A stretch of DNA of 55,783 nt. Source: Candidatus Velthaea sp. GTDB taxonomy: Bacteria; Vulcanimicrobiota; Vulcanimicrobiia; Vulcanimicrobiales; Vulcanimicrobiaceae. A model generated the notes under the pieces. It had not been told where the DNA came from. It saw only the letters and a list, made by a program, of their open reading frames with translations, and ran no database searches. The position numbers and the translations under genes are program-made. Location: assembly GCA_046262475.1 (NCBI GenBank), contig JBHEMQ010000003.1, positions 1 to 55,783 on the forward strand, in the 5' to 3' direction. Each line of letters begins with the position of its first letter. Position 1 is the stretch's first letter. Of the stretch, positions 1 to 55,783 are shown one piece after another.

Positions 1-384
1 GTCGTGCGCCGCTTCAACGTCGACGCTGAAGCCGATGAAGAAGACGACGAGTTACAACGTGCGCTCAAGGCGACTTCAGATGCCGCCGTCGCGCGGATCG
101 GCGTCCTGGAACGCGACGGACGTCTGCGCCCCAACGAAGCGCAGGCATTGCGCAAGCGCTACGATCATCGTCACCGGCTTCACCAGACGGCGCACGACCG
201 CGTGGTCGACGAGGAGATGCAACGGCTGGTCGCGGCGGAACGCGAGGTGCTTGCAGCAGAGCGCGAAGCGCTGCTCGACATGCGCGCGCGCCGTGAAATC
301 GACAACGTCGTCATGCGCGATTTGCAGCTCGCTTTGGATCTCACGGATTCGCGTTTGAGCCACGCCGGCGAGCACGCCGACTGA
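1..384 (+). CDS. C-terminal cytoplasmic tail of a CPA1/NhaP-type Na+/H+ antiporter (5' end outside window)
   Basis: The frame is open from the window edge to the stop at 382-384. The Arg/Glu-rich helical tail (RKRYDHRHRL...AEREALLDMRARREIDNVVMRDLQLALDLTDSRL) resembles the conserved tail of bacterial NhaP-like antiporters. No membrane part is visible, so the call is tentative. Confidence 0.45.
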   Translation, partial: VVRRFNVDAEADEEDDELQRALKATSDAAVARIGVLERDGRLRPNEAQALRKRYDHRHRLHQTAHDRVVDEEMQRLVAAEREVLAAEREALLDMRARREIDNVVMRDLQLALDLTDSRLSHAGEHAD

Positions 385-395
385 CTGTGCGCAGC

Positions 396-1553
396 TCAGC
401 CGATGCCGAGCTCGCGGAGAACCTCCTCCGTGTGTTCGCCGAGCGCCGGCGTCACGCCGGGCTCCGCCGGCTTCGACCGGCTCCAGTTGGTGGGAATCGC
501 GGTCGACCGGATGCGGCCTTCGGTCGGATGATCGCGCTCGCGGATGAAGCCGGTCGCCACGAGATGCGGATCTTCGAGCAGGCTCTCCAGATCGTGCAGC
601 GGCATGACGGGTACGTCGTGCGCTTCCAAGAGCGCGAGCCACTCACGGCTCGAACGCGCTGCGACGAGTTCCGCAATTACTCCGTACGCATAATCGTAGT
701 GATTCCGCCGCACGTCTCGGTTCGATAGCCGTTCGTCGGCGGCGAATCGTTCGGCGGCGCCGGCGACTGCAAAGAACCGCTCCCAGTGCGCCTCGTTGTA
801 CAGCAGCACGCAGACCCAGCCGTCCGACGTTCGGTAGGGCCGGCGATCCGGCGTGAGGATGCGCTGATAGCCCATCGGGGCGTTCTTCGGCACGAAGTTC
901 GCGCCGCCGAGATGATCGCTTAACATCAATTCCACCATCGTTTCGTACATGGGAACGTCGACGGCTTGCCCCTCGCCCGTGCGCTCCCGGTACAGCAGCG
1001 CCGCCAGCACTGCGTTCACGGCGCTGATGCCGACGGTGCGGTCGACCGTCAGGGTCGGGACGTAACGCGGCGCGTCGCCGCCCGCGCGCTCAAACAGCGA
1101 CGCGAGCCCGCACGCACCCTGAATGAGATCGTCGTACGCGGCGCGGCGCGCGTAGGGGCCGTCTTGCGCATAGCCGACGAGGCTGACGTACACGATGCGC
1201 GGATTCGCCGCGACGACCGCGCCATAGTCCAATGCGAGTCGCCGCATGGCCTCCCGGCGTACGTTATGCAGAAACACGTCCGCGGTGCGGCAAAGTGCGA
1301 GCAGTGCGTCGCGGCCATGCGGCGTCTTCAAATCCAACACGACACTGCGCTTGCCGCGATTCATCGTTAAAAAGACGGCGCCCATACCGGCGTGGCGCTC
1401 GGGCGGCGTGCGCCGCATGATGTCGCCGTCGGGTGCTTCGATCTTGATGACGTCCGCGCCCAAGTCGGCCATCACGTGCGCGGCCCAGGGGCCCATCACG
1501 ACGGTCGAAAGTTCGATGACGCGAATGCCCTGCAGCGGCCCGCCGTTGTTCAC
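396..1553 (-). CDS. CoA-transferase family III (CaiB/BaiF-like)
   Basis: 385 aa with a GTG start. The N-terminal signature is GIRVIELSTVVMGPWAAHVMADLGADVIKIE. The coding bias is typical. Confidence 0.85.
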   Translation of the reverse strand: MNNGGPLQGIRVIELSTVVMGPWAAHVMADLGADVIKIEAPDGDIMRRTPPERHAGMGAVFLTMNRGKRSVVLDLKTPHGRDALLALCRTADVFLHNVRREAMRRLALDYGAVVAANPRIVYVSLVGYAQDGPYARRAAYDDLIQGACGLASLFERAGGDAPRYVPTLTVDRTVGISAVNAVLAALLYRERTGEGQAVDVPMYETMVELMLSDHLGGANFVPKNAPMGYQRILTPDRRPYRTSDGWVCVLLYNEAHWERFFAVAGAAERFAADERLSNRDVRRNHYDYAYGVIAELVAARSSREWLALLEAHDVPVMPLHDLESLLEDPHLVATGFIRERDHPTEGRIRSTAIPTNWSRSKPAEPGVTPALGEHTEEVLRELGIG

Positions 1554-1868
1554 ACGGCAGCCTTCGTTCCCGCTGCGCGCCTATCCGGCGCCGGCCTGTC
1601 GTTGGCCGTTGCGATCTGTGCACGGCGAGCGGTTGGGTACGACGGACCTTTCGCGCGCCGCTCAGTCGTAGTGCGCCGGCTAGACAGCCCGTTCTCACGC
1701 CGGTTTCTAAAGATGTAAGTGCGGCCGAGCACGACAAACGCGGCGAGAACGAACATTAAACGAGCGGCGGAACGCATGGCAGGCGCTACGGCGTGCGGCG
1801 CTGACAGTCGTAGAATCGTAGGACAACGCGAGGAAATGAGGCGCCCCGTAGGCGGCGAACCGCGCGCC

Positions 1869-2648
1869 ATGGACTTGGGAATTGCCGGAAAGCGCGCGCT
1901 CGTGTGCGCCGCCAGCAAGGGCCTCGGCCGCGGCTGCGCGGAGGCGCTGGCGCGGGAAGGCGTTGCGGTGACGATCGTGGCGCGCAACCCGGAGGCGCTC
2001 GAGCGCGCCGCACGCGAGATCGAGGCGGCGTGCGGTTCGCGCGTGACGGCTGTGGCCGCCGACGTGACGACCGCCGGCGGACGTGCGTCCGCGCTTGCGG
2101 CGTGTCCGGATCCGGACATTCTTATCAATAACGCCGGCGGTCCGCCGCCCGGAAACTTTCGCGATTGGACCCGGGAGGATTGGATTCGCGCCGTCGATGC
2201 CAACATGCTCGCGCCGATCGAATTCATCAAGAGCACCATCGACGCGATGATGGCGCGCCGCTTCGGCCGCATCGTGAACATCACGTCCGGCGCCGTGAAA
2301 GCGCCCATCCCGATCCTCGGTCTGTCCAACGGCGCGCGCAGCGGGCTTACCGGATTCATCGGCGGTCTGGCGCGCGACGTCGCACGCCACGGCATTACGA
2401 TCAACAACCTCTTGCCGGGCGCCTTCGATACCGACCGTTTGCGCGCGACGGTGCAGAAAGAAGCCGAGACGGGCGGGCGCACTCCCGAAGCGCAGATGGC
2501 ACTGCGCGTGCAGTCGGTTCCGGTCGGCCGCGCCGGCACGCCGCAGGAGTTCGGCGCGCTGTGCGCGTTCGTGTGCAGTACGCACGCGGGTTACATCACG
2601 GCGCAAAACCTGCTCATCGACGGCGGCGCGTACCCCGGCACGTTCTGA
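1869..2648 (+). CDS. Short-chain dehydrogenase/reductase (SDR)
   Basis: Track ORF 1719-2648 trimmed to the ATG at 1869 (MDLGIAGKRALVCAASKGLGRG...). The Rossmann TGxxxGxG-like motif sits a normal distance from the start. The C-terminal motif is AGYITAQNLLIDGG. Confidence 0.85.
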   Translation: MDLGIAGKRALVCAASKGLGRGCAEALAREGVAVTIVARNPEALERAAREIEAACGSRVTAVAADVTTAGGRASALAACPDPDILINNAGGPPPGNFRDWTREDWIRAVDANMLAPIEFIKSTIDAMMARRFGRIVNITSGAVKAPIPILGLSNGARSGLTGFIGGLARDVARHGITINNLLPGAFDTDRLRATVQKEAETGGRTPEAQMALRVQSVPVGRAGTPQEFGALCAFVCSTHAGYITAQNLLIDGGAYPGTF

Positions 2649-2701
2649 GCGCTCAGCGCGCGAACGTTCGAGATCCGCATTTTATGGTATGAGCCGCCGG
2701 T

Positions 2702-3601
2702 ATGCTTCGTGTTGTCGCCGCGGCGGTCGCGCTCGTCCTGGCCGTCGGCGGCGGTCTGTGGTGGTACTTCCGGTCCGGCACGACGCGGCCGACCACGGCC
2801 GCGGCCATCACCGCATCCATCGCCGATGCGACGGGGGCGCTGCCGGACACGCCGCGCGCCGTCGTGGTCATCGTCGAAGAGAACAAGTCGTTTCACGACA
2901 TCGTCGATGAGCCGGAGCACACGCCGTATCTCGCCGCCCTGATAAAAAAGGGCGCCCTCTTCACGCATGCGAGCGGGCTGGCACACCCGAGTCAGCCGAA
3001 TTACTTCGCCTTGTTCGCCGGCCGGATCACGCGCAACGGCGATTCGTGTCCCGCCTCCGGACTCGCCACGACGGCGCCCAACCTCGCCGCGGAAGTGCTC
3101 GCCGCGCACCGCAGCTTTCGCGCGTATTCCGAGGACCTGCCGAGCGTGGGTTTTCGCGCGTGCTGGAGCGGCCAATACGCCCGCAAGCACGCGCCTTGGA
3201 CGCACTTCGACAACATACCGGCCGGCGTCGGCGTGCCGTTGACGGCGTTGCGCTCGTTCGATGAACTGCCGGACGTCGCGTTCATCATACCGAACTTGCT
3301 CGACGACATGCACAGCGCGAGCCGCGAACGCGGCGATGCCTGGCTTCGCGCGCACGTAGATCCGCTGCTGGCATGGGCGAAGCGCCGCAATGCGCTGATC
3401 GTGATCACGTTCGACGAGAGCAGTGCGCCGGTTACAAACCACATCCCGACGATATTGCTCGGTCCGATGGTGAAGCCCGGGCGCTACGACGAGCCGGTCG
3501 ATCACTACCGCGTGCTGCGCACCATCGAAGACCTGTTCCGCATCCGGACGCACGCCGGGCATGCCGCCGAGGTGCCGCCGATTACGGACGTGTGGCGTTG
3601 A
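2702..3601 (+). CDS. Membrane-anchored phosphoesterase family protein (phospholipase C / AcpA acid phosphatase-like)
   Basis: 299 aa with an N-terminal TM helix (VVAAAVALVLAVGGGLWWYF). Motifs: VVVIVEENKSFH, HPSQPNYFALFAG, PNLLDDMHS, LIVITFDES. Confidence 0.7.
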   Translation: MLRVVAAAVALVLAVGGGLWWYFRSGTTRPTTAAAITASIADATGALPDTPRAVVVIVEENKSFHDIVDEPEHTPYLAALIKKGALFTHASGLAHPSQPNYFALFAGRITRNGDSCPASGLATTAPNLAAEVLAAHRSFRAYSEDLPSVGFRACWSGQYARKHAPWTHFDNIPAGVGVPLTALRSFDELPDVAFIIPNLLDDMHSASRERGDAWLRAHVDPLLAWAKRRNALIVITFDESSAPVTNHIPTILLGPMVKPGRYDEPVDHYRVLRTIEDLFRIRTHAGHAAEVPPITDVWR

Positions 3602-5219
3602 GTTGCGGCCACACGAGATTGCCGCCGCAATATGTCGCGCGAACGCGGATCGCGCCGATGCGTGAAGGTTCCACCGTCAACGGGTCATCGTCGAGCACGA
3701 CGAAATCGGCGAGATAGCCCGGTGCCAGCCGGCCTTTGATGCCGTCCTCGCCGGATGCGTACGCCGCGTTCACGGTGTAGAGCGCGAGCGCTTCTTCGGG
3801 CGATATGCGTTGCGACCGGCCGAGCGGCGTTCCGTCGAAGCCCGTGCGCGTGACGCACGATTGCAGCGCGAGCAGCGGTTCGAACGGACCGCACGGGTAA
3901 TCGGACGATCCGGCAACGGCGACGCCGTGATCCAGAAACGAGCGGTGCGCGAACATGCGCTCCAGTCGTTTCTCGCCATACCAATCCAAGAGTTTTCCGC
4001 CGTGATAGTGCACGTAACTGCCGAAGGGTGCGGCGATCGCACCGAGGCGCCGCATCCGCTGCAAGATGTCCTCCGTGACGACGGTGCAGTGTTCGATGCG
4101 ATGGTGCAGGTGCGGCTGCGGCTGTTCGGCGTGCGCCGCTTCCAGCTGATCCAGCAGTTTTCCGATTGCGCGGTCGCCGTTCGCGTGAACGCACACGCGA
4201 TTGCCGTCGAGGTGGACGCGGCGCACCAGATCGCGTAAGTCCGCATCCGACGTCGTTTGCATGCCGTAGTCGTCGCTCGTACCCTCGAACGGCTGTTCCA
4301 GCAGGCACGTGCGCCCGCCGATGGCGCCGTCGACGAAACCCTTGATGCCGCCGATTCGCAGACGCTCGCCGCCGAATCCCGTTTGCACGCCGAGCGCGCG
4401 CAGCGAATCGTAATGCTCGTGATGCAGAAGCATGTTGACGCGCAGCGCGAGCATCCCGCGGCGCTCCGCTTCTTGCAGCAGCCGAATGTCGGCCGGACCC
4501 GTCATCGCGTCGGTCAGCGATGTAATGCCCGCCGAGTGAAACGCCTGCACGGCGCGCGCGAGCCCGCGCAGCCGGTCGTCCTGCGTGCTCGCCGGCGCGA
4601 TCGTGTTGCCGCCGCGCGCCGCCTGCGGGTACGCATAGTCGAAGATGGACTGCTCGAAAAGAATTCCGTTCAGGCGTCCGTTACCGTCGCGGCCGAACTT
4701 CCCGCCGGGCGGCGGTTCGCTCGCGTCGTCGAGTCCGCCGAATTCAAGTGCTTTGGTGTTCACGACGCCCCAATGCCCGGCGACGTGCACCACGAGAATC
4801 GGATGCTCTCGGCTCACGGCGTCCAAGTCCCAGCGCGTGAGAACGCGCCCTTCGGCCATCTTCGCATCGTCGTAACGGCTGCCGCGAATCCACTCGCCGG
4901 CCGGCGTCCCTGCGGCGCGCGCGCCGAGCGTGCTTGCGATTTCGGCGAGCGATTGCACCGCGTCGATCGACAAATCGAGATGGAGCATGTCCTCCGCGGC
5001 GATCGAGAGGTGCGCGTGCGCGTCGTTGAAGCCGGGTGCGATGACGGCGTCGCGCATGTCGAGAACTTCGGCGCCGTCGAAACGCTCGCGCATGGCGGCG
5101 AGCGTGCCCGTCGCGAGGATACGTTCTCCCGCGAATGCAAACGCTTCGGGCGCGTCCTCCGTCATCGTGATGATGCGGCGCGCGCGAACGACGGTTATGC
5201 GGTGCGTTCGCGTTTCCAA
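3582..5219 (-). CDS. Amidohydrolase family protein (Amidohydro_3-like metal-dependent hydrolase)
   Basis: 545 aa with the metal motif PGFNDAHAHL near the N-terminus, plus VCVHANGDRAI and GSSDYP motifs. The start overlaps the upstream aminotransferase stop by 25 nt. Confidence 0.8.
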   Translation of the reverse strand: METRTHRITVVRARRIITMTEDAPEAFAFAGERILATGTLAAMRERFDGAEVLDMRDAVIAPGFNDAHAHLSIAAEDMLHLDLSIDAVQSLAEIASTLGARAAGTPAGEWIRGSRYDDAKMAEGRVLTRWDLDAVSREHPILVVHVAGHWGVVNTKALEFGGLDDASEPPPGGKFGRDGNGRLNGILFEQSIFDYAYPQAARGGNTIAPASTQDDRLRGLARAVQAFHSAGITSLTDAMTGPADIRLLQEAERRGMLALRVNMLLHHEHYDSLRALGVQTGFGGERLRIGGIKGFVDGAIGGRTCLLEQPFEGTSDDYGMQTTSDADLRDLVRRVHLDGNRVCVHANGDRAIGKLLDQLEAAHAEQPQPHLHHRIEHCTVVTEDILQRMRRLGAIAAPFGSYVHYHGGKLLDWYGEKRLERMFAHRSFLDHGVAVAGSSDYPCGPFEPLLALQSCVTRTGFDGTPLGRSQRISPEEALALYTVNAAYASGEDGIKGRLAPGYLADFVVLDDDPLTVEPSRIGAIRVRATYCGGNLVWPQLNATRP

Positions 5220-6544
5220 GCGGCGGCGAGATCGCCGATGGCGCCGTCGAGCGCGGCGGCGATCGCGGCGAGGTCCTCGTTCGTTGCGATGAGCGGCGGC
5301 GCGATGTGCGCGACGTTATACCGCCCGAAGGCGTAGACGCCGCGCTTGCGCAGGCCGGCAAAGAGCGCGGGCATGATACCCGCCGTTTTGCCCTGCCACG
5401 GCACGAGCGGCGTGCGCGTGTCGCGGTCGCGCACGAACTCGAGGCCGAAGAACGCGCCGACGCCGCGTACTTCGCCGAGAATTTCATGCCGTGCGCAGAG
5501 GCCGTCGAGGAGCGCGCGCAGCACGGGCTCCATCTCGGCACCGCGCTCGAAGAGACGTTCGTCGCGATATGCGTCCAGTGCGGCGCTGCCGGCGGCCATC
5601 GCCAGCGGGTGGCCGGAATACGTGTGGCCCAGCCACATCGGGCGCTCGTCGAATGACGCCGCGTATTTTTCGCGAACGATGACGCCGCCGAGCGGCACGT
5701 ACGCCGAGGTCACGCCCTTCGCAAACGTGACGAGATCCGGCACCACGCCGAAGCGTTCGCCGCCGAACGCGGCGCCGGTGCGTCCGAAGCCCGTCATCAC
5801 TTCGTCGAATACCAGCAGGATACCGTAGTCGTCGCACAGCGCCCGCAAGCCGGCGAGATAGCCTGGCGGGTACACGATGACGCCGTTCGAACCGACGACC
5901 GGCTCGATGAGGATCGCGGCGACGCGCTCGGGATCTTCTGCGAGCACGACTTCGCGCACGTGATCGAGGGCGCGTTCGGTCTCCGTGCGTGCGTCGCGCG
6001 TGTGGAACGGGCTGCGGTAGGGATACGGCGTGAAGAAGTGCACGACGCCTCCCATGCCGGGTTCGTTCGCCCAGCGCCGGTTCTCGCCGGTGAGCATGCT
6101 CGAGCCGAGCGACGATCCGTGAAACGAGCGATAGCCGGTGAGGATCTTACCGCGGCCGGTAACCGTGCGCGCCACCTTGACGGCGTCTTCGTTGGCATCG
6201 GTTCCGCCGACGGTGAAGAAGACGCGGCCGCCGTTTTCCCACGGCATGAGCGCGACCAATTTTTCGGCAAGCTCCGCACGGCGGTCGTTGAAGAGACCCG
6301 GCGGCACGTATGCAATCGTTTCGGCCTGTTCGCGAATGGCCGCGACGACGCGCGGATGGCCATGCCCGAGGTTGACCGCGATCAAGCCGGACGATGCATC
6401 GATATAGCGGTTGCCGTCGGCATCGAACATCGCGACGCCCTCGCCGCGCACGATCACCGGCGGATCGAGCGCCGCTTGAGCGGACCACGGCGTCAGCACA
6501 TAGCGCTTGTGCAGCTTCTTGGCGTCGGCGAGGCTGATGTCCAT
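5195..6544 (-). CDS. Class III (omega) pyridoxal-phosphate aminotransferase
   Basis: 449 aa with the motifs FDEVMTGFGRTG and TFAKGVTSAYVPLGG (PLP lysine context). Confidence 0.9.
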   Translation of the reverse strand: MDISLADAKKLHKRYVLTPWSAQAALDPPVIVRGEGVAMFDADGNRYIDASSGLIAVNLGHGHPRVVAAIREQAETIAYVPPGLFNDRRAELAEKLVALMPWENGGRVFFTVGGTDANEDAVKVARTVTGRGKILTGYRSFHGSSLGSSMLTGENRRWANEPGMGGVVHFFTPYPYRSPFHTRDARTETERALDHVREVVLAEDPERVAAILIEPVVGSNGVIVYPPGYLAGLRALCDDYGILLVFDEVMTGFGRTGAAFGGERFGVVPDLVTFAKGVTSAYVPLGGVIVREKYAASFDERPMWLGHTYSGHPLAMAAGSAALDAYRDERLFERGAEMEPVLRALLDGLCARHEILGEVRGVGAFFGLEFVRDRDTRTPLVPWQGKTAGIMPALFAGLRKRGVYAFGRYNVAHIAPPLIATNEDLAAIAAALDGAIGDLAAAWKRERTA

Positions 6545-6584
6545 GGCGGGGCTTTGCCGACGTTCGGACCGAAACCCTAGCTAA

Positions 6585-7262
6585 ATGCACGGGGAGACGG
6601 CCTTCAGCGATCTGGGCACCGCCCGCGTCGACATCGCACGAACGCGGCGCACCGGCGTGCCCGAAGTGGTGTTCGCGGCCGGCAAGACGCTCGGGCAAAC
6701 CGAGTCGGTTTTGCGCGAACTCGTCGCGCGCGAGGGTTTCGCGCTGGCGACGCGCATCCCGGACGCAGCCGCCGGCGCCGTGCTCGCGGAGCGGTTGCCC
6801 GATGCCGTTTTCGATGCCGGAGCGCGCGCGCTCCGCTGCGGCCGGTTGCCGCGCAGCGGACGCACCGTCGCCGTCGTCTGCGCCGGCACGTCGGATGTGC
6901 CGGTGGCCGACGAGGCCGCGTTCACGCTGGATGCATTCGGGCATGAAGTCGTGCGCCGCAGCGACGTCGGCGTCGCCGGCATCCATCGGCTGTTTGCCGA
7001 TTTTGACGAGGTCGCGGCGTGCGACGTCTGCATCGTGGCGGCGGGAATGGAAGGGGCGTTGCCGAGCGTCGTTGCGGGGTTGGTGCACGCGCCGGTGATC
7101 GCGGTCCCCACAAGCGTCGGCTACGGCGTTGCCGCCGGCGGCTACGCCGCGCTGCTCGCGATGCTCGCATCGTGCGCGCCGGGCATCGCCGTCGTCAACA
7201 TCGACAACGGCTTCGGAGCCGCCGCGCTGGCGCACAAGATGCTTGGAATTCCGGCGCGATGA
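6585..7262 (+). CDS. larB: Nickel-pincer cofactor biosynthesis protein LarB (PurE-like carboxylase/hydrolase)
   Basis: 225 aa with the motifs GVPEVVFAAGKT and VAVVCAGTSDVPVADEAAFTLDAFG. It is followed by larC with an ATGA overlap. Confidence 0.85.
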   Translation: MHGETAFSDLGTARVDIARTRRTGVPEVVFAAGKTLGQTESVLRELVAREGFALATRIPDAAAGAVLAERLPDAVFDAGARALRCGRLPRSGRTVAVVCAGTSDVPVADEAAFTLDAFGHEVVRRSDVGVAGIHRLFADFDEVAACDVCIVAAGMEGALPSVVAGLVHAPVIAVPTSVGYGVAAGGYAALLAMLASCAPGIAVVNIDNGFGAAALAHKMLGIPAR

Positions 7263-8485
7263 AATGTGCGTACGTCGAGATGATCGGCGGCGCGAGCGGC
7301 AACATGCTGCTCGGCGCGCTGATCGACGCCGGCGCCGACGCGGACGCGCTCGAATGCGCGTTACGAACGATCCCCGTCGAGGGCTGGTCGCTGGAACGCT
7401 CCCGCACCGTCAAGCGCGGCATCGCCGCGACGTACGTCGGCTTCGCGATTGCGGGTGAGGATTGCGCTCCCGGCGAGCGCGCGTGGCACGGCCGGCACCT
7501 CGCCGACGTGCTCGATATCATCGCGCACTCGCGACTCAGCGCGCGCGTCCGCGAACGCGCGAGCGCGATTTACCGGCGGCTTGGTGAAGCGGAAGCTCAC
7601 GTTCACGGTACAACGGTCGACGACATTCATTTTTACGAGATCGGACAAGTCGATGCGATTCTCGATGTCGCCGGCGTGTGCGCGGCGCTCGAGATGCTCG
7701 GGGTCGAGCGCCTGGCGTGCTCGGCATATCCGGTCGGACGTGGTTCCATCGACATGCATCACGGCCGGTATCCGAATCCGCCGCCGGCAACGGCCGAACT
7801 GATGCGCGGCGCGCCCACGGCGCCCGTCGACGTGGACGGCGAGATGGTGACCACGACCGCGGCGGCGATTCTCGCAACGTTAGTGCCTGACCCGGGAACG
7901 CGGCCCGCGATGACGTTCGAGCGCATCGGCTACGGTGCGGGCCGCAGCGACTTTGCCGTTCCCAACGTGACGCGCGTGATCGTCGGCGATGCGGCGGTCG
8001 CCGCAGACGGGGCCGCCGGCCTTGCCCTCGACGAAGTAGCCGTCCTCGAAACGAACGTCGACGACATGGCGCCGCACGCGTTCGAGCTCGCAGTGGAACG
8101 CCTCTTCGCGGCCGGGGCGCTGGACGTGTGGACCGCGCCGATCGCGATGAAGAAGAACCGGCCCGCGGTCATGCTGGCGGCGCTCGCCCCGCCGGCGCTC
8201 GCGGCGGCGTGCGCGCAGGTGATGCTGCGCGAGACCAGCACGCTGGGCGTTCGCACCCGGCGCGAGGCGCGCTATCTGCTGCCGCGCGAGCTGCGCGTCG
8301 TCACCTCGCCGTACGGCGACGTGCGCATCAAGGTGGCGCGCGCGGGCGACAGCGTGCGCGCGACGCTCGAGTACGACGATGTCGCGCGGATCGCGCGCGA
8401 GCGCGGATTGCCGCTGGCCGACGTCGTGCGCGAACTGCAACCGCTCGCGGAAGCGCGCATCGGGCAGCGCGACGCCGTTGTCTGA
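7259..8485 (+). CDS. larC: Nickel insertion protein LarC (single full-length ORF)
   Basis: Track ORF 7019-8485 trimmed to the ATG at 7259, which overlaps the larB stop. The N-terminus MKCAYVEMIGGASGNMLLGALIDAGAD is typical of LarC/DUF111. Confidence 0.85.
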   Translation: MKCAYVEMIGGASGNMLLGALIDAGADADALECALRTIPVEGWSLERSRTVKRGIAATYVGFAIAGEDCAPGERAWHGRHLADVLDIIAHSRLSARVRERASAIYRRLGEAEAHVHGTTVDDIHFYEIGQVDAILDVAGVCAALEMLGVERLACSAYPVGRGSIDMHHGRYPNPPPATAELMRGAPTAPVDVDGEMVTTTAAAILATLVPDPGTRPAMTFERIGYGAGRSDFAVPNVTRVIVGDAAVAADGAAGLALDEVAVLETNVDDMAPHAFELAVERLFAAGALDVWTAPIAMKKNRPAVMLAALAPPALAAACAQVMLRETSTLGVRTRREARYLLPRELRVVTSPYGDVRIKVARAGDSVRATLEYDDVARIARERGLPLADVVRELQPLAEARIGQRDAVV

Positions 8486-9290
8486 GGAACTGCGCGCGAA
8501 AGAGGCGCGGCTGCGGGCGATCTTTCGCGAACTCGGCAGCTGCGTCGTCGCGTTTTCCGGCGGCGTCGATTCGGCGCTCGTCCTCGCGGTGGCCAATGCC
8601 GAACTCGGCGAACGCGCGCTCGGCGTGACCGGCCGTTCGCCGAGCTTGGCCGAACGCGAACACGCGGGCGCCGTCACCTTCGCGCACGACGTCGCCGCCG
8701 CTCATGAAATCGTCGAAACGCACGAGGTGCACGATCCGCAGTATGCGGCGAATCCCGCTAACCGGTGCTATTTCTGCAAGCGCGAACTGTACGCGAAACT
8801 CGCGGCCATCGCACGCGAACGCGGGCTCGACTGGATCGTCGACGGCTTCAACGTCGACGACGAAGGTGATTGGCGGCCCGGGCGCAAGGCGGCGCGGGAG
8901 AACGGCGTGCGCAGTCCGCTTGCCGAAGCCGGCTTTACAAAGCCGGACGTTCGCGCGCTCGCGCGCGAACTCGGATTGGAGGTTTGGGACAAACCGGCGC
9001 TGGCGTGCTTGTCATCGCGGTTTCCCTACGGCACGCCGATCACGCTCGAGCTGTTACGGCAAGTGGACCGCGCGGAGCAAGCGGTACACGACGCGGGCGT
9101 GCGCGTCTGCCGCGTGCGCCATCACGGCGACGTCGCGCGAATCGAGGTGCCCGCCGATGAACTCCCGCGGTTCGCGGATCCGGCTCTGCGCGAAACCGTC
9201 GTGGCCGGCGTGCTCGCCGCCGGATACCGGTACGCGGCGCTCGACCTGGGCGGCTACGTCGCGGGTAATCTCAACCGCGCGCTCGCGTAG
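8478..9290 (+). CDS. larE: ATP-dependent sacrificial sulfur transferase LarE (PP-loop ATPase)
   Basis: Motifs: PP-loop AFSGGVDS, CYFCK, and ACLSSRFPYG (sacrificial Cys context). The track ORF starts at ATG 8379 inside larC. An in-frame TTG at 8478 gives about 270 aa, which fits the family. The start is uncertain (8379 or 8478). Confidence 0.85.
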   Translation: MSEELRAKEARLRAIFRELGSCVVAFSGGVDSALVLAVANAELGERALGVTGRSPSLAEREHAGAVTFAHDVAAAHEIVETHEVHDPQYAANPANRCYFCKRELYAKLAAIARERGLDWIVDGFNVDDEGDWRPGRKAARENGVRSPLAEAGFTKPDVRALARELGLEVWDKPALACLSSRFPYGTPITLELLRQVDRAEQAVHDAGVRVCRVRHHGDVARIEVPADELPRFADPALRETVVAGVLAAGYRYAALDLGGYVAGNLNRALA

Positions 9291-9497
9291 CGGCGCGATA
9301 CCACCGCCTCGACAAGCAGCAATTCGTCCGCTTGGTAAATTACGCGCGCGCGGGCCGGGCCGTAACCGGTTCGGTGCCGCACTGCGGTGGCATACGGCGT
9401 CGTACGCAACCGCGCGCGACCCATCCCTCCCGCATTTTGCGGGCGTACGGCACTCGGCTGGAACGAACGGACGGCGGGCGACCGTTGCTGGGGTGCA

Positions 9498-10076
9498 ATG
9501 CCGGGAATTCGCAACGCGGCGCTTGCCGCACTCGCCGTCGTTCTCGCCGGACCGCCGGTTACCGCGCAGCCGCTCGACCCGCCGGTTTCGTCCTCCGTCT
9601 ACGTCGTCGTTCCGTTCGGCGAACCGGGCGAGACGGACCCCCTGCTCGCGAACGCCACGCGCGACCTCGCGCAAGATCTTTCCGACCGTCAAATCCGCTC
9701 GGCGCTTTCGACGCCAGTCGACGCCGTCGAAGCGGTGTCCGACGCACCGCGCATGTGCACCCAGTTCAACGCTGCCGGCGTACTGGTGAGCCAGTTGAAG
9801 TTCGAGCAATCGAAGGAACGGAACTTGACCGGCTTCATTCCTGTCGTCGGCGGCGTTATTTCGAGTTCCGGCGTGTTCGACGCATCACCGATTCGTGCGC
9901 GCGTGAAGCTCTATCTCGTCGATTGCCACGGTAAGGTCGCCTGGAAAACGGTGACCACGGCCAACAAAGTGCATCATGGCCAGAACGTCCAAGCCGGCCT
10001 TACGGAAATTGCCGGTCAGGCGATCGCAAGCGCTGTGGACGAATTTTCGGCGCGCCGCTTCCAGCAGCAACGGTAG
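9498..10076 (+). CDS. Secreted hypothetical protein
   Basis: Track ORF 9387-10076 trimmed to the ATG at 9498, giving a Sec-type signal peptide (MPGIRNAALAALAVVLAGPPVTAQP). Third-position GC is coding-like. No family was recognised. Confidence 0.55.
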   Translation: MPGIRNAALAALAVVLAGPPVTAQPLDPPVSSSVYVVVPFGEPGETDPLLANATRDLAQDLSDRQIRSALSTPVDAVEAVSDAPRMCTQFNAAGVLVSQLKFEQSKERNLTGFIPVVGGVISSSGVFDASPIRARVKLYLVDCHGKVAWKTVTTANKVHHGQNVQAGLTEIAGQAIASAVDEFSARRFQQQR

Positions 10077-10087
10077 ATATTCGTCGG

Positions 10088-10115
10088 CGGGCCGGAAGGT
10101 GTGCGAACCGGCCCG
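10088..10115 (+). other. Perfect 8-bp GC hairpin between the secreted protein gene and the sensor gene
   Basis: CGGGCCGG (10088-10095), a 12-nt loop, then CCGGCCCG (10108-10115). No T-tract follows, so it is not a canonical intrinsic terminator. Confidence 0.3.
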
Positions 10116-10129
10116 AACCTGACGATCGC

Positions 10130-13048
10130 ATGGTGCACCATCGTTTCGCTGACACGCGCGCCGCCGCACAGGTGTCTCGCGCCATGGAAAATATCGCCAC
10201 GGCGCCCGTGGCGCCGGGCGAACGGAAGCCGGCGCTGTGGCTGTGCATTGCGCTCGTTGCCGGCTGCATTGCCATCGTACCGTTTTCGACCCGACCGTTT
10301 GCGCAGATTCCGGCCGTCGTTCCGGCGCTGGTCGGCGCAGCGGTGCTCGCACAGCTGCTGACGGCCGTGCTGCTGTTCGTCCAGTGGCGGATTTCGCGCC
10401 AAGCGCAGCTGGCGCTGCTCGCGATCGCGTTCGCCGGCGGTGCGATCGTGGAGTCGGCATGGGCGCTGGCGTATCCGAACGTTTTTTCGCCGCAGGGCCT
10501 GCTCGGCGCAAAGACCAACACCGTCGGCTGGCTCTTCGTGCTGCAGCACGGTTCGTTCGCGACCTTGATCGTCGCTTGTGCCTTGCTCGAGCGCACCCGT
10601 GAGGCGGTCTCACGACGCACCGTACGCATCTTCGGCGTCAGCTTCTTCGTCGTGGTTCTCGCCGCGGTGTATGCCGCGATCGCGGTGGGGGACCGTTTGC
10701 CGGCGTCCGTCGTCGGAAACACGATCACGCCCCTGTGGCGGAACGTCGTCGCGCCGCTGCTCATTGCGGAATTCGCGCTCGCGATCGGTCTGCTCGCGGC
10801 AACCGGCGTTCGGACGGTGGCGCACGTGTGGCTGATCGCGGTGTGCCTCGCGTACGCGGCCGAAGTCTTTGCCGGCACCATGATCGCCGGCTCGCGTTTT
10901 TCGATCGGATGGTACGCGGGCCGCGCGGCCGACCTCGCCGGATCGTTCACTCTGCTCGTCGTCTTCTTGTTCAAGATCAACGATCTGCTCGTGCGCTTGT
11001 CCTCGCGGAACCGGACGTTGACGGAGCGCAGTCAGAGCGATGCGATAGCGATCGCCGAAGGCGAGGAGCGATACCGTTCGCTTGCCAACGCGGTGCCGCA
11101 GCTGATTTGGGCCACCGATGCCTCCGGCAACGTTCAGTACGTCAACGACCGCTGGGTCGCGTATATCGGGCACGGTCCGGGCGAAGCCGGCGGCGACGCG
11201 TTGTCCGACGCCATCCATTCCGATCACCGCGCGGACTGGAACGAACGCTGGGGCCGGTCGCTGCGCACCGGCAAATCGTTTTCAGCCGAATACCGCCTGC
11301 GCGAGGGCACCACGGGCGACTATCGCTGGTTCTTGGTCAACGCGATTGCGGCGCGCGACTGGCGCGGCGTTATCGTACGCTGGATCGGCACGTGCACGGA
11401 CATCGACATCGCGAAACGGCTCGAAGAACGTGAGGCGTTCTTAGCCAGTGCCGGTGACCGCCTCGCGGAATCGCTCAGCGTTGCCACGACGCTCGGAACG
11501 ATTCGCGACCTCGCGGTTTCGCGCTTGTGCGATTGGTGCAAAATCGATCTGATCGACGACGACGGACGGTTCGTCGTGGCCGCGTCCGACAGCACTGACC
11601 CCGAAGAGGGATCCGCCCTTTCAGCACTGCTAGCTCGTCCGGTGGAATCGCCGGCGCAGGCCACGCTCGCGGCGATCGCGGCGTCCGGCGAACCGGTGGT
11701 GATACGCGATCCGGCGATGTTGGCCGAAACGCTGGGCGTCACTACCACCGTCGACGTTCGCAACCATTTGCGTTCGCGTACGGCGATCGTCGTGCCGCTG
11801 TTGACGGGCGAGGACCGCATCGGCACGCTTTCCCTCGTGTATCATGCCGACCGGCGTTTGACGAATGGCGACATCGCGCTCGCGCGCGAGTTCGCGCGGC
11901 GTGCGGCGCTCTCGCTCGCGCACGCGCGGCTGTACGAGCGCGAGCGCACGACGGCCGATGCGCTGCAGCGCGCGATGCTTCCGGCGCAGCTGCCGATTTT
12001 GCCCGACCTGCGATTTTCGGCAAGCTATTCGGCCGCGAGCGAATCACAGCGCGTCGGCGGCGATTTTTACGATGCGTTCACGCTGCCCGACGGACGTGTG
12101 GCCGTAACGATCGGCGACGTCACGGGTCACGGGCTCGAAGCCGCGGTCATCATGGGCGAGATCCGTCAAGCCCTCCGCGCCGCGTCGTTCGATCGCTCCG
12201 AGCCGTCGGCGATCTTAGATCGCGCGAGCCGGCTGCTCGTCGCCAGCGGCCGCACCGTGTTCGTAACGGCGATCTTCGGCGTGCTCGACACGGAAACCGG
12301 GATGTTCGCGTACTCGACGGCCGGTCATCCGCCGCCATTGCTGTTCGACGGAGCGCGCGTTGTGCGGCTCGCGAGTTCCGGTCTGCCGATCGGCTTGCGC
12401 GAAGACGACGGCGTCGATTTTTCTTTGGTGCTGCACGCTCCGTGCACCCTGATTCTATATACGGACGGTTTGCTCGAATTCGGCCGCGATCTCGACGAAG
12501 GCGAACGGCGCATCGAAGCGGCGGTCGGCGCGCTGGCGCCGGCTGCACCCGATCATTTGGCGAGCGCGATCATGAAGCGCGTCCTCGCGAACGATCAGGC
12601 GACGGACGATATCGCAATATTGACGGCGACCATCGCGCGTTTTGCGAAGCAACTCCCGGGCGATACGCGCACGTGGCGGTTTTTGTCGACCGACGCGCGC
12701 GCCGCGGCGATTGCGCGCCGCGAGATCGGCGAACTCGTCGCGCGAACGCACCCAGGGGAGCGCTTCGCGGCGGAGCTCGCCTTCGGCGAGCTCGTCGCGA
12801 ACGTCGTGCGGTATGCGCCGGGGCCGCTGACGGCACGCTGCGCCCTCGATCCCGATGGTGCGGCGTCCATCTCCGTCGAGGACACCGGGCACGGGTTCAC
12901 CGGCGCGCCGTCCGCGGCAGCCGCCGATGAGTTCGCCGAGCGCGGGCGCGGTATCGCGCTGCTGCGCGCGCTTTGCGAAGACGTGCGGATCGGCAAAGCT
13001 GCCGGCGGCGGAGCCAGCGTGAGCGTGCGTGTGAGCGGCGCGCGTTAG
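10130..13048 (+). CDS. Membrane sensor: polytopic MASE-like domain, PAS, GAF, PP2C (SpoIIE) phosphatase and RsbW/SpoIIAB-like HATPase
   Basis: 972 aa with about 8 N-terminal TM helices. PAS: ERYRSLANAVPQLIWATD...YRWFLV. PP2C: GGDFYDAF...GDVTGHGLEAAVIMG. C-terminal kinase boxes: GELVANVVRYA, DTGHGF, GRGIALL. An alternative start is the ATG at 10184. Confidence 0.85.
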   Translation: MVHHRFADTRAAAQVSRAMENIATAPVAPGERKPALWLCIALVAGCIAIVPFSTRPFAQIPAVVPALVGAAVLAQLLTAVLLFVQWRISRQAQLALLAIAFAGGAIVESAWALAYPNVFSPQGLLGAKTNTVGWLFVLQHGSFATLIVACALLERTREAVSRRTVRIFGVSFFVVVLAAVYAAIAVGDRLPASVVGNTITPLWRNVVAPLLIAEFALAIGLLAATGVRTVAHVWLIAVCLAYAAEVFAGTMIAGSRFSIGWYAGRAADLAGSFTLLVVFLFKINDLLVRLSSRNRTLTERSQSDAIAIAEGEERYRSLANAVPQLIWATDASGNVQYVNDRWVAYIGHGPGEAGGDALSDAIHSDHRADWNERWGRSLRTGKSFSAEYRLREGTTGDYRWFLVNAIAARDWRGVIVRWIGTCTDIDIAKRLEEREAFLASAGDRLAESLSVATTLGTIRDLAVSRLCDWCKIDLIDDDGRFVVAASDSTDPEEGSALSALLARPVESPAQATLAAIAASGEPVVIRDPAMLAETLGVTTTVDVRNHLRSRTAIVVPLLTGEDRIGTLSLVYHADRRLTNGDIALAREFARRAALSLAHARLYERERTTADALQRAMLPAQLPILPDLRFSASYSAASESQRVGGDFYDAFTLPDGRVAVTIGDVTGHGLEAAVIMGEIRQALRAASFDRSEPSAILDRASRLLVASGRTVFVTAIFGVLDTETGMFAYSTAGHPPPLLFDGARVVRLASSGLPIGLREDDGVDFSLVLHAPCTLILYTDGLLEFGRDLDEGERRIEAAVGALAPAAPDHLASAIMKRVLANDQATDDIAILTATIARFAKQLPGDTRTWRFLSTDARAAAIARREIGELVARTHPGERFAAELAFGELVANVVRYAPGPLTARCALDPDGAASISVEDTGHGFTGAPSAAAADEFAERGRGIALLRALCEDVRIGKAAGGGASVSVRVSGAR

Positions 13049-13416
13049 CGCTGCGGGATCATATTTTCGCGCGCGAACGCCATTGCCGCTTCGGCGCCGT
13101 CGAACACGCTCAGCTTGGCCTTCAGACCGGACATATCGAAGATGACGCGCGCCGACGGCAGCGCCGGTAAAATGATGGCGAGCCGCTGGCGGTTTTTCGA
13201 CAGACGCGCAGCCAGCAAGCCCACGGCGTGAATCGTGCGGCTGTCGAAGTACGTCACGTTGGCAAGCGACACGACGACGACGCCGCGGTTGTATTCCGCG
13301 GCTTCCGCGAACAGCGACTCGAAGCCGTCGACGTTGGTCATGTCGATCTCACCGGCCGCCGCGACAACCGGAACGTCGTCAATAAGACGTAGCTCAAAGC
13401 GCGCCTGATCGGTCAT
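13045..13416 (-). CDS. STAS-domain anti-sigma-factor antagonist (RsbV/SpoIIAA-like)
   Basis: Track ORF 13045-13560 trimmed to the ATG at 13416, which overlaps the stop of the upstream sensor (ATGA). The sequence is MTDQARFELRLIDDVPVVAAAGEIDMTNV...VTYFDSRTIHAVG (DS phospho-site context). Confidence 0.85.
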   Translation of the reverse strand: MTDQARFELRLIDDVPVVAAAGEIDMTNVDGFESLFAEAAEYNRGVVVVSLANVTYFDSRTIHAVGLLAARLSKNRQRLAIILPALPSARVIFDMSGLKAKLSVFDGAEAAMAFARENMIPQR

Positions 13417-16112
13417 GTCCTCGCACGTTCTTCCACGGTGACCGGGAAGGTCATGCGAACGACGGTTCCGCCCGCACCGCTTTCGATGTGCACGTCGGCG
13501 GCTAGCGCCCGCATGATCGGCACGCCGCGGCCGCGGCCTTCGTTGCGCGGTGCGCGCCACTGGCCCGTGTCCGTGATCTCCACTTCGAGCGCGGCGCCGG
13601 TCTCGACGGCGCGAACCGAAAAGCGTCCGCTGCCGATGCCGTAGGCGTGCTCGATCGCGTTCGCGACCGCCTCGCCGGCGGCCACTTCGAGTGCGAAGCG
13701 CCGATCGGCGTCGAAGCCGTACGCCGCAGCGAAGCGTTCGAGCGCCAGCCGGACGATGCGTGCGCTTTCCGGGACCGCGGAAAGCTCGAGCATCAGCGGT
13801 TCGCGCGCGAGACGCTTGGTCGCCAGCGTGAGCACCGCGATGTCGTCCGCCGCCGGGCGCATTTCAACCAGCTCGCGATAGATCGCACCCGCGCTGAGCC
13901 GGCCGTTGCGCATGGCGTTTGCGACGGCTTCGCGCAAGCGCCGCAAACCGCCGACGACATCGCGGTCCAGCTCGATCAATCCGTCGGTGTAGAGAACGAG
14001 GAGCGCATCGTCGGGCAGGGCGATCGACTTTTGCTGGGGAGCGATCTCCTCGAATATGCCGAGCGGAATTCCCTCGAGTTCGAGGCTCTCGATGTCGCCG
14101 CCCGGATGCGCCAGAAGCGGCGGCGGATGCCCCGCGTTCGAAAACGTCAGCGTCCGCGCGAGCGGGTGCGCGACGGCGACGAACGCGGTCACCATCGACG
14201 CCGCCTCGCTCAGACGCAGCACCCGTTGTGCCGCGGCTAAAATTTGCGCCGGGGCGAGACCTTGCAGCGCGAACGCGCGAATCGCTTCCCGCACGCGACC
14301 CATGACGACCGCGGCATGGAGACCGCGCCCCGCGACGTCGCCGATGGAAAGCACGACGCGCCCGTCGGCGAGTTGGAAGGCGTCGTACCAGTCGCCGCCG
14401 ATCGCGGATTCGCCGGCGGCCGGCGCATACACCGCGTCGAATTCGAGTCCCGGTATGCGCGGGAGCGTCGCCGGCAAGAACGCCGATTGCAGCGCATCGG
14501 CGACGCGCCGCTCGCGGTCGTACGCTCGCGCGTTTTCGACGGCGATCGTGGCGCGGCGCGCCAGCTCGCGCGCGATTTCGTAATCCTCCGGCTCGAAATT
14601 GCGCCCGGATTCGTTGTGTATCAGAACGATCGCGCCGATCGTGCGGATGCCGCTGCGCATCGGCACGCAAATCGCGGCACCGAAACTGAGGCTTTCGAGA
14701 ATTCGCGAGTGGGTGTCATCCTGTGCGAACGTCCGCCGCGCGACCGGATCGTCGAAGCCGGCGGACTGCAGTTCGCCGGTGCGGATCGCCGCCGCGACGA
14801 TGTCGCCGGAATGCAGCGTGCGTGTGTAGCGCCGTTCCATCGCCCACGCGCGGTGCAGCCGTGCGGGATCGTCGTGCTCGAGCGCGAGCGTGCGGATGCG
14901 CTCGTCGCCTTCGAGCAAGAACACCGCGCAATAATCGGCCAGCGAGGGAACCGCGAGGTGTGCCAGCGCTTTGCAGGTCCCTTCGACGTCGAGCGTTTCG
15001 GTCAACGAATCGGCCGCGCGCGCGAGAAACGTCAGCTGATCTTGCGCGCGCTTGCGCGCGTCGATGTCCGTCGAGGTCCCGAGCCAGCGGAGGACGTTGC
15101 CCTGCGGGTCCGTTTGCGCGACGGCGCGACTCAAAAACCAGCGGAACACTCCGGACGCGGACCGCAACCGGACCTCGGCCTCGTATGTTTCCTCGCTCCG
15201 CCGGCCCGAAGCCACCCATGCGAGAAAACTGTTGCGACGGTCCGCCGGGTGAAGCCGTTGCGTGAACGCACCGCGAATCGGATCGCCGAGCGTCATGCCG
15301 GTGTACGCGTACCAGCGCTCGTTGAAATACTCTATGCGCGCTTGTGCGTCGCAGGTCCAAACGATTTGTGGAATCGACGCCGTTAGGTAACGATAGCGCT
15401 CTTCGGACTCGAGCATCGATGCTTCGGCGGTCTTACGTTCGGTGATGTCGAGATTGATGCCGACGAAGCGTCGCACCACGCCGCGCGCGTCCGACACGGG
15501 AACGCCGCGCGTCAGTACCCAACGGCGCTCGCCGGCGGCAGCTACGACGTCGTGCTCCCATTCGAACGGCCGGCCGTGGGCCGCGGCGGCACGCTCGGCG
15601 AGCGGCGCAAACGCGCTTCCGTCGATGCGCCCGGCGCCGAGTATCGCCAAGTACGAAGGGCTTACATACAGCATCTCGCCGTCCGTCGTTGCGGACCACA
15701 CGCCGTACGGAATCGCATCGCCGATGGCCCGATACTGCGCCTCGGACGTTTCCACGCGCCGGCGCATCGCGCGCCGCAGCAGCGTTACCAGTACGACCGG
15801 TGAAACGTACGCGATGGCGAGTGAAAGCGCCGCTTCGAATAGCGTCTCGCCCGCCGTTTGATAACCGCCCGGGACTTCTTCCCATGCGACGCCGGCCGCA
15901 AGTGCCAGCGCGAGCGGCAACGATACCGCCAGCGGAAGCAGCCACGCGAGCATCGCCACGGGTACGATTTCCAGCGTCGCCAACTGCATGCGCACGAGGT
16001 ACCGGTCCGCGCCGGCAATGGCCACCGCAGTGGCGCACGCCGCAATGATGAGGACGGCACGTATCCAAGGCGTCATGCGATCCGGCAGGCCGAGCATCTT
16101 CGTCTCAAGCAT
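13413..16112 (-). CDS. Membrane sensor: TM region, 2x PAS, GAF, PP2C phosphatase and RsbW-like HATPase
   Basis: 899 aa. Two PAS modules: AQYRAIGDAIPYGVWSAT and ERYRYLTASIPQIVWTCD. PP2C: GGDWYDAF...GDVAGRGLHAAVVMG. Kinase boxes: GEAVANAIEHA, DTGQW, GRGVPIM. Confidence 0.85.
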   Translation of the reverse strand: MLETKMLGLPDRMTPWIRAVLIIAACATAVAIAGADRYLVRMQLATLEIVPVAMLAWLLPLAVSLPLALALAAGVAWEEVPGGYQTAGETLFEAALSLAIAYVSPVVLVTLLRRAMRRRVETSEAQYRAIGDAIPYGVWSATTDGEMLYVSPSYLAILGAGRIDGSAFAPLAERAAAAHGRPFEWEHDVVAAAGERRWVLTRGVPVSDARGVVRRFVGINLDITERKTAEASMLESEERYRYLTASIPQIVWTCDAQARIEYFNERWYAYTGMTLGDPIRGAFTQRLHPADRRNSFLAWVASGRRSEETYEAEVRLRSASGVFRWFLSRAVAQTDPQGNVLRWLGTSTDIDARKRAQDQLTFLARAADSLTETLDVEGTCKALAHLAVPSLADYCAVFLLEGDERIRTLALEHDDPARLHRAWAMERRYTRTLHSGDIVAAAIRTGELQSAGFDDPVARRTFAQDDTHSRILESLSFGAAICVPMRSGIRTIGAIVLIHNESGRNFEPEDYEIARELARRATIAVENARAYDRERRVADALQSAFLPATLPRIPGLEFDAVYAPAAGESAIGGDWYDAFQLADGRVVLSIGDVAGRGLHAAVVMGRVREAIRAFALQGLAPAQILAAAQRVLRLSEAASMVTAFVAVAHPLARTLTFSNAGHPPPLLAHPGGDIESLELEGIPLGIFEEIAPQQKSIALPDDALLVLYTDGLIELDRDVVGGLRRLREAVANAMRNGRLSAGAIYRELVEMRPAADDIAVLTLATKRLAREPLMLELSAVPESARIVRLALERFAAAYGFDADRRFALEVAAGEAVANAIEHAYGIGSGRFSVRAVETGAALEVEITDTGQWRAPRNEGRGRGVPIMRALAADVHIESGAGGTVVRMTFPVTVEERART

Positions 16113-16174
16113 ACCGCCGGTGCGCCTGATATCCTCGCGCGGGCGCGCGGACCTCGTTTGCTGCTGCGGGATCG

Positions 16175-18259
16175 ATGGAGGCGGTTGTGAGGGTCGGGAT
16201 CGACGTCGGCGGAACGTTCACCGATCTCGTCGCGCTCGACGAGCGCGCCGGGGCGATGATTCGCCTCAAGGTGGCGACGACGCCTACGGCGCCTGAGTGC
16301 GGCGTGTTCGTCGCGGTGGAACGGATGCTGGCCGCCTTACCGTCCGGCGCAACACCGGCGCTCGTCGCGCACTCCTCGACGATTGCCACCAACGCGCTGC
16401 TCGGTCAAGTGAACCTCGAATTGCCGCGCGTCGCGCTCGTCACGACCGAAGGTTTTCGCGACGTCCTCGAAATCGGACGGCAGAACCGCAGCGAAGTGTA
16501 CAATCTGTTCGTGCAGCGGCCGCGCCCGCTCGTCACGCGCGAGGATCGCCTTACGGTGCGCGAACGCGTCGGGCCCTTCGGCGAAGTGCTCGAACCGCTG
16601 GATTCGGCATCGGTGGATGCCGTCGTGCGCGCGCTGCGCGAGCGCGACGTGGGCGCGGTCGCCGTCGGTTTGTTGAACGCGTATGTCGACGATACGCACG
16701 AGCGTGCCGTCGGCGCAGCGATCGCCGCCGCAGTGCCCGCACTGCACGTCACGTTATCGTCCGAGATCGACCGGGAGTATCGCGAGTACGAGCGCCTCTC
16801 GACGTCCGTCGTCAACGCCGCGCTCGTCCCGCTCGTGCGCCGCTATCTGCTCGCACTCGCGGACGGGCTGCGAACGCGCGGCATTGCGGCGCCGCTGTAC
16901 GTGATGCAGTCGAACGGCGGCATGGCGGGCGTCGAACAGGCGGCACGACGTCCGATCACCATCATCGAAAGCGGACCGGCGAGCGGCGTCATCGCTGCGG
17001 CATTTCTCGCGCGAGCGCTCGGCATCGACGACGTGCTCTCGTTCGACATGGGCGGCACGACGGCGAAAGCGGGGACCGTCTTCCACGGCGAGCCCGAAGT
17101 CGTCGGTGAGTTCGAGGCCGCCGGGCGCACGCACAGCGGACGCTCGGTCAAGGGCAGCGGTTATCCCGTACGGTTTCCGTTCGTCGATCTTGCGGAGGTG
17201 AGCGCCGGCGGCGGCACGATCGCATGGATCGATGCCGGCGGCGCGCTGCGCGTCGGACCGTTGTCGGCCGGCGCCGACCCCGGGCCGGCCGCGTACGGCA
17301 CCGGCGATCGCGCCACCGTGACCGACGCGAACATCGTTCTGGGGCGACTCAACCCGATAGCGCTGCTCGGCGGAACGTTTCCCGTCTACGCGGATCGTGC
17401 GCGCGCCGCCGTCGGCGCCGTCGCGGCGGAATTGTCGATGGATCTCGCGCGTTGTGCCGCCGGCGTCGTGCACCTGGTCGACGTGGAAATGGCGAAGGTG
17501 CTGCGCATCGTCTCCATCGAGCGCGGCTACGATCCGCGAACGTTCACGCTCATGGCATTCGGCGGCGGCGGACCGCTGCATGCATGCGCTCTCGCCGACG
17601 AACTCAGCATCGGGCGGATCGTCGTCCCGCCGCATCCCGGCGTCTTTTCCGCCTTCGGTTTGCTCGCCGCCGACGTGCGCGCGACGTTCGTGCGCCCGAT
17701 CGTGCAGCGCCACGACGAGGCCGACGAAGCGATGCTGGAAGCGGCATTCGCCGTCATGGAAGCGCAGGGCCGCGACGAACTGCGCGCGCAAGGCGTCACG
17801 GACGCCGGCACAACCTTCGCGCGCGAATACGACATGCGCTACGAAGGTCAAAGTTTTGAGCTGACCGTGCCGTACGCGCGCGCGCCGGCGGACGCCGTTG
17901 CGGCGTTTCACGGCAAGCACGAGCGCACGTTCGGGTACGCATCGCGCGACGAAGCTGTTGAAATCGTCAATGCGCGCGTCGTCGCCGTCGGGGTCCTGCC
18001 GAAGCCGCCGCTCCGTGCGCAAGAGGCGGTTGCAACGACGGAGCCGCCGGCGACCGCAGTGCGGGAACGCCGCGGCCTCTGGACGGGCGCGGGCTACGCT
18101 GATGCGCCGGTGTACGAACGGACGGCGCTGCGGCAAGGCGACCGTTTCGCGGGTCCGTGCGTTGTCGAGCAATACGACGCGGCAACGTACGTCGCACCGG
18201 GCTGGACGTGCCGCGTGGACGCGCTAAGCAACCTCGATCTGCGGCGGCACGCGGCTTGA
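16175..18259 (+). CDS. hyuA: Hydantoinase/oxoprolinase family protein, A subunit
   Basis: 694 aa with the N-terminal motif VRVGIDVGGTFTDLV and the later motif SFDMGGTTAK. Confidence 0.9.
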   Translation: MEAVVRVGIDVGGTFTDLVALDERAGAMIRLKVATTPTAPECGVFVAVERMLAALPSGATPALVAHSSTIATNALLGQVNLELPRVALVTTEGFRDVLEIGRQNRSEVYNLFVQRPRPLVTREDRLTVRERVGPFGEVLEPLDSASVDAVVRALRERDVGAVAVGLLNAYVDDTHERAVGAAIAAAVPALHVTLSSEIDREYREYERLSTSVVNAALVPLVRRYLLALADGLRTRGIAAPLYVMQSNGGMAGVEQAARRPITIIESGPASGVIAAAFLARALGIDDVLSFDMGGTTAKAGTVFHGEPEVVGEFEAAGRTHSGRSVKGSGYPVRFPFVDLAEVSAGGGTIAWIDAGGALRVGPLSAGADPGPAAYGTGDRATVTDANIVLGRLNPIALLGGTFPVYADRARAAVGAVAAELSMDLARCAAGVVHLVDVEMAKVLRIVSIERGYDPRTFTLMAFGGGGPLHACALADELSIGRIVVPPHPGVFSAFGLLAADVRATFVRPIVQRHDEADEAMLEAAFAVMEAQGRDELRAQGVTDAGTTFAREYDMRYEGQSFELTVPYARAPADAVAAFHGKHERTFGYASRDEAVEIVNARVVAVGVLPKPPLRAQEAVATTEPPATAVRERRGLWTGAGYADAPVYERTALRQGDRFAGPCVVEQYDAATYVAPGWTCRVDALSNLDLRRHAA

Positions 18260-19857
18260 CGGCGCACGCGGCAGCGGACCCGATCGTCACCGAGGTGATC
18301 AAGAGTTCGCTCGTCTACGCCAGCGAAGAGATGGGCATCGCGGTCCGCAACAGCGCGTACTCGCCCAACATCAAGGAGCGCCTCGATCATTCGTGCGCGC
18401 TGTTCGATGCACGAGGACGCTTGATCGCGCAGGCCGAGCACATCCCGGTTCACCTCGGGTCGCTGCCTTGGGGGCTGCGCGAAACGCTTGCCGAGATCGC
18501 GCGCCGCGGAGACGCGCCCGCGCCGGGCGACATGTGGGTCGTCAACGATCCGTATACGTCCGGCACACATCTCAACGACGTCACGGTCGTCCGGCCGATT
18601 TTTGCGAGCGCCGCCCTCGCCGGCTACGCGGCGAACAAGGCGCATCACACGGACGTCGGCGGCGGCGTGCCGGGGTCCATGTCCGCCGACGCGCGCGAGT
18701 TGTTCGCCGAAGGCTTGATCGTGCCGCCGATGCGGCTCATGCGCGAGCACCGCGTGGTCGACGACGTCGTCGCGCTCTTTCGCGCGAATTCGCGCACGCC
18801 GGCGGCGCGCAGCGGCGATTTGAAGGCGCAAATCGCCGGCAACCTCACCGGCGAACGCCGGCTGCTCGAAGTGGTTGCGCGCTACGGCCGCGCAGTATTC
18901 GACGCCGCCGTCGACCGCATTCTCGACGATAGCGAACGGCGGCTCACGGCCGCACTCCGCGACGTGCGCGAAGGTGTCGTGGAGGTTGAAGATTTTCTCG
19001 AGGACGCGGACGGCGCGCCGTCGATACGCATCGCGCTGCGCCTCGAACACCGTGCCGGCCGCATGCTCCTCGATTATCAAGGGACCTCGTCCCAACTCGA
19101 CGTTCCCCTGAACGCGGTGTACGGCGTCACGCTTTCGGGCGCGTACTACGCAATTCGCGCCGTGACGGATCCGACGATTCCGATGAACGACGGCTGCTTC
19201 CGGCCGATCGGCGTCGATGCGCCGGCCGGGACGCTGTTGAATCCGCGGCGGCCGGCGCCGGTGTCGGGCGGTAATGTCGAAACGTCCACGCGGAACGCCG
19301 AAGTCGTGCTGCAGGCGCTTGCGCTGCTCGCGCCGGGGCGTGTGCCGGCGATGTCGGCGGGGACGATGAGCAACGTCATGATGGGCGGCCGCGACGAAGA
19401 CGGCCGCAGTTGGGCCTTCTATGAAACGAACGGCGGCGGCATGGGAGCGCGGCCGAACGCGGACGGCATCGACGGCATCCACACGCACATGACCAATACG
19501 CTCAACACACCGATCGAGGCGATCGAACGCTATTATCCGCTGCTCGTGACCCGCTACGAATTCGCCGATGGTACCGGCGGCTCCGGCCGGTATCGCGGCG
19601 GACGCGGGATCGTGCGTGCGCTGCAGCTGCGCAACGGAACGGCGACGGCGTCGCTCTTGGCGGAGCGCCACACGCTGAGGCCCAAGGGCAGCGCCGGCGG
19701 CGGCGATGCGGCCTGCGGCCGCCATACGCTCGTGCGCGACGGCACCGAAACGACGCTTCCCGCAAAAACAACGGTGACGCTCCGGCCGGGCGACACCGTC
19801 GTCGTGCAAACGCCGGGCGGCGGCGGCTACGGCGCGTCCGAAACGGTCTCGAGCTGA
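18256..19857 (+). CDS. hyuB: Hydantoinase B/oxoprolinase family protein
   Basis: Track ORF 18157-19857 trimmed to the in-frame TTG at 18256, which overlaps the hyuA stop (TTGA). The N-terminus ...DPIVTEVIKSSLVYASEEMG is typical of the family. Confidence 0.85.
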   Translation: MTAHAAADPIVTEVIKSSLVYASEEMGIAVRNSAYSPNIKERLDHSCALFDARGRLIAQAEHIPVHLGSLPWGLRETLAEIARRGDAPAPGDMWVVNDPYTSGTHLNDVTVVRPIFASAALAGYAANKAHHTDVGGGVPGSMSADARELFAEGLIVPPMRLMREHRVVDDVVALFRANSRTPAARSGDLKAQIAGNLTGERRLLEVVARYGRAVFDAAVDRILDDSERRLTAALRDVREGVVEVEDFLEDADGAPSIRIALRLEHRAGRMLLDYQGTSSQLDVPLNAVYGVTLSGAYYAIRAVTDPTIPMNDGCFRPIGVDAPAGTLLNPRRPAPVSGGNVETSTRNAEVVLQALALLAPGRVPAMSAGTMSNVMMGGRDEDGRSWAFYETNGGGMGARPNADGIDGIHTHMTNTLNTPIEAIERYYPLLVTRYEFADGTGGSGRYRGGRGIVRALQLRNGTATASLLAERHTLRPKGSAGGGDAACGRHTLVRDGTETTLPAKTTVTLRPGDTVVVQTPGGGGYGASETVSS

Positions 19858-19903
19858 CGCGCGCTCGGCGGGACCTGCCGCGGTCGCGCGCCAAAGCGGA
19901 GCG

Positions 19904-20767
19904 ATGCGTTTGTGCATGTTTTCCTCGGGCGGCGAGCCGCGCTTCGGCGCCGAGACAGCAGCCGGCATTGTCGATTTGAACGTGAGCGACCCGGCGATTC
20001 CGCCGTCGCTGCACGCCTATCTGTATCGTGCGGACGAGTTGCGCCCGAAGGTCGAAGCAGCCATCGCCGCAGGCAGCACGCGCGCGATACCGCGTACCGC
20101 GGTGACGATGCTTCCGCCGATCGCGAAGCCGGAAAAAATTCTTTGCATCGGCCTCAATTACCGGGACCACGCGGCCGAAGTGAAGCTCGAGCTTCCCAAG
20201 TATGTCACCGTCTTTCCGAAGTATCCGAATACGCTCGTGGGCGACGGCGCGGCGATCGTCATCCCGCGCGAGAGCGAGAAAATCGATTACGAGGCCGAGC
20301 TGACCTTCGTCATCGGCAAACGGGGACGGCACATCCCGAAAGAACGGGCGTACGAATATGTCGCCGGCTATACCATCATGAACGACGTGAGCGTGCGCGA
20401 CTATCAAGCGCGCACCTCGCAGTGGGCGATGGGCAAGGCGTGGGACACGCACGGACCGTGCGGCCCCGTGCTCGTGACGACGGACGAAATCCCCGATCCG
20501 CAGGCCCTGTTCATCCGGTGTTCCATCGACGGCGAGATGCTCCAGGATTCGCACACGTCGCAGCTCGTGTTCGACGTGCCGACGCTCGTAACGGATCTTT
20601 CGGAGGTCATGACGCTGGAGCCGGGCGATCTGGTACCGACGGGCACGCCGGCCGGCGTCGGGCTTTCGCGGCAACCGCGGCGTTGGATGCGGCCGGGCGA
20701 GCGCGTGCGTGTCGAGATCGAAAAGATCGGCGCGCTGGAGAACCCGGTTGTTTCTGCAACTACCTGA
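19904..20767 (+). CDS. Fumarylacetoacetate hydrolase (FAH) family protein
   Basis: 287 aa with the motifs PEKILCIGLNYRDHA, DYEAELTFVIGK and GDLVPTGTPAGVG. Confidence 0.9.
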   Translation: MRLCMFSSGGEPRFGAETAAGIVDLNVSDPAIPPSLHAYLYRADELRPKVEAAIAAGSTRAIPRTAVTMLPPIAKPEKILCIGLNYRDHAAEVKLELPKYVTVFPKYPNTLVGDGAAIVIPRESEKIDYEAELTFVIGKRGRHIPKERAYEYVAGYTIMNDVSVRDYQARTSQWAMGKAWDTHGPCGPVLVTTDEIPDPQALFIRCSIDGEMLQDSHTSQLVFDVPTLVTDLSEVMTLEPGDLVPTGTPAGVGLSRQPRRWMRPGERVRVEIEKIGALENPVVSATT

Positions 20768-21497
20768 CCGGGTCGCAATCGTGACTGGCGGTGCGCGCGG
20801 CATCGGGCGCGCGATCGCACAGCGGCTGCACGCCGCAGGCTGCCGGCTCGTGATCGCGGACAGCGACGAAAAGGAAGCCGTGGCGACGGCCGGCCGCATC
20901 GGGAACGACCGGCGGGTTATCGCGGTCAAGACCGACGTCACCGATCCGGCCAGCGTCGAGGCGATGGTCGAAGCGACGCTCGACGCGTACGACGGCGTCG
21001 ACATCCTCATCAACAACGCGGGCATCACGGGGCATTCGGTTCCGTTGTGGGACTTGCCGTACGCCGAATACCAGCGCGTGCTCGCCGTCGATCTCGACGG
21101 TGTGTTCTTGTGCTGCAAGGCCGTCATCGGCCACATGCGCGAGCGCAAGCGGGGCGCAATCGTCAACGTCGCCAGCATCGCGGGCAAGGAAGGGAATCCC
21201 ACGCTCATTCCCTACTCCATCGCTAAAGCGGGCGTCATCGCGCTGACGAAAGCGCTCGCGAAGGAAACCGTCGGTGACGGCGTGCGGGTCAATGCCGTTG
21301 CACCGGCCGTGATCGAAACCGAAATGCTGAAGCAGATGACGGGCGAAACCGTCAAATACATCCTCTCGAAGATCCCGATGAACCGGCCGGGAACGGTTGA
21401 GGAAGTCGCGGCCGTCGTGCACTTTCTCGCCTCCGACGACGCGAGCTTCGTCACCGGGCAAACGTACGACGTCAGCGGCGGGCGCGCCACCTACTAG
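20709..21497 (+). CDS. SDR family oxidoreductase (3-oxoacyl-ACP reductase-like)
   Basis: Motifs: VAIVTGGARGIGRAIA, NNAG, YSIAKAG (YxxxK). ATG 20709 overlaps the FAH gene by 59 nt. An in-frame TTG at 20748 is a likelier start. Confidence 0.85.
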   Translation: MSRSKRSARWRTRLFLQLPDRVAIVTGGARGIGRAIAQRLHAAGCRLVIADSDEKEAVATAGRIGNDRRVIAVKTDVTDPASVEAMVEATLDAYDGVDILINNAGITGHSVPLWDLPYAEYQRVLAVDLDGVFLCCKAVIGHMRERKRGAIVNVASIAGKEGNPTLIPYSIAKAGVIALTKALAKETVGDGVRVNAVAPAVIETEMLKQMTGETVKYILSKIPMNRPGTVEEVAAVVHFLASDDASFVTGQTYDVSGGRATY

Positions 21498-21532
21498 CGC
21501 GCCCCGGCTACCAACACCAGCGGAGAGTTCCC

Positions 21533-22462
21533 ATGCAGACGAGAGGCGCGCCCACCGACATCGGCAACGCGGTCACCGTGTGGTTCGACGGACGGCAACT
21601 GAGCGATGCGAGCGTTGCCCTGCACGCGCTCACGCACGCGCTGCATTACGGATCCTCGGTGTTCGAGGGTATCCGCGTCTATCCGACCGCCCGTGGACCG
21701 GCGATCTTCCGGCTGCGCGACCACGTCCGACGCCTGTACGACGGCGCGGAGGCGTACGGCATGCGCATCGCGCTCTCGCAGGAAGCCATGTTTGCGGAAA
21801 TCTGCGCGACGGTCGCGGCGAGCGGACGCGACGCCGCATATGTTCGGCCGCTCGCGTTTTACGGCGGCGATACGGTGCGGCTGGCGCCGGAGAACATCTG
21901 TGAAACCCGCGCGCTGATTGCGGTGCTTCCGTTCCAGGGCTTGATGCCCGGGCAAACGCACTTCACCGCCGCGCTGACGAGCGTGATGAAATCACCTTCG
22001 GCGGCGTTGCCGTCGCACGTCAAAGCGGGCGGACACTACACCAACTCCATTCGCGCGCTGCACGACGTGCAGCGCCGCGGCTTCGATGAAGCGATCCTGC
22101 GAAACGATCGCGGCGAAGTCGCCGAGGGCAGCGGCGAGAACGTCTTCGTCGTCCACGACGGCGTCCTCATCACCAATGACGTAAGCGCGGACATCCTGCC
22201 GGGAATCACGCGTGACTCCGTGCTGACGATCGCGCGCGCGGCCGGCATCGCGGTCGTGATTCGTCCGCTAACGGTGGACGATCTGCGGGCGGCGCAGGAA
22301 GTGTTCTTCACGGGTACGGCCGCTGAAGTCGCGCCGGTGATCCGCTTCGAGGAACGTGAGATCGCGATCGGTCCGGTGACGAACCGGCTCGCTGCGGCGT
22401 ACGCCGCGATCGTGAGGGGAACGACCGACGCGCCCGCGGACTGGCTTGCGTTCGCGCGCTGA
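21533..22462 (+). CDS. ilvE: Branched-chain amino acid aminotransferase (class IV)
   Basis: 309 aa with the motifs HALHYGSSVFEGIRVY, GENVFVV, LPGITRDSV and FFTGTAAEV. Confidence 0.9.
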   Translation: MQTRGAPTDIGNAVTVWFDGRQLSDASVALHALTHALHYGSSVFEGIRVYPTARGPAIFRLRDHVRRLYDGAEAYGMRIALSQEAMFAEICATVAASGRDAAYVRPLAFYGGDTVRLAPENICETRALIAVLPFQGLMPGQTHFTAALTSVMKSPSAALPSHVKAGGHYTNSIRALHDVQRRGFDEAILRNDRGEVAEGSGENVFVVHDGVLITNDVSADILPGITRDSVLTIARAAGIAVVIRPLTVDDLRAAQEVFFTGTAAEVAPVIRFEEREIAIGPVTNRLAAAYAAIVRGTTDAPADWLAFAR

Positions 22463-22506
22463 GCGCGCCTACGGGAACTCCGCATTCGTCCGGACAACCG
22501 ACGGGC

Positions 22507-25467
22507 ATGCACCGCCGCCGTACGCTGCCTGTCTTTGTGTTTGCCGCAACGCTGATCGTTACCGGCGCCGCACCGCCGGTGCGGGCCGACGCGCCCCGCC
22601 CCTTAGCGTACACCGATTACGACGGCTGGAACGCGATCCGCACGCCGAAGCTTTCCGACGACGGCGCGTATCTCGCGTATTCGCTCGCACCCGAAGACGG
22701 CGATCCGACGCTCGTCGTGCGCAACCTCGCAACGGGCGCTGAAATGACGCACGCGCGCGGTGCCGCGCCGCTGTTCACCGCCGACTCCAAGTTCGTCGCG
22801 TTCACCATCAATGCGCCGAAGAAAGAACTCGATGCCGCTCGCCGCGCGAAGAAACCCGAAGAACAGCAGCCGAAAAACGGTCTCGGCATCCTCGAACTGG
22901 CGACCGGCAAAGCGGTGACATTCGAGCGCGTCAAGAGCGTACGCGTCGCGCGCAGCGGCGGGCGGTACGTCGCGTTTCTGCACGAACCGTCACCGCGCCA
23001 ATCGCCCGCGCCATCCGCCGCGCCGCCCGGCAGCCCCACCGCGGTCGCAGTTGCGACGGGCGAGCCGGGGCCCGCGCTCTCGCCGGCGCCCGCGGCAAGC
23101 GCGAGCGCTTCACCGAGTCCCTCGCCCGCGCCCAAAGCGGATAAGAAGAAGGACGACGGCGCGCCGCTCGTCGTGCGCGATTTGCAGAACGGCGCAAACC
23201 TTACCGTCAACGACGTCACCGACTACGTCTTGACGGACGACGACCGCACCGTTGCGTACGCGACGGAAACGCGCGACGGGAAAGGCGACGGCCTGCATCT
23301 TCGCGATCTCGCCGCGGAGCGTACAACCGACCTTTTGAGCGGTGCGGGGCGGTACAAGAACGTTGCGGCCTCGCGCAACGGCGCCGCGCTCGCGTTTCTC
23401 AGTGACGTGCGCACGTACGCGCAAGAGGTGCCGCACTACGATGTGTACGTCGCCGATCTTCGCGCGGCGGCGCCGAGCGCGAAGCTCGCCGTCAGCGAAA
23501 GCTCTGCCGGGCTGCCGCGCGGCGCCGCGCCGAACGACAACGGCAAATTGACGTTTTCGAAAGACGGTGCGCGGCTGTTCGTGGGAACGGGCGCGGCACC
23601 GACGCCGATGCCCTCGGGTACACCGGTCGCGACGGCCGTCGACCTGTGGACGTACAAGGATTTGCGCCTGCAGTCCGTGCAGTCGCACGACGCGGCCAAC
23701 GACCGCAAGCGCACGAACGTCGGCGTGTACGACGTGGACGCCGGACGCTACGTGCAATTGGGCACGAGCGCGCTGCGCACCGTCGTCACGAACGATAACC
23801 CGCACGTGGCGCTAGGCCTGGACGATCGCGCGTACGCGATCGCGGAGTCGTGGGTCGGCGGTCGCATGGCTGACGTCTACGCCCTTTCGTTCGCAAACGG
23901 TTCGCGAACGTTACTCGGGCGCAAGCTGCCCGAGCCGCAGCTCTCACCTGACGGCGCGTACGCGGTCGCGTGGGACCGCGCAGCCCGGCGCTGGGTTTCG
24001 CTGCGCACGAGCGACGGCAAGCGAACCGTCCTCGCGGCGGCGCAGAAGGTCACGTTTCACGACGAAACGGACGATCATCCGGGCGACCCGCCCCCGTACG
24101 GTCTCGGCGGGTTCATCGCCGGTACGCAAGGCGTCGTCGTGTACGACCGGTTCGATCCGTGGGTCGTCGATCTCGCGACCGGTACCGCGCGCAACCTAAC
24201 GCACGGCGCGGGGCGTGCGTCCGGCGTCGTCTATTCCGTGATGAACGTCGATCCCGACCACGAGCCGCTCAAGGACGGCGCACCGTTTTTGCTCTCGCTG
24301 AGCGATCAAAAGACATATGCGAGCGGTTATGCGACGGTGGCCTTCGGCGGCGGGATGCCGCACGTTCTTTTGCGCGCCGACAAAACGGTGAACAACGCGT
24401 TCGCGCAATTCGGCGGCGTGCACGAACGCATCGCCGCGCCCCTGCGCGCGCGGAATGCGGACCGCGTGGTGTTCACCCAGGAGACCTACCGGCAGTTCCG
24501 CGACCTGTGGGCCAGCGACCTGTCGTTCGCGCACCCACAGCAGGTGACGTACGCGAATCCGCAACTGGGGACGTTTCGCTGGGGCACGGAGCAGCTGATT
24601 GCGTACCGCGCGCCGGACGGCACGCCGTTGCGTGCGGTGCTGTTGCTGCCCGACGCTTTCGACGCGCACAAGAAGTACCCGATGATGACCTACTTTTACG
24701 AGAAGTGGAGCGATCAGTTCCACACCTTTTACGCGCCGGCGCCGCGCTATCCGACACTGAGTAGATACGTCTCGAACGGCTACGTCGTGCTGCTGCCCGA
24801 CGTTGCCTATAAGGTCGGGCATCCGGGCCCGAGCGCGCTGCACAGCATCCTGGCGGCGGTCGACGCTGTGACCAAGCGCGGGTACATCGACGAACGCCGC
24901 ATCGGCATCGCCGGTCACAGCTGGGCGGCATATCAAATCAATTACATCATCACGCAAACGAACCGGTTTCGCGCCGTCGAAGCCGGCGCGGCCGTCGCCA
25001 ACATGACGAGCGCGTACGGCGGCATCCGCCTGGAAAGCGGGAACGTGCGCGAGAGCCAGTACGAGGCCGGCCAAAGCCGGATCGGCGCGACGCCCTGGGA
25101 CAGGCCGGATCTCTATCTCGAGAACTCCGGGCTCTTTCACATCAAGAACGTGCACACGCCGTACTTGACGATGCACAACGATACGGACGGCGCGGTGCCG
25201 TTTTCACAAGGGATCGAATTCGTCACGGCAATGCGGCGGCTGGGCAAACCCGCCTACATGTTCAGCTTCAACGGCAAAGATCACAATCTGCGGGACACGC
25301 CGGCCGACCGTGAAGAACTGAAATACTGGGCCGTCCATTTCGACGAATGGTTCGATTACTGGTTGAAGGGTGCGCCGCGCCCTGCCTGGTTCGACGGCAT
25401 CGACTACCTGCATCGGGGCGAACGGAACGTGCGCCCGTTGTTTGGGGAGGCCGCAACGCCGGGCTGA
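22507..25467 (+). CDS. Secreted S9 family serine peptidase (beta-propeller plus alpha/beta hydrolase)
   Basis: 986 aa with a signal peptide (LPVFVFAATLIVTGAAPPVRA). Catalytic contexts: IAGHSWAAY (Ser), HNDTDGAVP (Asp), GKDHNL (His). There is a P/A/S-rich insert around 22990-23160. Confidence 0.85.
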   Translation: MHRRRTLPVFVFAATLIVTGAAPPVRADAPRPLAYTDYDGWNAIRTPKLSDDGAYLAYSLAPEDGDPTLVVRNLATGAEMTHARGAAPLFTADSKFVAFTINAPKKELDAARRAKKPEEQQPKNGLGILELATGKAVTFERVKSVRVARSGGRYVAFLHEPSPRQSPAPSAAPPGSPTAVAVATGEPGPALSPAPAASASASPSPSPAPKADKKKDDGAPLVVRDLQNGANLTVNDVTDYVLTDDDRTVAYATETRDGKGDGLHLRDLAAERTTDLLSGAGRYKNVAASRNGAALAFLSDVRTYAQEVPHYDVYVADLRAAAPSAKLAVSESSAGLPRGAAPNDNGKLTFSKDGARLFVGTGAAPTPMPSGTPVATAVDLWTYKDLRLQSVQSHDAANDRKRTNVGVYDVDAGRYVQLGTSALRTVVTNDNPHVALGLDDRAYAIAESWVGGRMADVYALSFANGSRTLLGRKLPEPQLSPDGAYAVAWDRAARRWVSLRTSDGKRTVLAAAQKVTFHDETDDHPGDPPPYGLGGFIAGTQGVVVYDRFDPWVVDLATGTARNLTHGAGRASGVVYSVMNVDPDHEPLKDGAPFLLSLSDQKTYASGYATVAFGGGMPHVLLRADKTVNNAFAQFGGVHERIAAPLRARNADRVVFTQETYRQFRDLWASDLSFAHPQQVTYANPQLGTFRWGTEQLIAYRAPDGTPLRAVLLLPDAFDAHKKYPMMTYFYEKWSDQFHTFYAPAPRYPTLSRYVSNGYVVLLPDVAYKVGHPGPSALHSILAAVDAVTKRGYIDERRIGIAGHSWAAYQINYIITQTNRFRAVEAGAAVANMTSAYGGIRLESGNVRESQYEAGQSRIGATPWDRPDLYLENSGLFHIKNVHTPYLTMHNDTDGAVPFSQGIEFVTAMRRLGKPAYMFSFNGKDHNLRDTPADREELKYWAVHFDEWFDYWLKGAPRPAWFDGIDYLHRGERNVRPLFGEAATPG

Positions 25468-25511
25468 TTGCATTGGCGGGCGGTCGGCCCGCACGACGCG
25501 AAACCGGTGGC

Positions 25512-28259
25512 ATGTTCGTCCGTCGTTCTTTGCTCGTTGCCGTCGCGCTCGTTGCCGCAAGCGCGTCGCTTGCGACCGCCCAAAGCGTTCAAGCGCCGGC
25601 GAGTCCCGCGCCGGGCGCGACCGCTACGGCCAATCCGTTGCCGCCGTCGTCGCCGGCACCCGAACCGTCCGGCAGCGGCCCCGCGTCGAGCCCCGCTCCG
25701 GCGGCGCCGTCGGCGGCCGTCCCCCTCACGTTTCCGTTTCCGACCGGCTCGCCCGGAGCGGTGCAGGCGCAGAACTACACGACGTTCATGCGTGGCGCCA
25801 CGTCGCTCGCCGGCGTCATCAACCTCGTGCGCAAAGACGACGATCTGTACTTCGATCTAAGCCCCGAGAACTTCGACAAGACGTACATCATCTCGCCGTC
25901 GCTCGCGTCGGGCGTAGGCAGCGGTGCGTTCGCGGGCCGCGTCTACCAGCCGTTCCTCGTGACGTTCAAGCGTGTCGGTAAACGCGTTCTCTGGATCAGC
26001 CCCAATACGCGCTACGTGGCGCAAAAGGGCAGTGCCGAGGCGAACTCGTTGGCGATCAGCGTCGCCGATTCGGTGTTGCTCTCGTCGCCGATTCTGGCCG
26101 AGGACAGCGCCAAGCAGCACGTCGTCATCGCGCCGTCGCTGTTCTTGACGGATTTCGAGGGCATCGGCGCCGACCTCGGGCGCGGCGCCGCGCCGCCGTC
26201 GCTGCCCGGATTGCTCGTGCTCGCGATCCGGCCGTCGTTCGCCGTCGACATGAGCAAGTCGTATTACCTTACGCCGAAGGCGTTTCCGCGCAACGACGAG
26301 ATTTCGGTGAACCTGACCTTCAACGGTCCGCCGAACGCGCTGCCCACGGTGCCGGACGGCCGTGGAATTCCGCTCATCGTGCACTACAGCATCGTCGCGC
26401 CGCCCGAACACGATCCCAATTTCGTTCCCCGGTATGCCGACGACCGCGTCGGCTATTTCATCACCGCGCGCAAACGCTACGACAACGACGCGTTGAACAC
26501 GCCGTTCGAACGTTTCATCGAGCGCTGGAATCTCGACGGCGGCCCGATCACGTTTTATCTGACGAACGAGATACCGAAGCAGTATCGCGGCACGGTGCGC
26601 CGCGGCATCCTGGCGTGGAACGACGCGTTCGCGAAGGTCGGCCGTCCGAACGCGATCGAAGTTCGCGATCCGCCTCAGGAGCCGGGGTGGGATCCGGAGG
26701 ACGCGCGCTACACGACCGTCCGGTGGATAACGTCCGACCGGTCCGAATTCGCCGCGTACTCGCCGTCGGTGGTCGACCCGGCAACCGGGCAGATCATCCG
26801 TGCCGAAGTGGTGATCGACGGCGAATCGCTGCGCGCGATCAAACGCGGATACATCGATACCGTGCTGCCCGCGCGCCGTCAGCAAGCGCAGGCCGGGGCG
26901 CCGCCCGCGGTCGACGCGTTCACGTGCGAAATGGAAGGCGGGTCGCTTTCGCAGGCCGCGGTCGGCAGTTTGCTGCTCGCCATGAACCCGCGCGCCACGT
27001 CCGGCGACCGGGAACGGTACGCCGATCAGTGGCTGTATTCGACGGTGCTCCACGAGGTGGGGCACACGCTCGGGCTGCGGCACAACTTCGCCGGTTCCAC
27101 CGCGTTCACGCACGCGCAACTGCACGATCCGGCTTTCACGCGGACTCACGGCACGACCGGCTCGGTGATGGACTACACGCCTGTCAATTTGGCCGCACCC
27201 GGCGAACGGCAAGCCGATTACTTTCCCACGCGTCTCGGGCCCTACGATTATTGGGCCATTGAATACGGCTATCGCCGCTTGGCGAGCCGTTCGTCCGCGG
27301 GCGAGCTTCCGTACCTGCAGAAGATCGCCGCGCGCTCGACGCAGCCGGGGCTCGCGTATGGTACCGACGAGGATGCCGCTTTTCCGCTCGCGCTCGATCC
27401 AAAGATTCAGCGCTTCGATCTTTCGAGCGATCCGCTCGCGTACGACCGCGATCAGTTCGCGTTGAACGAGGCGCTCGCGCGGCGGCTCGACCGTCCCTAC
27501 GCCGGCGATCAGCGCTCGTTCGCCGATATTCGGCAGTCGCTCGTGACGATACTCAACAACGAACTGGAAGCGTCGATCCTGGCGTCGCAATACGTCGGCG
27601 GAATCTACACCTCGCGTTCGCACCGCGGACAGAGCGGCGGCGTGGCACCGTTCCGCTCCATTTCGCGGGACGAGCAGCGGCGCGCGTTCGGCCTGATCGA
27701 TCGGTATGTGTTCTCCTCACAGGCGTTCCGGTACTCGCCGCGCCTGCTCAACGAGCTCACGACCACCCGCTACGGGTTCCATTGGAATTCGGGCGGCGTG
27801 CGCCGCGCCGACTTTCCGCTGCGCGAAGTGATCGCGGAAATTCAGGACGACGCGATCGGAACGATGTTTTCACCGGCGAACCTCTCGCGTATCGCGGACC
27901 AGCAGCTCAAGATGGAGCGCCCCGGCGCGACGATGACGCTCGCCGATTTGTTCGCATGGACGAATGCGGCCATTTACGATGATTTGGGGCGTGCCGCGAT
28001 CGCGCCGACGCATCGCGAACTGCAGCGGCGTTTCGCGGATCTGGAAATGCAGATCGCGCTGCTGCCGTCGTTCGCTCTCGATGCGCTGGGCGTGCCGCGC
28101 GAAACGCAAGCGTTGTCGCGCGCGTCGCTCGCGGGCACGTCGCGCCGGCTCGATCGCGCGATCGCGGCGGCGTCGGATCCCGGTACGCGCGCGCACCTCG
28201 ACGATCTCCGTTCGCGCATCCGCGGCGCGCTCGATCCGCGAACGACGCGGCCGTTGTAG
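25512..28259 (+). CDS. Secreted zinc-dependent metalloprotease (DUF5117/DUF4953-like)
   Basis: Track ORF 25347-28259 trimmed to the ATG at 25512, giving a signal peptide (MFVRRSLLVAVALVAASASLATAQS). The zinc motif is HEVGHTLGLRHNF. A P/A/S-rich linker follows the signal peptide. Confidence 0.8.
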   Translation: MFVRRSLLVAVALVAASASLATAQSVQAPASPAPGATATANPLPPSSPAPEPSGSGPASSPAPAAPSAAVPLTFPFPTGSPGAVQAQNYTTFMRGATSLAGVINLVRKDDDLYFDLSPENFDKTYIISPSLASGVGSGAFAGRVYQPFLVTFKRVGKRVLWISPNTRYVAQKGSAEANSLAISVADSVLLSSPILAEDSAKQHVVIAPSLFLTDFEGIGADLGRGAAPPSLPGLLVLAIRPSFAVDMSKSYYLTPKAFPRNDEISVNLTFNGPPNALPTVPDGRGIPLIVHYSIVAPPEHDPNFVPRYADDRVGYFITARKRYDNDALNTPFERFIERWNLDGGPITFYLTNEIPKQYRGTVRRGILAWNDAFAKVGRPNAIEVRDPPQEPGWDPEDARYTTVRWITSDRSEFAAYSPSVVDPATGQIIRAEVVIDGESLRAIKRGYIDTVLPARRQQAQAGAPPAVDAFTCEMEGGSLSQAAVGSLLLAMNPRATSGDRERYADQWLYSTVLHEVGHTLGLRHNFAGSTAFTHAQLHDPAFTRTHGTTGSVMDYTPVNLAAPGERQADYFPTRLGPYDYWAIEYGYRRLASRSSAGELPYLQKIAARSTQPGLAYGTDEDAAFPLALDPKIQRFDLSSDPLAYDRDQFALNEALARRLDRPYAGDQRSFADIRQSLVTILNNELEASILASQYVGGIYTSRSHRGQSGGVAPFRSISRDEQRRAFGLIDRYVFSSQAFRYSPRLLNELTTTRYGFHWNSGGVRRADFPLREVIAEIQDDAIGTMFSPANLSRIADQQLKMERPGATMTLADLFAWTNAAIYDDLGRAAIAPTHRELQRRFADLEMQIALLPSFALDALGVPRETQALSRASLAGTSRRLDRAIAAASDPGTRAHLDDLRSRIRGALDPRTTRPL

Positions 28260-28270
28260 GCGTCAGAACA

Positions 28271-29269
28271 CTAGCTGGCGTTCAGGACGCGTCGGGCGCG
28301 CCGCGGGATCAAGCCGAAAAGAACGTCGATCGTGCGCGCCAGTTCCTCGAATCGGACGGGGCCCGCGGCGAGCCGCTCGCCGGGGTTCCATTCCGCGTGA
28401 AGTCCGGAGTGTTCGAGCGCTTCCAGTTGGCGTTCGAGAATCTCGATGCGTTTGACGATCGTGCGGCTCGCCGCCGTCGCCGTTTCCAATTCCGTCAACG
28501 CGCGATGCAGCCGTGCGTTGGCGGCCACGCGCGCGTCGCGCGCCGCGCTCAGCGCGGGCACGTCAGCATGAAGCTGCGCCATGGCGGCGTCGTAGCGCTC
28601 GCGCCGGCGGGTCGCGTACGCGGCCACGACTTTCGCGCGCGCTTTTTCCGAACCGAGCTCGAATGCGGCTCGCTCGTCGGCGTTCGGGGCGCATTCCGCC
28701 TCGACGCGCGCGCGCAGTCCGCGTTCGCGCTCGTGAAGCTCTTCGGCCAGCGACGGCACCGCTTCGAGCGGACCGAGCGCCGCGCGGCGGGCATCGAGCG
28801 TCCGGCGGTTGCGGGCTTCCACCTCGCGCATCCCGCGCAGGCTCGTCCGCAGGTCTTCGACCCAGGGGAGGCGCGCGGCTGGTGCGACGAGACCGAATCG
28901 CAGCCGCAGCCCCAATCCCAGGTTGTGGACGGCTTTGACTTCCCACGGCGCATCGTGCACGCAGGTCGCGCTCAGCCGCACGCGCGCACCGGGCTGCGGG
29001 AGCGGCCCGCGGGCGATGAGCGCCCACAATTCGGTGCCGGCATCGACGATCAAGGCGATCCGGCGGTGCGCGAGGTGCTGCGCGACGATGGCGTAGCCTT
29101 CGATCGAAACGGAAAGGACCGGCGCGGGAATCGCCACGTCGTCGTAGCCGCGGCACCACGCGGCTTCCCATGCCGTCGTCCGCAAGGGTCCGGCGTCCTC
29201 GCCGGCGTCGGTCAGTGCGTCGATGATCGGCTGGATGCCCCGGGCCGTGACGCGCGCTTGGATGCCCAC
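28271..29269 (-). CDS. Hypothetical protein with a long C-terminal coiled coil
   Basis: 332 aa. This is the only minus-strand gene between plus-strand neighbours. It has an N-terminal globular part of about 130 aa followed by an Arg/Glu/Ala-rich helical region. No family was recognised. Confidence 0.5.
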   Translation of the reverse strand: MGIQARVTARGIQPIIDALTDAGEDAGPLRTTAWEAAWCRGYDDVAIPAPVLSVSIEGYAIVAQHLAHRRIALIVDAGTELWALIARGPLPQPGARVRLSATCVHDAPWEVKAVHNLGLGLRLRFGLVAPAARLPWVEDLRTSLRGMREVEARNRRTLDARRAALGPLEAVPSLAEELHERERGLRARVEAECAPNADERAAFELGSEKARAKVVAAYATRRRERYDAAMAQLHADVPALSAARDARVAANARLHRALTELETATAASRTIVKRIEILERQLEALEHSGLHAEWNPGERLAAGPVRFEELARTIDVLFGLIPRRARRVLNAS

Positions 29270-29415
29270 CCGGCTATCTTCCGGTATGGCTGCTTCAAAC
29301 GCAACGTACCAGGCTCACACTTGGTTGCGTCGCGTCGCTTGCCGCGAGGAGAAGCGGCGTCGTCCCGCACGCTCGGAGTCTGACCGCCGCGACCTGCGCG
29401 GGCCTCGCGGCGCGC

Positions 29416-30597
29416 TTGCGCGAGCGGTTCGACCCCGTCGCGGCGGAAACGCTCGCGGCCGGCGCGCCGCGTTCGGTCATCATTCTCGAGCTTTCGGCGC
29501 CGGCGCTGGCCGCCGCCGTCGCGGCCGCGGTGCGCGCGGCCGGCGCCGTCGCTGCCGCAACCGGAGCGCGCGTCGGCGTGCGCGCCGAGGCGGCACAACT
29601 GGCGCAAGCCGCCGCCGCCGAGCCCGGACTGCGCGCAGAAATGAACGCGCTTGCCGATGCGCGCCGCCGCGATGGCGAGCTCGCGCCGCGGTGGCGCGTT
29701 CGGGGACGCGCCGTGGACCTGAGCGGCGCGGCGCAGGTCATGGCGATCGTAAACGTGAGCCCCGATTCGTTCCACCAACGCGTCGACGGCGTGCCCGGCG
29801 CCGTGCGGGCGGCGCGGGCGTTCGCCGCCGCGGGCGCGGCGCTCGTGGACATCGGCGGCCGTTCCTACGCGCATTGGAGCCGGCGGATCGATGCGGCGGA
29901 AGAAGGCGCGCGCGTGGTTGCGGCCGTCGCCGCTGTTGCCGCCGCAGGCATCGACGTCGCACTCTCGGTCGATACCACGACGGCGTCCGTGGCGGAGGCC
30001 GCGCTGGCCGCCGGAGCGCACGCCGTCAACGATTGCAGCGGCCTTGCGGATACGGCGCTCGCCGCCGCGGTTGCGAAATATGACGCGGGGCTCGTCGTGA
30101 TGCATCTGAAGGGCGAACTCAACGTGCGGGCGCCGGATTCGTACCTGTACGGCGACACGATGAGCGAAATCATCGACGCACTGTACGAGCGCACGGAACG
30201 CGCGCGCTCCGCCGGCGTTGCGCGCGATGCCATCGCCGTGGATCCGGGACTCGAGTTCGGCAAAGAGCCGCATACCGATCTCGAGATTCTCGAGCGCTAC
30301 GGCGAATTGCGCGTACTGGGATATCCCATCGTGCTCGCAAGTTCTCGCAAGTCGTTCATGGAACGCGTGGTCGGGTCACGCGCGCGCGAACTGCTGGCAC
30401 CTTCCCTCGCGACGGCGGCGATCGGAATCGCGGCCGGTGCACGCATCGTGCGCGCGCACGACGTCGAGGAGACCGTCTACTTCGCGCGCATGCTTGCCGC
30501 GGCGTCCGGCCCGGCGGGCGAGTCACGCGCCGAATCTCCGCCGGACAGTTTTCCGCCGGGCGGCAACTCCGCAGCGCGCGGCGCGGTCTCAACGTGA
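29416..30597 (+). CDS. folP: Dihydropteroate synthase
   Basis: Motifs: VMAIVNVSPDSFH, LSVDTTTASVAEAAL, NDCSGL, DPGLEFGK, SSRKSF. The start is uncertain. ATG 29416 adds an Ala-rich extension of about 75 aa. The internal ATG at 29641 gives a canonical-length DHPS. Confidence 0.85.
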   Translation: MRERFDPVAAETLAAGAPRSVIILELSAPALAAAVAAAVRAAGAVAAATGARVGVRAEAAQLAQAAAAEPGLRAEMNALADARRRDGELAPRWRVRGRAVDLSGAAQVMAIVNVSPDSFHQRVDGVPGAVRAARAFAAAGAALVDIGGRSYAHWSRRIDAAEEGARVVAAVAAVAAAGIDVALSVDTTTASVAEAALAAGAHAVNDCSGLADTALAAAVAKYDAGLVVMHLKGELNVRAPDSYLYGDTMSEIIDALYERTERARSAGVARDAIAVDPGLEFGKEPHTDLEILERYGELRVLGYPIVLASSRKSFMERVVGSRARELLAPSLATAAIGIAAGARIVRAHDVEETVYFARMLAAASGPAGESRAESPPDSFPPGGNSAARGAVST

Positions 30598-32075
30598 GCA
30601 TGCACGTAGCGCTATTGGGCGTCGGATCGAATTTGGGAGATCGTCAGGGCACGATCTTGCAAGCCTTGCAAAAGATGCGCCGCTTCGCACGCGTCGAGCA
30701 AGTGTCGTCATATTACGAAACGCCGGCGCTCGCGGTGAGCGGTCCGGCTTTTCTCAACGTCGCCGCGAAGATCGAGACCGAACTCGGCCCGGTGGCGCTG
30801 GAGGCCGCACTGCGCGGCGTCGAGACGGCCATCGGGCGGCAGGGTTCGCACGACATGAGCGCGCGCCCCATCGACATCGATCTGCTCTACGTCGACGGCC
30901 TCGTTGAGAACTTCGGGCGCTTCGAGCTTCCGCACCCCTACATGGCGCAGCGTCCTTTCAACCTGGTACCGCTGGCTGAGATCGCCGGCGACTTCGTGGA
31001 TCCGGCGCTGCGCAAAACCATCGCCGAGCTCGCGGCGGCGGCCGATGCCGCCGGCATCCGCAAGAAAACGCGCGCGATGCATTTTTTCGCGAACCGGCAA
31101 GAGGAACTGCCGGACGTGCGGCTGTCGCTGAATCGCGTCGGCGTATCATCGGTCAAGCACATCATCCGTCTCGACGTCGACGGCGCGGAACGGCTGTTCA
31201 ACGCGGATTTCACGATGGTCGCCGATTTGCGGCCCGACCGGGCGGGCGTGCACATGTCGCGCTTCTCCGAACTGTTGGAAGCGGCGACGCTCGACGTGCT
31301 CGCGCGTAAGGATCAGCCGGGCCGCGTTGAGGATCTCGTGGAGCAAATCGCGCGCGAGATCGTGACCTCGCAAGGGGCGCTGCGCGCGGACGTGCGCTTG
31401 CGCGCCGATTTCGGGCTCGAGCGCTGGACGCCCGTCAGCGGCAAGCGCAGCCAGGAGACGTACGTGCTGGTTGGGATCGCGCACGCGGATGCCAAAGGGA
31501 CGCGGCGCGCCGTCGGCGTGGAAGCTGAAGGAATGACTGCGTGTCCGTGCGCGCAGCTGATGGTGCGCGAGCACTCGATGCGCGAACTGCTGGACGCGGG
31601 CTTCAGCGAAGCCGACGCGGTTCGCGCCCTCGACGCGCTGCCGGGTGCCACACACAACCAGCGCGGGCGCGGCGCGGTGCTGATCGGAACGACGCCGGAG
31701 CACGACGCGGCCATACGCGCCGAAGATCTCGTCGAGATCGTCGAGAACTCCATGTCGAGCGAGACGTACGATCTCCTGAAACGTCCGGACGAGTTTTACA
31801 TCGTCAACAAAGCGCATCACAACCCGAAGTTCGTCGAAGACGTCGTGCGGGGCATTTTGGCACGCGCCCTCGATGTCTACGCCGACTTTCCGGACACGAC
31901 GTTCATCTCGGCCTCGCAAGTAAACTACGAATCGATCCACAAGCACGATGCATTCGCCGAAGGCTTCGGCGTCTTCGGCGAGTTTCGCGAAGAGCTGCGC
32001 GACGGTTCACACGTTGACGTCAAAACGGATTTGGCGGCATGGCTCGGAACGCGTCCGTCCGCGGTCGTCGTATAA
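30594..32075 (+). CDS. folK: Bifunctional fusion: HPPK (FolK) N-terminal domain plus GTP cyclohydrolase FolE2/MptA-type C-terminal domain
   Basis: 493 aa. HPPK part: ALLGVGSNLGDR, IDIDLL, PHPYMAQRPFNLVPLAEI. FolE2 part from about aa 170: LPDV...NRVGVSSVKHIIRL, GVHMSRF, CPCAQL, HNQRG, ESIHKHDAF. GTG 30594 overlaps the folP stop (GTGA). ATG 30600 is an alternative start. Confidence 0.85.
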   Translation: MSMHVALLGVGSNLGDRQGTILQALQKMRRFARVEQVSSYYETPALAVSGPAFLNVAAKIETELGPVALEAALRGVETAIGRQGSHDMSARPIDIDLLYVDGLVENFGRFELPHPYMAQRPFNLVPLAEIAGDFVDPALRKTIAELAAAADAAGIRKKTRAMHFFANRQEELPDVRLSLNRVGVSSVKHIIRLDVDGAERLFNADFTMVADLRPDRAGVHMSRFSELLEAATLDVLARKDQPGRVEDLVEQIAREIVTSQGALRADVRLRADFGLERWTPVSGKRSQETYVLVGIAHADAKGTRRAVGVEAEGMTACPCAQLMVREHSMRELLDAGFSEADAVRALDALPGATHNQRGRGAVLIGTTPEHDAAIRAEDLVEIVENSMSSETYDLLKRPDEFYIVNKAHHNPKFVEDVVRGILARALDVYADFPDTTFISASQVNYESIHKHDAFAEGFGVFGEFREELRDGSHVDVKTDLAAWLGTRPSAVVV

Positions 32076-32794
32076 GCGGCAACAACCCGCTGGACGTCCC
32101 GGCCGCGCTGCGCTTCCTTCGCGCTTTGCGCCGCCATAACGACCGCGCCTGGTTCGAGCAAAATCGCGCGGAATACGACGCAAGGATCAAGCCGCAATGG
32201 GAGGATTTCGTCGCGGCACTGCTCGTTGCCGGAACGCGGTTCGAGCCGCGTTTTGCCGACGTCGATCCGCGCGCTTGCATCTTCAGGCTCGCGCGCGACA
32301 TCCGCTTCGCGCGGGACAAAACGCCGTATAAGACGTATCTTTCCGCGTTTCTCTCGCCGCGCGGTTGGCGCGGCAGCACGCCGGGTTTTTGGATCTCGCT
32401 CGAACCGGGCGGTGAGAGCGAAATCTCCGCCGGCATCTACGTGCCCGAGCGTCCGGTATTGACGGCGATCCGCCGGCGTCTGGCGGCGGGCGACCGCGAC
32501 TTCGCGCGCATCGTGGATGCCAAGCGGATGGCGCCGTATGTTCCGCTGCGCACCGCGCCGTTGAAAACCGTGCCGCGCGGTTTCCCGCGCAATCACCCGC
32601 GCGCCGGCCTCATTCGAGCGCAACGTTACATGGCAGGCCGCGACTTTACGGACCGCGAGCTGACCGCGGGCAACGCGTTCGCGATTTTTCGCAATGCAAT
32701 GCGCGACACCGCGCCGTTGGTGCAGTGGCTCGCGCGCTTCACCAGCGAAAGCGCGCCGCTAGTTGGCGATGCTTTCGAGCCGTTCGATGCGTGA
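32039..32794 (+). CDS. DUF2461 (TIGR02453) family protein
   Basis: 251 aa with the motif LRFLRALRRHNDRAWFEQNRAEYD. It overlaps the upstream gene by 37 nt and the convergent M48 gene by 36 nt. Confidence 0.75.
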   Translation: MARNASVRGRRISGNNPLDVPAALRFLRALRRHNDRAWFEQNRAEYDARIKPQWEDFVAALLVAGTRFEPRFADVDPRACIFRLARDIRFARDKTPYKTYLSAFLSPRGWRGSTPGFWISLEPGGESEISAGIYVPERPVLTAIRRRLAAGDRDFARIVDAKRMAPYVPLRTAPLKTVPRGFPRNHPRAGLIRAQRYMAGRDFTDRELTAGNAFAIFRNAMRDTAPLVQWLARFTSESAPLVGDAFEPFDA

Positions 32795-33991
32795 TCTAAG
32801 CGACGGATGCGAAGACAGCAGGAGTTCGGCCCATTTCGGCGCTTCTTCTTCGGCGAGGTTCTGGTCGCGCAGTCGCCGGAAAGCGCGCGCGCCGCTGCGC
32901 GGATCGTGCGTCGCTTGCACCGCGAACTCGTCGGCGCGGCGCTCGATCGCGCGGGACGCGGCGAGCATGAGCGGCGAACCGAGCGTCGAGATGACCGTCC
33001 CGTAGAATGCGAAGCGCGCGCCGTCGGCGGCCGTGCGAAAGCTGCGCCCGGATGCGCGCAACGCGGCGTTGGCCAATACGATCGTCACCGCAAGGAACGC
33101 CGTTCCCAAGACGATCGACACCCAAGGATCCTTGCGCACGTAATGTCCGAGCTCGTGCGCGACCACGAAGAGCGTTTCGTCCTCCGGAAACTTTTCGATC
33201 AGCGTGTCCGCGAGCGCGATGCGTTTGGTGCCGAACACCCCGGTGACGAACGCGTTCGCCTTTTTCGTCTGGCGGCTCATGTCGAAGCGCAAAATGGCGG
33301 CGTCGCCGACGCCGTAGCGGGCCGCCAGCTCTCGAATGTTGCGTTCCAGCGACCCCTCGAGGGCCGTGTATTCATTGAACAGCGGCATCACGTACGTCGG
33401 CGCGATGACGTTTGCAAGCGTCAGCAGGATGGGCGTCGTTCCGATCGCGAGCCACGGCCAAGCGCGCGGCGCGCGCCGGACCAGCGCCTCGCCGAGCGCG
33501 CCGAGAACCGCACTGACGCCGACGCCGACGGCCGTCGCTTTGCCGTGGTCGGCGAGCCACGAACGTGCGCTTTGCTCCGACGTTCCGAAGGCACGTTCGA
33601 GCCCGTACGCTTCCACGAAATCGACCGGCAAATCGCGCAGGGTGTCGATCAGCGCCAGCGCGGATATGAAGGCGGGCGCGCGAAGCGCGCCGGGAACCCG
33701 CTGCACCGCCCGTTCCAGCGGATCGGCGAGAAGAAAAGCGGTGAGTCCCATCGAGGCGATCGACCGGGCCGTGCCGGCAAGGCTCAGCGCGCGCCGTGCT
33801 GCCGCATACGCGGCGGGATCGGGTCGCTCAAGCGGCGGCGCCGGCTCGCGCATTTGGCGATATGCATCCCACGTCCGTATGGCGCCGTAGCCCAGCACCA
33901 TACCGGCCGCGGCCCCGGTCCACATGCGGCCGCGCGCTTTCGATCCCACGCGATACGTCGTCCCCATCGCGGCGGCTCGTAAACCGCGCAA
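32759..33991 (-). CDS. M48 family (Ste24/HtpX-like) membrane zinc metalloprotease
   Basis: 410 aa with several TM helices and the zinc motif VVAHELGHYVRKD. Confidence 0.85.
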   Translation of the reverse strand: MRGLRAAAMGTTYRVGSKARGRMWTGAAAGMVLGYGAIRTWDAYRQMREPAPPLERPDPAAYAAARRALSLAGTARSIASMGLTAFLLADPLERAVQRVPGALRAPAFISALALIDTLRDLPVDFVEAYGLERAFGTSEQSARSWLADHGKATAVGVGVSAVLGALGEALVRRAPRAWPWLAIGTTPILLTLANVIAPTYVMPLFNEYTALEGSLERNIRELAARYGVGDAAILRFDMSRQTKKANAFVTGVFGTKRIALADTLIEKFPEDETLFVVAHELGHYVRKDPWVSIVLGTAFLAVTIVLANAALRASGRSFRTAADGARFAFYGTVISTLGSPLMLAASRAIERRADEFAVQATHDPRSGARAFRRLRDQNLAEEEAPKWAELLLSSHPSLRSRIERLESIAN

Positions 33992-34086
33992 GCGGCGCGT
34001 GCTGTGTTGCGCCCCGTCGCTCAGGCTCGCGCCGGCGACGTGATCGCGAGCTTCACTCGCGGTCGCAACTGACCGACAAAGAGTGC

Positions 34087-34224
34087 ATGCTGAAGGCTAC
34101 TTCCCCTCGTCGGCCCGTGCCGTTCAAGCGCGCATTCCTCGTCTGGGCGAGCATGACGGCGGTGTACACGGCGGGTGAACTTCTGGTCGGCGGAGCCTTC
34201 TGGATTTGGAAGCTTCACCACTAA
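34087..34224 (+). CDS. Possible small membrane protein (45 aa)
   Basis: MLKATSPRRPVPFKRAFLVWASMTAVYTAGELLVGGAFWIWKLHH has one hydrophobic helix. It is immediately followed by a terminator-like hairpin plus T-run. There is no homology support. Confidence 0.25.
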   Translation: MLKATSPRRPVPFKRAFLVWASMTAVYTAGELLVGGAFWIWKLHH

Positions 34225-34250
34225 GCCCGCGCGGGCGTCGGCTTTTTCTT
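34224..34250 (+). terminator. Candidate intrinsic terminator
   Basis: AGCCCGC-GCGG-GCG(TC)GGCT forms a stem of about 7 bp with a 2-nt bulge and a tetraloop. It is followed by TTTTTCTT. This is rare in such GC-rich sequence. Confidence 0.35.
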
Positions 34251-34395
34251 CGTTTCTCCGGCTTCATCCTGACGCAGGCGTACGCTAGCGCCATCCGCAG
34301 CGGCGGCCCCTGCGCGAACGCTTGCGGACCGTGCTGCGGCCAAGGAGTGACGGGAGACACATGAGTTGGCGTTCGCGGCGAACCGATAACTTGAA

Positions 34396-35313
34396 ATGAG
34401 CCGATGTAGGCTGCGCGCTACGTCGTCCATTCGCGAAAGTAAGGTTACCGTGGAGAACTATAAGCCCGGCGAGCGTCGGCGGAACGTTCTCGATATTATC
34501 GCCGACTTGGGATTTCTCGAGCGAAAAGAGCAGTCGCCGCAGGCGCCCGTGCTCTCGCTGGTTCCGCCGGTGCGTCCGGCGCCCGCCGACGCGGCGGCGT
34601 CCGATCCGCATCACGACGTGGTGCAGGCCTTGACGGAAGCGCAACGGCAGGCCGCGGAACAGCGGATGGCCGCGGAACAATATCTCAAACAAACGCTCGC
34701 GCTCGAACAGCGCCTTGCCGAAGAAGCGGCCCAAGCGCGCGCTGCCAGCCAATACGCGCGAGCGCAGCAGGTCGCTGCCGCCGTTGAGGACGCGCGTTCC
34801 GCGGAACGCAAAGCGCGCGACTACGCTGAGGCGTGCTCGAAGCGGTTGAGCCGGGTCGCGGCTGAAAAGGCGGAAGCCGAAGCCTTGCGCACCGACGACC
34901 GCCTCGCGGTGGAAACCGCTTACGCCGAGGTCGGCGCAGCCGAAGCCGCGCTCGCGGAAGCGCGCCGGCGCCTCGAGATCGCGAATGCTTCATGCACGGA
35001 AAGCGCCCGTCGTTTTGACGACGCGTCGCTCGCCGAAGAAGCCGCGCAACGCGAAAGCGCCGCAGCCGCGCATGGCGTGGTCGAATGCTGCGCCGCGCGC
35101 GAACGTCTCGAGGATGAACTGCGGCTCGCGCACGGCGATACGCAGCGAAGCGCACCGCCCGTGCCGTCGCTCGCATCGATTGAAGATCTCCGCGCGCTCG
35201 AGGCAAGCGTTATGCCGCCGCCGGTTCGATTGGAGGACCGTGCTGCTGCCGACGCCGCAAAGCGCGTCGCTGACCGTCGCGCTGCGGATGCCGCGCGCAG
35301 CGCGGCGAGTTGA
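34396..35313 (+). CDS. Ala/Glu/Arg-rich coiled-coil hypothetical protein
   Basis: 305 aa from ATG 34396. An alternative GTG at 34450 is preceded by AAGG at a 5-nt spacing. About 200 aa have a heptad-like helical sequence. The stop overlaps the next gene's start region. Confidence 0.5.
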   Translation: MSRCRLRATSSIRESKVTVENYKPGERRRNVLDIIADLGFLERKEQSPQAPVLSLVPPVRPAPADAAASDPHHDVVQALTEAQRQAAEQRMAAEQYLKQTLALEQRLAEEAAQARAASQYARAQQVAAAVEDARSAERKARDYAEACSKRLSRVAAEKAEAEALRTDDRLAVETAYAEVGAAEAALAEARRRLEIANASCTESARRFDDASLAEEAAQRESAAAAHGVVECCAARERLEDELRLAHGDTQRSAPPVPSLASIEDLRALEASVMPPPVRLEDRAAADAAKRVADRRAADAARSAAS

Positions 35314-36380
35314 TCGCCATGACGCAGGGCGTCTGCACCAATAGGGCCTGCGCCAACGGCATCGCGCGTACGGCGATCGAGCGCTATCCGGGGCCCGGCG
35401 AATATTGTCCGGAGTGCGGCGACGAACTGCAAGCGGTCGCGGCCGCTGTTGCCGAACCGCAACCGGCCGCCGTCGTACCGGCGCCCGAAGCTGCCGCTCC
35501 ATTCGGCGGACTGACGCCGCTGCAAGCGCTGCAGCAATTCGATGCCGATCAGCCCGTCGCACCGCCTCCACCGCGGCGCCGCCGCGGCCTCCGGCGCCTC
35601 GCGTTCGCCGCGCTTCCGGTCTTTTTCGGAGCCGTTGCGGCCATCGTCTTTTTCGGTCCGGGCGCGACCGGCCATCCGCGTAGCGGTGACGCGGTGCGCA
35701 TCTGCCGCTCGAGCATCACGGAGCGCTTCGCCGCGGACGTCATCGCGGCGTATTCAGCGAAGAATGGCGCCGCCGCCTCGCAGTTCGAGATGGCGCAGTC
35801 CGGCCCGTGCGATGTCACGTTTGCCGTGAGCGCGGACACCGCGACGGCGACCCTCGTCGCGCACGACGGCATCGTCGCCGTCGTCAATCCGCAGAATCCG
35901 GTCGTGCGGCTGAGCCCGGATCAAGTCCGTCAGATTTTTACCGGCGAGCTCACGGACTGGTCGCAAATCGGCGGACCGGCCGGGCCCATCATCGCGCTGT
36001 TGCCCGATGCGCCCAGCGACGAATGGCGCATCGCCGCAAAGAGCGTTCTGCACGACGCGAAGCCCGCCGCGTCGGTACGGCGAATGCCGTCGAGCGCCGA
36101 TGTGGTGCACGCTGTCGTGAGCGGCAGCGGACGCGGCATGGTCGGTCTCGTTGCATTCAGCGCCGCCGTACCGGCAAAGGTCGTACGCCTTGCTGCCGCG
36201 CCCGTTCCGAGCGCGCTGTCCATCGGCGACAACCGCTATCCGCTGACGGTGGGCATCACCGTGGAGACGTCCGCCGCGACGCAGGCGCCCGCTGCAGCAG
36301 CGCTGGTGCAGTATGCGCGCTCCGACGATGCCCAAACGATCGTTTCGCGCGACGGCCTCGTTCCGAAAAAAGGATTCTAA
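35310..36380 (+). CDS. Zinc-ribbon / single TM / periplasmic PstS-like (PBP_like_2) domain protein
   Basis: The N-terminus has CxxC...CxxC (CTNRACANG...YCPECGDEL). It is followed by a Pro-rich linker and a TM helix (LAFAALPVFFGAVAAIVFF). The binding-protein motif is VVNPQNPVVRLSPDQVRQIFTGELTDWSQIGG. A likely alternative start is ATG 35319. Confidence 0.6.
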   Translation: MIAMTQGVCTNRACANGIARTAIERYPGPGEYCPECGDELQAVAAAVAEPQPAAVVPAPEAAAPFGGLTPLQALQQFDADQPVAPPPPRRRRGLRRLAFAALPVFFGAVAAIVFFGPGATGHPRSGDAVRICRSSITERFAADVIAAYSAKNGAAASQFEMAQSGPCDVTFAVSADTATATLVAHDGIVAVVNPQNPVVRLSPDQVRQIFTGELTDWSQIGGPAGPIIALLPDAPSDEWRIAAKSVLHDAKPAASVRRMPSSADVVHAVVSGSGRGMVGLVAFSAAVPAKVVRLAAAPVPSALSIGDNRYPLTVGITVETSAATQAPAAAALVQYARSDDAQTIVSRDGLVPKKGF

Positions 36381-36381
36381 C

Positions 36382-37596
36382 ATGCGCGCCCTTTCCGGCC
36401 TCGTCGCGTTTGCCGCGTTCGCCTTCGCCGTCGTTCCGGCCGGCGCCGCGGAACCGAAACGCTCGATCGTTTTCGGCTCCGCCGTTTCGTTGACGGGTTC
36501 GCTCGCGAATGAGGGACAGCTTACCAAAGAGGGCTACGATTTCTGGATGCGCTACGTGAACGCGCACGGCGGATTGCGCGTCGGTGACAAGCGCTATACG
36601 GTCGAAATCCAGTACGCGGACGACGAATCGAACCCGCAAACGACGGCGCGGCTGTTGGAAAACATGATCGCCGAAGATCACGTCGATTTCATCCTCGGGC
36701 CGTACGGCTCCAATCCGACGTTCGCCGCGGCGGCCGTCGCCGAGCGCCACGGCGTACCGATGGTGGATAGCGGCGGGTCCGCCGAGCGCATCTTCAATCA
36801 AGGCTACCGCTACACGGTCGGCGTGCAGTCGCCGGCGCGCAAATATCTCGTCGGCATCATCGAATATGCCGTGAAGCGCAAGCCCGCGCCGCACACCATC
36901 GCGATAAGCGCGGCGAACGACGCCTTCTCCCTCGAAGTGCAGCAAGGCGCCGTTCAATCCGCCAACGATCACGGACTCAAAGTCGTGTACGCCGACCGCT
37001 ACGCGGACGACGCGAACTCAGTGGCCGCGGCGGCCGCCGCCATCAAGGCGGCGCATCCCGACATCGTACTGAGCGCGGGGCATTTCAAGGATGCTCTGCA
37101 GCTGCACCGCGCACTTAAAGAACAGCACGTCACCGCCAAGATTTTCGGTTATTCGGTCGGTCCCGATACCCCGGAATTTCGCGTGGCGCTCGGCCCGGAC
37201 GCGCAGGCGGTTCTGGGCAGCGCGCAATGGTCGAGCTCCGTCACCTACGCCGGCGAAACCGGCTTCTATCCGAACGCCCGCGCATACGCCGCGGCGTTCA
37301 CCCGCGACGTCGGCCACGCGCCGGATTATCACAACGCCGAAGCTTCGGCCGCGTGCCTGGCTTTTCAGTACGCGCTGCAGCGCGCGCGCACGCTCGACCG
37401 CGTTGCGGTGCGCGACGCGCTCGCGAGCCTCGACGTCGTGACGTTCTTCGGCCTCCTCAAGTTCGATTCGCGCGGTGTCGACGTGTTCAAGCCGATGGTC
37501 GTCAACCAAATTCAAGGCAACCGGCTGCTGACGATCTATCCATACCGTCTCTCGGACGCGAAGCCCGTTTATCCGGCGCCGGCGTGGACGCACTAA
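36382..37596 (+). CDS. ABC-type substrate-binding protein, LivK/Peripla_BP_6-like
   Basis: Track ORF 36313-37596 trimmed to the ATG at 36382, giving a signal peptide (MRALSGLVAFAAFAFAVVPAGAA). The motif is FGSAVSLTGSLANEGQLTKEGYDFWMRYVNAHGGL. Confidence 0.85.
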   Translation: MRALSGLVAFAAFAFAVVPAGAAEPKRSIVFGSAVSLTGSLANEGQLTKEGYDFWMRYVNAHGGLRVGDKRYTVEIQYADDESNPQTTARLLENMIAEDHVDFILGPYGSNPTFAAAAVAERHGVPMVDSGGSAERIFNQGYRYTVGVQSPARKYLVGIIEYAVKRKPAPHTIAISAANDAFSLEVQQGAVQSANDHGLKVVYADRYADDANSVAAAAAAIKAAHPDIVLSAGHFKDALQLHRALKEQHVTAKIFGYSVGPDTPEFRVALGPDAQAVLGSAQWSSSVTYAGETGFYPNARAYAAAFTRDVGHAPDYHNAEASAACLAFQYALQRARTLDRVAVRDALASLDVVTFFGLLKFDSRGVDVFKPMVVNQIQGNRLLTIYPYRLSDAKPVYPAPAWTH

Positions 37597-37606
37597 AGGA
37601 GCGCAC

Positions 37607-38722
37607 CTGCTCAAACCGCTGACGTCGCTGCGCTTTATCGCAGCGCTTCTGGTCTTCAGCTGGCATTGCGTCCCGACGCGGAAGATTTCGGCGACTTTCT
37701 CGCTCGGCTACGTCGGCGTGGGTTTCTTCTTCGTGCTCTCGGGGTTCATCCTCACCTACACGTACGCCGCAAAATTTGCGGACCGTTTGGACGGTGAGAC
37801 CGTGCGCGAGTTCTATGCGGCGCGCTTCGCGCGGATCTACCCGCTGCATCTGGCGACCATGCCGCTGATGGTGGCGTGTCTCATCGTGCTCGGCGGCAAC
37901 CCGGTCTGGACCGGCGTCGACGTGCAAACGCGCGCGCTGGAGCTCGCCGCGCAACTCGTGCTGCTGCAGAGCTGGTTTCCCGATCCGCGCATTCATTTCG
38001 GCGGAAACGGTCCGGCGTGGAGCATTTCCGCCGAAGCCTTTTTTTATGTGATGTTTCCGCTCGTCGCTTGGGCCCTGCTGCGTGCGTTCCGCGGATGCGG
38101 CGCGCGCACGGTGCTGAGCGCGGCGTCGTGCGTGTGGCTGCTCGAAATGCTCGTGCTGGCGCCGCAGCACGCCGTGCTGAACGACTGGCGCTTCTACGTG
38201 TTTCCCGCGGCGCGGCTCATCGATTTTACCATCGGCATGCTGGTCGCGCTCGCGTTCCTGCGCTGCGACGCGTGCGCGCCGTGGCGGCTGCAGGCGACGA
38301 GCGTCGAGCTGCTCGCGGCCGGTGGCGCGGCGCTGTGCATTTTTGTCTCCCCGGTGTTGCCCGCGCCGCTGCAGTTTTCCGCGGCGCTCGTACCGGCGTG
38401 GTGCTGCGTCGTCTTCATCTTCGCGGCCGGCCGCGGCGCACTTTCACGCTCGCTGGCGCATCCCGCGCTGGTGCGGCTCGGCGAAGTCAGCTTCGCGTTT
38501 TACCTCGTGCATCTGGCTATCATTACCGTCGTCAGCCGCATGCTTGGCTGGGATCATCCGCTGGTGCTGGCGGTTTCGTTCGGCGCGAGCTTGGCTGCGA
38601 GCTTCGTCCTGTACCACGGCGTGGAACAGCCGCTGCGCGTGCGAATCCGCGCCGCGCTCAGCGCGCGGAGAGCGCGGCGAGCGCCGGCCGACGCGCTGCG
38701 GCCCGCACCAGTGCTGGTCTAA
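37607..38722 (+). CDS. Acyltransferase family 3 (membrane O-acyltransferase)
   Basis: The track ORF starts at GTG 37718 (MGFFFVLSGF...). The same frame upstream encodes the conserved family N-terminus LKPLTSLRFIAALLVFSWHC. The frame is open from 37442. AAGGAG at 37595-37600 precedes a CTG at 37607. The 5' end is therefore tentative. Confidence 0.75.
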   Translation: MLKPLTSLRFIAALLVFSWHCVPTRKISATFSLGYVGVGFFFVLSGFILTYTYAAKFADRLDGETVREFYAARFARIYPLHLATMPLMVACLIVLGGNPVWTGVDVQTRALELAAQLVLLQSWFPDPRIHFGGNGPAWSISAEAFFYVMFPLVAWALLRAFRGCGARTVLSAASCVWLLEMLVLAPQHAVLNDWRFYVFPAARLIDFTIGMLVALAFLRCDACAPWRLQATSVELLAAGGAALCIFVSPVLPAPLQFSAALVPAWCCVVFIFAAGRGALSRSLAHPALVRLGEVSFAFYLVHLAIITVVSRMLGWDHPLVLAVSFGASLAASFVLYHGVEQPLRVRIRAALSARRARRAPADALRPAPVLV

Positions 38723-40133
38723 CGTAGACGCGCGCGCGTTCGTCCGAGGCGATCGCGCGCCACGTATGCGGGCGTTCCGCGAGCAAACTATCCAGCGTAC
38801 CGTTGCGCCGCACGAGTATCGCGTCGATGTGGCGAGCGTCGAGAACGGCGGCCCAACGCCGCGTTCCATCGAGGACCTCGCGGTATTCGCGCCACACCGG
38901 CACGGGATACGGGTCGCAGCGGCCGTCCATGAAAAAACGCGCCGCTCGCGTTTCGCTCAAGAAGATGCTGCACCACGCGAAATCTTCGCAGAACACCCGC
39001 GGCGGAGAGGCGGCGACGCGCAGCAGCGTCCGCGCCGGCTCGAACGGCAGCAGCGCGGTGCGGGCGGGAGCGGCGCGCCAGACCAGCAGCGCGAGCGCCG
39101 GCCCCATCAACGCCAGCACGGCGGCGAGCGCCCACGCAGCGGCGCGCGCCCCGGGCGCTACCGCGGCGGGGGCGGCAGCACCGCGCCGGGGTAGCGCGGC
39201 GAGCGCAACGGGCGCCGCGACGAGCGCGAAGACCGGCACGTTGCGCACCGCGCTGAAGAGGAGCAGCGCGAACGCGCACGCGAGGATGCGGTCGCGCACC
39301 GACGCGCGCGCGCCGAACGCGAGCAGCAGCAGCACGAGCGGAAGGGCGCCGAGAACGAACGCGGCACTGCCCATACCCGCCGGTCCCCATTCGCTGATCG
39401 ATTGCCGGATCGGACTGAGCGACAAGGCGACGGCGTAGCGCGGCAGATCGAGTCCGAGCGGCGTCGCAACCGTTGCGGCGGCGCAGCCCGCTGCAATCGC
39501 CGCTGAGCGACGCACCGCGGGCGTCCACCGGCGGTCGCGCGCGAATGCGGTCAGCGTAAACGTTGCGGCGAGCACCGGCGCCAGCAGCGCGCTGGCGTGC
39601 AGGTTCGCCCACACGATGGTCGCCGGAATTGCCGCCCACGCGAGCGGACCATCGGACTCGAGCAGCCATACTACTGTCGTGAGGCCGGCCCAGCCGAGCA
39701 CTTGCGCGCGTACGCCGAACGACTGGAGCATCGCGAGCGAGCAGAACAGAACGGCGGAGGCCGCACGAACCGGTGGGACGCCGCGCCGCGCGCACCGCAG
39801 CACCACCATGATGAGTGCGCCGGCGAGCGCGACCGAACACAGCAGGGGCACCGCCCACGGCGCGCCGCGGTCGCTCGAAAACGCGAGCAGCAGCGAGAAG
39901 AGCCATTCATGCGGGGTCCACGGCGCGCCGGATGCGGCGAATGTTTCTGCGCCGAGCGCGCGCGGAATCGCGTGGTCGCGCAGGATGCGTTCGCCGAGCC
40001 AACGCTGCCAGAGCAAATCGCCGTCGGCGGCGGGAAATCGAAGCGCGATCGTGCCGAACCACCCGCCCGCCGCCGCGACGGACAGCCACGGCAAGAGACG
40101 GTTCGGGTCGAGCCTGTCGCCGGACGCGCGCAT
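38658..40133 (-). CDS. Polytopic membrane protein, GT-C-like (putative glycosyltransferase) with a C-terminal soluble domain
   Basis: 491 aa with about 10-12 TM helices and a C-terminal segment FFMDGRCDPYPVPVWREYREVL. It is the last gene of the cpaC operon, 6 nt after the GT87 gene. The family call is weak. Confidence 0.55.
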   Translation of the reverse strand: MRASGDRLDPNRLLPWLSVAAAGGWFGTIALRFPAADGDLLWQRWLGERILRDHAIPRALGAETFAASGAPWTPHEWLFSLLLAFSSDRGAPWAVPLLCSVALAGALIMVVLRCARRGVPPVRAASAVLFCSLAMLQSFGVRAQVLGWAGLTTVVWLLESDGPLAWAAIPATIVWANLHASALLAPVLAATFTLTAFARDRRWTPAVRRSAAIAAGCAAATVATPLGLDLPRYAVALSLSPIRQSISEWGPAGMGSAAFVLGALPLVLLLLAFGARASVRDRILACAFALLLFSAVRNVPVFALVAAPVALAALPRRGAAAPAAVAPGARAAAWALAAVLALMGPALALLVWRAAPARTALLPFEPARTLLRVAASPPRVFCEDFAWCSIFLSETRAARFFMDGRCDPYPVPVWREYREVLDGTRRWAAVLDARHIDAILVRRNGTLDSLLAERPHTWRAIASDERARVYVRPALVRAAARRPALAALSAR

Positions 40134-40139
40134 GCTGAA

Positions 40140-41588
40140 TTACGACGTCGCGGCGGCGGGCTGCACGCGGAACGCGCGCACGTCGCTCGCAGGCTGCGGC
40201 GCAAACGCGATGCGCGCGATGGCGATGAGGCCGCACGCGAGGCCGGCGAGCGTCGGCACGCGCAGCCATTGCATCATGACCGACGCGCGCATCAACGCCG
40301 CACGTGAAAACTCGCCCCAGCTGGCTTCCGCGAGCGCGTCGGGCGGGTACGCGTGCGGCGTGAAGGCAACTTCCGGCGGGCCGAGTCCCGCGCTCGCGAG
40401 CGCGAGCACCGACAGGCCGATGGCGGCGGCCACGAGCGCAAAAACCAATCCGGCTTTGCGCCCCAAGGTTCGTGCAGCGACCGCTCCCGCAAACAGCGGC
40501 GACGCGCCGGCGAGTAGCGATGCGCTCATGACGTTCCACGGGATCATCGCAAGGACGAGACCGCTGACGGCGAGCGCGCGCACCTGCGCGTGACGTACGA
40601 CGACGTACAGAATCGCCGGAAACGCGACCGCGATCTGCTGGAAATGGACGTGAACGCCGCCGAACACCGCGAACGCCGGCGGAACCAGCACGATCAGCGC
40701 ATCGTCGCCCGTCATGCGGCGCAGCCGAACCGCGGCCATGACGCCGAGCGCCGTGGTCGCCGCGAACATGATTTCGCCGGCGCGAATCGCCGCGGCCGCC
40801 GGAACGTGCAGCGACGTCAGAATCGAGGTGAGGCTGAACTGCCATTCGAACGCGTTGGCCAGCGCATGCGCCGGAACCACGTCGCGGACGTATTCGATCG
40901 ACGCCGGCACTCCGACGGCGGCGATGCCGGCGAGCGCGAACGCCGCACCGCAGAGCGCCAGCGGCAGGCGCGTGCGCGGAAGTGCCGCGAGCATTGCGGC
41001 GATGACCGGTAAGGCAACGTGCGGTTCGATGGTCGCGGCCGCAGCGCACGCGGCCGCGGCGTTCCAGCGCCCGCTGCGCGCGAGCAGCGCCGCACCCGCG
41101 AGGGCGAGAAACACGAACGGCAGCGGCTGGCCGACGTAATACGTGACCGTCGCCGTGATCGCGGCGAACGCGATGTTGAGCGTGCCGCTGCCCGCGCCGG
41201 TAATCCGCGCGAAGAGCGCGACGCTCGTGCTCATGGCGGAGATGAGCAGCAGTCCGTACACGGCCGCGGCGAGCGCGAACGGCAGCCGGCTCAGCGGCGC
41301 GAACAGCAGCAGCGCGTGCGGCGGAAGCGGTGCCGGCAGTGCGATCGCGCGCAGCGTCGCGGGCTGTCGGGGCGGGCCGGCGTTGCGTTCGCATTCGTGC
41401 AGCGGCTCTTGCCGATACGGGTCGGCGCCCTGGGCGATCGCGGCGCCGGCGCAATAAAACGCGCGAAAGTCGCCCATCAAATAGGTTGGGCCCGTCACGC
41501 CGTTGATCGCGATCATGGCGGCGAGCAGCAGCGGTGCGGCCAGCCATCCGGCGAGGCGCTGCGCCGATTCTCGCCGCCCGCGCGTCAT
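40140..41588 (-). CDS. DUF2029 / glycosyltransferase family 87-like polytopic membrane protein
   Basis: 482 aa and polytopic. The N-terminal loop motif GDFRAFYCAGAAIAQGADPY is typical of the GT87/DUF2029 family. The ATG overlaps the secretin stop (ATGA). Confidence 0.7.
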   Translation of the reverse strand: MTRGRRESAQRLAGWLAAPLLLAAMIAINGVTGPTYLMGDFRAFYCAGAAIAQGADPYRQEPLHECERNAGPPRQPATLRAIALPAPLPPHALLLFAPLSRLPFALAAAVYGLLLISAMSTSVALFARITGAGSGTLNIAFAAITATVTYYVGQPLPFVFLALAGAALLARSGRWNAAAACAAAATIEPHVALPVIAAMLAALPRTRLPLALCGAAFALAGIAAVGVPASIEYVRDVVPAHALANAFEWQFSLTSILTSLHVPAAAAIRAGEIMFAATTALGVMAAVRLRRMTGDDALIVLVPPAFAVFGGVHVHFQQIAVAFPAILYVVVRHAQVRALAVSGLVLAMIPWNVMSASLLAGASPLFAGAVAARTLGRKAGLVFALVAAAIGLSVLALASAGLGPPEVAFTPHAYPPDALAEASWGEFSRAALMRASVMMQWLRVPTLAGLACGLIAIARIAFAPQPASDVRAFRVQPAAATS

Positions 41589-43021
41589 CGCGTCAGAATT
41601 TCAGGCGTCATGATGAAGACCACGTCGGTCTGTGAGTTCTGGTAGCGCGTCGAGCGAAACAGCTTGCCCAGAATCGGAAGATCGCCGAGGCCGGGGATCT
41701 TGTCCACGAACCGCTGCTCTTGACGGCGCATCAGCCCGCCCATGACGATGGATTCGCCCGCTTTGGTGATCACGTCCGTTGAGAGCCGGCTCGTTTTCAG
41801 CGCCGGGATCGAGAAGCCGCCGATGGACACGGCGTCGGAGAAGTCGAGGTCGGAGACTTCCGGCGCAATCAGCGTTTCGACGCTGCCGCCGCCCAAGATC
41901 GTGGGCGTCACTTTTAATTTGACGCCGAAATCCTTATACTGAACGGCGATCTGCTGCGGGCCGCTGGCGTACGGAATCGGGATTTCGCCGCCGACGAGAA
42001 AGTCGGCCTGATGTCCCGGCATCGTGACGAGGTCGGGCGAGGACAGCAGACGCGCGTGGCCGTTGTTGATGATCATGTTGATCGTCGGCGCGAGTGTCGT
42101 GGTACGGAAAAACGAACCGATGTTCAACGCGTGGCCCGGCACGCCGGGGCCGCGACCGCGGGTGTCGATCGGCGCTTCCACCACCGGGAACTGCGGCGGC
42201 GCGAGCGTGAACGTTCCGTCGGTGTGAAAGACTGCCGACTGCAGGTTGATGCCGAGTTGACGGAGCGCGGTGTCGTCCACTTCCAGGATGTAGACTTTGA
42301 TATCGACTTGGCTGATCGTCGCGGTTTCGATGCGATCGATCACCTTGCCGTCGATGGCGAGGTACGGTCCCGCCAGCGCGCGGACGCGGCCCAGCACGTG
42401 CTCCGCGGTGGTGCGATCCTGCACCTGACCGCTGACGATGAGATTGCCCTTCACGTCACGGTCGACGCGCACGCCCGCGGTTCCGGCCGCGCCGCTCAGC
42501 TCCGACTGCAGCGGCCCGAGCGGCCGGGCGACCGTGACTGCGTTCACGACGGTAAATTTGCCGGCCGTCGCGACGGGCTCGAAGTGCGCGACGACTTCAC
42601 TCAAGTGAACGAGCCGCTCGCCGTTGGCGACCGTCCCGTTCAGCACGATCGAATGGTCGAACTCGTCCACGCGCACGTCCGGATCGCCGATCGCGCCTTG
42701 CAGCATCCGCCGTAAACTTTCCAGGCTTTGCTCGGTCACCGTCACGTCGTACGTGCGCAGGCCCGCGCCGCACCACACGAGCAGCGTCGTGCGGCCGGCG
42801 GTCTTCCCGTTGAGCACGATCTCACCGCGCCCGACGGGCACGATGCCGGCGATTTTACCGTCGCCCACGGCGACGCGCGTTACGCCCGGTGCGTGCACCA
42901 CCATCGATTGTCCCGTGCGAACGGTGAGCGGAATCGTCGCCGCCGCGTTCGATGCAAGCGGTGCGCAGAGCACGCTCGCCGCTGCAACCGCGGTCATGAA
43001 TGTGCGAAACCCGAAAGCCAC
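41585..43021 (-). CDS. cpaC: Tad/Flp pilus secretin CpaC/RcpA
   Basis: 478 aa with a signal peptide. It has the pilus-formation N-terminal region (LTVRTGQSMVVHAPGVTRVAVGDGKIAGI...GRTTLLVW). The C-terminal secretin motif is IPGLGDLPILGKLFRSTRYQNSQTDVVFIMTPEI. Confidence 0.9.
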   Translation of the reverse strand: MAFGFRTFMTAVAAASVLCAPLASNAAATIPLTVRTGQSMVVHAPGVTRVAVGDGKIAGIVPVGRGEIVLNGKTAGRTTLLVWCGAGLRTYDVTVTEQSLESLRRMLQGAIGDPDVRVDEFDHSIVLNGTVANGERLVHLSEVVAHFEPVATAGKFTVVNAVTVARPLGPLQSELSGAAGTAGVRVDRDVKGNLIVSGQVQDRTTAEHVLGRVRALAGPYLAIDGKVIDRIETATISQVDIKVYILEVDDTALRQLGINLQSAVFHTDGTFTLAPPQFPVVEAPIDTRGRGPGVPGHALNIGSFFRTTTLAPTINMIINNGHARLLSSPDLVTMPGHQADFLVGGEIPIPYASGPQQIAVQYKDFGVKLKVTPTILGGGSVETLIAPEVSDLDFSDAVSIGGFSIPALKTSRLSTDVITKAGESIVMGGLMRRQEQRFVDKIPGLGDLPILGKLFRSTRYQNSQTDVVFIMTPEILTR

Positions 43022-43178
43022 AGACGTCTACTCCTTGGGAAGACGGCGATTCGTCGTCCGTCGGATTCATTGAAGCAGATCGCCCCATTGTCGGTGCGTT
43101 ATCAGACCGTTGTCAGTTCGTCAATTCTTTACAAATGGGCTTTTCAGCGCTGCCGTTGATGTGTACGATGCGGCCACG
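43022..43178. promoter_or_regulatory. Divergent intergenic region between cpaC and the flp operon (candidate promoters)
   Basis: This is a 157-bp non-coding gap with a locally AT-richer stretch (ttatcagaccgttgtcagttcgtcaattctttacaaatggg). I cannot assign -35/-10 boxes confidently. Confidence 0.3.
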
Positions 43179-43610
43179 ATGCGTCAAAACAACCACCGTT
43201 CACTGGTCGTCTTCGCCGCCGCTGCGGCGGTGTTTGTTCCCCTAGCGGCTCGCAGCGCCGAGCCGCCGGCGACATCGTCGGCAATCACCGTGAGCGCTAC
43301 GCCGGCCGTCGGCCGCGAAGCGGTCATGATTGCCGGAAACGCACCGGCCGGAACGTCGCTCGAAGCCGCGTTGTACGCGCGATTTTCGCAAGACGTTCCG
43401 AACGTGCTCCTGAGCCGCCGCCCCGTCGCAACGGACGCGAACGGTCATTATGCGGCGACGGTTCCCATCGCGTCCGGTTTTTTCCGCAACGCGGTTGTGA
43501 CCGTGGTCATCAACTCGGTACCCGCGGGCGCCAGCGCCCGAACGAGCTTCGTCGTCGGAGCTCCCAACCTGCCGGCTCCGCCGGACGATATCCCCTCATC
43601 CGTGCGCTAG
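43179..43610 (+). CDS. Secreted hypothetical protein (single Ig-like/CarboxypepD_reg-like domain), first gene of the flp operon
   Basis: Track ORF 43110-43610 trimmed to the ATG at 43179, giving a signal peptide (MRQNNHRSLVVFAAAAAVFVPLAARSAEP). It also contains the motif TDANGHYAATVPI. Confidence 0.5.
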   Translation: MRQNNHRSLVVFAAAAAVFVPLAARSAEPPATSSAITVSATPAVGREAVMIAGNAPAGTSLEAALYARFSQDVPNVLLSRRPVATDANGHYAATVPIASGFFRNAVVTVVINSVPAGASARTSFVVGAPNLPAPPDDIPSSVR

Positions 43611-43631
43611 CACATCACAAGGAGAATCCTC

Positions 43632-43793
43632 ATGTTCAACGCCATTCGCGCCACGCTCACCGATGACCGCGGCCAAGGTCTCGCCGAATACGGTCTGATT
43701 CTCGGTCTCATCGCCGTCCTTTCGATCGCCGCCGTGCTGTTCTTGGGCGGCCGGATCCAAGGCGTCCTCAGCAACGTCGGCAGCAGCATCTAA
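43632..43793 (+). CDS. flp: Flp/Fap family type IVc prepilin (53 aa; absent from the ORF track)
   Basis: AAGGAG at 43619-43624 lies 7 nt before the ATG. The translation is MFNAIRATLTDDRGQGLAEYGLILGLIAVLSIAAVLFLGGRIQGVLSNVGSSI. It has the Flp processing motif G/xxxxEY followed by a hydrophobic helix. Confidence 0.8.
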   Translation: MFNAIRATLTDDRGQGLAEYGLILGLIAVLSIAAVLFLGGRIQGVLSNVGSSI

Positions 43794-43820
43794 GTTCGCT
43801 GTCGTCGGTCTCGCAGGTCG

Positions 43821-44021
43821 ATGAGTTCCATGTCGCCGCATCGCCGTCCGCGCGCCGCTTCCCAGCGGCGCGCGCCGGCGGTGCTCGACGATCGGGGTCA
43901 AGGACTCGGCGAGTACGCGCTGATCCTCGGTTTCATCGCGGTGCTGTGCGTCGCGGCCGCCGCCTTCGTCGGCACATCCATTCTCACTCAATACCAAAAC
44001 GTCTCGAGTGCTTATCCATGA
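43821..44021 (+). CDS. flp: Second Flp family prepilin with a long basic leader
   Basis: 66 aa: MSSMSPHRRPRAASQRRAPAVLDDRGQGLGEYALILGFIAVLCVAAAAFVGTSILTQYQNVSSAYP. It shares the DDRG/QGLxEY core with the first flp. Confidence 0.75.
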   Translation: MSSMSPHRRPRAASQRRAPAVLDDRGQGLGEYALILGFIAVLCVAAAAFVGTSILTQYQNVSSAYP

Positions 44022-44094
44022 TAACTGCTACGTTCATTTTGCTGACCGCGACGATCGTCGCCACGGCGCTCCGCAACGTCTCGAACAACTACTC

Positions 44095-44592
44095 ATGACC
44101 CTGCTCGCGCTCATGCTGCCCGCGGCGACGCTCGTCGCCGCGGCGATCGACGTTCGAGTGCGCCGCATTCCGAATGCGCTGACCGGCGGTCTCGCCGTTG
44201 CGGGCATCGCGTTGCACGTTCCGCAGGGCGTTTCGCCGACGGTGCTTGCGGTCGCCGCGATGCTGGCCGCGTTCGTTGCCGGTTCGCTCGCGTTTTCTGC
44301 CGGCTGGTTCGGCGGCGGCGACGTCAAGCTCATTGCGGCGTGCTGCGCCGTCGCGGGCTTTCCGGGAAGCGGCGCGCTGGTGCTGGAGATCCTCGCAGCC
44401 GGCGCGGTCCTCGCCCTCGTGTGGGCCGCTGCGGGCGGCCGCCTCTTTTCGCTCGTGCGCAGCACGACCGCGGTCGCGCTGCGCGGCGCGCCGCTGGAAT
44501 CCAACACCTTACCGTACGGCGTCGCGATCGCCGCCGGAAGCATCTTCTACACCGCTTCTTCGCTCGTGCCCGCTTTGAGGTTGCCCGTATGA
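44095..44592 (+). CDS. cpaA: A24 prepilin peptidase, CpaA/TadV type
   Basis: Track ORF 44008-44592 trimmed to the ATG at 44095. The protein is 165 aa and polytopic. The two catalytic Asp contexts are AAIDVRVRRIPN and GGGDVKLIA. Confidence 0.8.
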   Translation: MTLLALMLPAATLVAAAIDVRVRRIPNALTGGLAVAGIALHVPQGVSPTVLAVAAMLAAFVAGSLAFSAGWFGGGDVKLIAACCAVAGFPGSGALVLEILAAGAVLALVWAAAGGRLFSLVRSTTAVALRGAPLESNTLPYGVAIAAGSIFYTASSLVPALRLPV

Positions 44593-45458
44593 AAAATGGT
44601 CGCCGTCTGCCCCTCATCCTCGGGCTGCTCCTCGCGGTGGGCACCGGAGTGCTGCTGCTCAACTATCTCACGTCGCTCGGCGGGACGGCGTCCGCTGCCG
44701 TCAACATGCGGCCGGTGTTCGTCGCGGCGCGCGACATCCCGGCCCGCGCCTTGCTCACCGATGCATTCGTGCGTCAGACGATACGCCCAGTTGCCGAAAT
44801 CGACAACGATGCGGCCGTCAACCGGAAAGACATCCTCGGTAAGTATTCGCTCATCACCATTCCGGCCGGGTCCGTCGTCACCAAGTCGAAGATCGGCGAT
44901 GCCGGAGCGAATGCGCTTCCCGCACGCTTGCCCATCGGCATGCGCGCCGTCAGCATCTCGATCGATCGTGTCAAAGGCGTGGCCGGGCTCATCCAACCGG
45001 GCGACCGCGTCGACGTGGTCGCCGTCCCGCCGCGCGTCGGAAACGAAGTTCCGCACGCCTCCGCGATCCTGCGCGGAGCGCTCGTCCTCGCGATGGGGAA
45101 CGAGGTGGAAACAACCAGCGCGACGCCGAGCCCCGACAATCAAAACCTGACGACGGTGACGCTCGCGTTGACGCCGCAGCAAGTAAATCTGCTCGCGTCA
45201 GCGGATCTCAATACCACGCTGCGGCTTGCGCTGCGTCCGCCGAAAGAAGCGATTCGCGCCTTCCCGGCGGAGCCGCTCATGCTCGGCGTTCCGCAGCACG
45301 CCGCCGGCGCGCAGCCGATCGTCGCTCCGCCGCCGGGTCCGCCGGCGACGCCGGCGGTGGTCGCCGCAACGCGCGTCCGCACCGAACCCGTCCGCCGCGA
45401 CGGCATTACCGTGATCGACGGCGACCGCGTCACCGAGGGCGGCACCGCCAAACCATGA
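44589..45458 (+). CDS. cpaB: Flp pilus assembly protein CpaB/RcpC
   Basis: Track ORF 44340-45458 trimmed to the ATG at 44589 (ATGA overlap with cpaA). It has an N-terminal TM helix, a SAF-like segment (VFVAARDIPARALLTDAFV) and an RcpC-like segment (GLIQPGDRVDVVA). Confidence 0.85.
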   Translation: MKNGRRLPLILGLLLAVGTGVLLLNYLTSLGGTASAAVNMRPVFVAARDIPARALLTDAFVRQTIRPVAEIDNDAAVNRKDILGKYSLITIPAGSVVTKSKIGDAGANALPARLPIGMRAVSISIDRVKGVAGLIQPGDRVDVVAVPPRVGNEVPHASAILRGALVLAMGNEVETTSATPSPDNQNLTTVTLALTPQQVNLLASADLNTTLRLALRPPKEAIRAFPAEPLMLGVPQHAAGAQPIVAPPPGPPATPAVVAATRVRTEPVRRDGITVIDGDRVTEGGTAKP

Positions 45459-47575
45459 GCTTGCGCGTATTCGTCGTCGTCGGTGCCAAAGGCGGCGTCG
45501 GCACGACCAGTGTCGCCATGCAACTGGCGGTCGACATGCCGTCCAGCGGTCAGCGATTCATCGTCGATGCGGATCTGGCGGGCCGCCGCAGCTTGGCGAC
45601 GTGGTACGACGTTGCCAAGGAACTCGACATCGCGCGCGTGCCCGGCTCGTGCGCGATGGCGCGCAAAGACGGCCTGTGCGTCGTCGAGCTCGCGCGCTCG
45701 TACGAGGACGGATTCAACGTCAGCCCGGAAGCCGTCGAAGAATTCGCCGAATCGCTGCCGCCGGACGGTCTCGTCATCGTCGACGCTCCGCAGCCGTTCG
45801 CGGCGACGGTGCGTCCGTTCATGATGAACGCTGCGAAAATCGTCGTCGTCACCGAACCCACGCTGCTCGGCGTTGGTTCCGCGCATGCGATGTTATCCGC
45901 GATGGACCGCTTTGGTATTCCGGCGGCGCGCATCGCTTTTACGCTGCAGGATCTGCGCGGCGCCGCCGAATTGCGTGCCCGCGAGATCCAAGAATCGTTG
46001 AATTACGCGATCGCCGCGGAGCTGCCGCCGGTACGCGACCGCAATTGGCCGCGCGCCTTCGGCCGGCTCCGCGACACGCTCGCGGCGACGCCCGAGCTTC
46101 CGATCATGACGCTGCGCGCATCCACCGCGCGCCCGATCGGCGACCGGCGCCAGGCGCGGCGTCCGACGCTCGCCGCCGTCGAGCCGGCGCACGTTGCCGG
46201 CGCGGCGTCCGTCCGCAGCGTCACCGGAGAAGTCGCGATGCGCGGAATAGGCGCATCGCCGCAGACGGCGGCGGCCGAGCGGCTCAAAACGGAATTGCAT
46301 GCGGCAATGCTGACGAAGATCGATTTCTTCGCGGCGGCACGCGCGCATACCGATGCGCAGAAACTCGCCGAACTGCGCCAACAAGTCAATGCGATCGCGG
46401 ACGAATTTCTCGCGGTGCGTAAGGACATCACGTCGGCCGAACAGGCAGCGCGTCTCCGGCACGAAGTGATCGAAGAGGCGCTCGGCCTCGGACCGCTCGA
46501 GAGTCTGCTCGACGAACCGGACATCAGCGAAATCATGGTGAACGGCCACGCGAACATTTTCGTGGAGCGCCGCGGTAAAATCGAGCGGACCGCCAAGCAA
46601 TTCGTCGACGACCGCCAAGTGCGGCTGGTCATCGAGCGGATCATCGCGCCGCTCGGCCGGCGCCTCGACGAATCGAGCCCGATGGTCGATGCGCGGCTAC
46701 CCGACGGCTCGCGCGTGAACGCGATCGTCGAGCCGCTCGCAATCGATGGACCAACCCTAACCATCCGGCGCTTCGGTACGAAGCGCTTCGGCATCGAGGC
46801 GATGCTCAAAGCCGGCTCGGTGACCGAACCGGTCGTGGACTTCTTGCGCGCGGCGGTCGAAGCACGCCTCAACATTCTCGTGAGCGGCGGCACCGGTTCC
46901 GGCAAAACGACGCTGCTCAACGCGCTCTCGGGATTCATTCCGAAAGACGACCGCATCGTGACGATCGAAGACGCCGCCGAGCTGAAGCTCGATCAGCCGC
47001 ACGTCGTACGCTTGGAATCGCGGCCGCCCAACCTCGAAGGGAAGGGCGCCATCACGATTCGCGAGCTGGTCCGCAACTCGCTGCGGATGCGGCCCGACCG
47101 CATCGTCGTCGGCGAGTGCCGTGGCGGCGAGGCGCTCGACATGCTGCAGGCGATGAATACCGGCCACGACGGTTCGCTGACGACGGTTCACGCCAATACG
47201 CCGCGCGACGCGCTCTCGCGCGTGGAGACGATGGTGCTGATGGCCGGTTTCGACTTGCCGGTACGCGCCATTCGCGAGCAAGTCGCCGGCGCGGTGAATC
47301 TTATCGTGCAAGTCGCACGCCTGCGCGACGGCTCGCGACGCGTCACCAGCGTCAGCGAAGTGGTCGGCATGGAAGGCGACGTCGTTACGATGCAGGAGTT
47401 GGTGCGCTACCATCAACGCGGCGTGGATTCGCAGGGCAAGGTCATGGGCGAATTCGAGCCGTGCGGCGTGCAGCCCAACTGCCTGCTGCGCTTCGAGGAG
47501 CTCGGCGTCGCGTACGATCCCGTCACCTTCAACGCCTCACCATCGCGACGTGCGGAGGCCGCATGGCTGCGCTAG
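45455..47575 (+). CDS. cpaF: Fusion protein: CpaE/TadZ-like atypical ParA/MinD ATPase domain plus CpaF/TadA secretion ATPase
   Basis: This is a single 706-aa frame with no stop. Residues 1-220 carry a deviant Walker [16 protein letters not shown] and LVIVDAP. The C-terminal 445 aa carry [22 protein letters not shown], Walker [27 protein letters not shown] and the His box [18 protein letters not shown]. The ATG overlaps the cpaB stop. Confidence 0.85.
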
Positions 47576-48420
47576 CGCCGTACGCCATTCTCGGCGGCGC
47601 GGTCGGCGCGATCGCGCTGCTGTTCGCCGGCTTGTGGGAACCGCTGTTCGCGCGCGCCGGAAAAGTCGGCGTGCGCTTCACCGCCGGCCTGGAGGCCGCG
47701 GGCATGAAAACCGAACCCCAGCAGTTCGTTCTCGTGCTTGCCGGCACGGGACTGGCGGTGTGGATCGCCTTGCTGCTCGTGATTCGGCCGACGCCGCTCG
47801 TCGCGGTCGTGCTGCTGGTCGCGATGCTGGCGTGCACGGCCTACGCCGGGCGATTGTATTTGCGCAGACGGTGCGCGAAGCGCATCGAGGCGTTCCGCGA
47901 TCAGCTCGAAGGCGCGCTGCGCACGCTGGCTGGCGGCGTCCGCGTCGGGCTCGGCATCCGTCAGGCGCTCGTGCTCACGAGCGAGCAAAGCCGCGAGCCG
48001 GCAAAGTCGGAATTCATGCGGGTTGTGGGACTGAGCAACGTCGGGCTGTCGATTTTGGACGCGTTCGATCAACTCGCATTGCGCATGACCAATACCGAAA
48101 CCGCCGTTCTCGCGCGCGTGATCCGCGTGCAGTCGCAAACCGGCGGCGACCTCGGCAGCGTGCTCGAGGGGCTTGCGGGCACGATTCGCGACCGCCGCCG
48201 CCTGCGGCGCAGGGTCAGCGCGATCACGGCACAAGGCCGGGCCACCGCGTGGCTCCTCGGATTGCTGCCTCTGGCCGTCGGCGCCTTCGTGCTGACGCAA
48301 GCCGAACTGCGCGATGCGATGCTCGGCAGCATCATCGGCCGCACGTTTCTCGGCATCGCGTTGTTTCTCGATGCCCTCGCGGTCTTCACCCTCGGCAAAA
48401 TTGCGAGAATCGATCCGTGA
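47563..48420 (+). CDS. tadB: Tad pilus inner-membrane platform protein TadB (T2SS F family)
   Basis: Track ORF 47116-48420 trimmed to the ATG at 47563. The protein is 285 aa. It has a TM helix, a cytoplasmic T2SSF domain (FRDQLEGALRTLAGGVRVGLGIRQAL) and C-terminal TM helices. Confidence 0.85.
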   Translation: MAALAPYAILGGAVGAIALLFAGLWEPLFARAGKVGVRFTAGLEAAGMKTEPQQFVLVLAGTGLAVWIALLLVIRPTPLVAVVLLVAMLACTAYAGRLYLRRRCAKRIEAFRDQLEGALRTLAGGVRVGLGIRQALVLTSEQSREPAKSEFMRVVGLSNVGLSILDAFDQLALRMTNTETAVLARVIRVQSQTGGDLGSVLEGLAGTIRDRRRLRRRVSAITAQGRATAWLLGLLPLAVGAFVLTQAELRDAMLGSIIGRTFLGIALFLDALAVFTLGKIARIDP

Positions 48421-49271
48421 GTGCCGTTTCGCCATTCAGCATTTCCATTTGCGCCGCCGTCTCCGCGTTCTTGCTATTCCTGTCGGCGTTTCCGGCGCGC
48501 AGCCCGATGGCCAAGCGTTTGAAGAAGCTCGAGCGGGTCAGTGAAAAAACCGTCTCGCAACGCGTTACCGTCATTGAGAACATCATCAGCAAAGAGCGCC
48601 ACTCGCGCCTGCAGCAGCGCCTGATCGAGGCCGGCTGGTACGGGGTGACGCCGCTCGCGATGGTCGCACGCGGTGTCGGAGCGCTCGGCATCGGCGTCGT
48701 CGCCGCCACGCTCTTCCTCGTCTTTGCAAAGAACAACGCGCTCGGCATGCTGGTCGGCGGATTCACGGCGCTGGTCGCGTGGCGCATTCCGAGCATGATG
48801 CTCGCGCGAGCCGTCAAAGCGCGCAAAGAAAACATCCAGCGCGAACTGCCGGACTTCTTGGATCTGCTCGCGACGACCGTGCAGGCGGGCCTCGCGCTCA
48901 ACGCAGCGCTGGTGCACGCCGCCGACGCGACGCACGGCGCCCTCAAAGCCGAAATTCAATCGATGCTTGCGGAGGTGCGCCTCGGACGGCCGCGCGCCGA
49001 TGCGTTGCAGGCGATGGCCGAGCGCATCAACGAAGAAGCCACGAGCACGACGGTCACCGCGCTCGTGCAAGCCGAGCGGCTCGGCTCGAACTTGAGCGAC
49101 GTGCTGCAAGAGTTGGCCAAGGAAACGCGCGACCGCCGTTGGATGCGCGCGGAGGAAAAAGCCGCGCAGCTTCCCGTGAAGATGATCTTGCCGATGGCGC
49201 TCTTCATGATACCGTCGCTGTACATGATGATCTTCGGGCCGGTCGTCGCGCGCCTCGTGCTTCGCCAATGA
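48417..49271 (+). CDS. tadC: Tad pilus inner-membrane platform protein TadC (T2SS F family)
   Basis: Track ORF 47550-49271 trimmed to GTG 48417 (GTGA overlap with tadB). The T2SSF domain is LPDFLDLLATTVQAGLALNAAL...LPVKMILPMALFMIPSLYMMIFGP. Confidence 0.85.
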   Translation: MSAVSPFSISICAAVSAFLLFLSAFPARSPMAKRLKKLERVSEKTVSQRVTVIENIISKERHSRLQQRLIEAGWYGVTPLAMVARGVGALGIGVVAATLFLVFAKNNALGMLVGGFTALVAWRIPSMMLARAVKARKENIQRELPDFLDLLATTVQAGLALNAALVHAADATHGALKAEIQSMLAEVRLGRPRADALQAMAERINEEATSTTVTALVQAERLGSNLSDVLQELAKETRDRRWMRAEEKAAQLPVKMILPMALFMIPSLYMMIFGPVVARLVLRQ

Positions 49272-49885
49272 TGACGGCGGCGGTGACGGCGCTTTGCGCG
49301 CTGCTCTTCGGCGCTGCGGCGTTCGCGGGAACGCTGCTCGCGCAACTGTTGTGCGGCGGCCGCGTTCCCTACGACGATGGTCCCGCCCCGGTCGCATTTC
49401 GCCGCCGCGCGTTCGCGCTCGCCGGCGCCTGCGCCGGCAGCGCCGTTGCGCTGCACGGCGTCTCCGCGCCGCACGTCGCACTGCTGCTCATCGTCGTGAT
49501 GGCGCTCGCCGGCTGTGCCGCGGCGGATTTCGCGTGCGGCATGCTGCCCAACGTGCTCACCCTCGGACCGCTCGCGTTGATCGTCGCAGTCGCGCTTGCG
49601 GCGCACGATTTGGTACCGGCCTTCAGCGCCGTCTTCATCGCTGCGCCGTTTGCCGCGGCCGCGGTGTTCTCGCGCGGGCGCGGCATGGGCTGGGGGGACG
49701 TAAAGCTCGCAGCGCTCGGCGGCGCCGTCCTGGGCGCGCGTGATGCGACGCTCGCTTTGACGGTCGCGGCGCTGGTCGCCTACATCGTCGCGCGACGAGC
49801 CGGCGCCGCGCGTCGTCCCGTCGCCTTCGGACCCTACCTTGCTGCTTCGATCGTCGCGATGCTGGCGGTCGTGAGGACGAATTAA
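49268..49885 (+). CDS. Second A24 prepilin peptidase (PilD-like core, no methyltransferase domain)
   Basis: Track ORF 48779-49885 trimmed to the ATG at 49268 (ATGA overlap with tadC). The protein is 205 aa. Asp contexts are AAADFACGMLPN and GMGWGDVKLAALGG. The C-terminal motif is VAFGPYLAAS. Confidence 0.75.
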   Translation: MMTAAVTALCALLFGAAAFAGTLLAQLLCGGRVPYDDGPAPVAFRRRAFALAGACAGSAVALHGVSAPHVALLLIVVMALAGCAAADFACGMLPNVLTLGPLALIVAVALAAHDLVPAFSAVFIAAPFAAAAVFSRGRGMGWGDVKLAALGGAVLGARDATLALTVAALVAYIVARRAGAARRPVAFGPYLAASIVAMLAVVRTN

Positions 49886-49886
49886 G

Positions 49887-50246
49887 ATGCCGCTGCTGCG
49901 CAATGCGACCACCGGAACGATCGTCGCTACGCGAATCGATCCGCTCTCCACATTCTTCCAGCGCGCGGTAGGATTGCTTGCGCGTACGGCGATGCGGCCC
50001 GATGAAGGCGTCTGGATCCGCCGCTGCGGCGCGATCCACACGATTGGGATGCGCGTTCCGATCGACGTCATTTTCGTCGACGGCGACAGCCGCGTGATGC
50101 GCACCGTGGCCGATGTGCCGCCGAACCGTTTGGCGCTCAGCTGCCGCGGGGCGGAAGCCGTCGTCGAACTCGGCAGCGGTGCCTTGCGCGAGTGCGACGT
50201 TCTGCCGGGAGATACGCTGGAGCTCGTTCCGGGAAAGTTCGGTTAG
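49887..50246 (+). CDS. DUF192 (COG1430) family protein
   Basis: 119 aa. It starts 1 nt after the peptidase stop. The motif is AVGLLARTAMRPDEGVWIRRCGAIHTIGMRVPIDVIFVDGDSRV. Confidence 0.75.
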   Translation: MPLLRNATTGTIVATRIDPLSTFFQRAVGLLARTAMRPDEGVWIRRCGAIHTIGMRVPIDVIFVDGDSRVMRTVADVPPNRLALSCRGAEAVVELGSGALRECDVLPGDTLELVPGKFG

Positions 50247-51616
50247 CGCGGCTTGACGGCGATGGTGCGCAGCACCGTTTCTTCCGATCCGTTGCGCGTG
50301 TAGCGCACGACGAGCGAGTACGTCTGCGTCTTGGGCTCCGCGGGCACGGGCAGGACGGCCCGGACGGCGCCGGGCGCAACGGCGGTTTCGGCCAGCGTTT
50401 CGCCGGTCTCGTCCTGCAATTCCACGTGCGTGGGATTCGCGCGCGGCGTTAGCCGCAAGCGCAGCGGGCGCCCGGCCACGGCGCGGCCGTCGAGTGCGAC
50501 GATTCCCGCGCTCGCGGCTTGGGCGGAAACCGCGTCGACGGGCGTGACGGCTTCGGGCCGCGCCGTCTCATCGGGCGCGGTATCCGCAACGGCGGCCGGT
50601 GCGAGCACGACGCTAGCGACCGCAGTACTCGAACCGCGGCGCGCGACGATCTTTGCGACGAGCTGCGCGTTGCGATACGCCGCGCCGACGCGGATGCGGC
50701 TCGTTCCGACGTGCGCGAAGGGCGCCGACGCAATGCGTTTGCCCGTCATATCCTGCAGCGCGATCGTACCGTTGTCCGCAACGGCCATGTACGAAGCGAG
50801 AATCGTCTCGCCGGCGGCGTCTTGGTCGCGCCGCACGGCAAACGAGAGCACGCGTGCGGGAGCGCTCGGCTTCGCGACCGGCGCGGGCTCGGAAACCGCG
50901 AACGATGCGTCGGCCACGACGGCGCCCAGGGGACCGTGTTGCGTCACCGCGACGGAAATCCGGCGCCGGGCCGATGCCGCGGGGAGCATCAGCGGGATTT
51001 CACCCGTGGGCGCGGCGAGCGTTCCGGCAGCGATCGGTGTGCCGTCGTCGAATGCGGCGGCGTACGCGACTGCGCCGTAGCCGCGTGTCACGTACGCAAC
51101 GCGTGCCGCCGATCCCGCGACGGCGCGTGCGGGCGGCGTGATGAGCGGCGTTTGCGGAAGCGCCGTCGCGGCGAAGGCGCCGCCCAAGGCGACCATGCCG
51201 GCGCCGAGCGTTATGCCGGCGATCTTGAGCGCAGGCGTGCGGCGCGCCCGCACCGGCTTGGGCGCTTCGACGCGCAGCAACACGCCATGCGAACGAATTT
51301 CCAAATACACCGACTCATATGCGGCGCCGCGGGCACGCGGAACGCCGACGCGGGCGCTGCCGACGGCACCCGGAGCGACCGCCAGACCACCGAGTTCGAC
51401 GGCGTCGCCGCCGCTAAGAACGCCGACGAGCCGCCCGGTCACGTCGCGTTCGAGCGAGGCGAGCCGAAGCAGATACATCGCGGACCCGCTGCGCCGGTCG
51501 GCCGGTGAAATCCGGACATCCGCGGCGATGCCGTCCGAGGCGAACTGCACGACATTCGACCGCGCGTGTGCGGACGGTACGAGCGCGTTCGCTTCGGGCT
51601 CGCGCGCGGCGATCAT
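50243..51616 (-). CDS. Single-pass membrane protein: cytoplasmic beta-rich N-domain, TM helix, about three extracytoplasmic Ig-like repeats
   Basis: Track ORF 50243-52567 trimmed to the ATG at 51616, which overlaps the regulator stop (ATGA). The TM helix is ALKIAGITLGAGMVALGGAFAATAL. The upstream 317 codons of the track ORF are Arg-rich and overlap the regulator gene in another frame. Confidence 0.55.
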   Translation of the reverse strand: MIAAREPEANALVPSAHARSNVVQFASDGIAADVRISPADRRSGSAMYLLRLASLERDVTGRLVGVLSGGDAVELGGLAVAPGAVGSARVGVPRARGAAYESVYLEIRSHGVLLRVEAPKPVRARRTPALKIAGITLGAGMVALGGAFAATALPQTPLITPPARAVAGSAARVAYVTRGYGAVAYAAAFDDGTPIAAGTLAAPTGEIPLMLPAASARRRISVAVTQHGPLGAVVADASFAVSEPAPVAKPSAPARVLSFAVRRDQDAAGETILASYMAVADNGTIALQDMTGKRIASAPFAHVGTSRIRVGAAYRNAQLVAKIVARRGSSTAVASVVLAPAAVADTAPDETARPEAVTPVDAVSAQAASAGIVALDGRAVAGRPLRLRLTPRANPTHVELQDETGETLAETAVAPGAVRAVLPVPAEPKTQTYSLVVRYTRNGSEETVLRTIAVKPR

Positions 51617-53118
51617 GCCGTCGCCGCGTCGGCTTCCGCGAATGCCTCGAGCGCGTGCCGCCGCGCATCCTCGGCGTTGCAGGCGATCAATTCGCGCGCA
51701 TACTCGCGAGCGGTTGCGAGATCGCCGAGGGCCGCGTAGAGTTCCGTCAACCGCGTGAGCGCGAAAACGTTGTTGCGCCGAAGGGATTCCGCGTCGCGCG
51801 CGAAGCAGCGCTCGGGAGCCTCCATCGCGAGCAGATGATCGCGGTAGATGCGATGCGCCGAACGGTAGTGATGCTTCGCACCTTCCACGGCGCCGATCGC
51901 ATCGTCGAGACGCCCCTGTTCGACGTGATCCATGAAGCGCCGCGCGTCGACGGCCACGGCGGTGAGGTCGAGGCGAATGTCGCCGGCGGTATCGAAATAG
52001 CGCCGTGGATCGATATCCGGTACCGCCTCGGAGATCGAGCGGCGGATGCGGCTCAGCGTTATGCGCAAACCCTGTGCGGCGACCCGGCGATCCGTGCCGG
52101 GCCAAAACGCTTGCAGCAAACGTTCGCGCGTGGTGCGCCCTTCGGCGGCGAGCGCGACGAAGACGAAGACGTGTTCGTCGCGGCGACGCGCGAAGACGAC
52201 GGGCCGGCCGCCGATTTCGCAGCGGAAGCGGCCGAGGACGTTCAACATCATCAAGCGCGCGACCGAGGTCGCAGCGGTTTCCGGCTCGGCACTTCCGGCA
52301 GGCGCGGACAGGCGCGCGAGGATGCGGTACGGTCGCACGGCGCTGCGCGTGCGCACGAGCGGCAATCCGACTTGTTCCAAACGGTCGAGCTCGAACCGGT
52401 CCTCGCCCCCGCCGCGCAGCAATCGCTGAAACGAAGCGAAGGCGTCGGCGTCCTCGTGGCGTTCGCTGGAGACGAATTCCAGCAGCAAGTGGCCGTTGCG
52501 TTCGCACCAGCGGTTGAATGCGTCGCGCAGCCGGCGCCCGGTTTCGGCCGCATCGCGCACGATCCATTGAGCGGCCACGGGCCAGCCTTCCGTGTCGTGC
52601 AGCAACTGCGCGATGTCGTGCTCGTCGTGTGCGACCTCGAAGGCATCGGCGAGAGCTGCGAGTTCGGCCGAGTCAAACGCAAGGTCCACCGCCTGGAATG
52701 CGGTCGCGAGGCCGCGCGCGAGCAGCGCGTGGGCGTGTAGCCGGCGCCGCGAACGCCCGGCAAGGATCAAGCGCGGCCGCACAGCGCCTTCAGCGATGTC
52801 ATCGACGAGTTCTTGGTAGGCCTCGGGAGCGGCGCGGTCTGCGCCATCGAGGATCACTTCATCGGCGGGACGGCTGTCGTCCAGCATGCGCTGCAAGGCC
52901 GCGCGGTCCGCGCCGGCGGGAACGCGGACGTACGCGACGCGCTCGGGATGCCGCGCGGCGTAGTGCTTCAGCGCGAGCGTTTTGCCTGCGCCCAACGGGG
53001 CGACGACGATGCGGACGGCCGCGTGTCCGGCGGCCTCGAACCACGCGGCAACTCTGGGGCGGTCGATCTCGCCGCGAGATCGTGCGCAACTCGGCGCTTC
53101 AACCTCTGCACAGGGCAT
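51613..53118 (-). CDS. Transcriptional regulator: N-terminal P-loop NTPase plus C-terminal SARP-type winged helix and BTAD domain
   Basis: 501 aa. Walker A is VVAPLGAGKT and Walker B-like is EVILDGAD. The wHTH is LNVLGRFRCEIGGRPVVF...RERLLQAFWPG...LRITLSRIRRSI. The BTAD-like helices are VDARRFMDHVEQG...LTELYAALGDLATAREYAREL. Confidence 0.75.
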   Translation of the reverse strand: MPCAEVEAPSCARSRGEIDRPRVAAWFEAAGHAAVRIVVAPLGAGKTLALKHYAARHPERVAYVRVPAGADRAALQRMLDDSRPADEVILDGADRAAPEAYQELVDDIAEGAVRPRLILAGRSRRRLHAHALLARGLATAFQAVDLAFDSAELAALADAFEVAHDEHDIAQLLHDTEGWPVAAQWIVRDAAETGRRLRDAFNRWCERNGHLLLEFVSSERHEDADAFASFQRLLRGGGEDRFELDRLEQVGLPLVRTRSAVRPYRILARLSAPAGSAEPETAATSVARLMMLNVLGRFRCEIGGRPVVFARRRDEHVFVFVALAAEGRTTRERLLQAFWPGTDRRVAAQGLRITLSRIRRSISEAVPDIDPRRYFDTAGDIRLDLTAVAVDARRFMDHVEQGRLDDAIGAVEGAKHHYRSAHRIYRDHLLAMEAPERCFARDAESLRRNNVFALTRLTELYAALGDLATAREYARELIACNAEDARRHALEAFAEADAATA

Positions 53119-53237
53119 GAGCAGCCTTTCAAGGGACCTGATGGTCTCTTACAAAGGTCGTCATGTCGCGCCCCACGCTTGAGCCCTAGGCGCCCTTACG
53201 TGCGCTCTGTGCGACGCGTCACGCCTCCCGGCGCCGC

Positions 53238-54320
53238 CTAAATGAGCGAGATCGTCGGTTTCAGTTTCGGCTGTGCTGCCAAGACGCGCTGTAGCGACGC
53301 GGCCAGTTCGTCGAGCACCGGATCGTCGATTTCCTCGACCCGGCCCGCGTCCGCGGATTCCACGAGGCGCGGGTCGATCGGCAAACGCGCGAGCATCGGC
53401 GCGCCGGCCAGTTCGGCGACTTGATCGGCATAGGACGGACCGAATACGTCATACCGCCGGCCCGTATCCGGCGCGACGAAGTACGACATGTTTTCGATCA
53501 CGCCCAAAATCGGTTTTTTGAGTTGGTGGATGAGATTCGCTGCTTTGCGCACGATCATCGTCGCGAGGCGCTGCGGCATCGTGACGAGGATGACGCCGTC
53601 GATATCGAGCGATTGCAGAACGGTCAGCGGTGCGTCCGACGTGCCGGGCGGAAGGTCGATCAGCAGCACGTCGAGGTCACTCCACAACACCTGTTCGTAG
53701 AATTGGCGGATGACGCCGGAGAGAATCGGGCCCCGCCAAATCATCGCGGTGTCTTCTTTATCGGTGAGCAGGTTCGAGCTGACGATCTCGATCGCCGAGC
53801 GGGAACGCGCCGGCACCATGAGCGGTTTCGGCTGCTGACCCGCGGGCACGCTCGGATCGCTTTCGATCGCGAGCGGCGTCGTGAGGCCGAAAAGCCGCGG
53901 GATCGACGGCCCGGTGATGTCCGCGTCGAGAATGCCGACGCGTTTGCCGGCGCGCCGTAGGCCGACCGCAAGCAGCGCGGTTGTGAGCGATTTGCCGACG
54001 CCGCCCTTGCCGGACATCACGGCGACGACGTTCTTGAACGACGCGCGGCGCGCGAACGCGCCGGGCGCCTTGCGCGCCGGCTGCCGGTCCTCGTTCATGA
54101 TCGACGGCACGCGACCCGACAAGCGCGCCTGCGTCAGCGCCGCGAGAATCGGCTCGACGCGCAAGCCGTGCGATTTCGCACCCGCGGCGATGGTTTCGTA
54201 CTTGTTCACGCCGCAGCCCGAGCATTTGAGCCCGAATTCTTGCAGCACGTCCTGGGCAATCGGCAGCGCGTCAACCAGTGCGCGAATGTTCGTTTCCGGA
54301 GTGATAGTGAATGTCGTCAT
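53238..54320 (-). CDS. apbC: Mrp/NBP35 (ApbC) Fe-S cluster carrier ATPase with an N-terminal DUF1858-like domain
   Basis: Track ORF 53238-55430 trimmed to the ATG at 54320 (MTTFTITPETNIRALVDALPIAQDVLQEFGLKCSGCG). Walker A is VMSGKGGVGKS. Other motifs are LLIDLPPGTSD and IENMSYF. Confidence 0.9.
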   Translation of the reverse strand: MTTFTITPETNIRALVDALPIAQDVLQEFGLKCSGCGVNKYETIAAGAKSHGLRVEPILAALTQARLSGRVPSIMNEDRQPARKAPGAFARRASFKNVVAVMSGKGGVGKSLTTALLAVGLRRAGKRVGILDADITGPSIPRLFGLTTPLAIESDPSVPAGQQPKPLMVPARSRSAIEIVSSNLLTDKEDTAMIWRGPILSGVIRQFYEQVLWSDLDVLLIDLPPGTSDAPLTVLQSLDIDGVILVTMPQRLATMIVRKAANLIHQLKKPILGVIENMSYFVAPDTGRRYDVFGPSYADQVAELAGAPMLARLPIDPRLVESADAGRVEEIDDPVLDELAASLQRVLAAQPKLKPTISLI

Positions 54321-54479
54321 GCGCGCGAGCCTCAGCCTTTCAAAGGGAGCAGGCCCACGCCGCCGCCGGCAGCGCTTATCGCCCGCCATCATAACATCCG
54401 CGCCGCTCGCATTGGGTGCATGGGCGCCGAACGGACCGGTCGCAGAAGAGCCGAGCGGCGCCGCGCGCAAACACGCGCA

Positions 54480-55238
54480 ATGGTGCCGTGGATCGTCGCC
54501 GCAACCAGCGCCGCCGTTTGGTGCATCGCCGTTCGCCGCTACCGGCGCCGCTACGGGCGTTCCGCCGGGTTCGCGCGCGGCGCGGCCTTTGCCGCCGGAA
54601 CGGTCGTGGCGGCCACCGCGGCGGGACCGCCGCTCGACGTGCTCGCCGATGCGTCGTTCGCGTGGCACATGGTGCAGCACATGGTGCTGCTGCTTGTCGC
54701 GCCGCCGCTGGTGTTGCTGGCGCAGCCGCTCGAATTGGCGCTGGCGGTGCTGCCGCCGCGCGTCGCACGCCGCCTCGTCAGCGCACTGCGCGTGCCGCCG
54801 CTCGCGTGGTTCGCGCATCCGGTCGTCGCGTTTGCGCTTTTTTTTGCCGTTACATGGCTGGCGCATTTCACGGGTTTGTATGAAGCTGCGGCGGAGAACG
54901 AAGCCGTCCATGTGGCCGAGCACGCGCTTTTCCTCGCCGCCGCGTTTGCGTTTTGGGCGCCGGTGACGGGTGCCACGCCGTTTCCGCACGCGCTGGCGTT
55001 TCCGGTGCGCATATTTTACCTCTTTGCCGCAATGCCGCCGAGCGCGTTTTTGGGCTTCGTCCTGTTCGGATTGCGAGCGTCGCCCTATCCGCATTACGCG
55101 AACGTTGCCGACGTGCACGCCGGCGGCGAGATCATGTGGATCGCGGGCGGCGCGGCGATGTTCGCCGCGATGATGCTCGTCGCGGCGGCGTGGGCGCGCA
55201 GCGACCAGCGGTTTGCAGCCGAATCGCGCGGAGGTTAG
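54480..55238 (+). CDS. ctaG: Cytochrome c oxidase assembly factor CtaG (caa3-type, membrane)
   Basis: Track ORF 54168-55238 trimmed to the ATG at 54480. The motif is FAWHMVQHMVLLLVAPPLVLLAQP...AEHALFLAAAFAFWAPV. The protein is polytopic. Confidence 0.8.
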   Translation: MVPWIVAATSAAVWCIAVRRYRRRYGRSAGFARGAAFAAGTVVAATAAGPPLDVLADASFAWHMVQHMVLLLVAPPLVLLAQPLELALAVLPPRVARRLVSALRVPPLAWFAHPVVAFALFFAVTWLAHFTGLYEAAAENEAVHVAEHALFLAAAFAFWAPVTGATPFPHALAFPVRIFYLFAAMPPSAFLGFVLFGLRASPYPHYANVADVHAGGEIMWIAGGAAMFAAMMLVAAAWARSDQRFAAESRGG

Positions 55239-55239
55239 T

Positions 55240-55783
55240 GTGGAACGCGGTCTCGTTCTGCTTGCTGCGGCACGTTTGCGCATCGGCGGCCGGCGTCTGC
55301 GCGCGCTTGCACTCGGCGACGCGCAGGCGGTGCGCGGGTTCGTGCAAAGCGATTCGGCCCTACGCCTCGCCGAGGCGAGGCGTGACGCGCGCGCCGATGG
55401 CGCGCTTCTCGAGCGGTGCGGGGCGCGCATCGTGACGCTCGCCGACGATGACTATCCCGCCGGCTTGCGCGACCTGACCGGCCCGCCCGCCTTTCTCTGC
55501 GTGCGCGGAATGCTGCCGCGCGGCGGCATTGCGATCGTCGGCGCGCGCAATGCGAGCGCCGATGCCGCGGACTTCGCGTACGAGCTGGCGCGCCGGCTCG
55601 ATACGCCGCTCGTGAGCGGTTTGGCGCGCGGTGTGGATGCGGCCGCGCACCGCGGCGCGCTCGCGGCGGGCGCGCACGACGGCCGCGCCGTTGGCGTCCT
55701 GGCGCGCCGCGCCGAACGCACGATGACGGCGCCACTGGACGGGCTGCAGGCGCGCCTGGCGGCCAGCGACCGCCCGCCTCCGG
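55240..55783 (+). CDS. dprA: DNA processing protein DprA/Smf (3' end outside window)
   Basis: It is not in the ORF track because it has no stop in the window. GTG 55240 lies 1 nt after the ctaG stop. My translation contains ARIVTLADDDYPAGLRDLTGPPAFLCVRG, IAIVGARNAS and LVSGLARGVDAAAHRGAL. Confidence 0.7.
   Translation, partial: MERGLVLLAAARLRIGGRRLRALALGDAQAVRGFVQSDSALRLAEARRDARADGALLERCGARIVTLADDDYPAGLRDLTGPPAFLCVRGMLPRGGIAIVGARNASADAADFAYELARRLDTPLVSGLARGVDAAAHRGALAAGAHDGRAVGVLARRAERTMTAPLDGLQARLAASDRPPP

Follow-up and report, generated by a model that had tools for sequence, protein, structure and literature searches.

The window analysed here comprises 55,783 nucleotides of contig JBHEMQ010000003.1 from Candidatus Velthaea sp. 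and harbours a compact Tad/Flp pilus locus (Table 1). The genes form an operon with the order flp (two copies), tadV, cpaB, tadZA, tadB, tadC, tadV2 and the DUF192 gene, while the secretin gene is divergently oriented. CpaB/RcpC likely starts at ATG 44589, overlapping the tadV stop, and the ATG of the following gene in turn overlaps the cpaB stop (ATGA). The tadB- and tadC-like genes lie next to the fused gene and encode one T2SSF domain each, as is expected of the neighbours of a TadA/CpaF motor. A TadB-TadC fusion suggested by ORF 47550..49271 (573 aa, one T2SSF match) was rejected on the grounds of translation, GC3 and Pfam matches: its first ~320 codons represent noise from high-GC sequence read out of frame, and the stretch contains two ordinary genes.

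Table 1. Features of the Tad/Flp locus and of the fused gene (window coordinates; residue numbers refer to the 706-aa fusion protein)
Feature	Position	Strand	Evidence or remark
Secretin (CpaC/RcpA-like), divergent	41585..43021	-	PF00263 E 8e-41, T2SS-T3SS_pil_N; syntenic in L001-L039
Conserved hypothetical secreted protein upstream of flp	43110..43610	+	Signal-peptide-like stretch after Met24; no family match
Flp pilin 1, 53 aa, G/LAEY motif	43632..43793	+	PF04964 E 8e-6, under gathering score
Flp pilin 2, 66 aa	43821..44021	+	PF04964 E 1.4e-3
Prepilin peptidase, TadV/CpaA-like, copy 1	44008..44592	+	PF01478 E 2e-14
CpaB/RcpC	44589..45458	+	TIGR03177 E 1e-40, PF16976 E 2e-25
tadZ::tadA (cpaE::cpaF) fused gene, 706 aa	45455..47575	+	ORF, GC3, homologues
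TadZ/CpaE-type atypical ATPase domain, residues 1-222, MinD/ParA fold, no receiver domain	45455..46120	+	AF2, Foldseek, hhalign, NCBIfam
Variant deviant Walker A, residues 10-19	45482..45511	+	Signature Lys K12 kept, P-loop Lys replaced (T17)
Short linear motif LRxSxxxPIGDRR, residues 220-232, opening the disordered region	46112..46150	+	Conservation
Disordered Ala/Pro/Ser/Gly/Arg-rich linker, residues 223-266	46121..46252	+	pLDDT about 30
Proposed internal start: GGAGA, 7 nt, ATG (codon 262)	46226..46240	+	Not conserved, chance level
Complete CpaF/TadA motor ATPase, residues 267-706: helical N-terminal bundle, NTD, CTD	46253..47572	+	Pfam, NCBIfam, structure alignment
CpaF Walker A, residues 478-486	46886..46912	+	Invariant in family
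TadB-like platform protein, 285 aa	47563..48420	+	GC3 frame, PF00482 E 2e-16; 13-nt overlap with fused gene end
TadC-like platform protein, 254 aa	48507..49271	+	PF00482 E 7e-24
Second prepilin-peptidase-like gene (Peptidase_A24)	49268..49885	+	PF01478 E 2e-8
DUF192 protein, last operon gene, conserved there	49887..50246	+	PF02643 E 4e-15, synteny

The gene between cpaB and tadB starts with ATG and runs without interruption. GC3 is highest in its frame from 45455 to about 47500, linker included, and translation and frame-specific GC3 thus confirm that the ORF is real and coding along its whole length. The initial annotation had described one unbroken 706-codon frame, in which about 220 N-terminal residues with a ParA/MinD fold, a deviant Walker A without the GK[ST] lysine and no receiver-like domain are followed by an Ala/Arg-rich linker of about 40 aa and a complete CpaF/TadA with its Walker A and His box. 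All these elements were borne out, and the gene genuinely joins, in frame, a receiver-less, TadZ/CpaE-type atypical ATPase domain to a complete CpaF/TadA. In an AF2 model of the full-length protein, a disordered linker connects the two folded domains; at a pTM of 0.48, the placement of the TadZ and CpaF domains relative to each other is not confident.

The N-terminal domain (N-domain) is modelled well on its own (pLDDT 88, pTM 0.86). A profile of the domain matches the canonical CpaE/TadZ profile over the entire ATPase domain (hhalign, probability 99.9%, E 6.6e-35). In a Foldseek search 3EA0 ranks at the top, followed by FlhG and MinD, which score nearly as high (TM about 0.6). 3EA0, the Walker A of which reads KGGDGGS, is also the best PDB match for both the N-domain and the canonical CpaE profiles. 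The solved TadZ structure 3FKQ (ErTadZ) is absent among the sequence and fold matches of the N-domain, which says nothing about its affiliation, because the canonical CpaE-type profile misses 3FKQ too. ErTadZ reportedly binds ATP without a P-loop lysine. The best NCBIfam match is CpaE_hom_Actino (E 1.7e-9), with 37 bits where the cut-off is 154; the Pfam ParA match is confined to residues 5-49 (28-30 bits), and MinD, ParA and CpaE family models yield similar scores. Since the TadZ part falls under the family cut-offs, such proteins are annotated simply as “CpaF”, and the Tad loci of the phylum can seem to be devoid of TadZ.

The Walker A of the N-domain retains the signature lysine K12 and lacks the lysine of GK[ST]. 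Position 17 is Thr in the window protein and Ala in 101 of 105 homologues, the family consensus being GAKGGVGA[TS]. This lysine-less motif agrees with the published TadZ consensus K/RGGXGXS/T (bioRxiv 10.64898/2026.07.08.737194). K12, D38, D40 and D110, which align to Walker A, Switch I and Walker B of MinD, are invariant or nearly so. The ATPase domain begins at residue 3, leaving no space for the receiver domain (ARD) that is a feature of TadZ/CpaE. The protein also departs from MinD with its canonical GKGGVGKT, C-terminal amphipathic membrane-targeting helix and minC/minE neighbours: the P-loop lysine is missing, a disordered linker and CpaF follow the domain, and the neighbours are tad genes.

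Further evidence comes from a profile search with the N-domain, which covered 1.8 billion representatives. Among the leading matches that do not belong to the family, proteins of ~390-425 aa predominate; they align at their residues ~130-350 and carry receiver and MinD-like/CpaE_hom domains. The P-loop lysine is missing in 61 of the 88 nearest non-family relatives. The genes of two relatives (P0192 and P0191) are flanked by secretin/tadE and cpaF in Tad loci of the canonical type. Another one (P0211) is a stand-alone protein of 253 aa without receiver domain, the gene of which lies in the order RcpC-[P0211]-cpaF-tadB-tadC and overlaps cpaF by 4 nt; this locus is the unfused counterpart of the layout in the window. 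A tblastn search with the N-domain yielded no match on plasmids.

The N-domain might also be a generic MinD/ParA module that was recruited independently of TadZ/CpaE, or a degenerate scaffold unable to bind nucleotides, with a role unrelated to Tad positioning, for example in the regulation or stabilisation of the hexamer. The weak and undifferentiated family scores, the near tie of MinD and FlhG with 3EA0 and the lost P-loop lysine would suit such an origin, as would the canonical lysine in about 18 of the 88 nearest relatives and the location of one relative (P0221) outside any Tad locus. However, most of the nearest relatives are CpaE-type in architecture, Walker A and locus position. Moreover, with cpaB on one side and the CpaF part on the other, the N-domain coding part occupies exactly the cpaE slot of a complete Tad operon. 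A further TadZ-like gene was found neither within +/-7 kb nor elsewhere in the window. The conservation of K12, D38, D40 and D110 argues against a dead scaffold. We therefore consider both possibilities improbable and classify the N-domain as a TadZ/CpaE-type ATPase domain. The other ParA-like gene of the window (53238..55430, minus strand) was also inspected as a potential second TadZ/CpaE and rejected; it encodes a 730-aa Mrp/NBP35-type protein (PF10609, E 1e-80) unrelated to Tad.

The C-terminal half is a complete CpaF/TadA motor. Residues 262-706 match T2SSE (PF00437, E 8e-65), the NCBIfam model TIGR03819 matches the CpaF half with an E-value of 4e-103, and the same half aligns to residues 65-476 of the 501 residues of Caulobacter CpaF (9e24, E 3e-127). 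GSGKTT, E554 and H571/H579 are invariant, and the Walker A and B motifs as well as the Asp/His box of TadA/CpaF are thus in place. Compared to Caulobacter CpaF (PDB 9e24, 8rkd), the C-terminal 440 aa of the fusion align with all ATPase motifs, whereas the disordered N-terminal tail of ~64 aa in the Caulobacter protein is replaced by the TadZ domain and the linker.

The linker varies between 10 and 63 aa among 105 homologues (median 38), and the frame is always kept. At its beginning, the motif LRxSxxxPIGDRR stands out by conservation at low pLDDT, with positions L220, R221, S223, P227, G229 and R232 conserved to at least 90% in the family. The motif was matched in no non-family relative, and none is evident in the C-terminal tail of CpaE or the N-terminal tail of CpaF encoded at two canonical comparator loci (L081, L082; tadA/cpaF adjacency was compared at L077, L079, L081 and L082). 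Judged by sequence, LRxSxxxPIGDRR is specific to the family.

The initial annotation had also raised the possibility of a dual-product gene, in which initiation at ATG 46238 (codon 262) adds a stand-alone 445-aa CpaF to the 706-aa fusion and thus yields motors with and without TadZ. The signals that it named exist: GGAGA at 46226-46230 is spaced 7 nt from the ATG, and a start within the disordered linker, just ahead of the CpaF helical bundle, would plausibly produce an intact CpaF. Yet, Met262 is found in only one of 105 full-length homologues; 46 of them have a gap and 38 a Phe in its column, which falls in the most variable, gap-rich stretch of the linker. The pair of ATG 46238 and GGAGA is no better than chance, since 5 of the 50 internal starts in the frame of the ORF follow a Shine-Dalgarno (SD)-like 4-mer, while ~8% per codon are expected. 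In addition, no strong SD marks the genuine starts of the operon, which are coupled to the preceding stops by overlap. Hence, while the start codon and the spacing hold, the proposed second product does not find support and is highly improbable.

The fusion recurs throughout the phylum. Both domains share one frame in more than 100 clusters of full-length homologues (105 clusters, 56-86% identity) and likewise in about 33 of 39 Eremiobacterota species-level genomes, where the identity of the N-domain drops to as low as 34%. The synteny of the Tad locus is conserved as well (L001-L039). A sequencing or assembly indel that merged separate cpaE-like and cpaF genes in the linker can practically be dismissed: although four loci (L008, L030, L038, L039) carry the two domains in different frames, their assemblies are apparently indel-rich, because the neighbouring cpaB, secretin and tadV2 also give fragmented matches, whereas the in-frame clusters are independent, come from many samples and keep the frame across linkers of 10-63 aa, and GC3 favours a single frame throughout the window gene. 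The fusion is not an artefact, and it is phylum-wide.

The layout as such is already known, and its novelty had been overrated. [quoted passage not shown] Compared by description only, both proteins are single ARD-less TadZ-linker-TadA polypeptides encoded in the main tad locus. They differ in their phylum, Bdellovibrionota versus Eremiobacterota/Vulcanimicrobiota, and in their genomic setting: the Bdellovibrio tad genes are dispersed and lack TadV, while the locus described here is compact and comprises tadV, tadB and tadC. The Eremiobacterota case is thus new and extends across a phylum. The best 150 relatives of the N-domain include no fused protein from outside the family and dozens of unfused CpaE-type proteins, which hints at independent fusion events in Eremiobacterota and Bdellovibrio.

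Canonical TadZ/CpaE proteins (Aggregatibacter TadZ, Caulobacter CpaE, Eubacterium rectale TadZ) share with the fusion the MinD/ParA-fold atypical ATPase, the lysine-less deviant Walker A and the gene position directly upstream of tadA/cpaF. Unlike these proteins, the fusion has no receiver domain, and its ATPase domain is covalently joined to TadA. Stand-alone counterparts are 3EA0 (Chlorobium tepidum) and P0211, MinD/ParA-type proteins of ~245-255 aa that lack a receiver domain and have KGGxGx[ST] as Walker A, and for P0211 the gene order also matches that of the window. Both of them are separate proteins without LRxSxxxPIGDRR.

We regard it as likely that the gene encodes a single-chain TadZA, in which a TadZ/CpaE-type ATPase domain is tethered by a disordered linker of ~45 aa to a complete CpaF/TadA motor, and which would operate as outlined below. 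The origin of the fusion most likely lies in neighbouring tadZ and tadA genes that overlapped and were of the receiver-less type; the fusion is fixed throughout the Eremiobacterota (Vulcanimicrobiota) as the sole TadZ of a compact Tad/Flp operon. A CpaF hexamer would carry six tethered TadZ domains at a fixed 1:1 stoichiometry. These domains may bind ATP and pair as nucleotide-sandwich dimers via the signature lysine, the Switch-I residues Asp38 and Asp40, and the Walker-B residue Asp110. In such an arrangement the TadZ domains are predicted to form a peripheral cytoplasmic layer around the motor, which would tie the motor to the recruitment and positioning of the machine, and LRxSxxxPIGDRR represents a candidate docking site for a partner. 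With regard to the architecture, the “hard-wired hub-motor unit” of the initial annotation holds, since the fusion is conserved across the phylum.

The fusion bears on the role of TadZ/CpaE at the Tad machine beyond that of a “localisation factor”. Its phylum-wide retention argues that the TadZ ATPase domain acts beside the motor at 1:1 stoichiometry, and that the receiver domain is dispensable or replaceable. Cryo-electron tomography of Caulobacter revealed an outer ring, which is speculated to contain CpaE and is lost without CpaF; no density could be assigned to CpaE. A more far-reaching scenario, conceivable but rather doubtful, would combine these threads. Accordingly, a fusion independent of that in Bdellovibrio and fixed in the phylum would place TadZ in direct contact with hexameric TadA/CpaF at a 6:6 stoichiometry. 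The outer cytoplasmic ring of the cryo-ET data would consist of the TadZ domains, which might be arranged in three dimers that depend on ATP and gate the engagement of the motor. LRxSxxxPIGDRR would take the place of the lost receiver domain as a novel docking element, used by a regulatory or polarity partner. If true, the fusion would serve as a natural “Rosetta stone” for the contact between TadZ/CpaE and the motor. In the single-chain TadZA, a second system for positioning-motor coupling is available beside the evolutionarily distant Bdellovibrio, and a cultured relative exists: for Vulcanimicrobium alpinus, the only cultured member, where Tad is undiscussed, pili have been reported and attributed to type IVa genes.

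The fused tadZ::tadA (cpaE::cpaF) gene starts with ATG and runs through 706 codons without interruption. Since long spurious ORFs are common in the window, which has a GC content of 67%, and one was met next door, the coding potential of the gene was tested directly by frame-specific GC3, which peaks in its frame from 45455 to ~47500, linker included. In Pfam and NCBIfam searches, residues ~312-640 match T2SSE/TadA-type ATPase models (PF00437, E 2e-64; TIGR03819, E 1e-102), and the first 260 residues give weak ParA/MinD/CpaE-type matches (PF10609, E 4e-7, residues 5-52 only; CpaE_hom_Actino, E 1.7e-9, 37 bits, far under the cut-off). Residues 10-19 keep the ParA/MinD signature lysine and lack the GK[ST] lysine. 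From an alignment of 40 sequences, AlphaFold2 predicts two folded domains (residues 1-222 and 267-695), which are joined by a segment with a pLDDT of about 30 (223-266); the N-domain (residues 1-222) by itself reaches a pLDDT of 88 and a pTM of 0.86. The last 445 residues cover positions 65-476 of the 501 residues of Caulobacter CpaF (PDB 9e24, E 3e-127). Since this alignment begins only at CpaF residue 65, the TadZ-like domain and the linker take the place of the disordered N-terminal tail of the Caulobacter protein. Together, ORF, GC3, domain matches and model bear out what the initial annotation had read from the sequence, an unbroken frame that joins a lysine-less Walker A domain to CpaF/TadA, by means that included the domain search and structure prediction it had proposed.

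The architecture is widely conserved. Among 5.8 billion clustered proteins, more than 100 clusters (670-730 aa, 56-86% identity) match the query over 100% of its length, and the organisms named for them, where given, are Candidatus Eremiobacteraeota, Elarobacter, Vulcanimicrobiaceae or Velthaea. Scanning one genome per GTDB species with an N-domain profile revealed 39 loci of this fused family, nearly all labelled Eremiobacterota, Vulcanimicrobiota or WPS-2, with N-domain identities down to 34%. About 33 of these loci encode N-domain and CpaF domain in one stop-free frame; the exceptions are two contig ends (L021, L034) and four loci (L008, L030, L038, L039) whose neighbouring genes are likewise split over several frames, which indicates indel-rich assemblies. 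Among 105 homologues the linker has a median length of 38 residues (range 10-63), and the frame is kept in every case. Variable linker, constant frame and wide conservation show that the fusion is genuine and under selection, and the survey of related genomes suggested in the initial annotation thus came out in its favour. Some database entries already bear compound names assigned automatically, for example “CpaF family ATPase/MinD superfamily P-loop ATPase”. One fused-family gene (L036, JAYTXC010000060.1, match at 4910-7006) stems from a MAG labelled “Rhodospirillales bacterium”, i.e., Alphaproteobacteria. Its gene order is that of the Vulcanimicrobiota locus L033 (cpaB, tadZA and T2SSF genes, with the secretin gene downstream on the + strand). 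Either the sequence was misbinned or mislabelled, or the gene was transferred horizontally.

The predicted fold of the N-domain is that of a MinD/ParA-family (SIMIBI) ATPase. The highest-ranking PDB structure is 3EA0 of Chlorobium tepidum (245 aa, named “ParA family ATPase”, Walker A motif KGGDGGS), followed by FlhG and MinD (TM about 0.6 for all three). Within the fused family, little or no variation occurs at K12, D38, D40 and D110. Aligned to MinD, K12 falls on the Walker A signature lysine, D38 and D40 on the DxD of Switch I, and D110 on the aspartate of Walker B. Position 17 is alanine in 101 of 105 sequences and threonine in the window alone.

Several lines of evidence tie the domain specifically to the lineage of TadZ/CpaE. 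When 1.84 billion representatives were searched exhaustively with its profile, a clear break appeared among the matches: everything stronger than about 1e-18 belongs to the fused family, and the next tier (1e-15 to 1e-10) mostly consists of ~390-425-aa proteins matched at residues ~130-350, which combine an N-terminal receiver-type domain with a MinD-like/CpaE_hom domain. A lysine-less [KR]GGxGx[ST] motif occurs in 61 of 88 next-tier proteins, in agreement with the TadZ consensus K/RGGXGXS/T given in a preprint on Bdellovibrio (bioRxiv 10.64898/2026.07.08.737194). Four of these relatives were examined for their placement. P0192 and P0191 lie in canonical Tad loci, between secretin or tadE genes and cpaF. 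P0211, a stand-alone protein of 253 aa without a receiver domain, belongs to a locus ordered RcpC-[P0211]-cpaF-tadB-tadC, in which its gene shares 4 nt with cpaF; this is the unfused equivalent of the arrangement in the window. P0221 is found outside any Tad locus, and hence the tier is not pure. In a profile-profile comparison, the fused N-domain matches 23 canonical two-domain proteins with a probability of 99.9% (E 6.6e-35), and the aligned region (query 3-223, template 139-389) spans the entire ATPase domain. The canonical CpaE-type profile also has 3EA0 as its top PDB match (E 1.5e-57, versus 8e-38 for MinD). The solved Eubacterium rectale TadZ (3FKQ) is absent from the matches of either profile and from the top 50 fold matches; since the canonical profile misses it too, its absence is uninformative. 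CpaE-like genes also occur in Bradyrhizobium loci (L040-L076), with cpaB and secretin upstream in L041, the sole locus with matches examined. No same-strand cpaF was detected in these loci by tblastn, ~7 kb downstream included, whereas in Bosea and Beijerinckiaceae cpaF directly follows the CpaE-like gene.

The ATPase domain is followed immediately by a conserved linear motif that the initial annotation did not mention, LRxSxxxPIGDRR (residues 220-232, 46112-46150), within the low-confidence (disordered) region. L220, R221, S223, P227, G229 and R232 are each at least 90% conserved across the fused family. The motif is absent from unfused relatives, and two canonical loci show nothing similar in the C-terminal tail of CpaE or the N-terminal tail of CpaF. 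A docking role may reasonably be proposed.

The initial annotation was right about a real fusion of TadZ type, and less so in adding that the gene might yield both the fusion and a separate 445-aa CpaF. The ATG at 46238 (codon 262) with GGAGA 7 nt upstream is indeed present. Yet this methionine occurs in one of 105 homologues, the window itself; 46 sequences have a gap in this column and 38 have phenylalanine, and the surrounding stretch is the least conserved of the whole protein. Of 50 internal in-frame start codons (ATG/GTG/TTG) in the fused ORF, 5 follow a properly placed SD-like 4-mer, in agreement with a chance expectation of about 8% per codon; the true starts in the operon are without strong SD sequences. 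With Met262 unconserved and the motif at chance level, nothing in these comparisons supports programmed internal initiation at codon 262.

The fused gene belongs to a compact Tad/Flp operon in which stop and start codons of neighbouring genes overlap. The gene calls were corrected by GC3, and the gene order is kept in related loci.

Tad/Flp operon and adjacent genes in the window
Feature	Coordinates	Strand	Remarks
Secretin	41585..43021	-	divergent
Conserved secreted hypothetical	43110..43610	+	no family match; between secretin and flp
Flp pilin 1	43632..43793	+	
Flp pilin 2	43821..44021	+	
tadV, Peptidase_A24 (prepilin peptidase-like)	44008..44592	+	after flp
cpaB/rcpC	44589..45458	+	
Fused tadZ::tadA	45455..47575	+	
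tadB	47563..48420	+	GC3 frame, differs from frame of 573-aa ORF
tadC	48507..49271	+	
Second Peptidase_A24 gene	49268..49885	+	after tadC
DUF192	49887..50246	+	last operon gene
STAND-type NTPase + BTAD transcriptional-activator-domain protein	51613-53118	-	just downstream of operon
730-aa Mrp/NBP35-type ParA protein	53238..55430	-	PF10609 E 1e-80, DUF1858; long match-free N-terminal region ahead

A 573-aa “T2SSF” ORF (47550..49271) was rejected as a single gene: its first ~320 codons are an out-of-frame Arg/Ala-rich translation. Long ORFs in this GC-rich window therefore need GC3 or homology checks. No second TadZ/CpaE-like gene occurs within +/-7 kb of the fused gene in any related locus, nor is there another in the rest of the window, where the sole other ParA-like gene encodes the Mrp/NBP35-type protein, which is unrelated to TadZ. 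Both Peptidase_A24 genes are syntenic across Eremiobacterota loci. The secreted hypothetical and DUF192 genes, syntenic in most related loci, possibly encode lineage-specific Tad accessories, and the STAND NTPase/BTAD gene, whose position recurs in many related loci, encodes a candidate operon regulator.

[quoted passage not shown] New here are the fixation in a different phylum, the compact complete locus and the family-specific linker motif; the searchable literature holds no mention of Tad systems in Eremiobacterota/Vulcanimicrobiota. The best 150 N-domain relatives include dozens of CpaE-type proteins that are unfused but no fusion that lies outside the family, a hint that the Eremiobacterota fusion arose independently of that in Bdellovibrio, to which it is likened via the published description of TadZA. 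The fusion provides useful comparative evidence for direct TadZ-TadA coupling and, for annotation, reveals TadZ concealed within proteins named “CpaF”.

Since the P0211-type tadZ overlaps cpaF, the most economical origin would be the loss of a stop codon between overlapping tadZ and tadA genes, the former lacking the receiver domain (ARD). Each CpaF hexamer would bear six TadZ domains, each tethered by about 40 aa, and if these bind ATP and form nucleotide-sandwich dimers, as ErTadZ reportedly does, they could form a peripheral layer around the motor. Cryo-ET of the Caulobacter Tad machine revealed an outer cytoplasmic ring that is lost in cpaF and cpaG mutants and in which, its authors speculate, CpaE sits. 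The fusion is consistent with this picture and sets the stoichiometry at 1:1.

The protein searches also uncovered nine single chains with tandem complete CpaF modules, five of 775-832 aa (P0098, P0107, P0111, P0113, P0118) and four of 1141-1156 aa (P0003, P0004, P0007, P0010), on metagenome contigs that reach 715 kb in length. None contains a TadZ-like domain. Their two or three modules are each about 53-58% identical to the CpaF part in the window, and the chains would represent covalent dimers or trimers of a normally hexameric motor.
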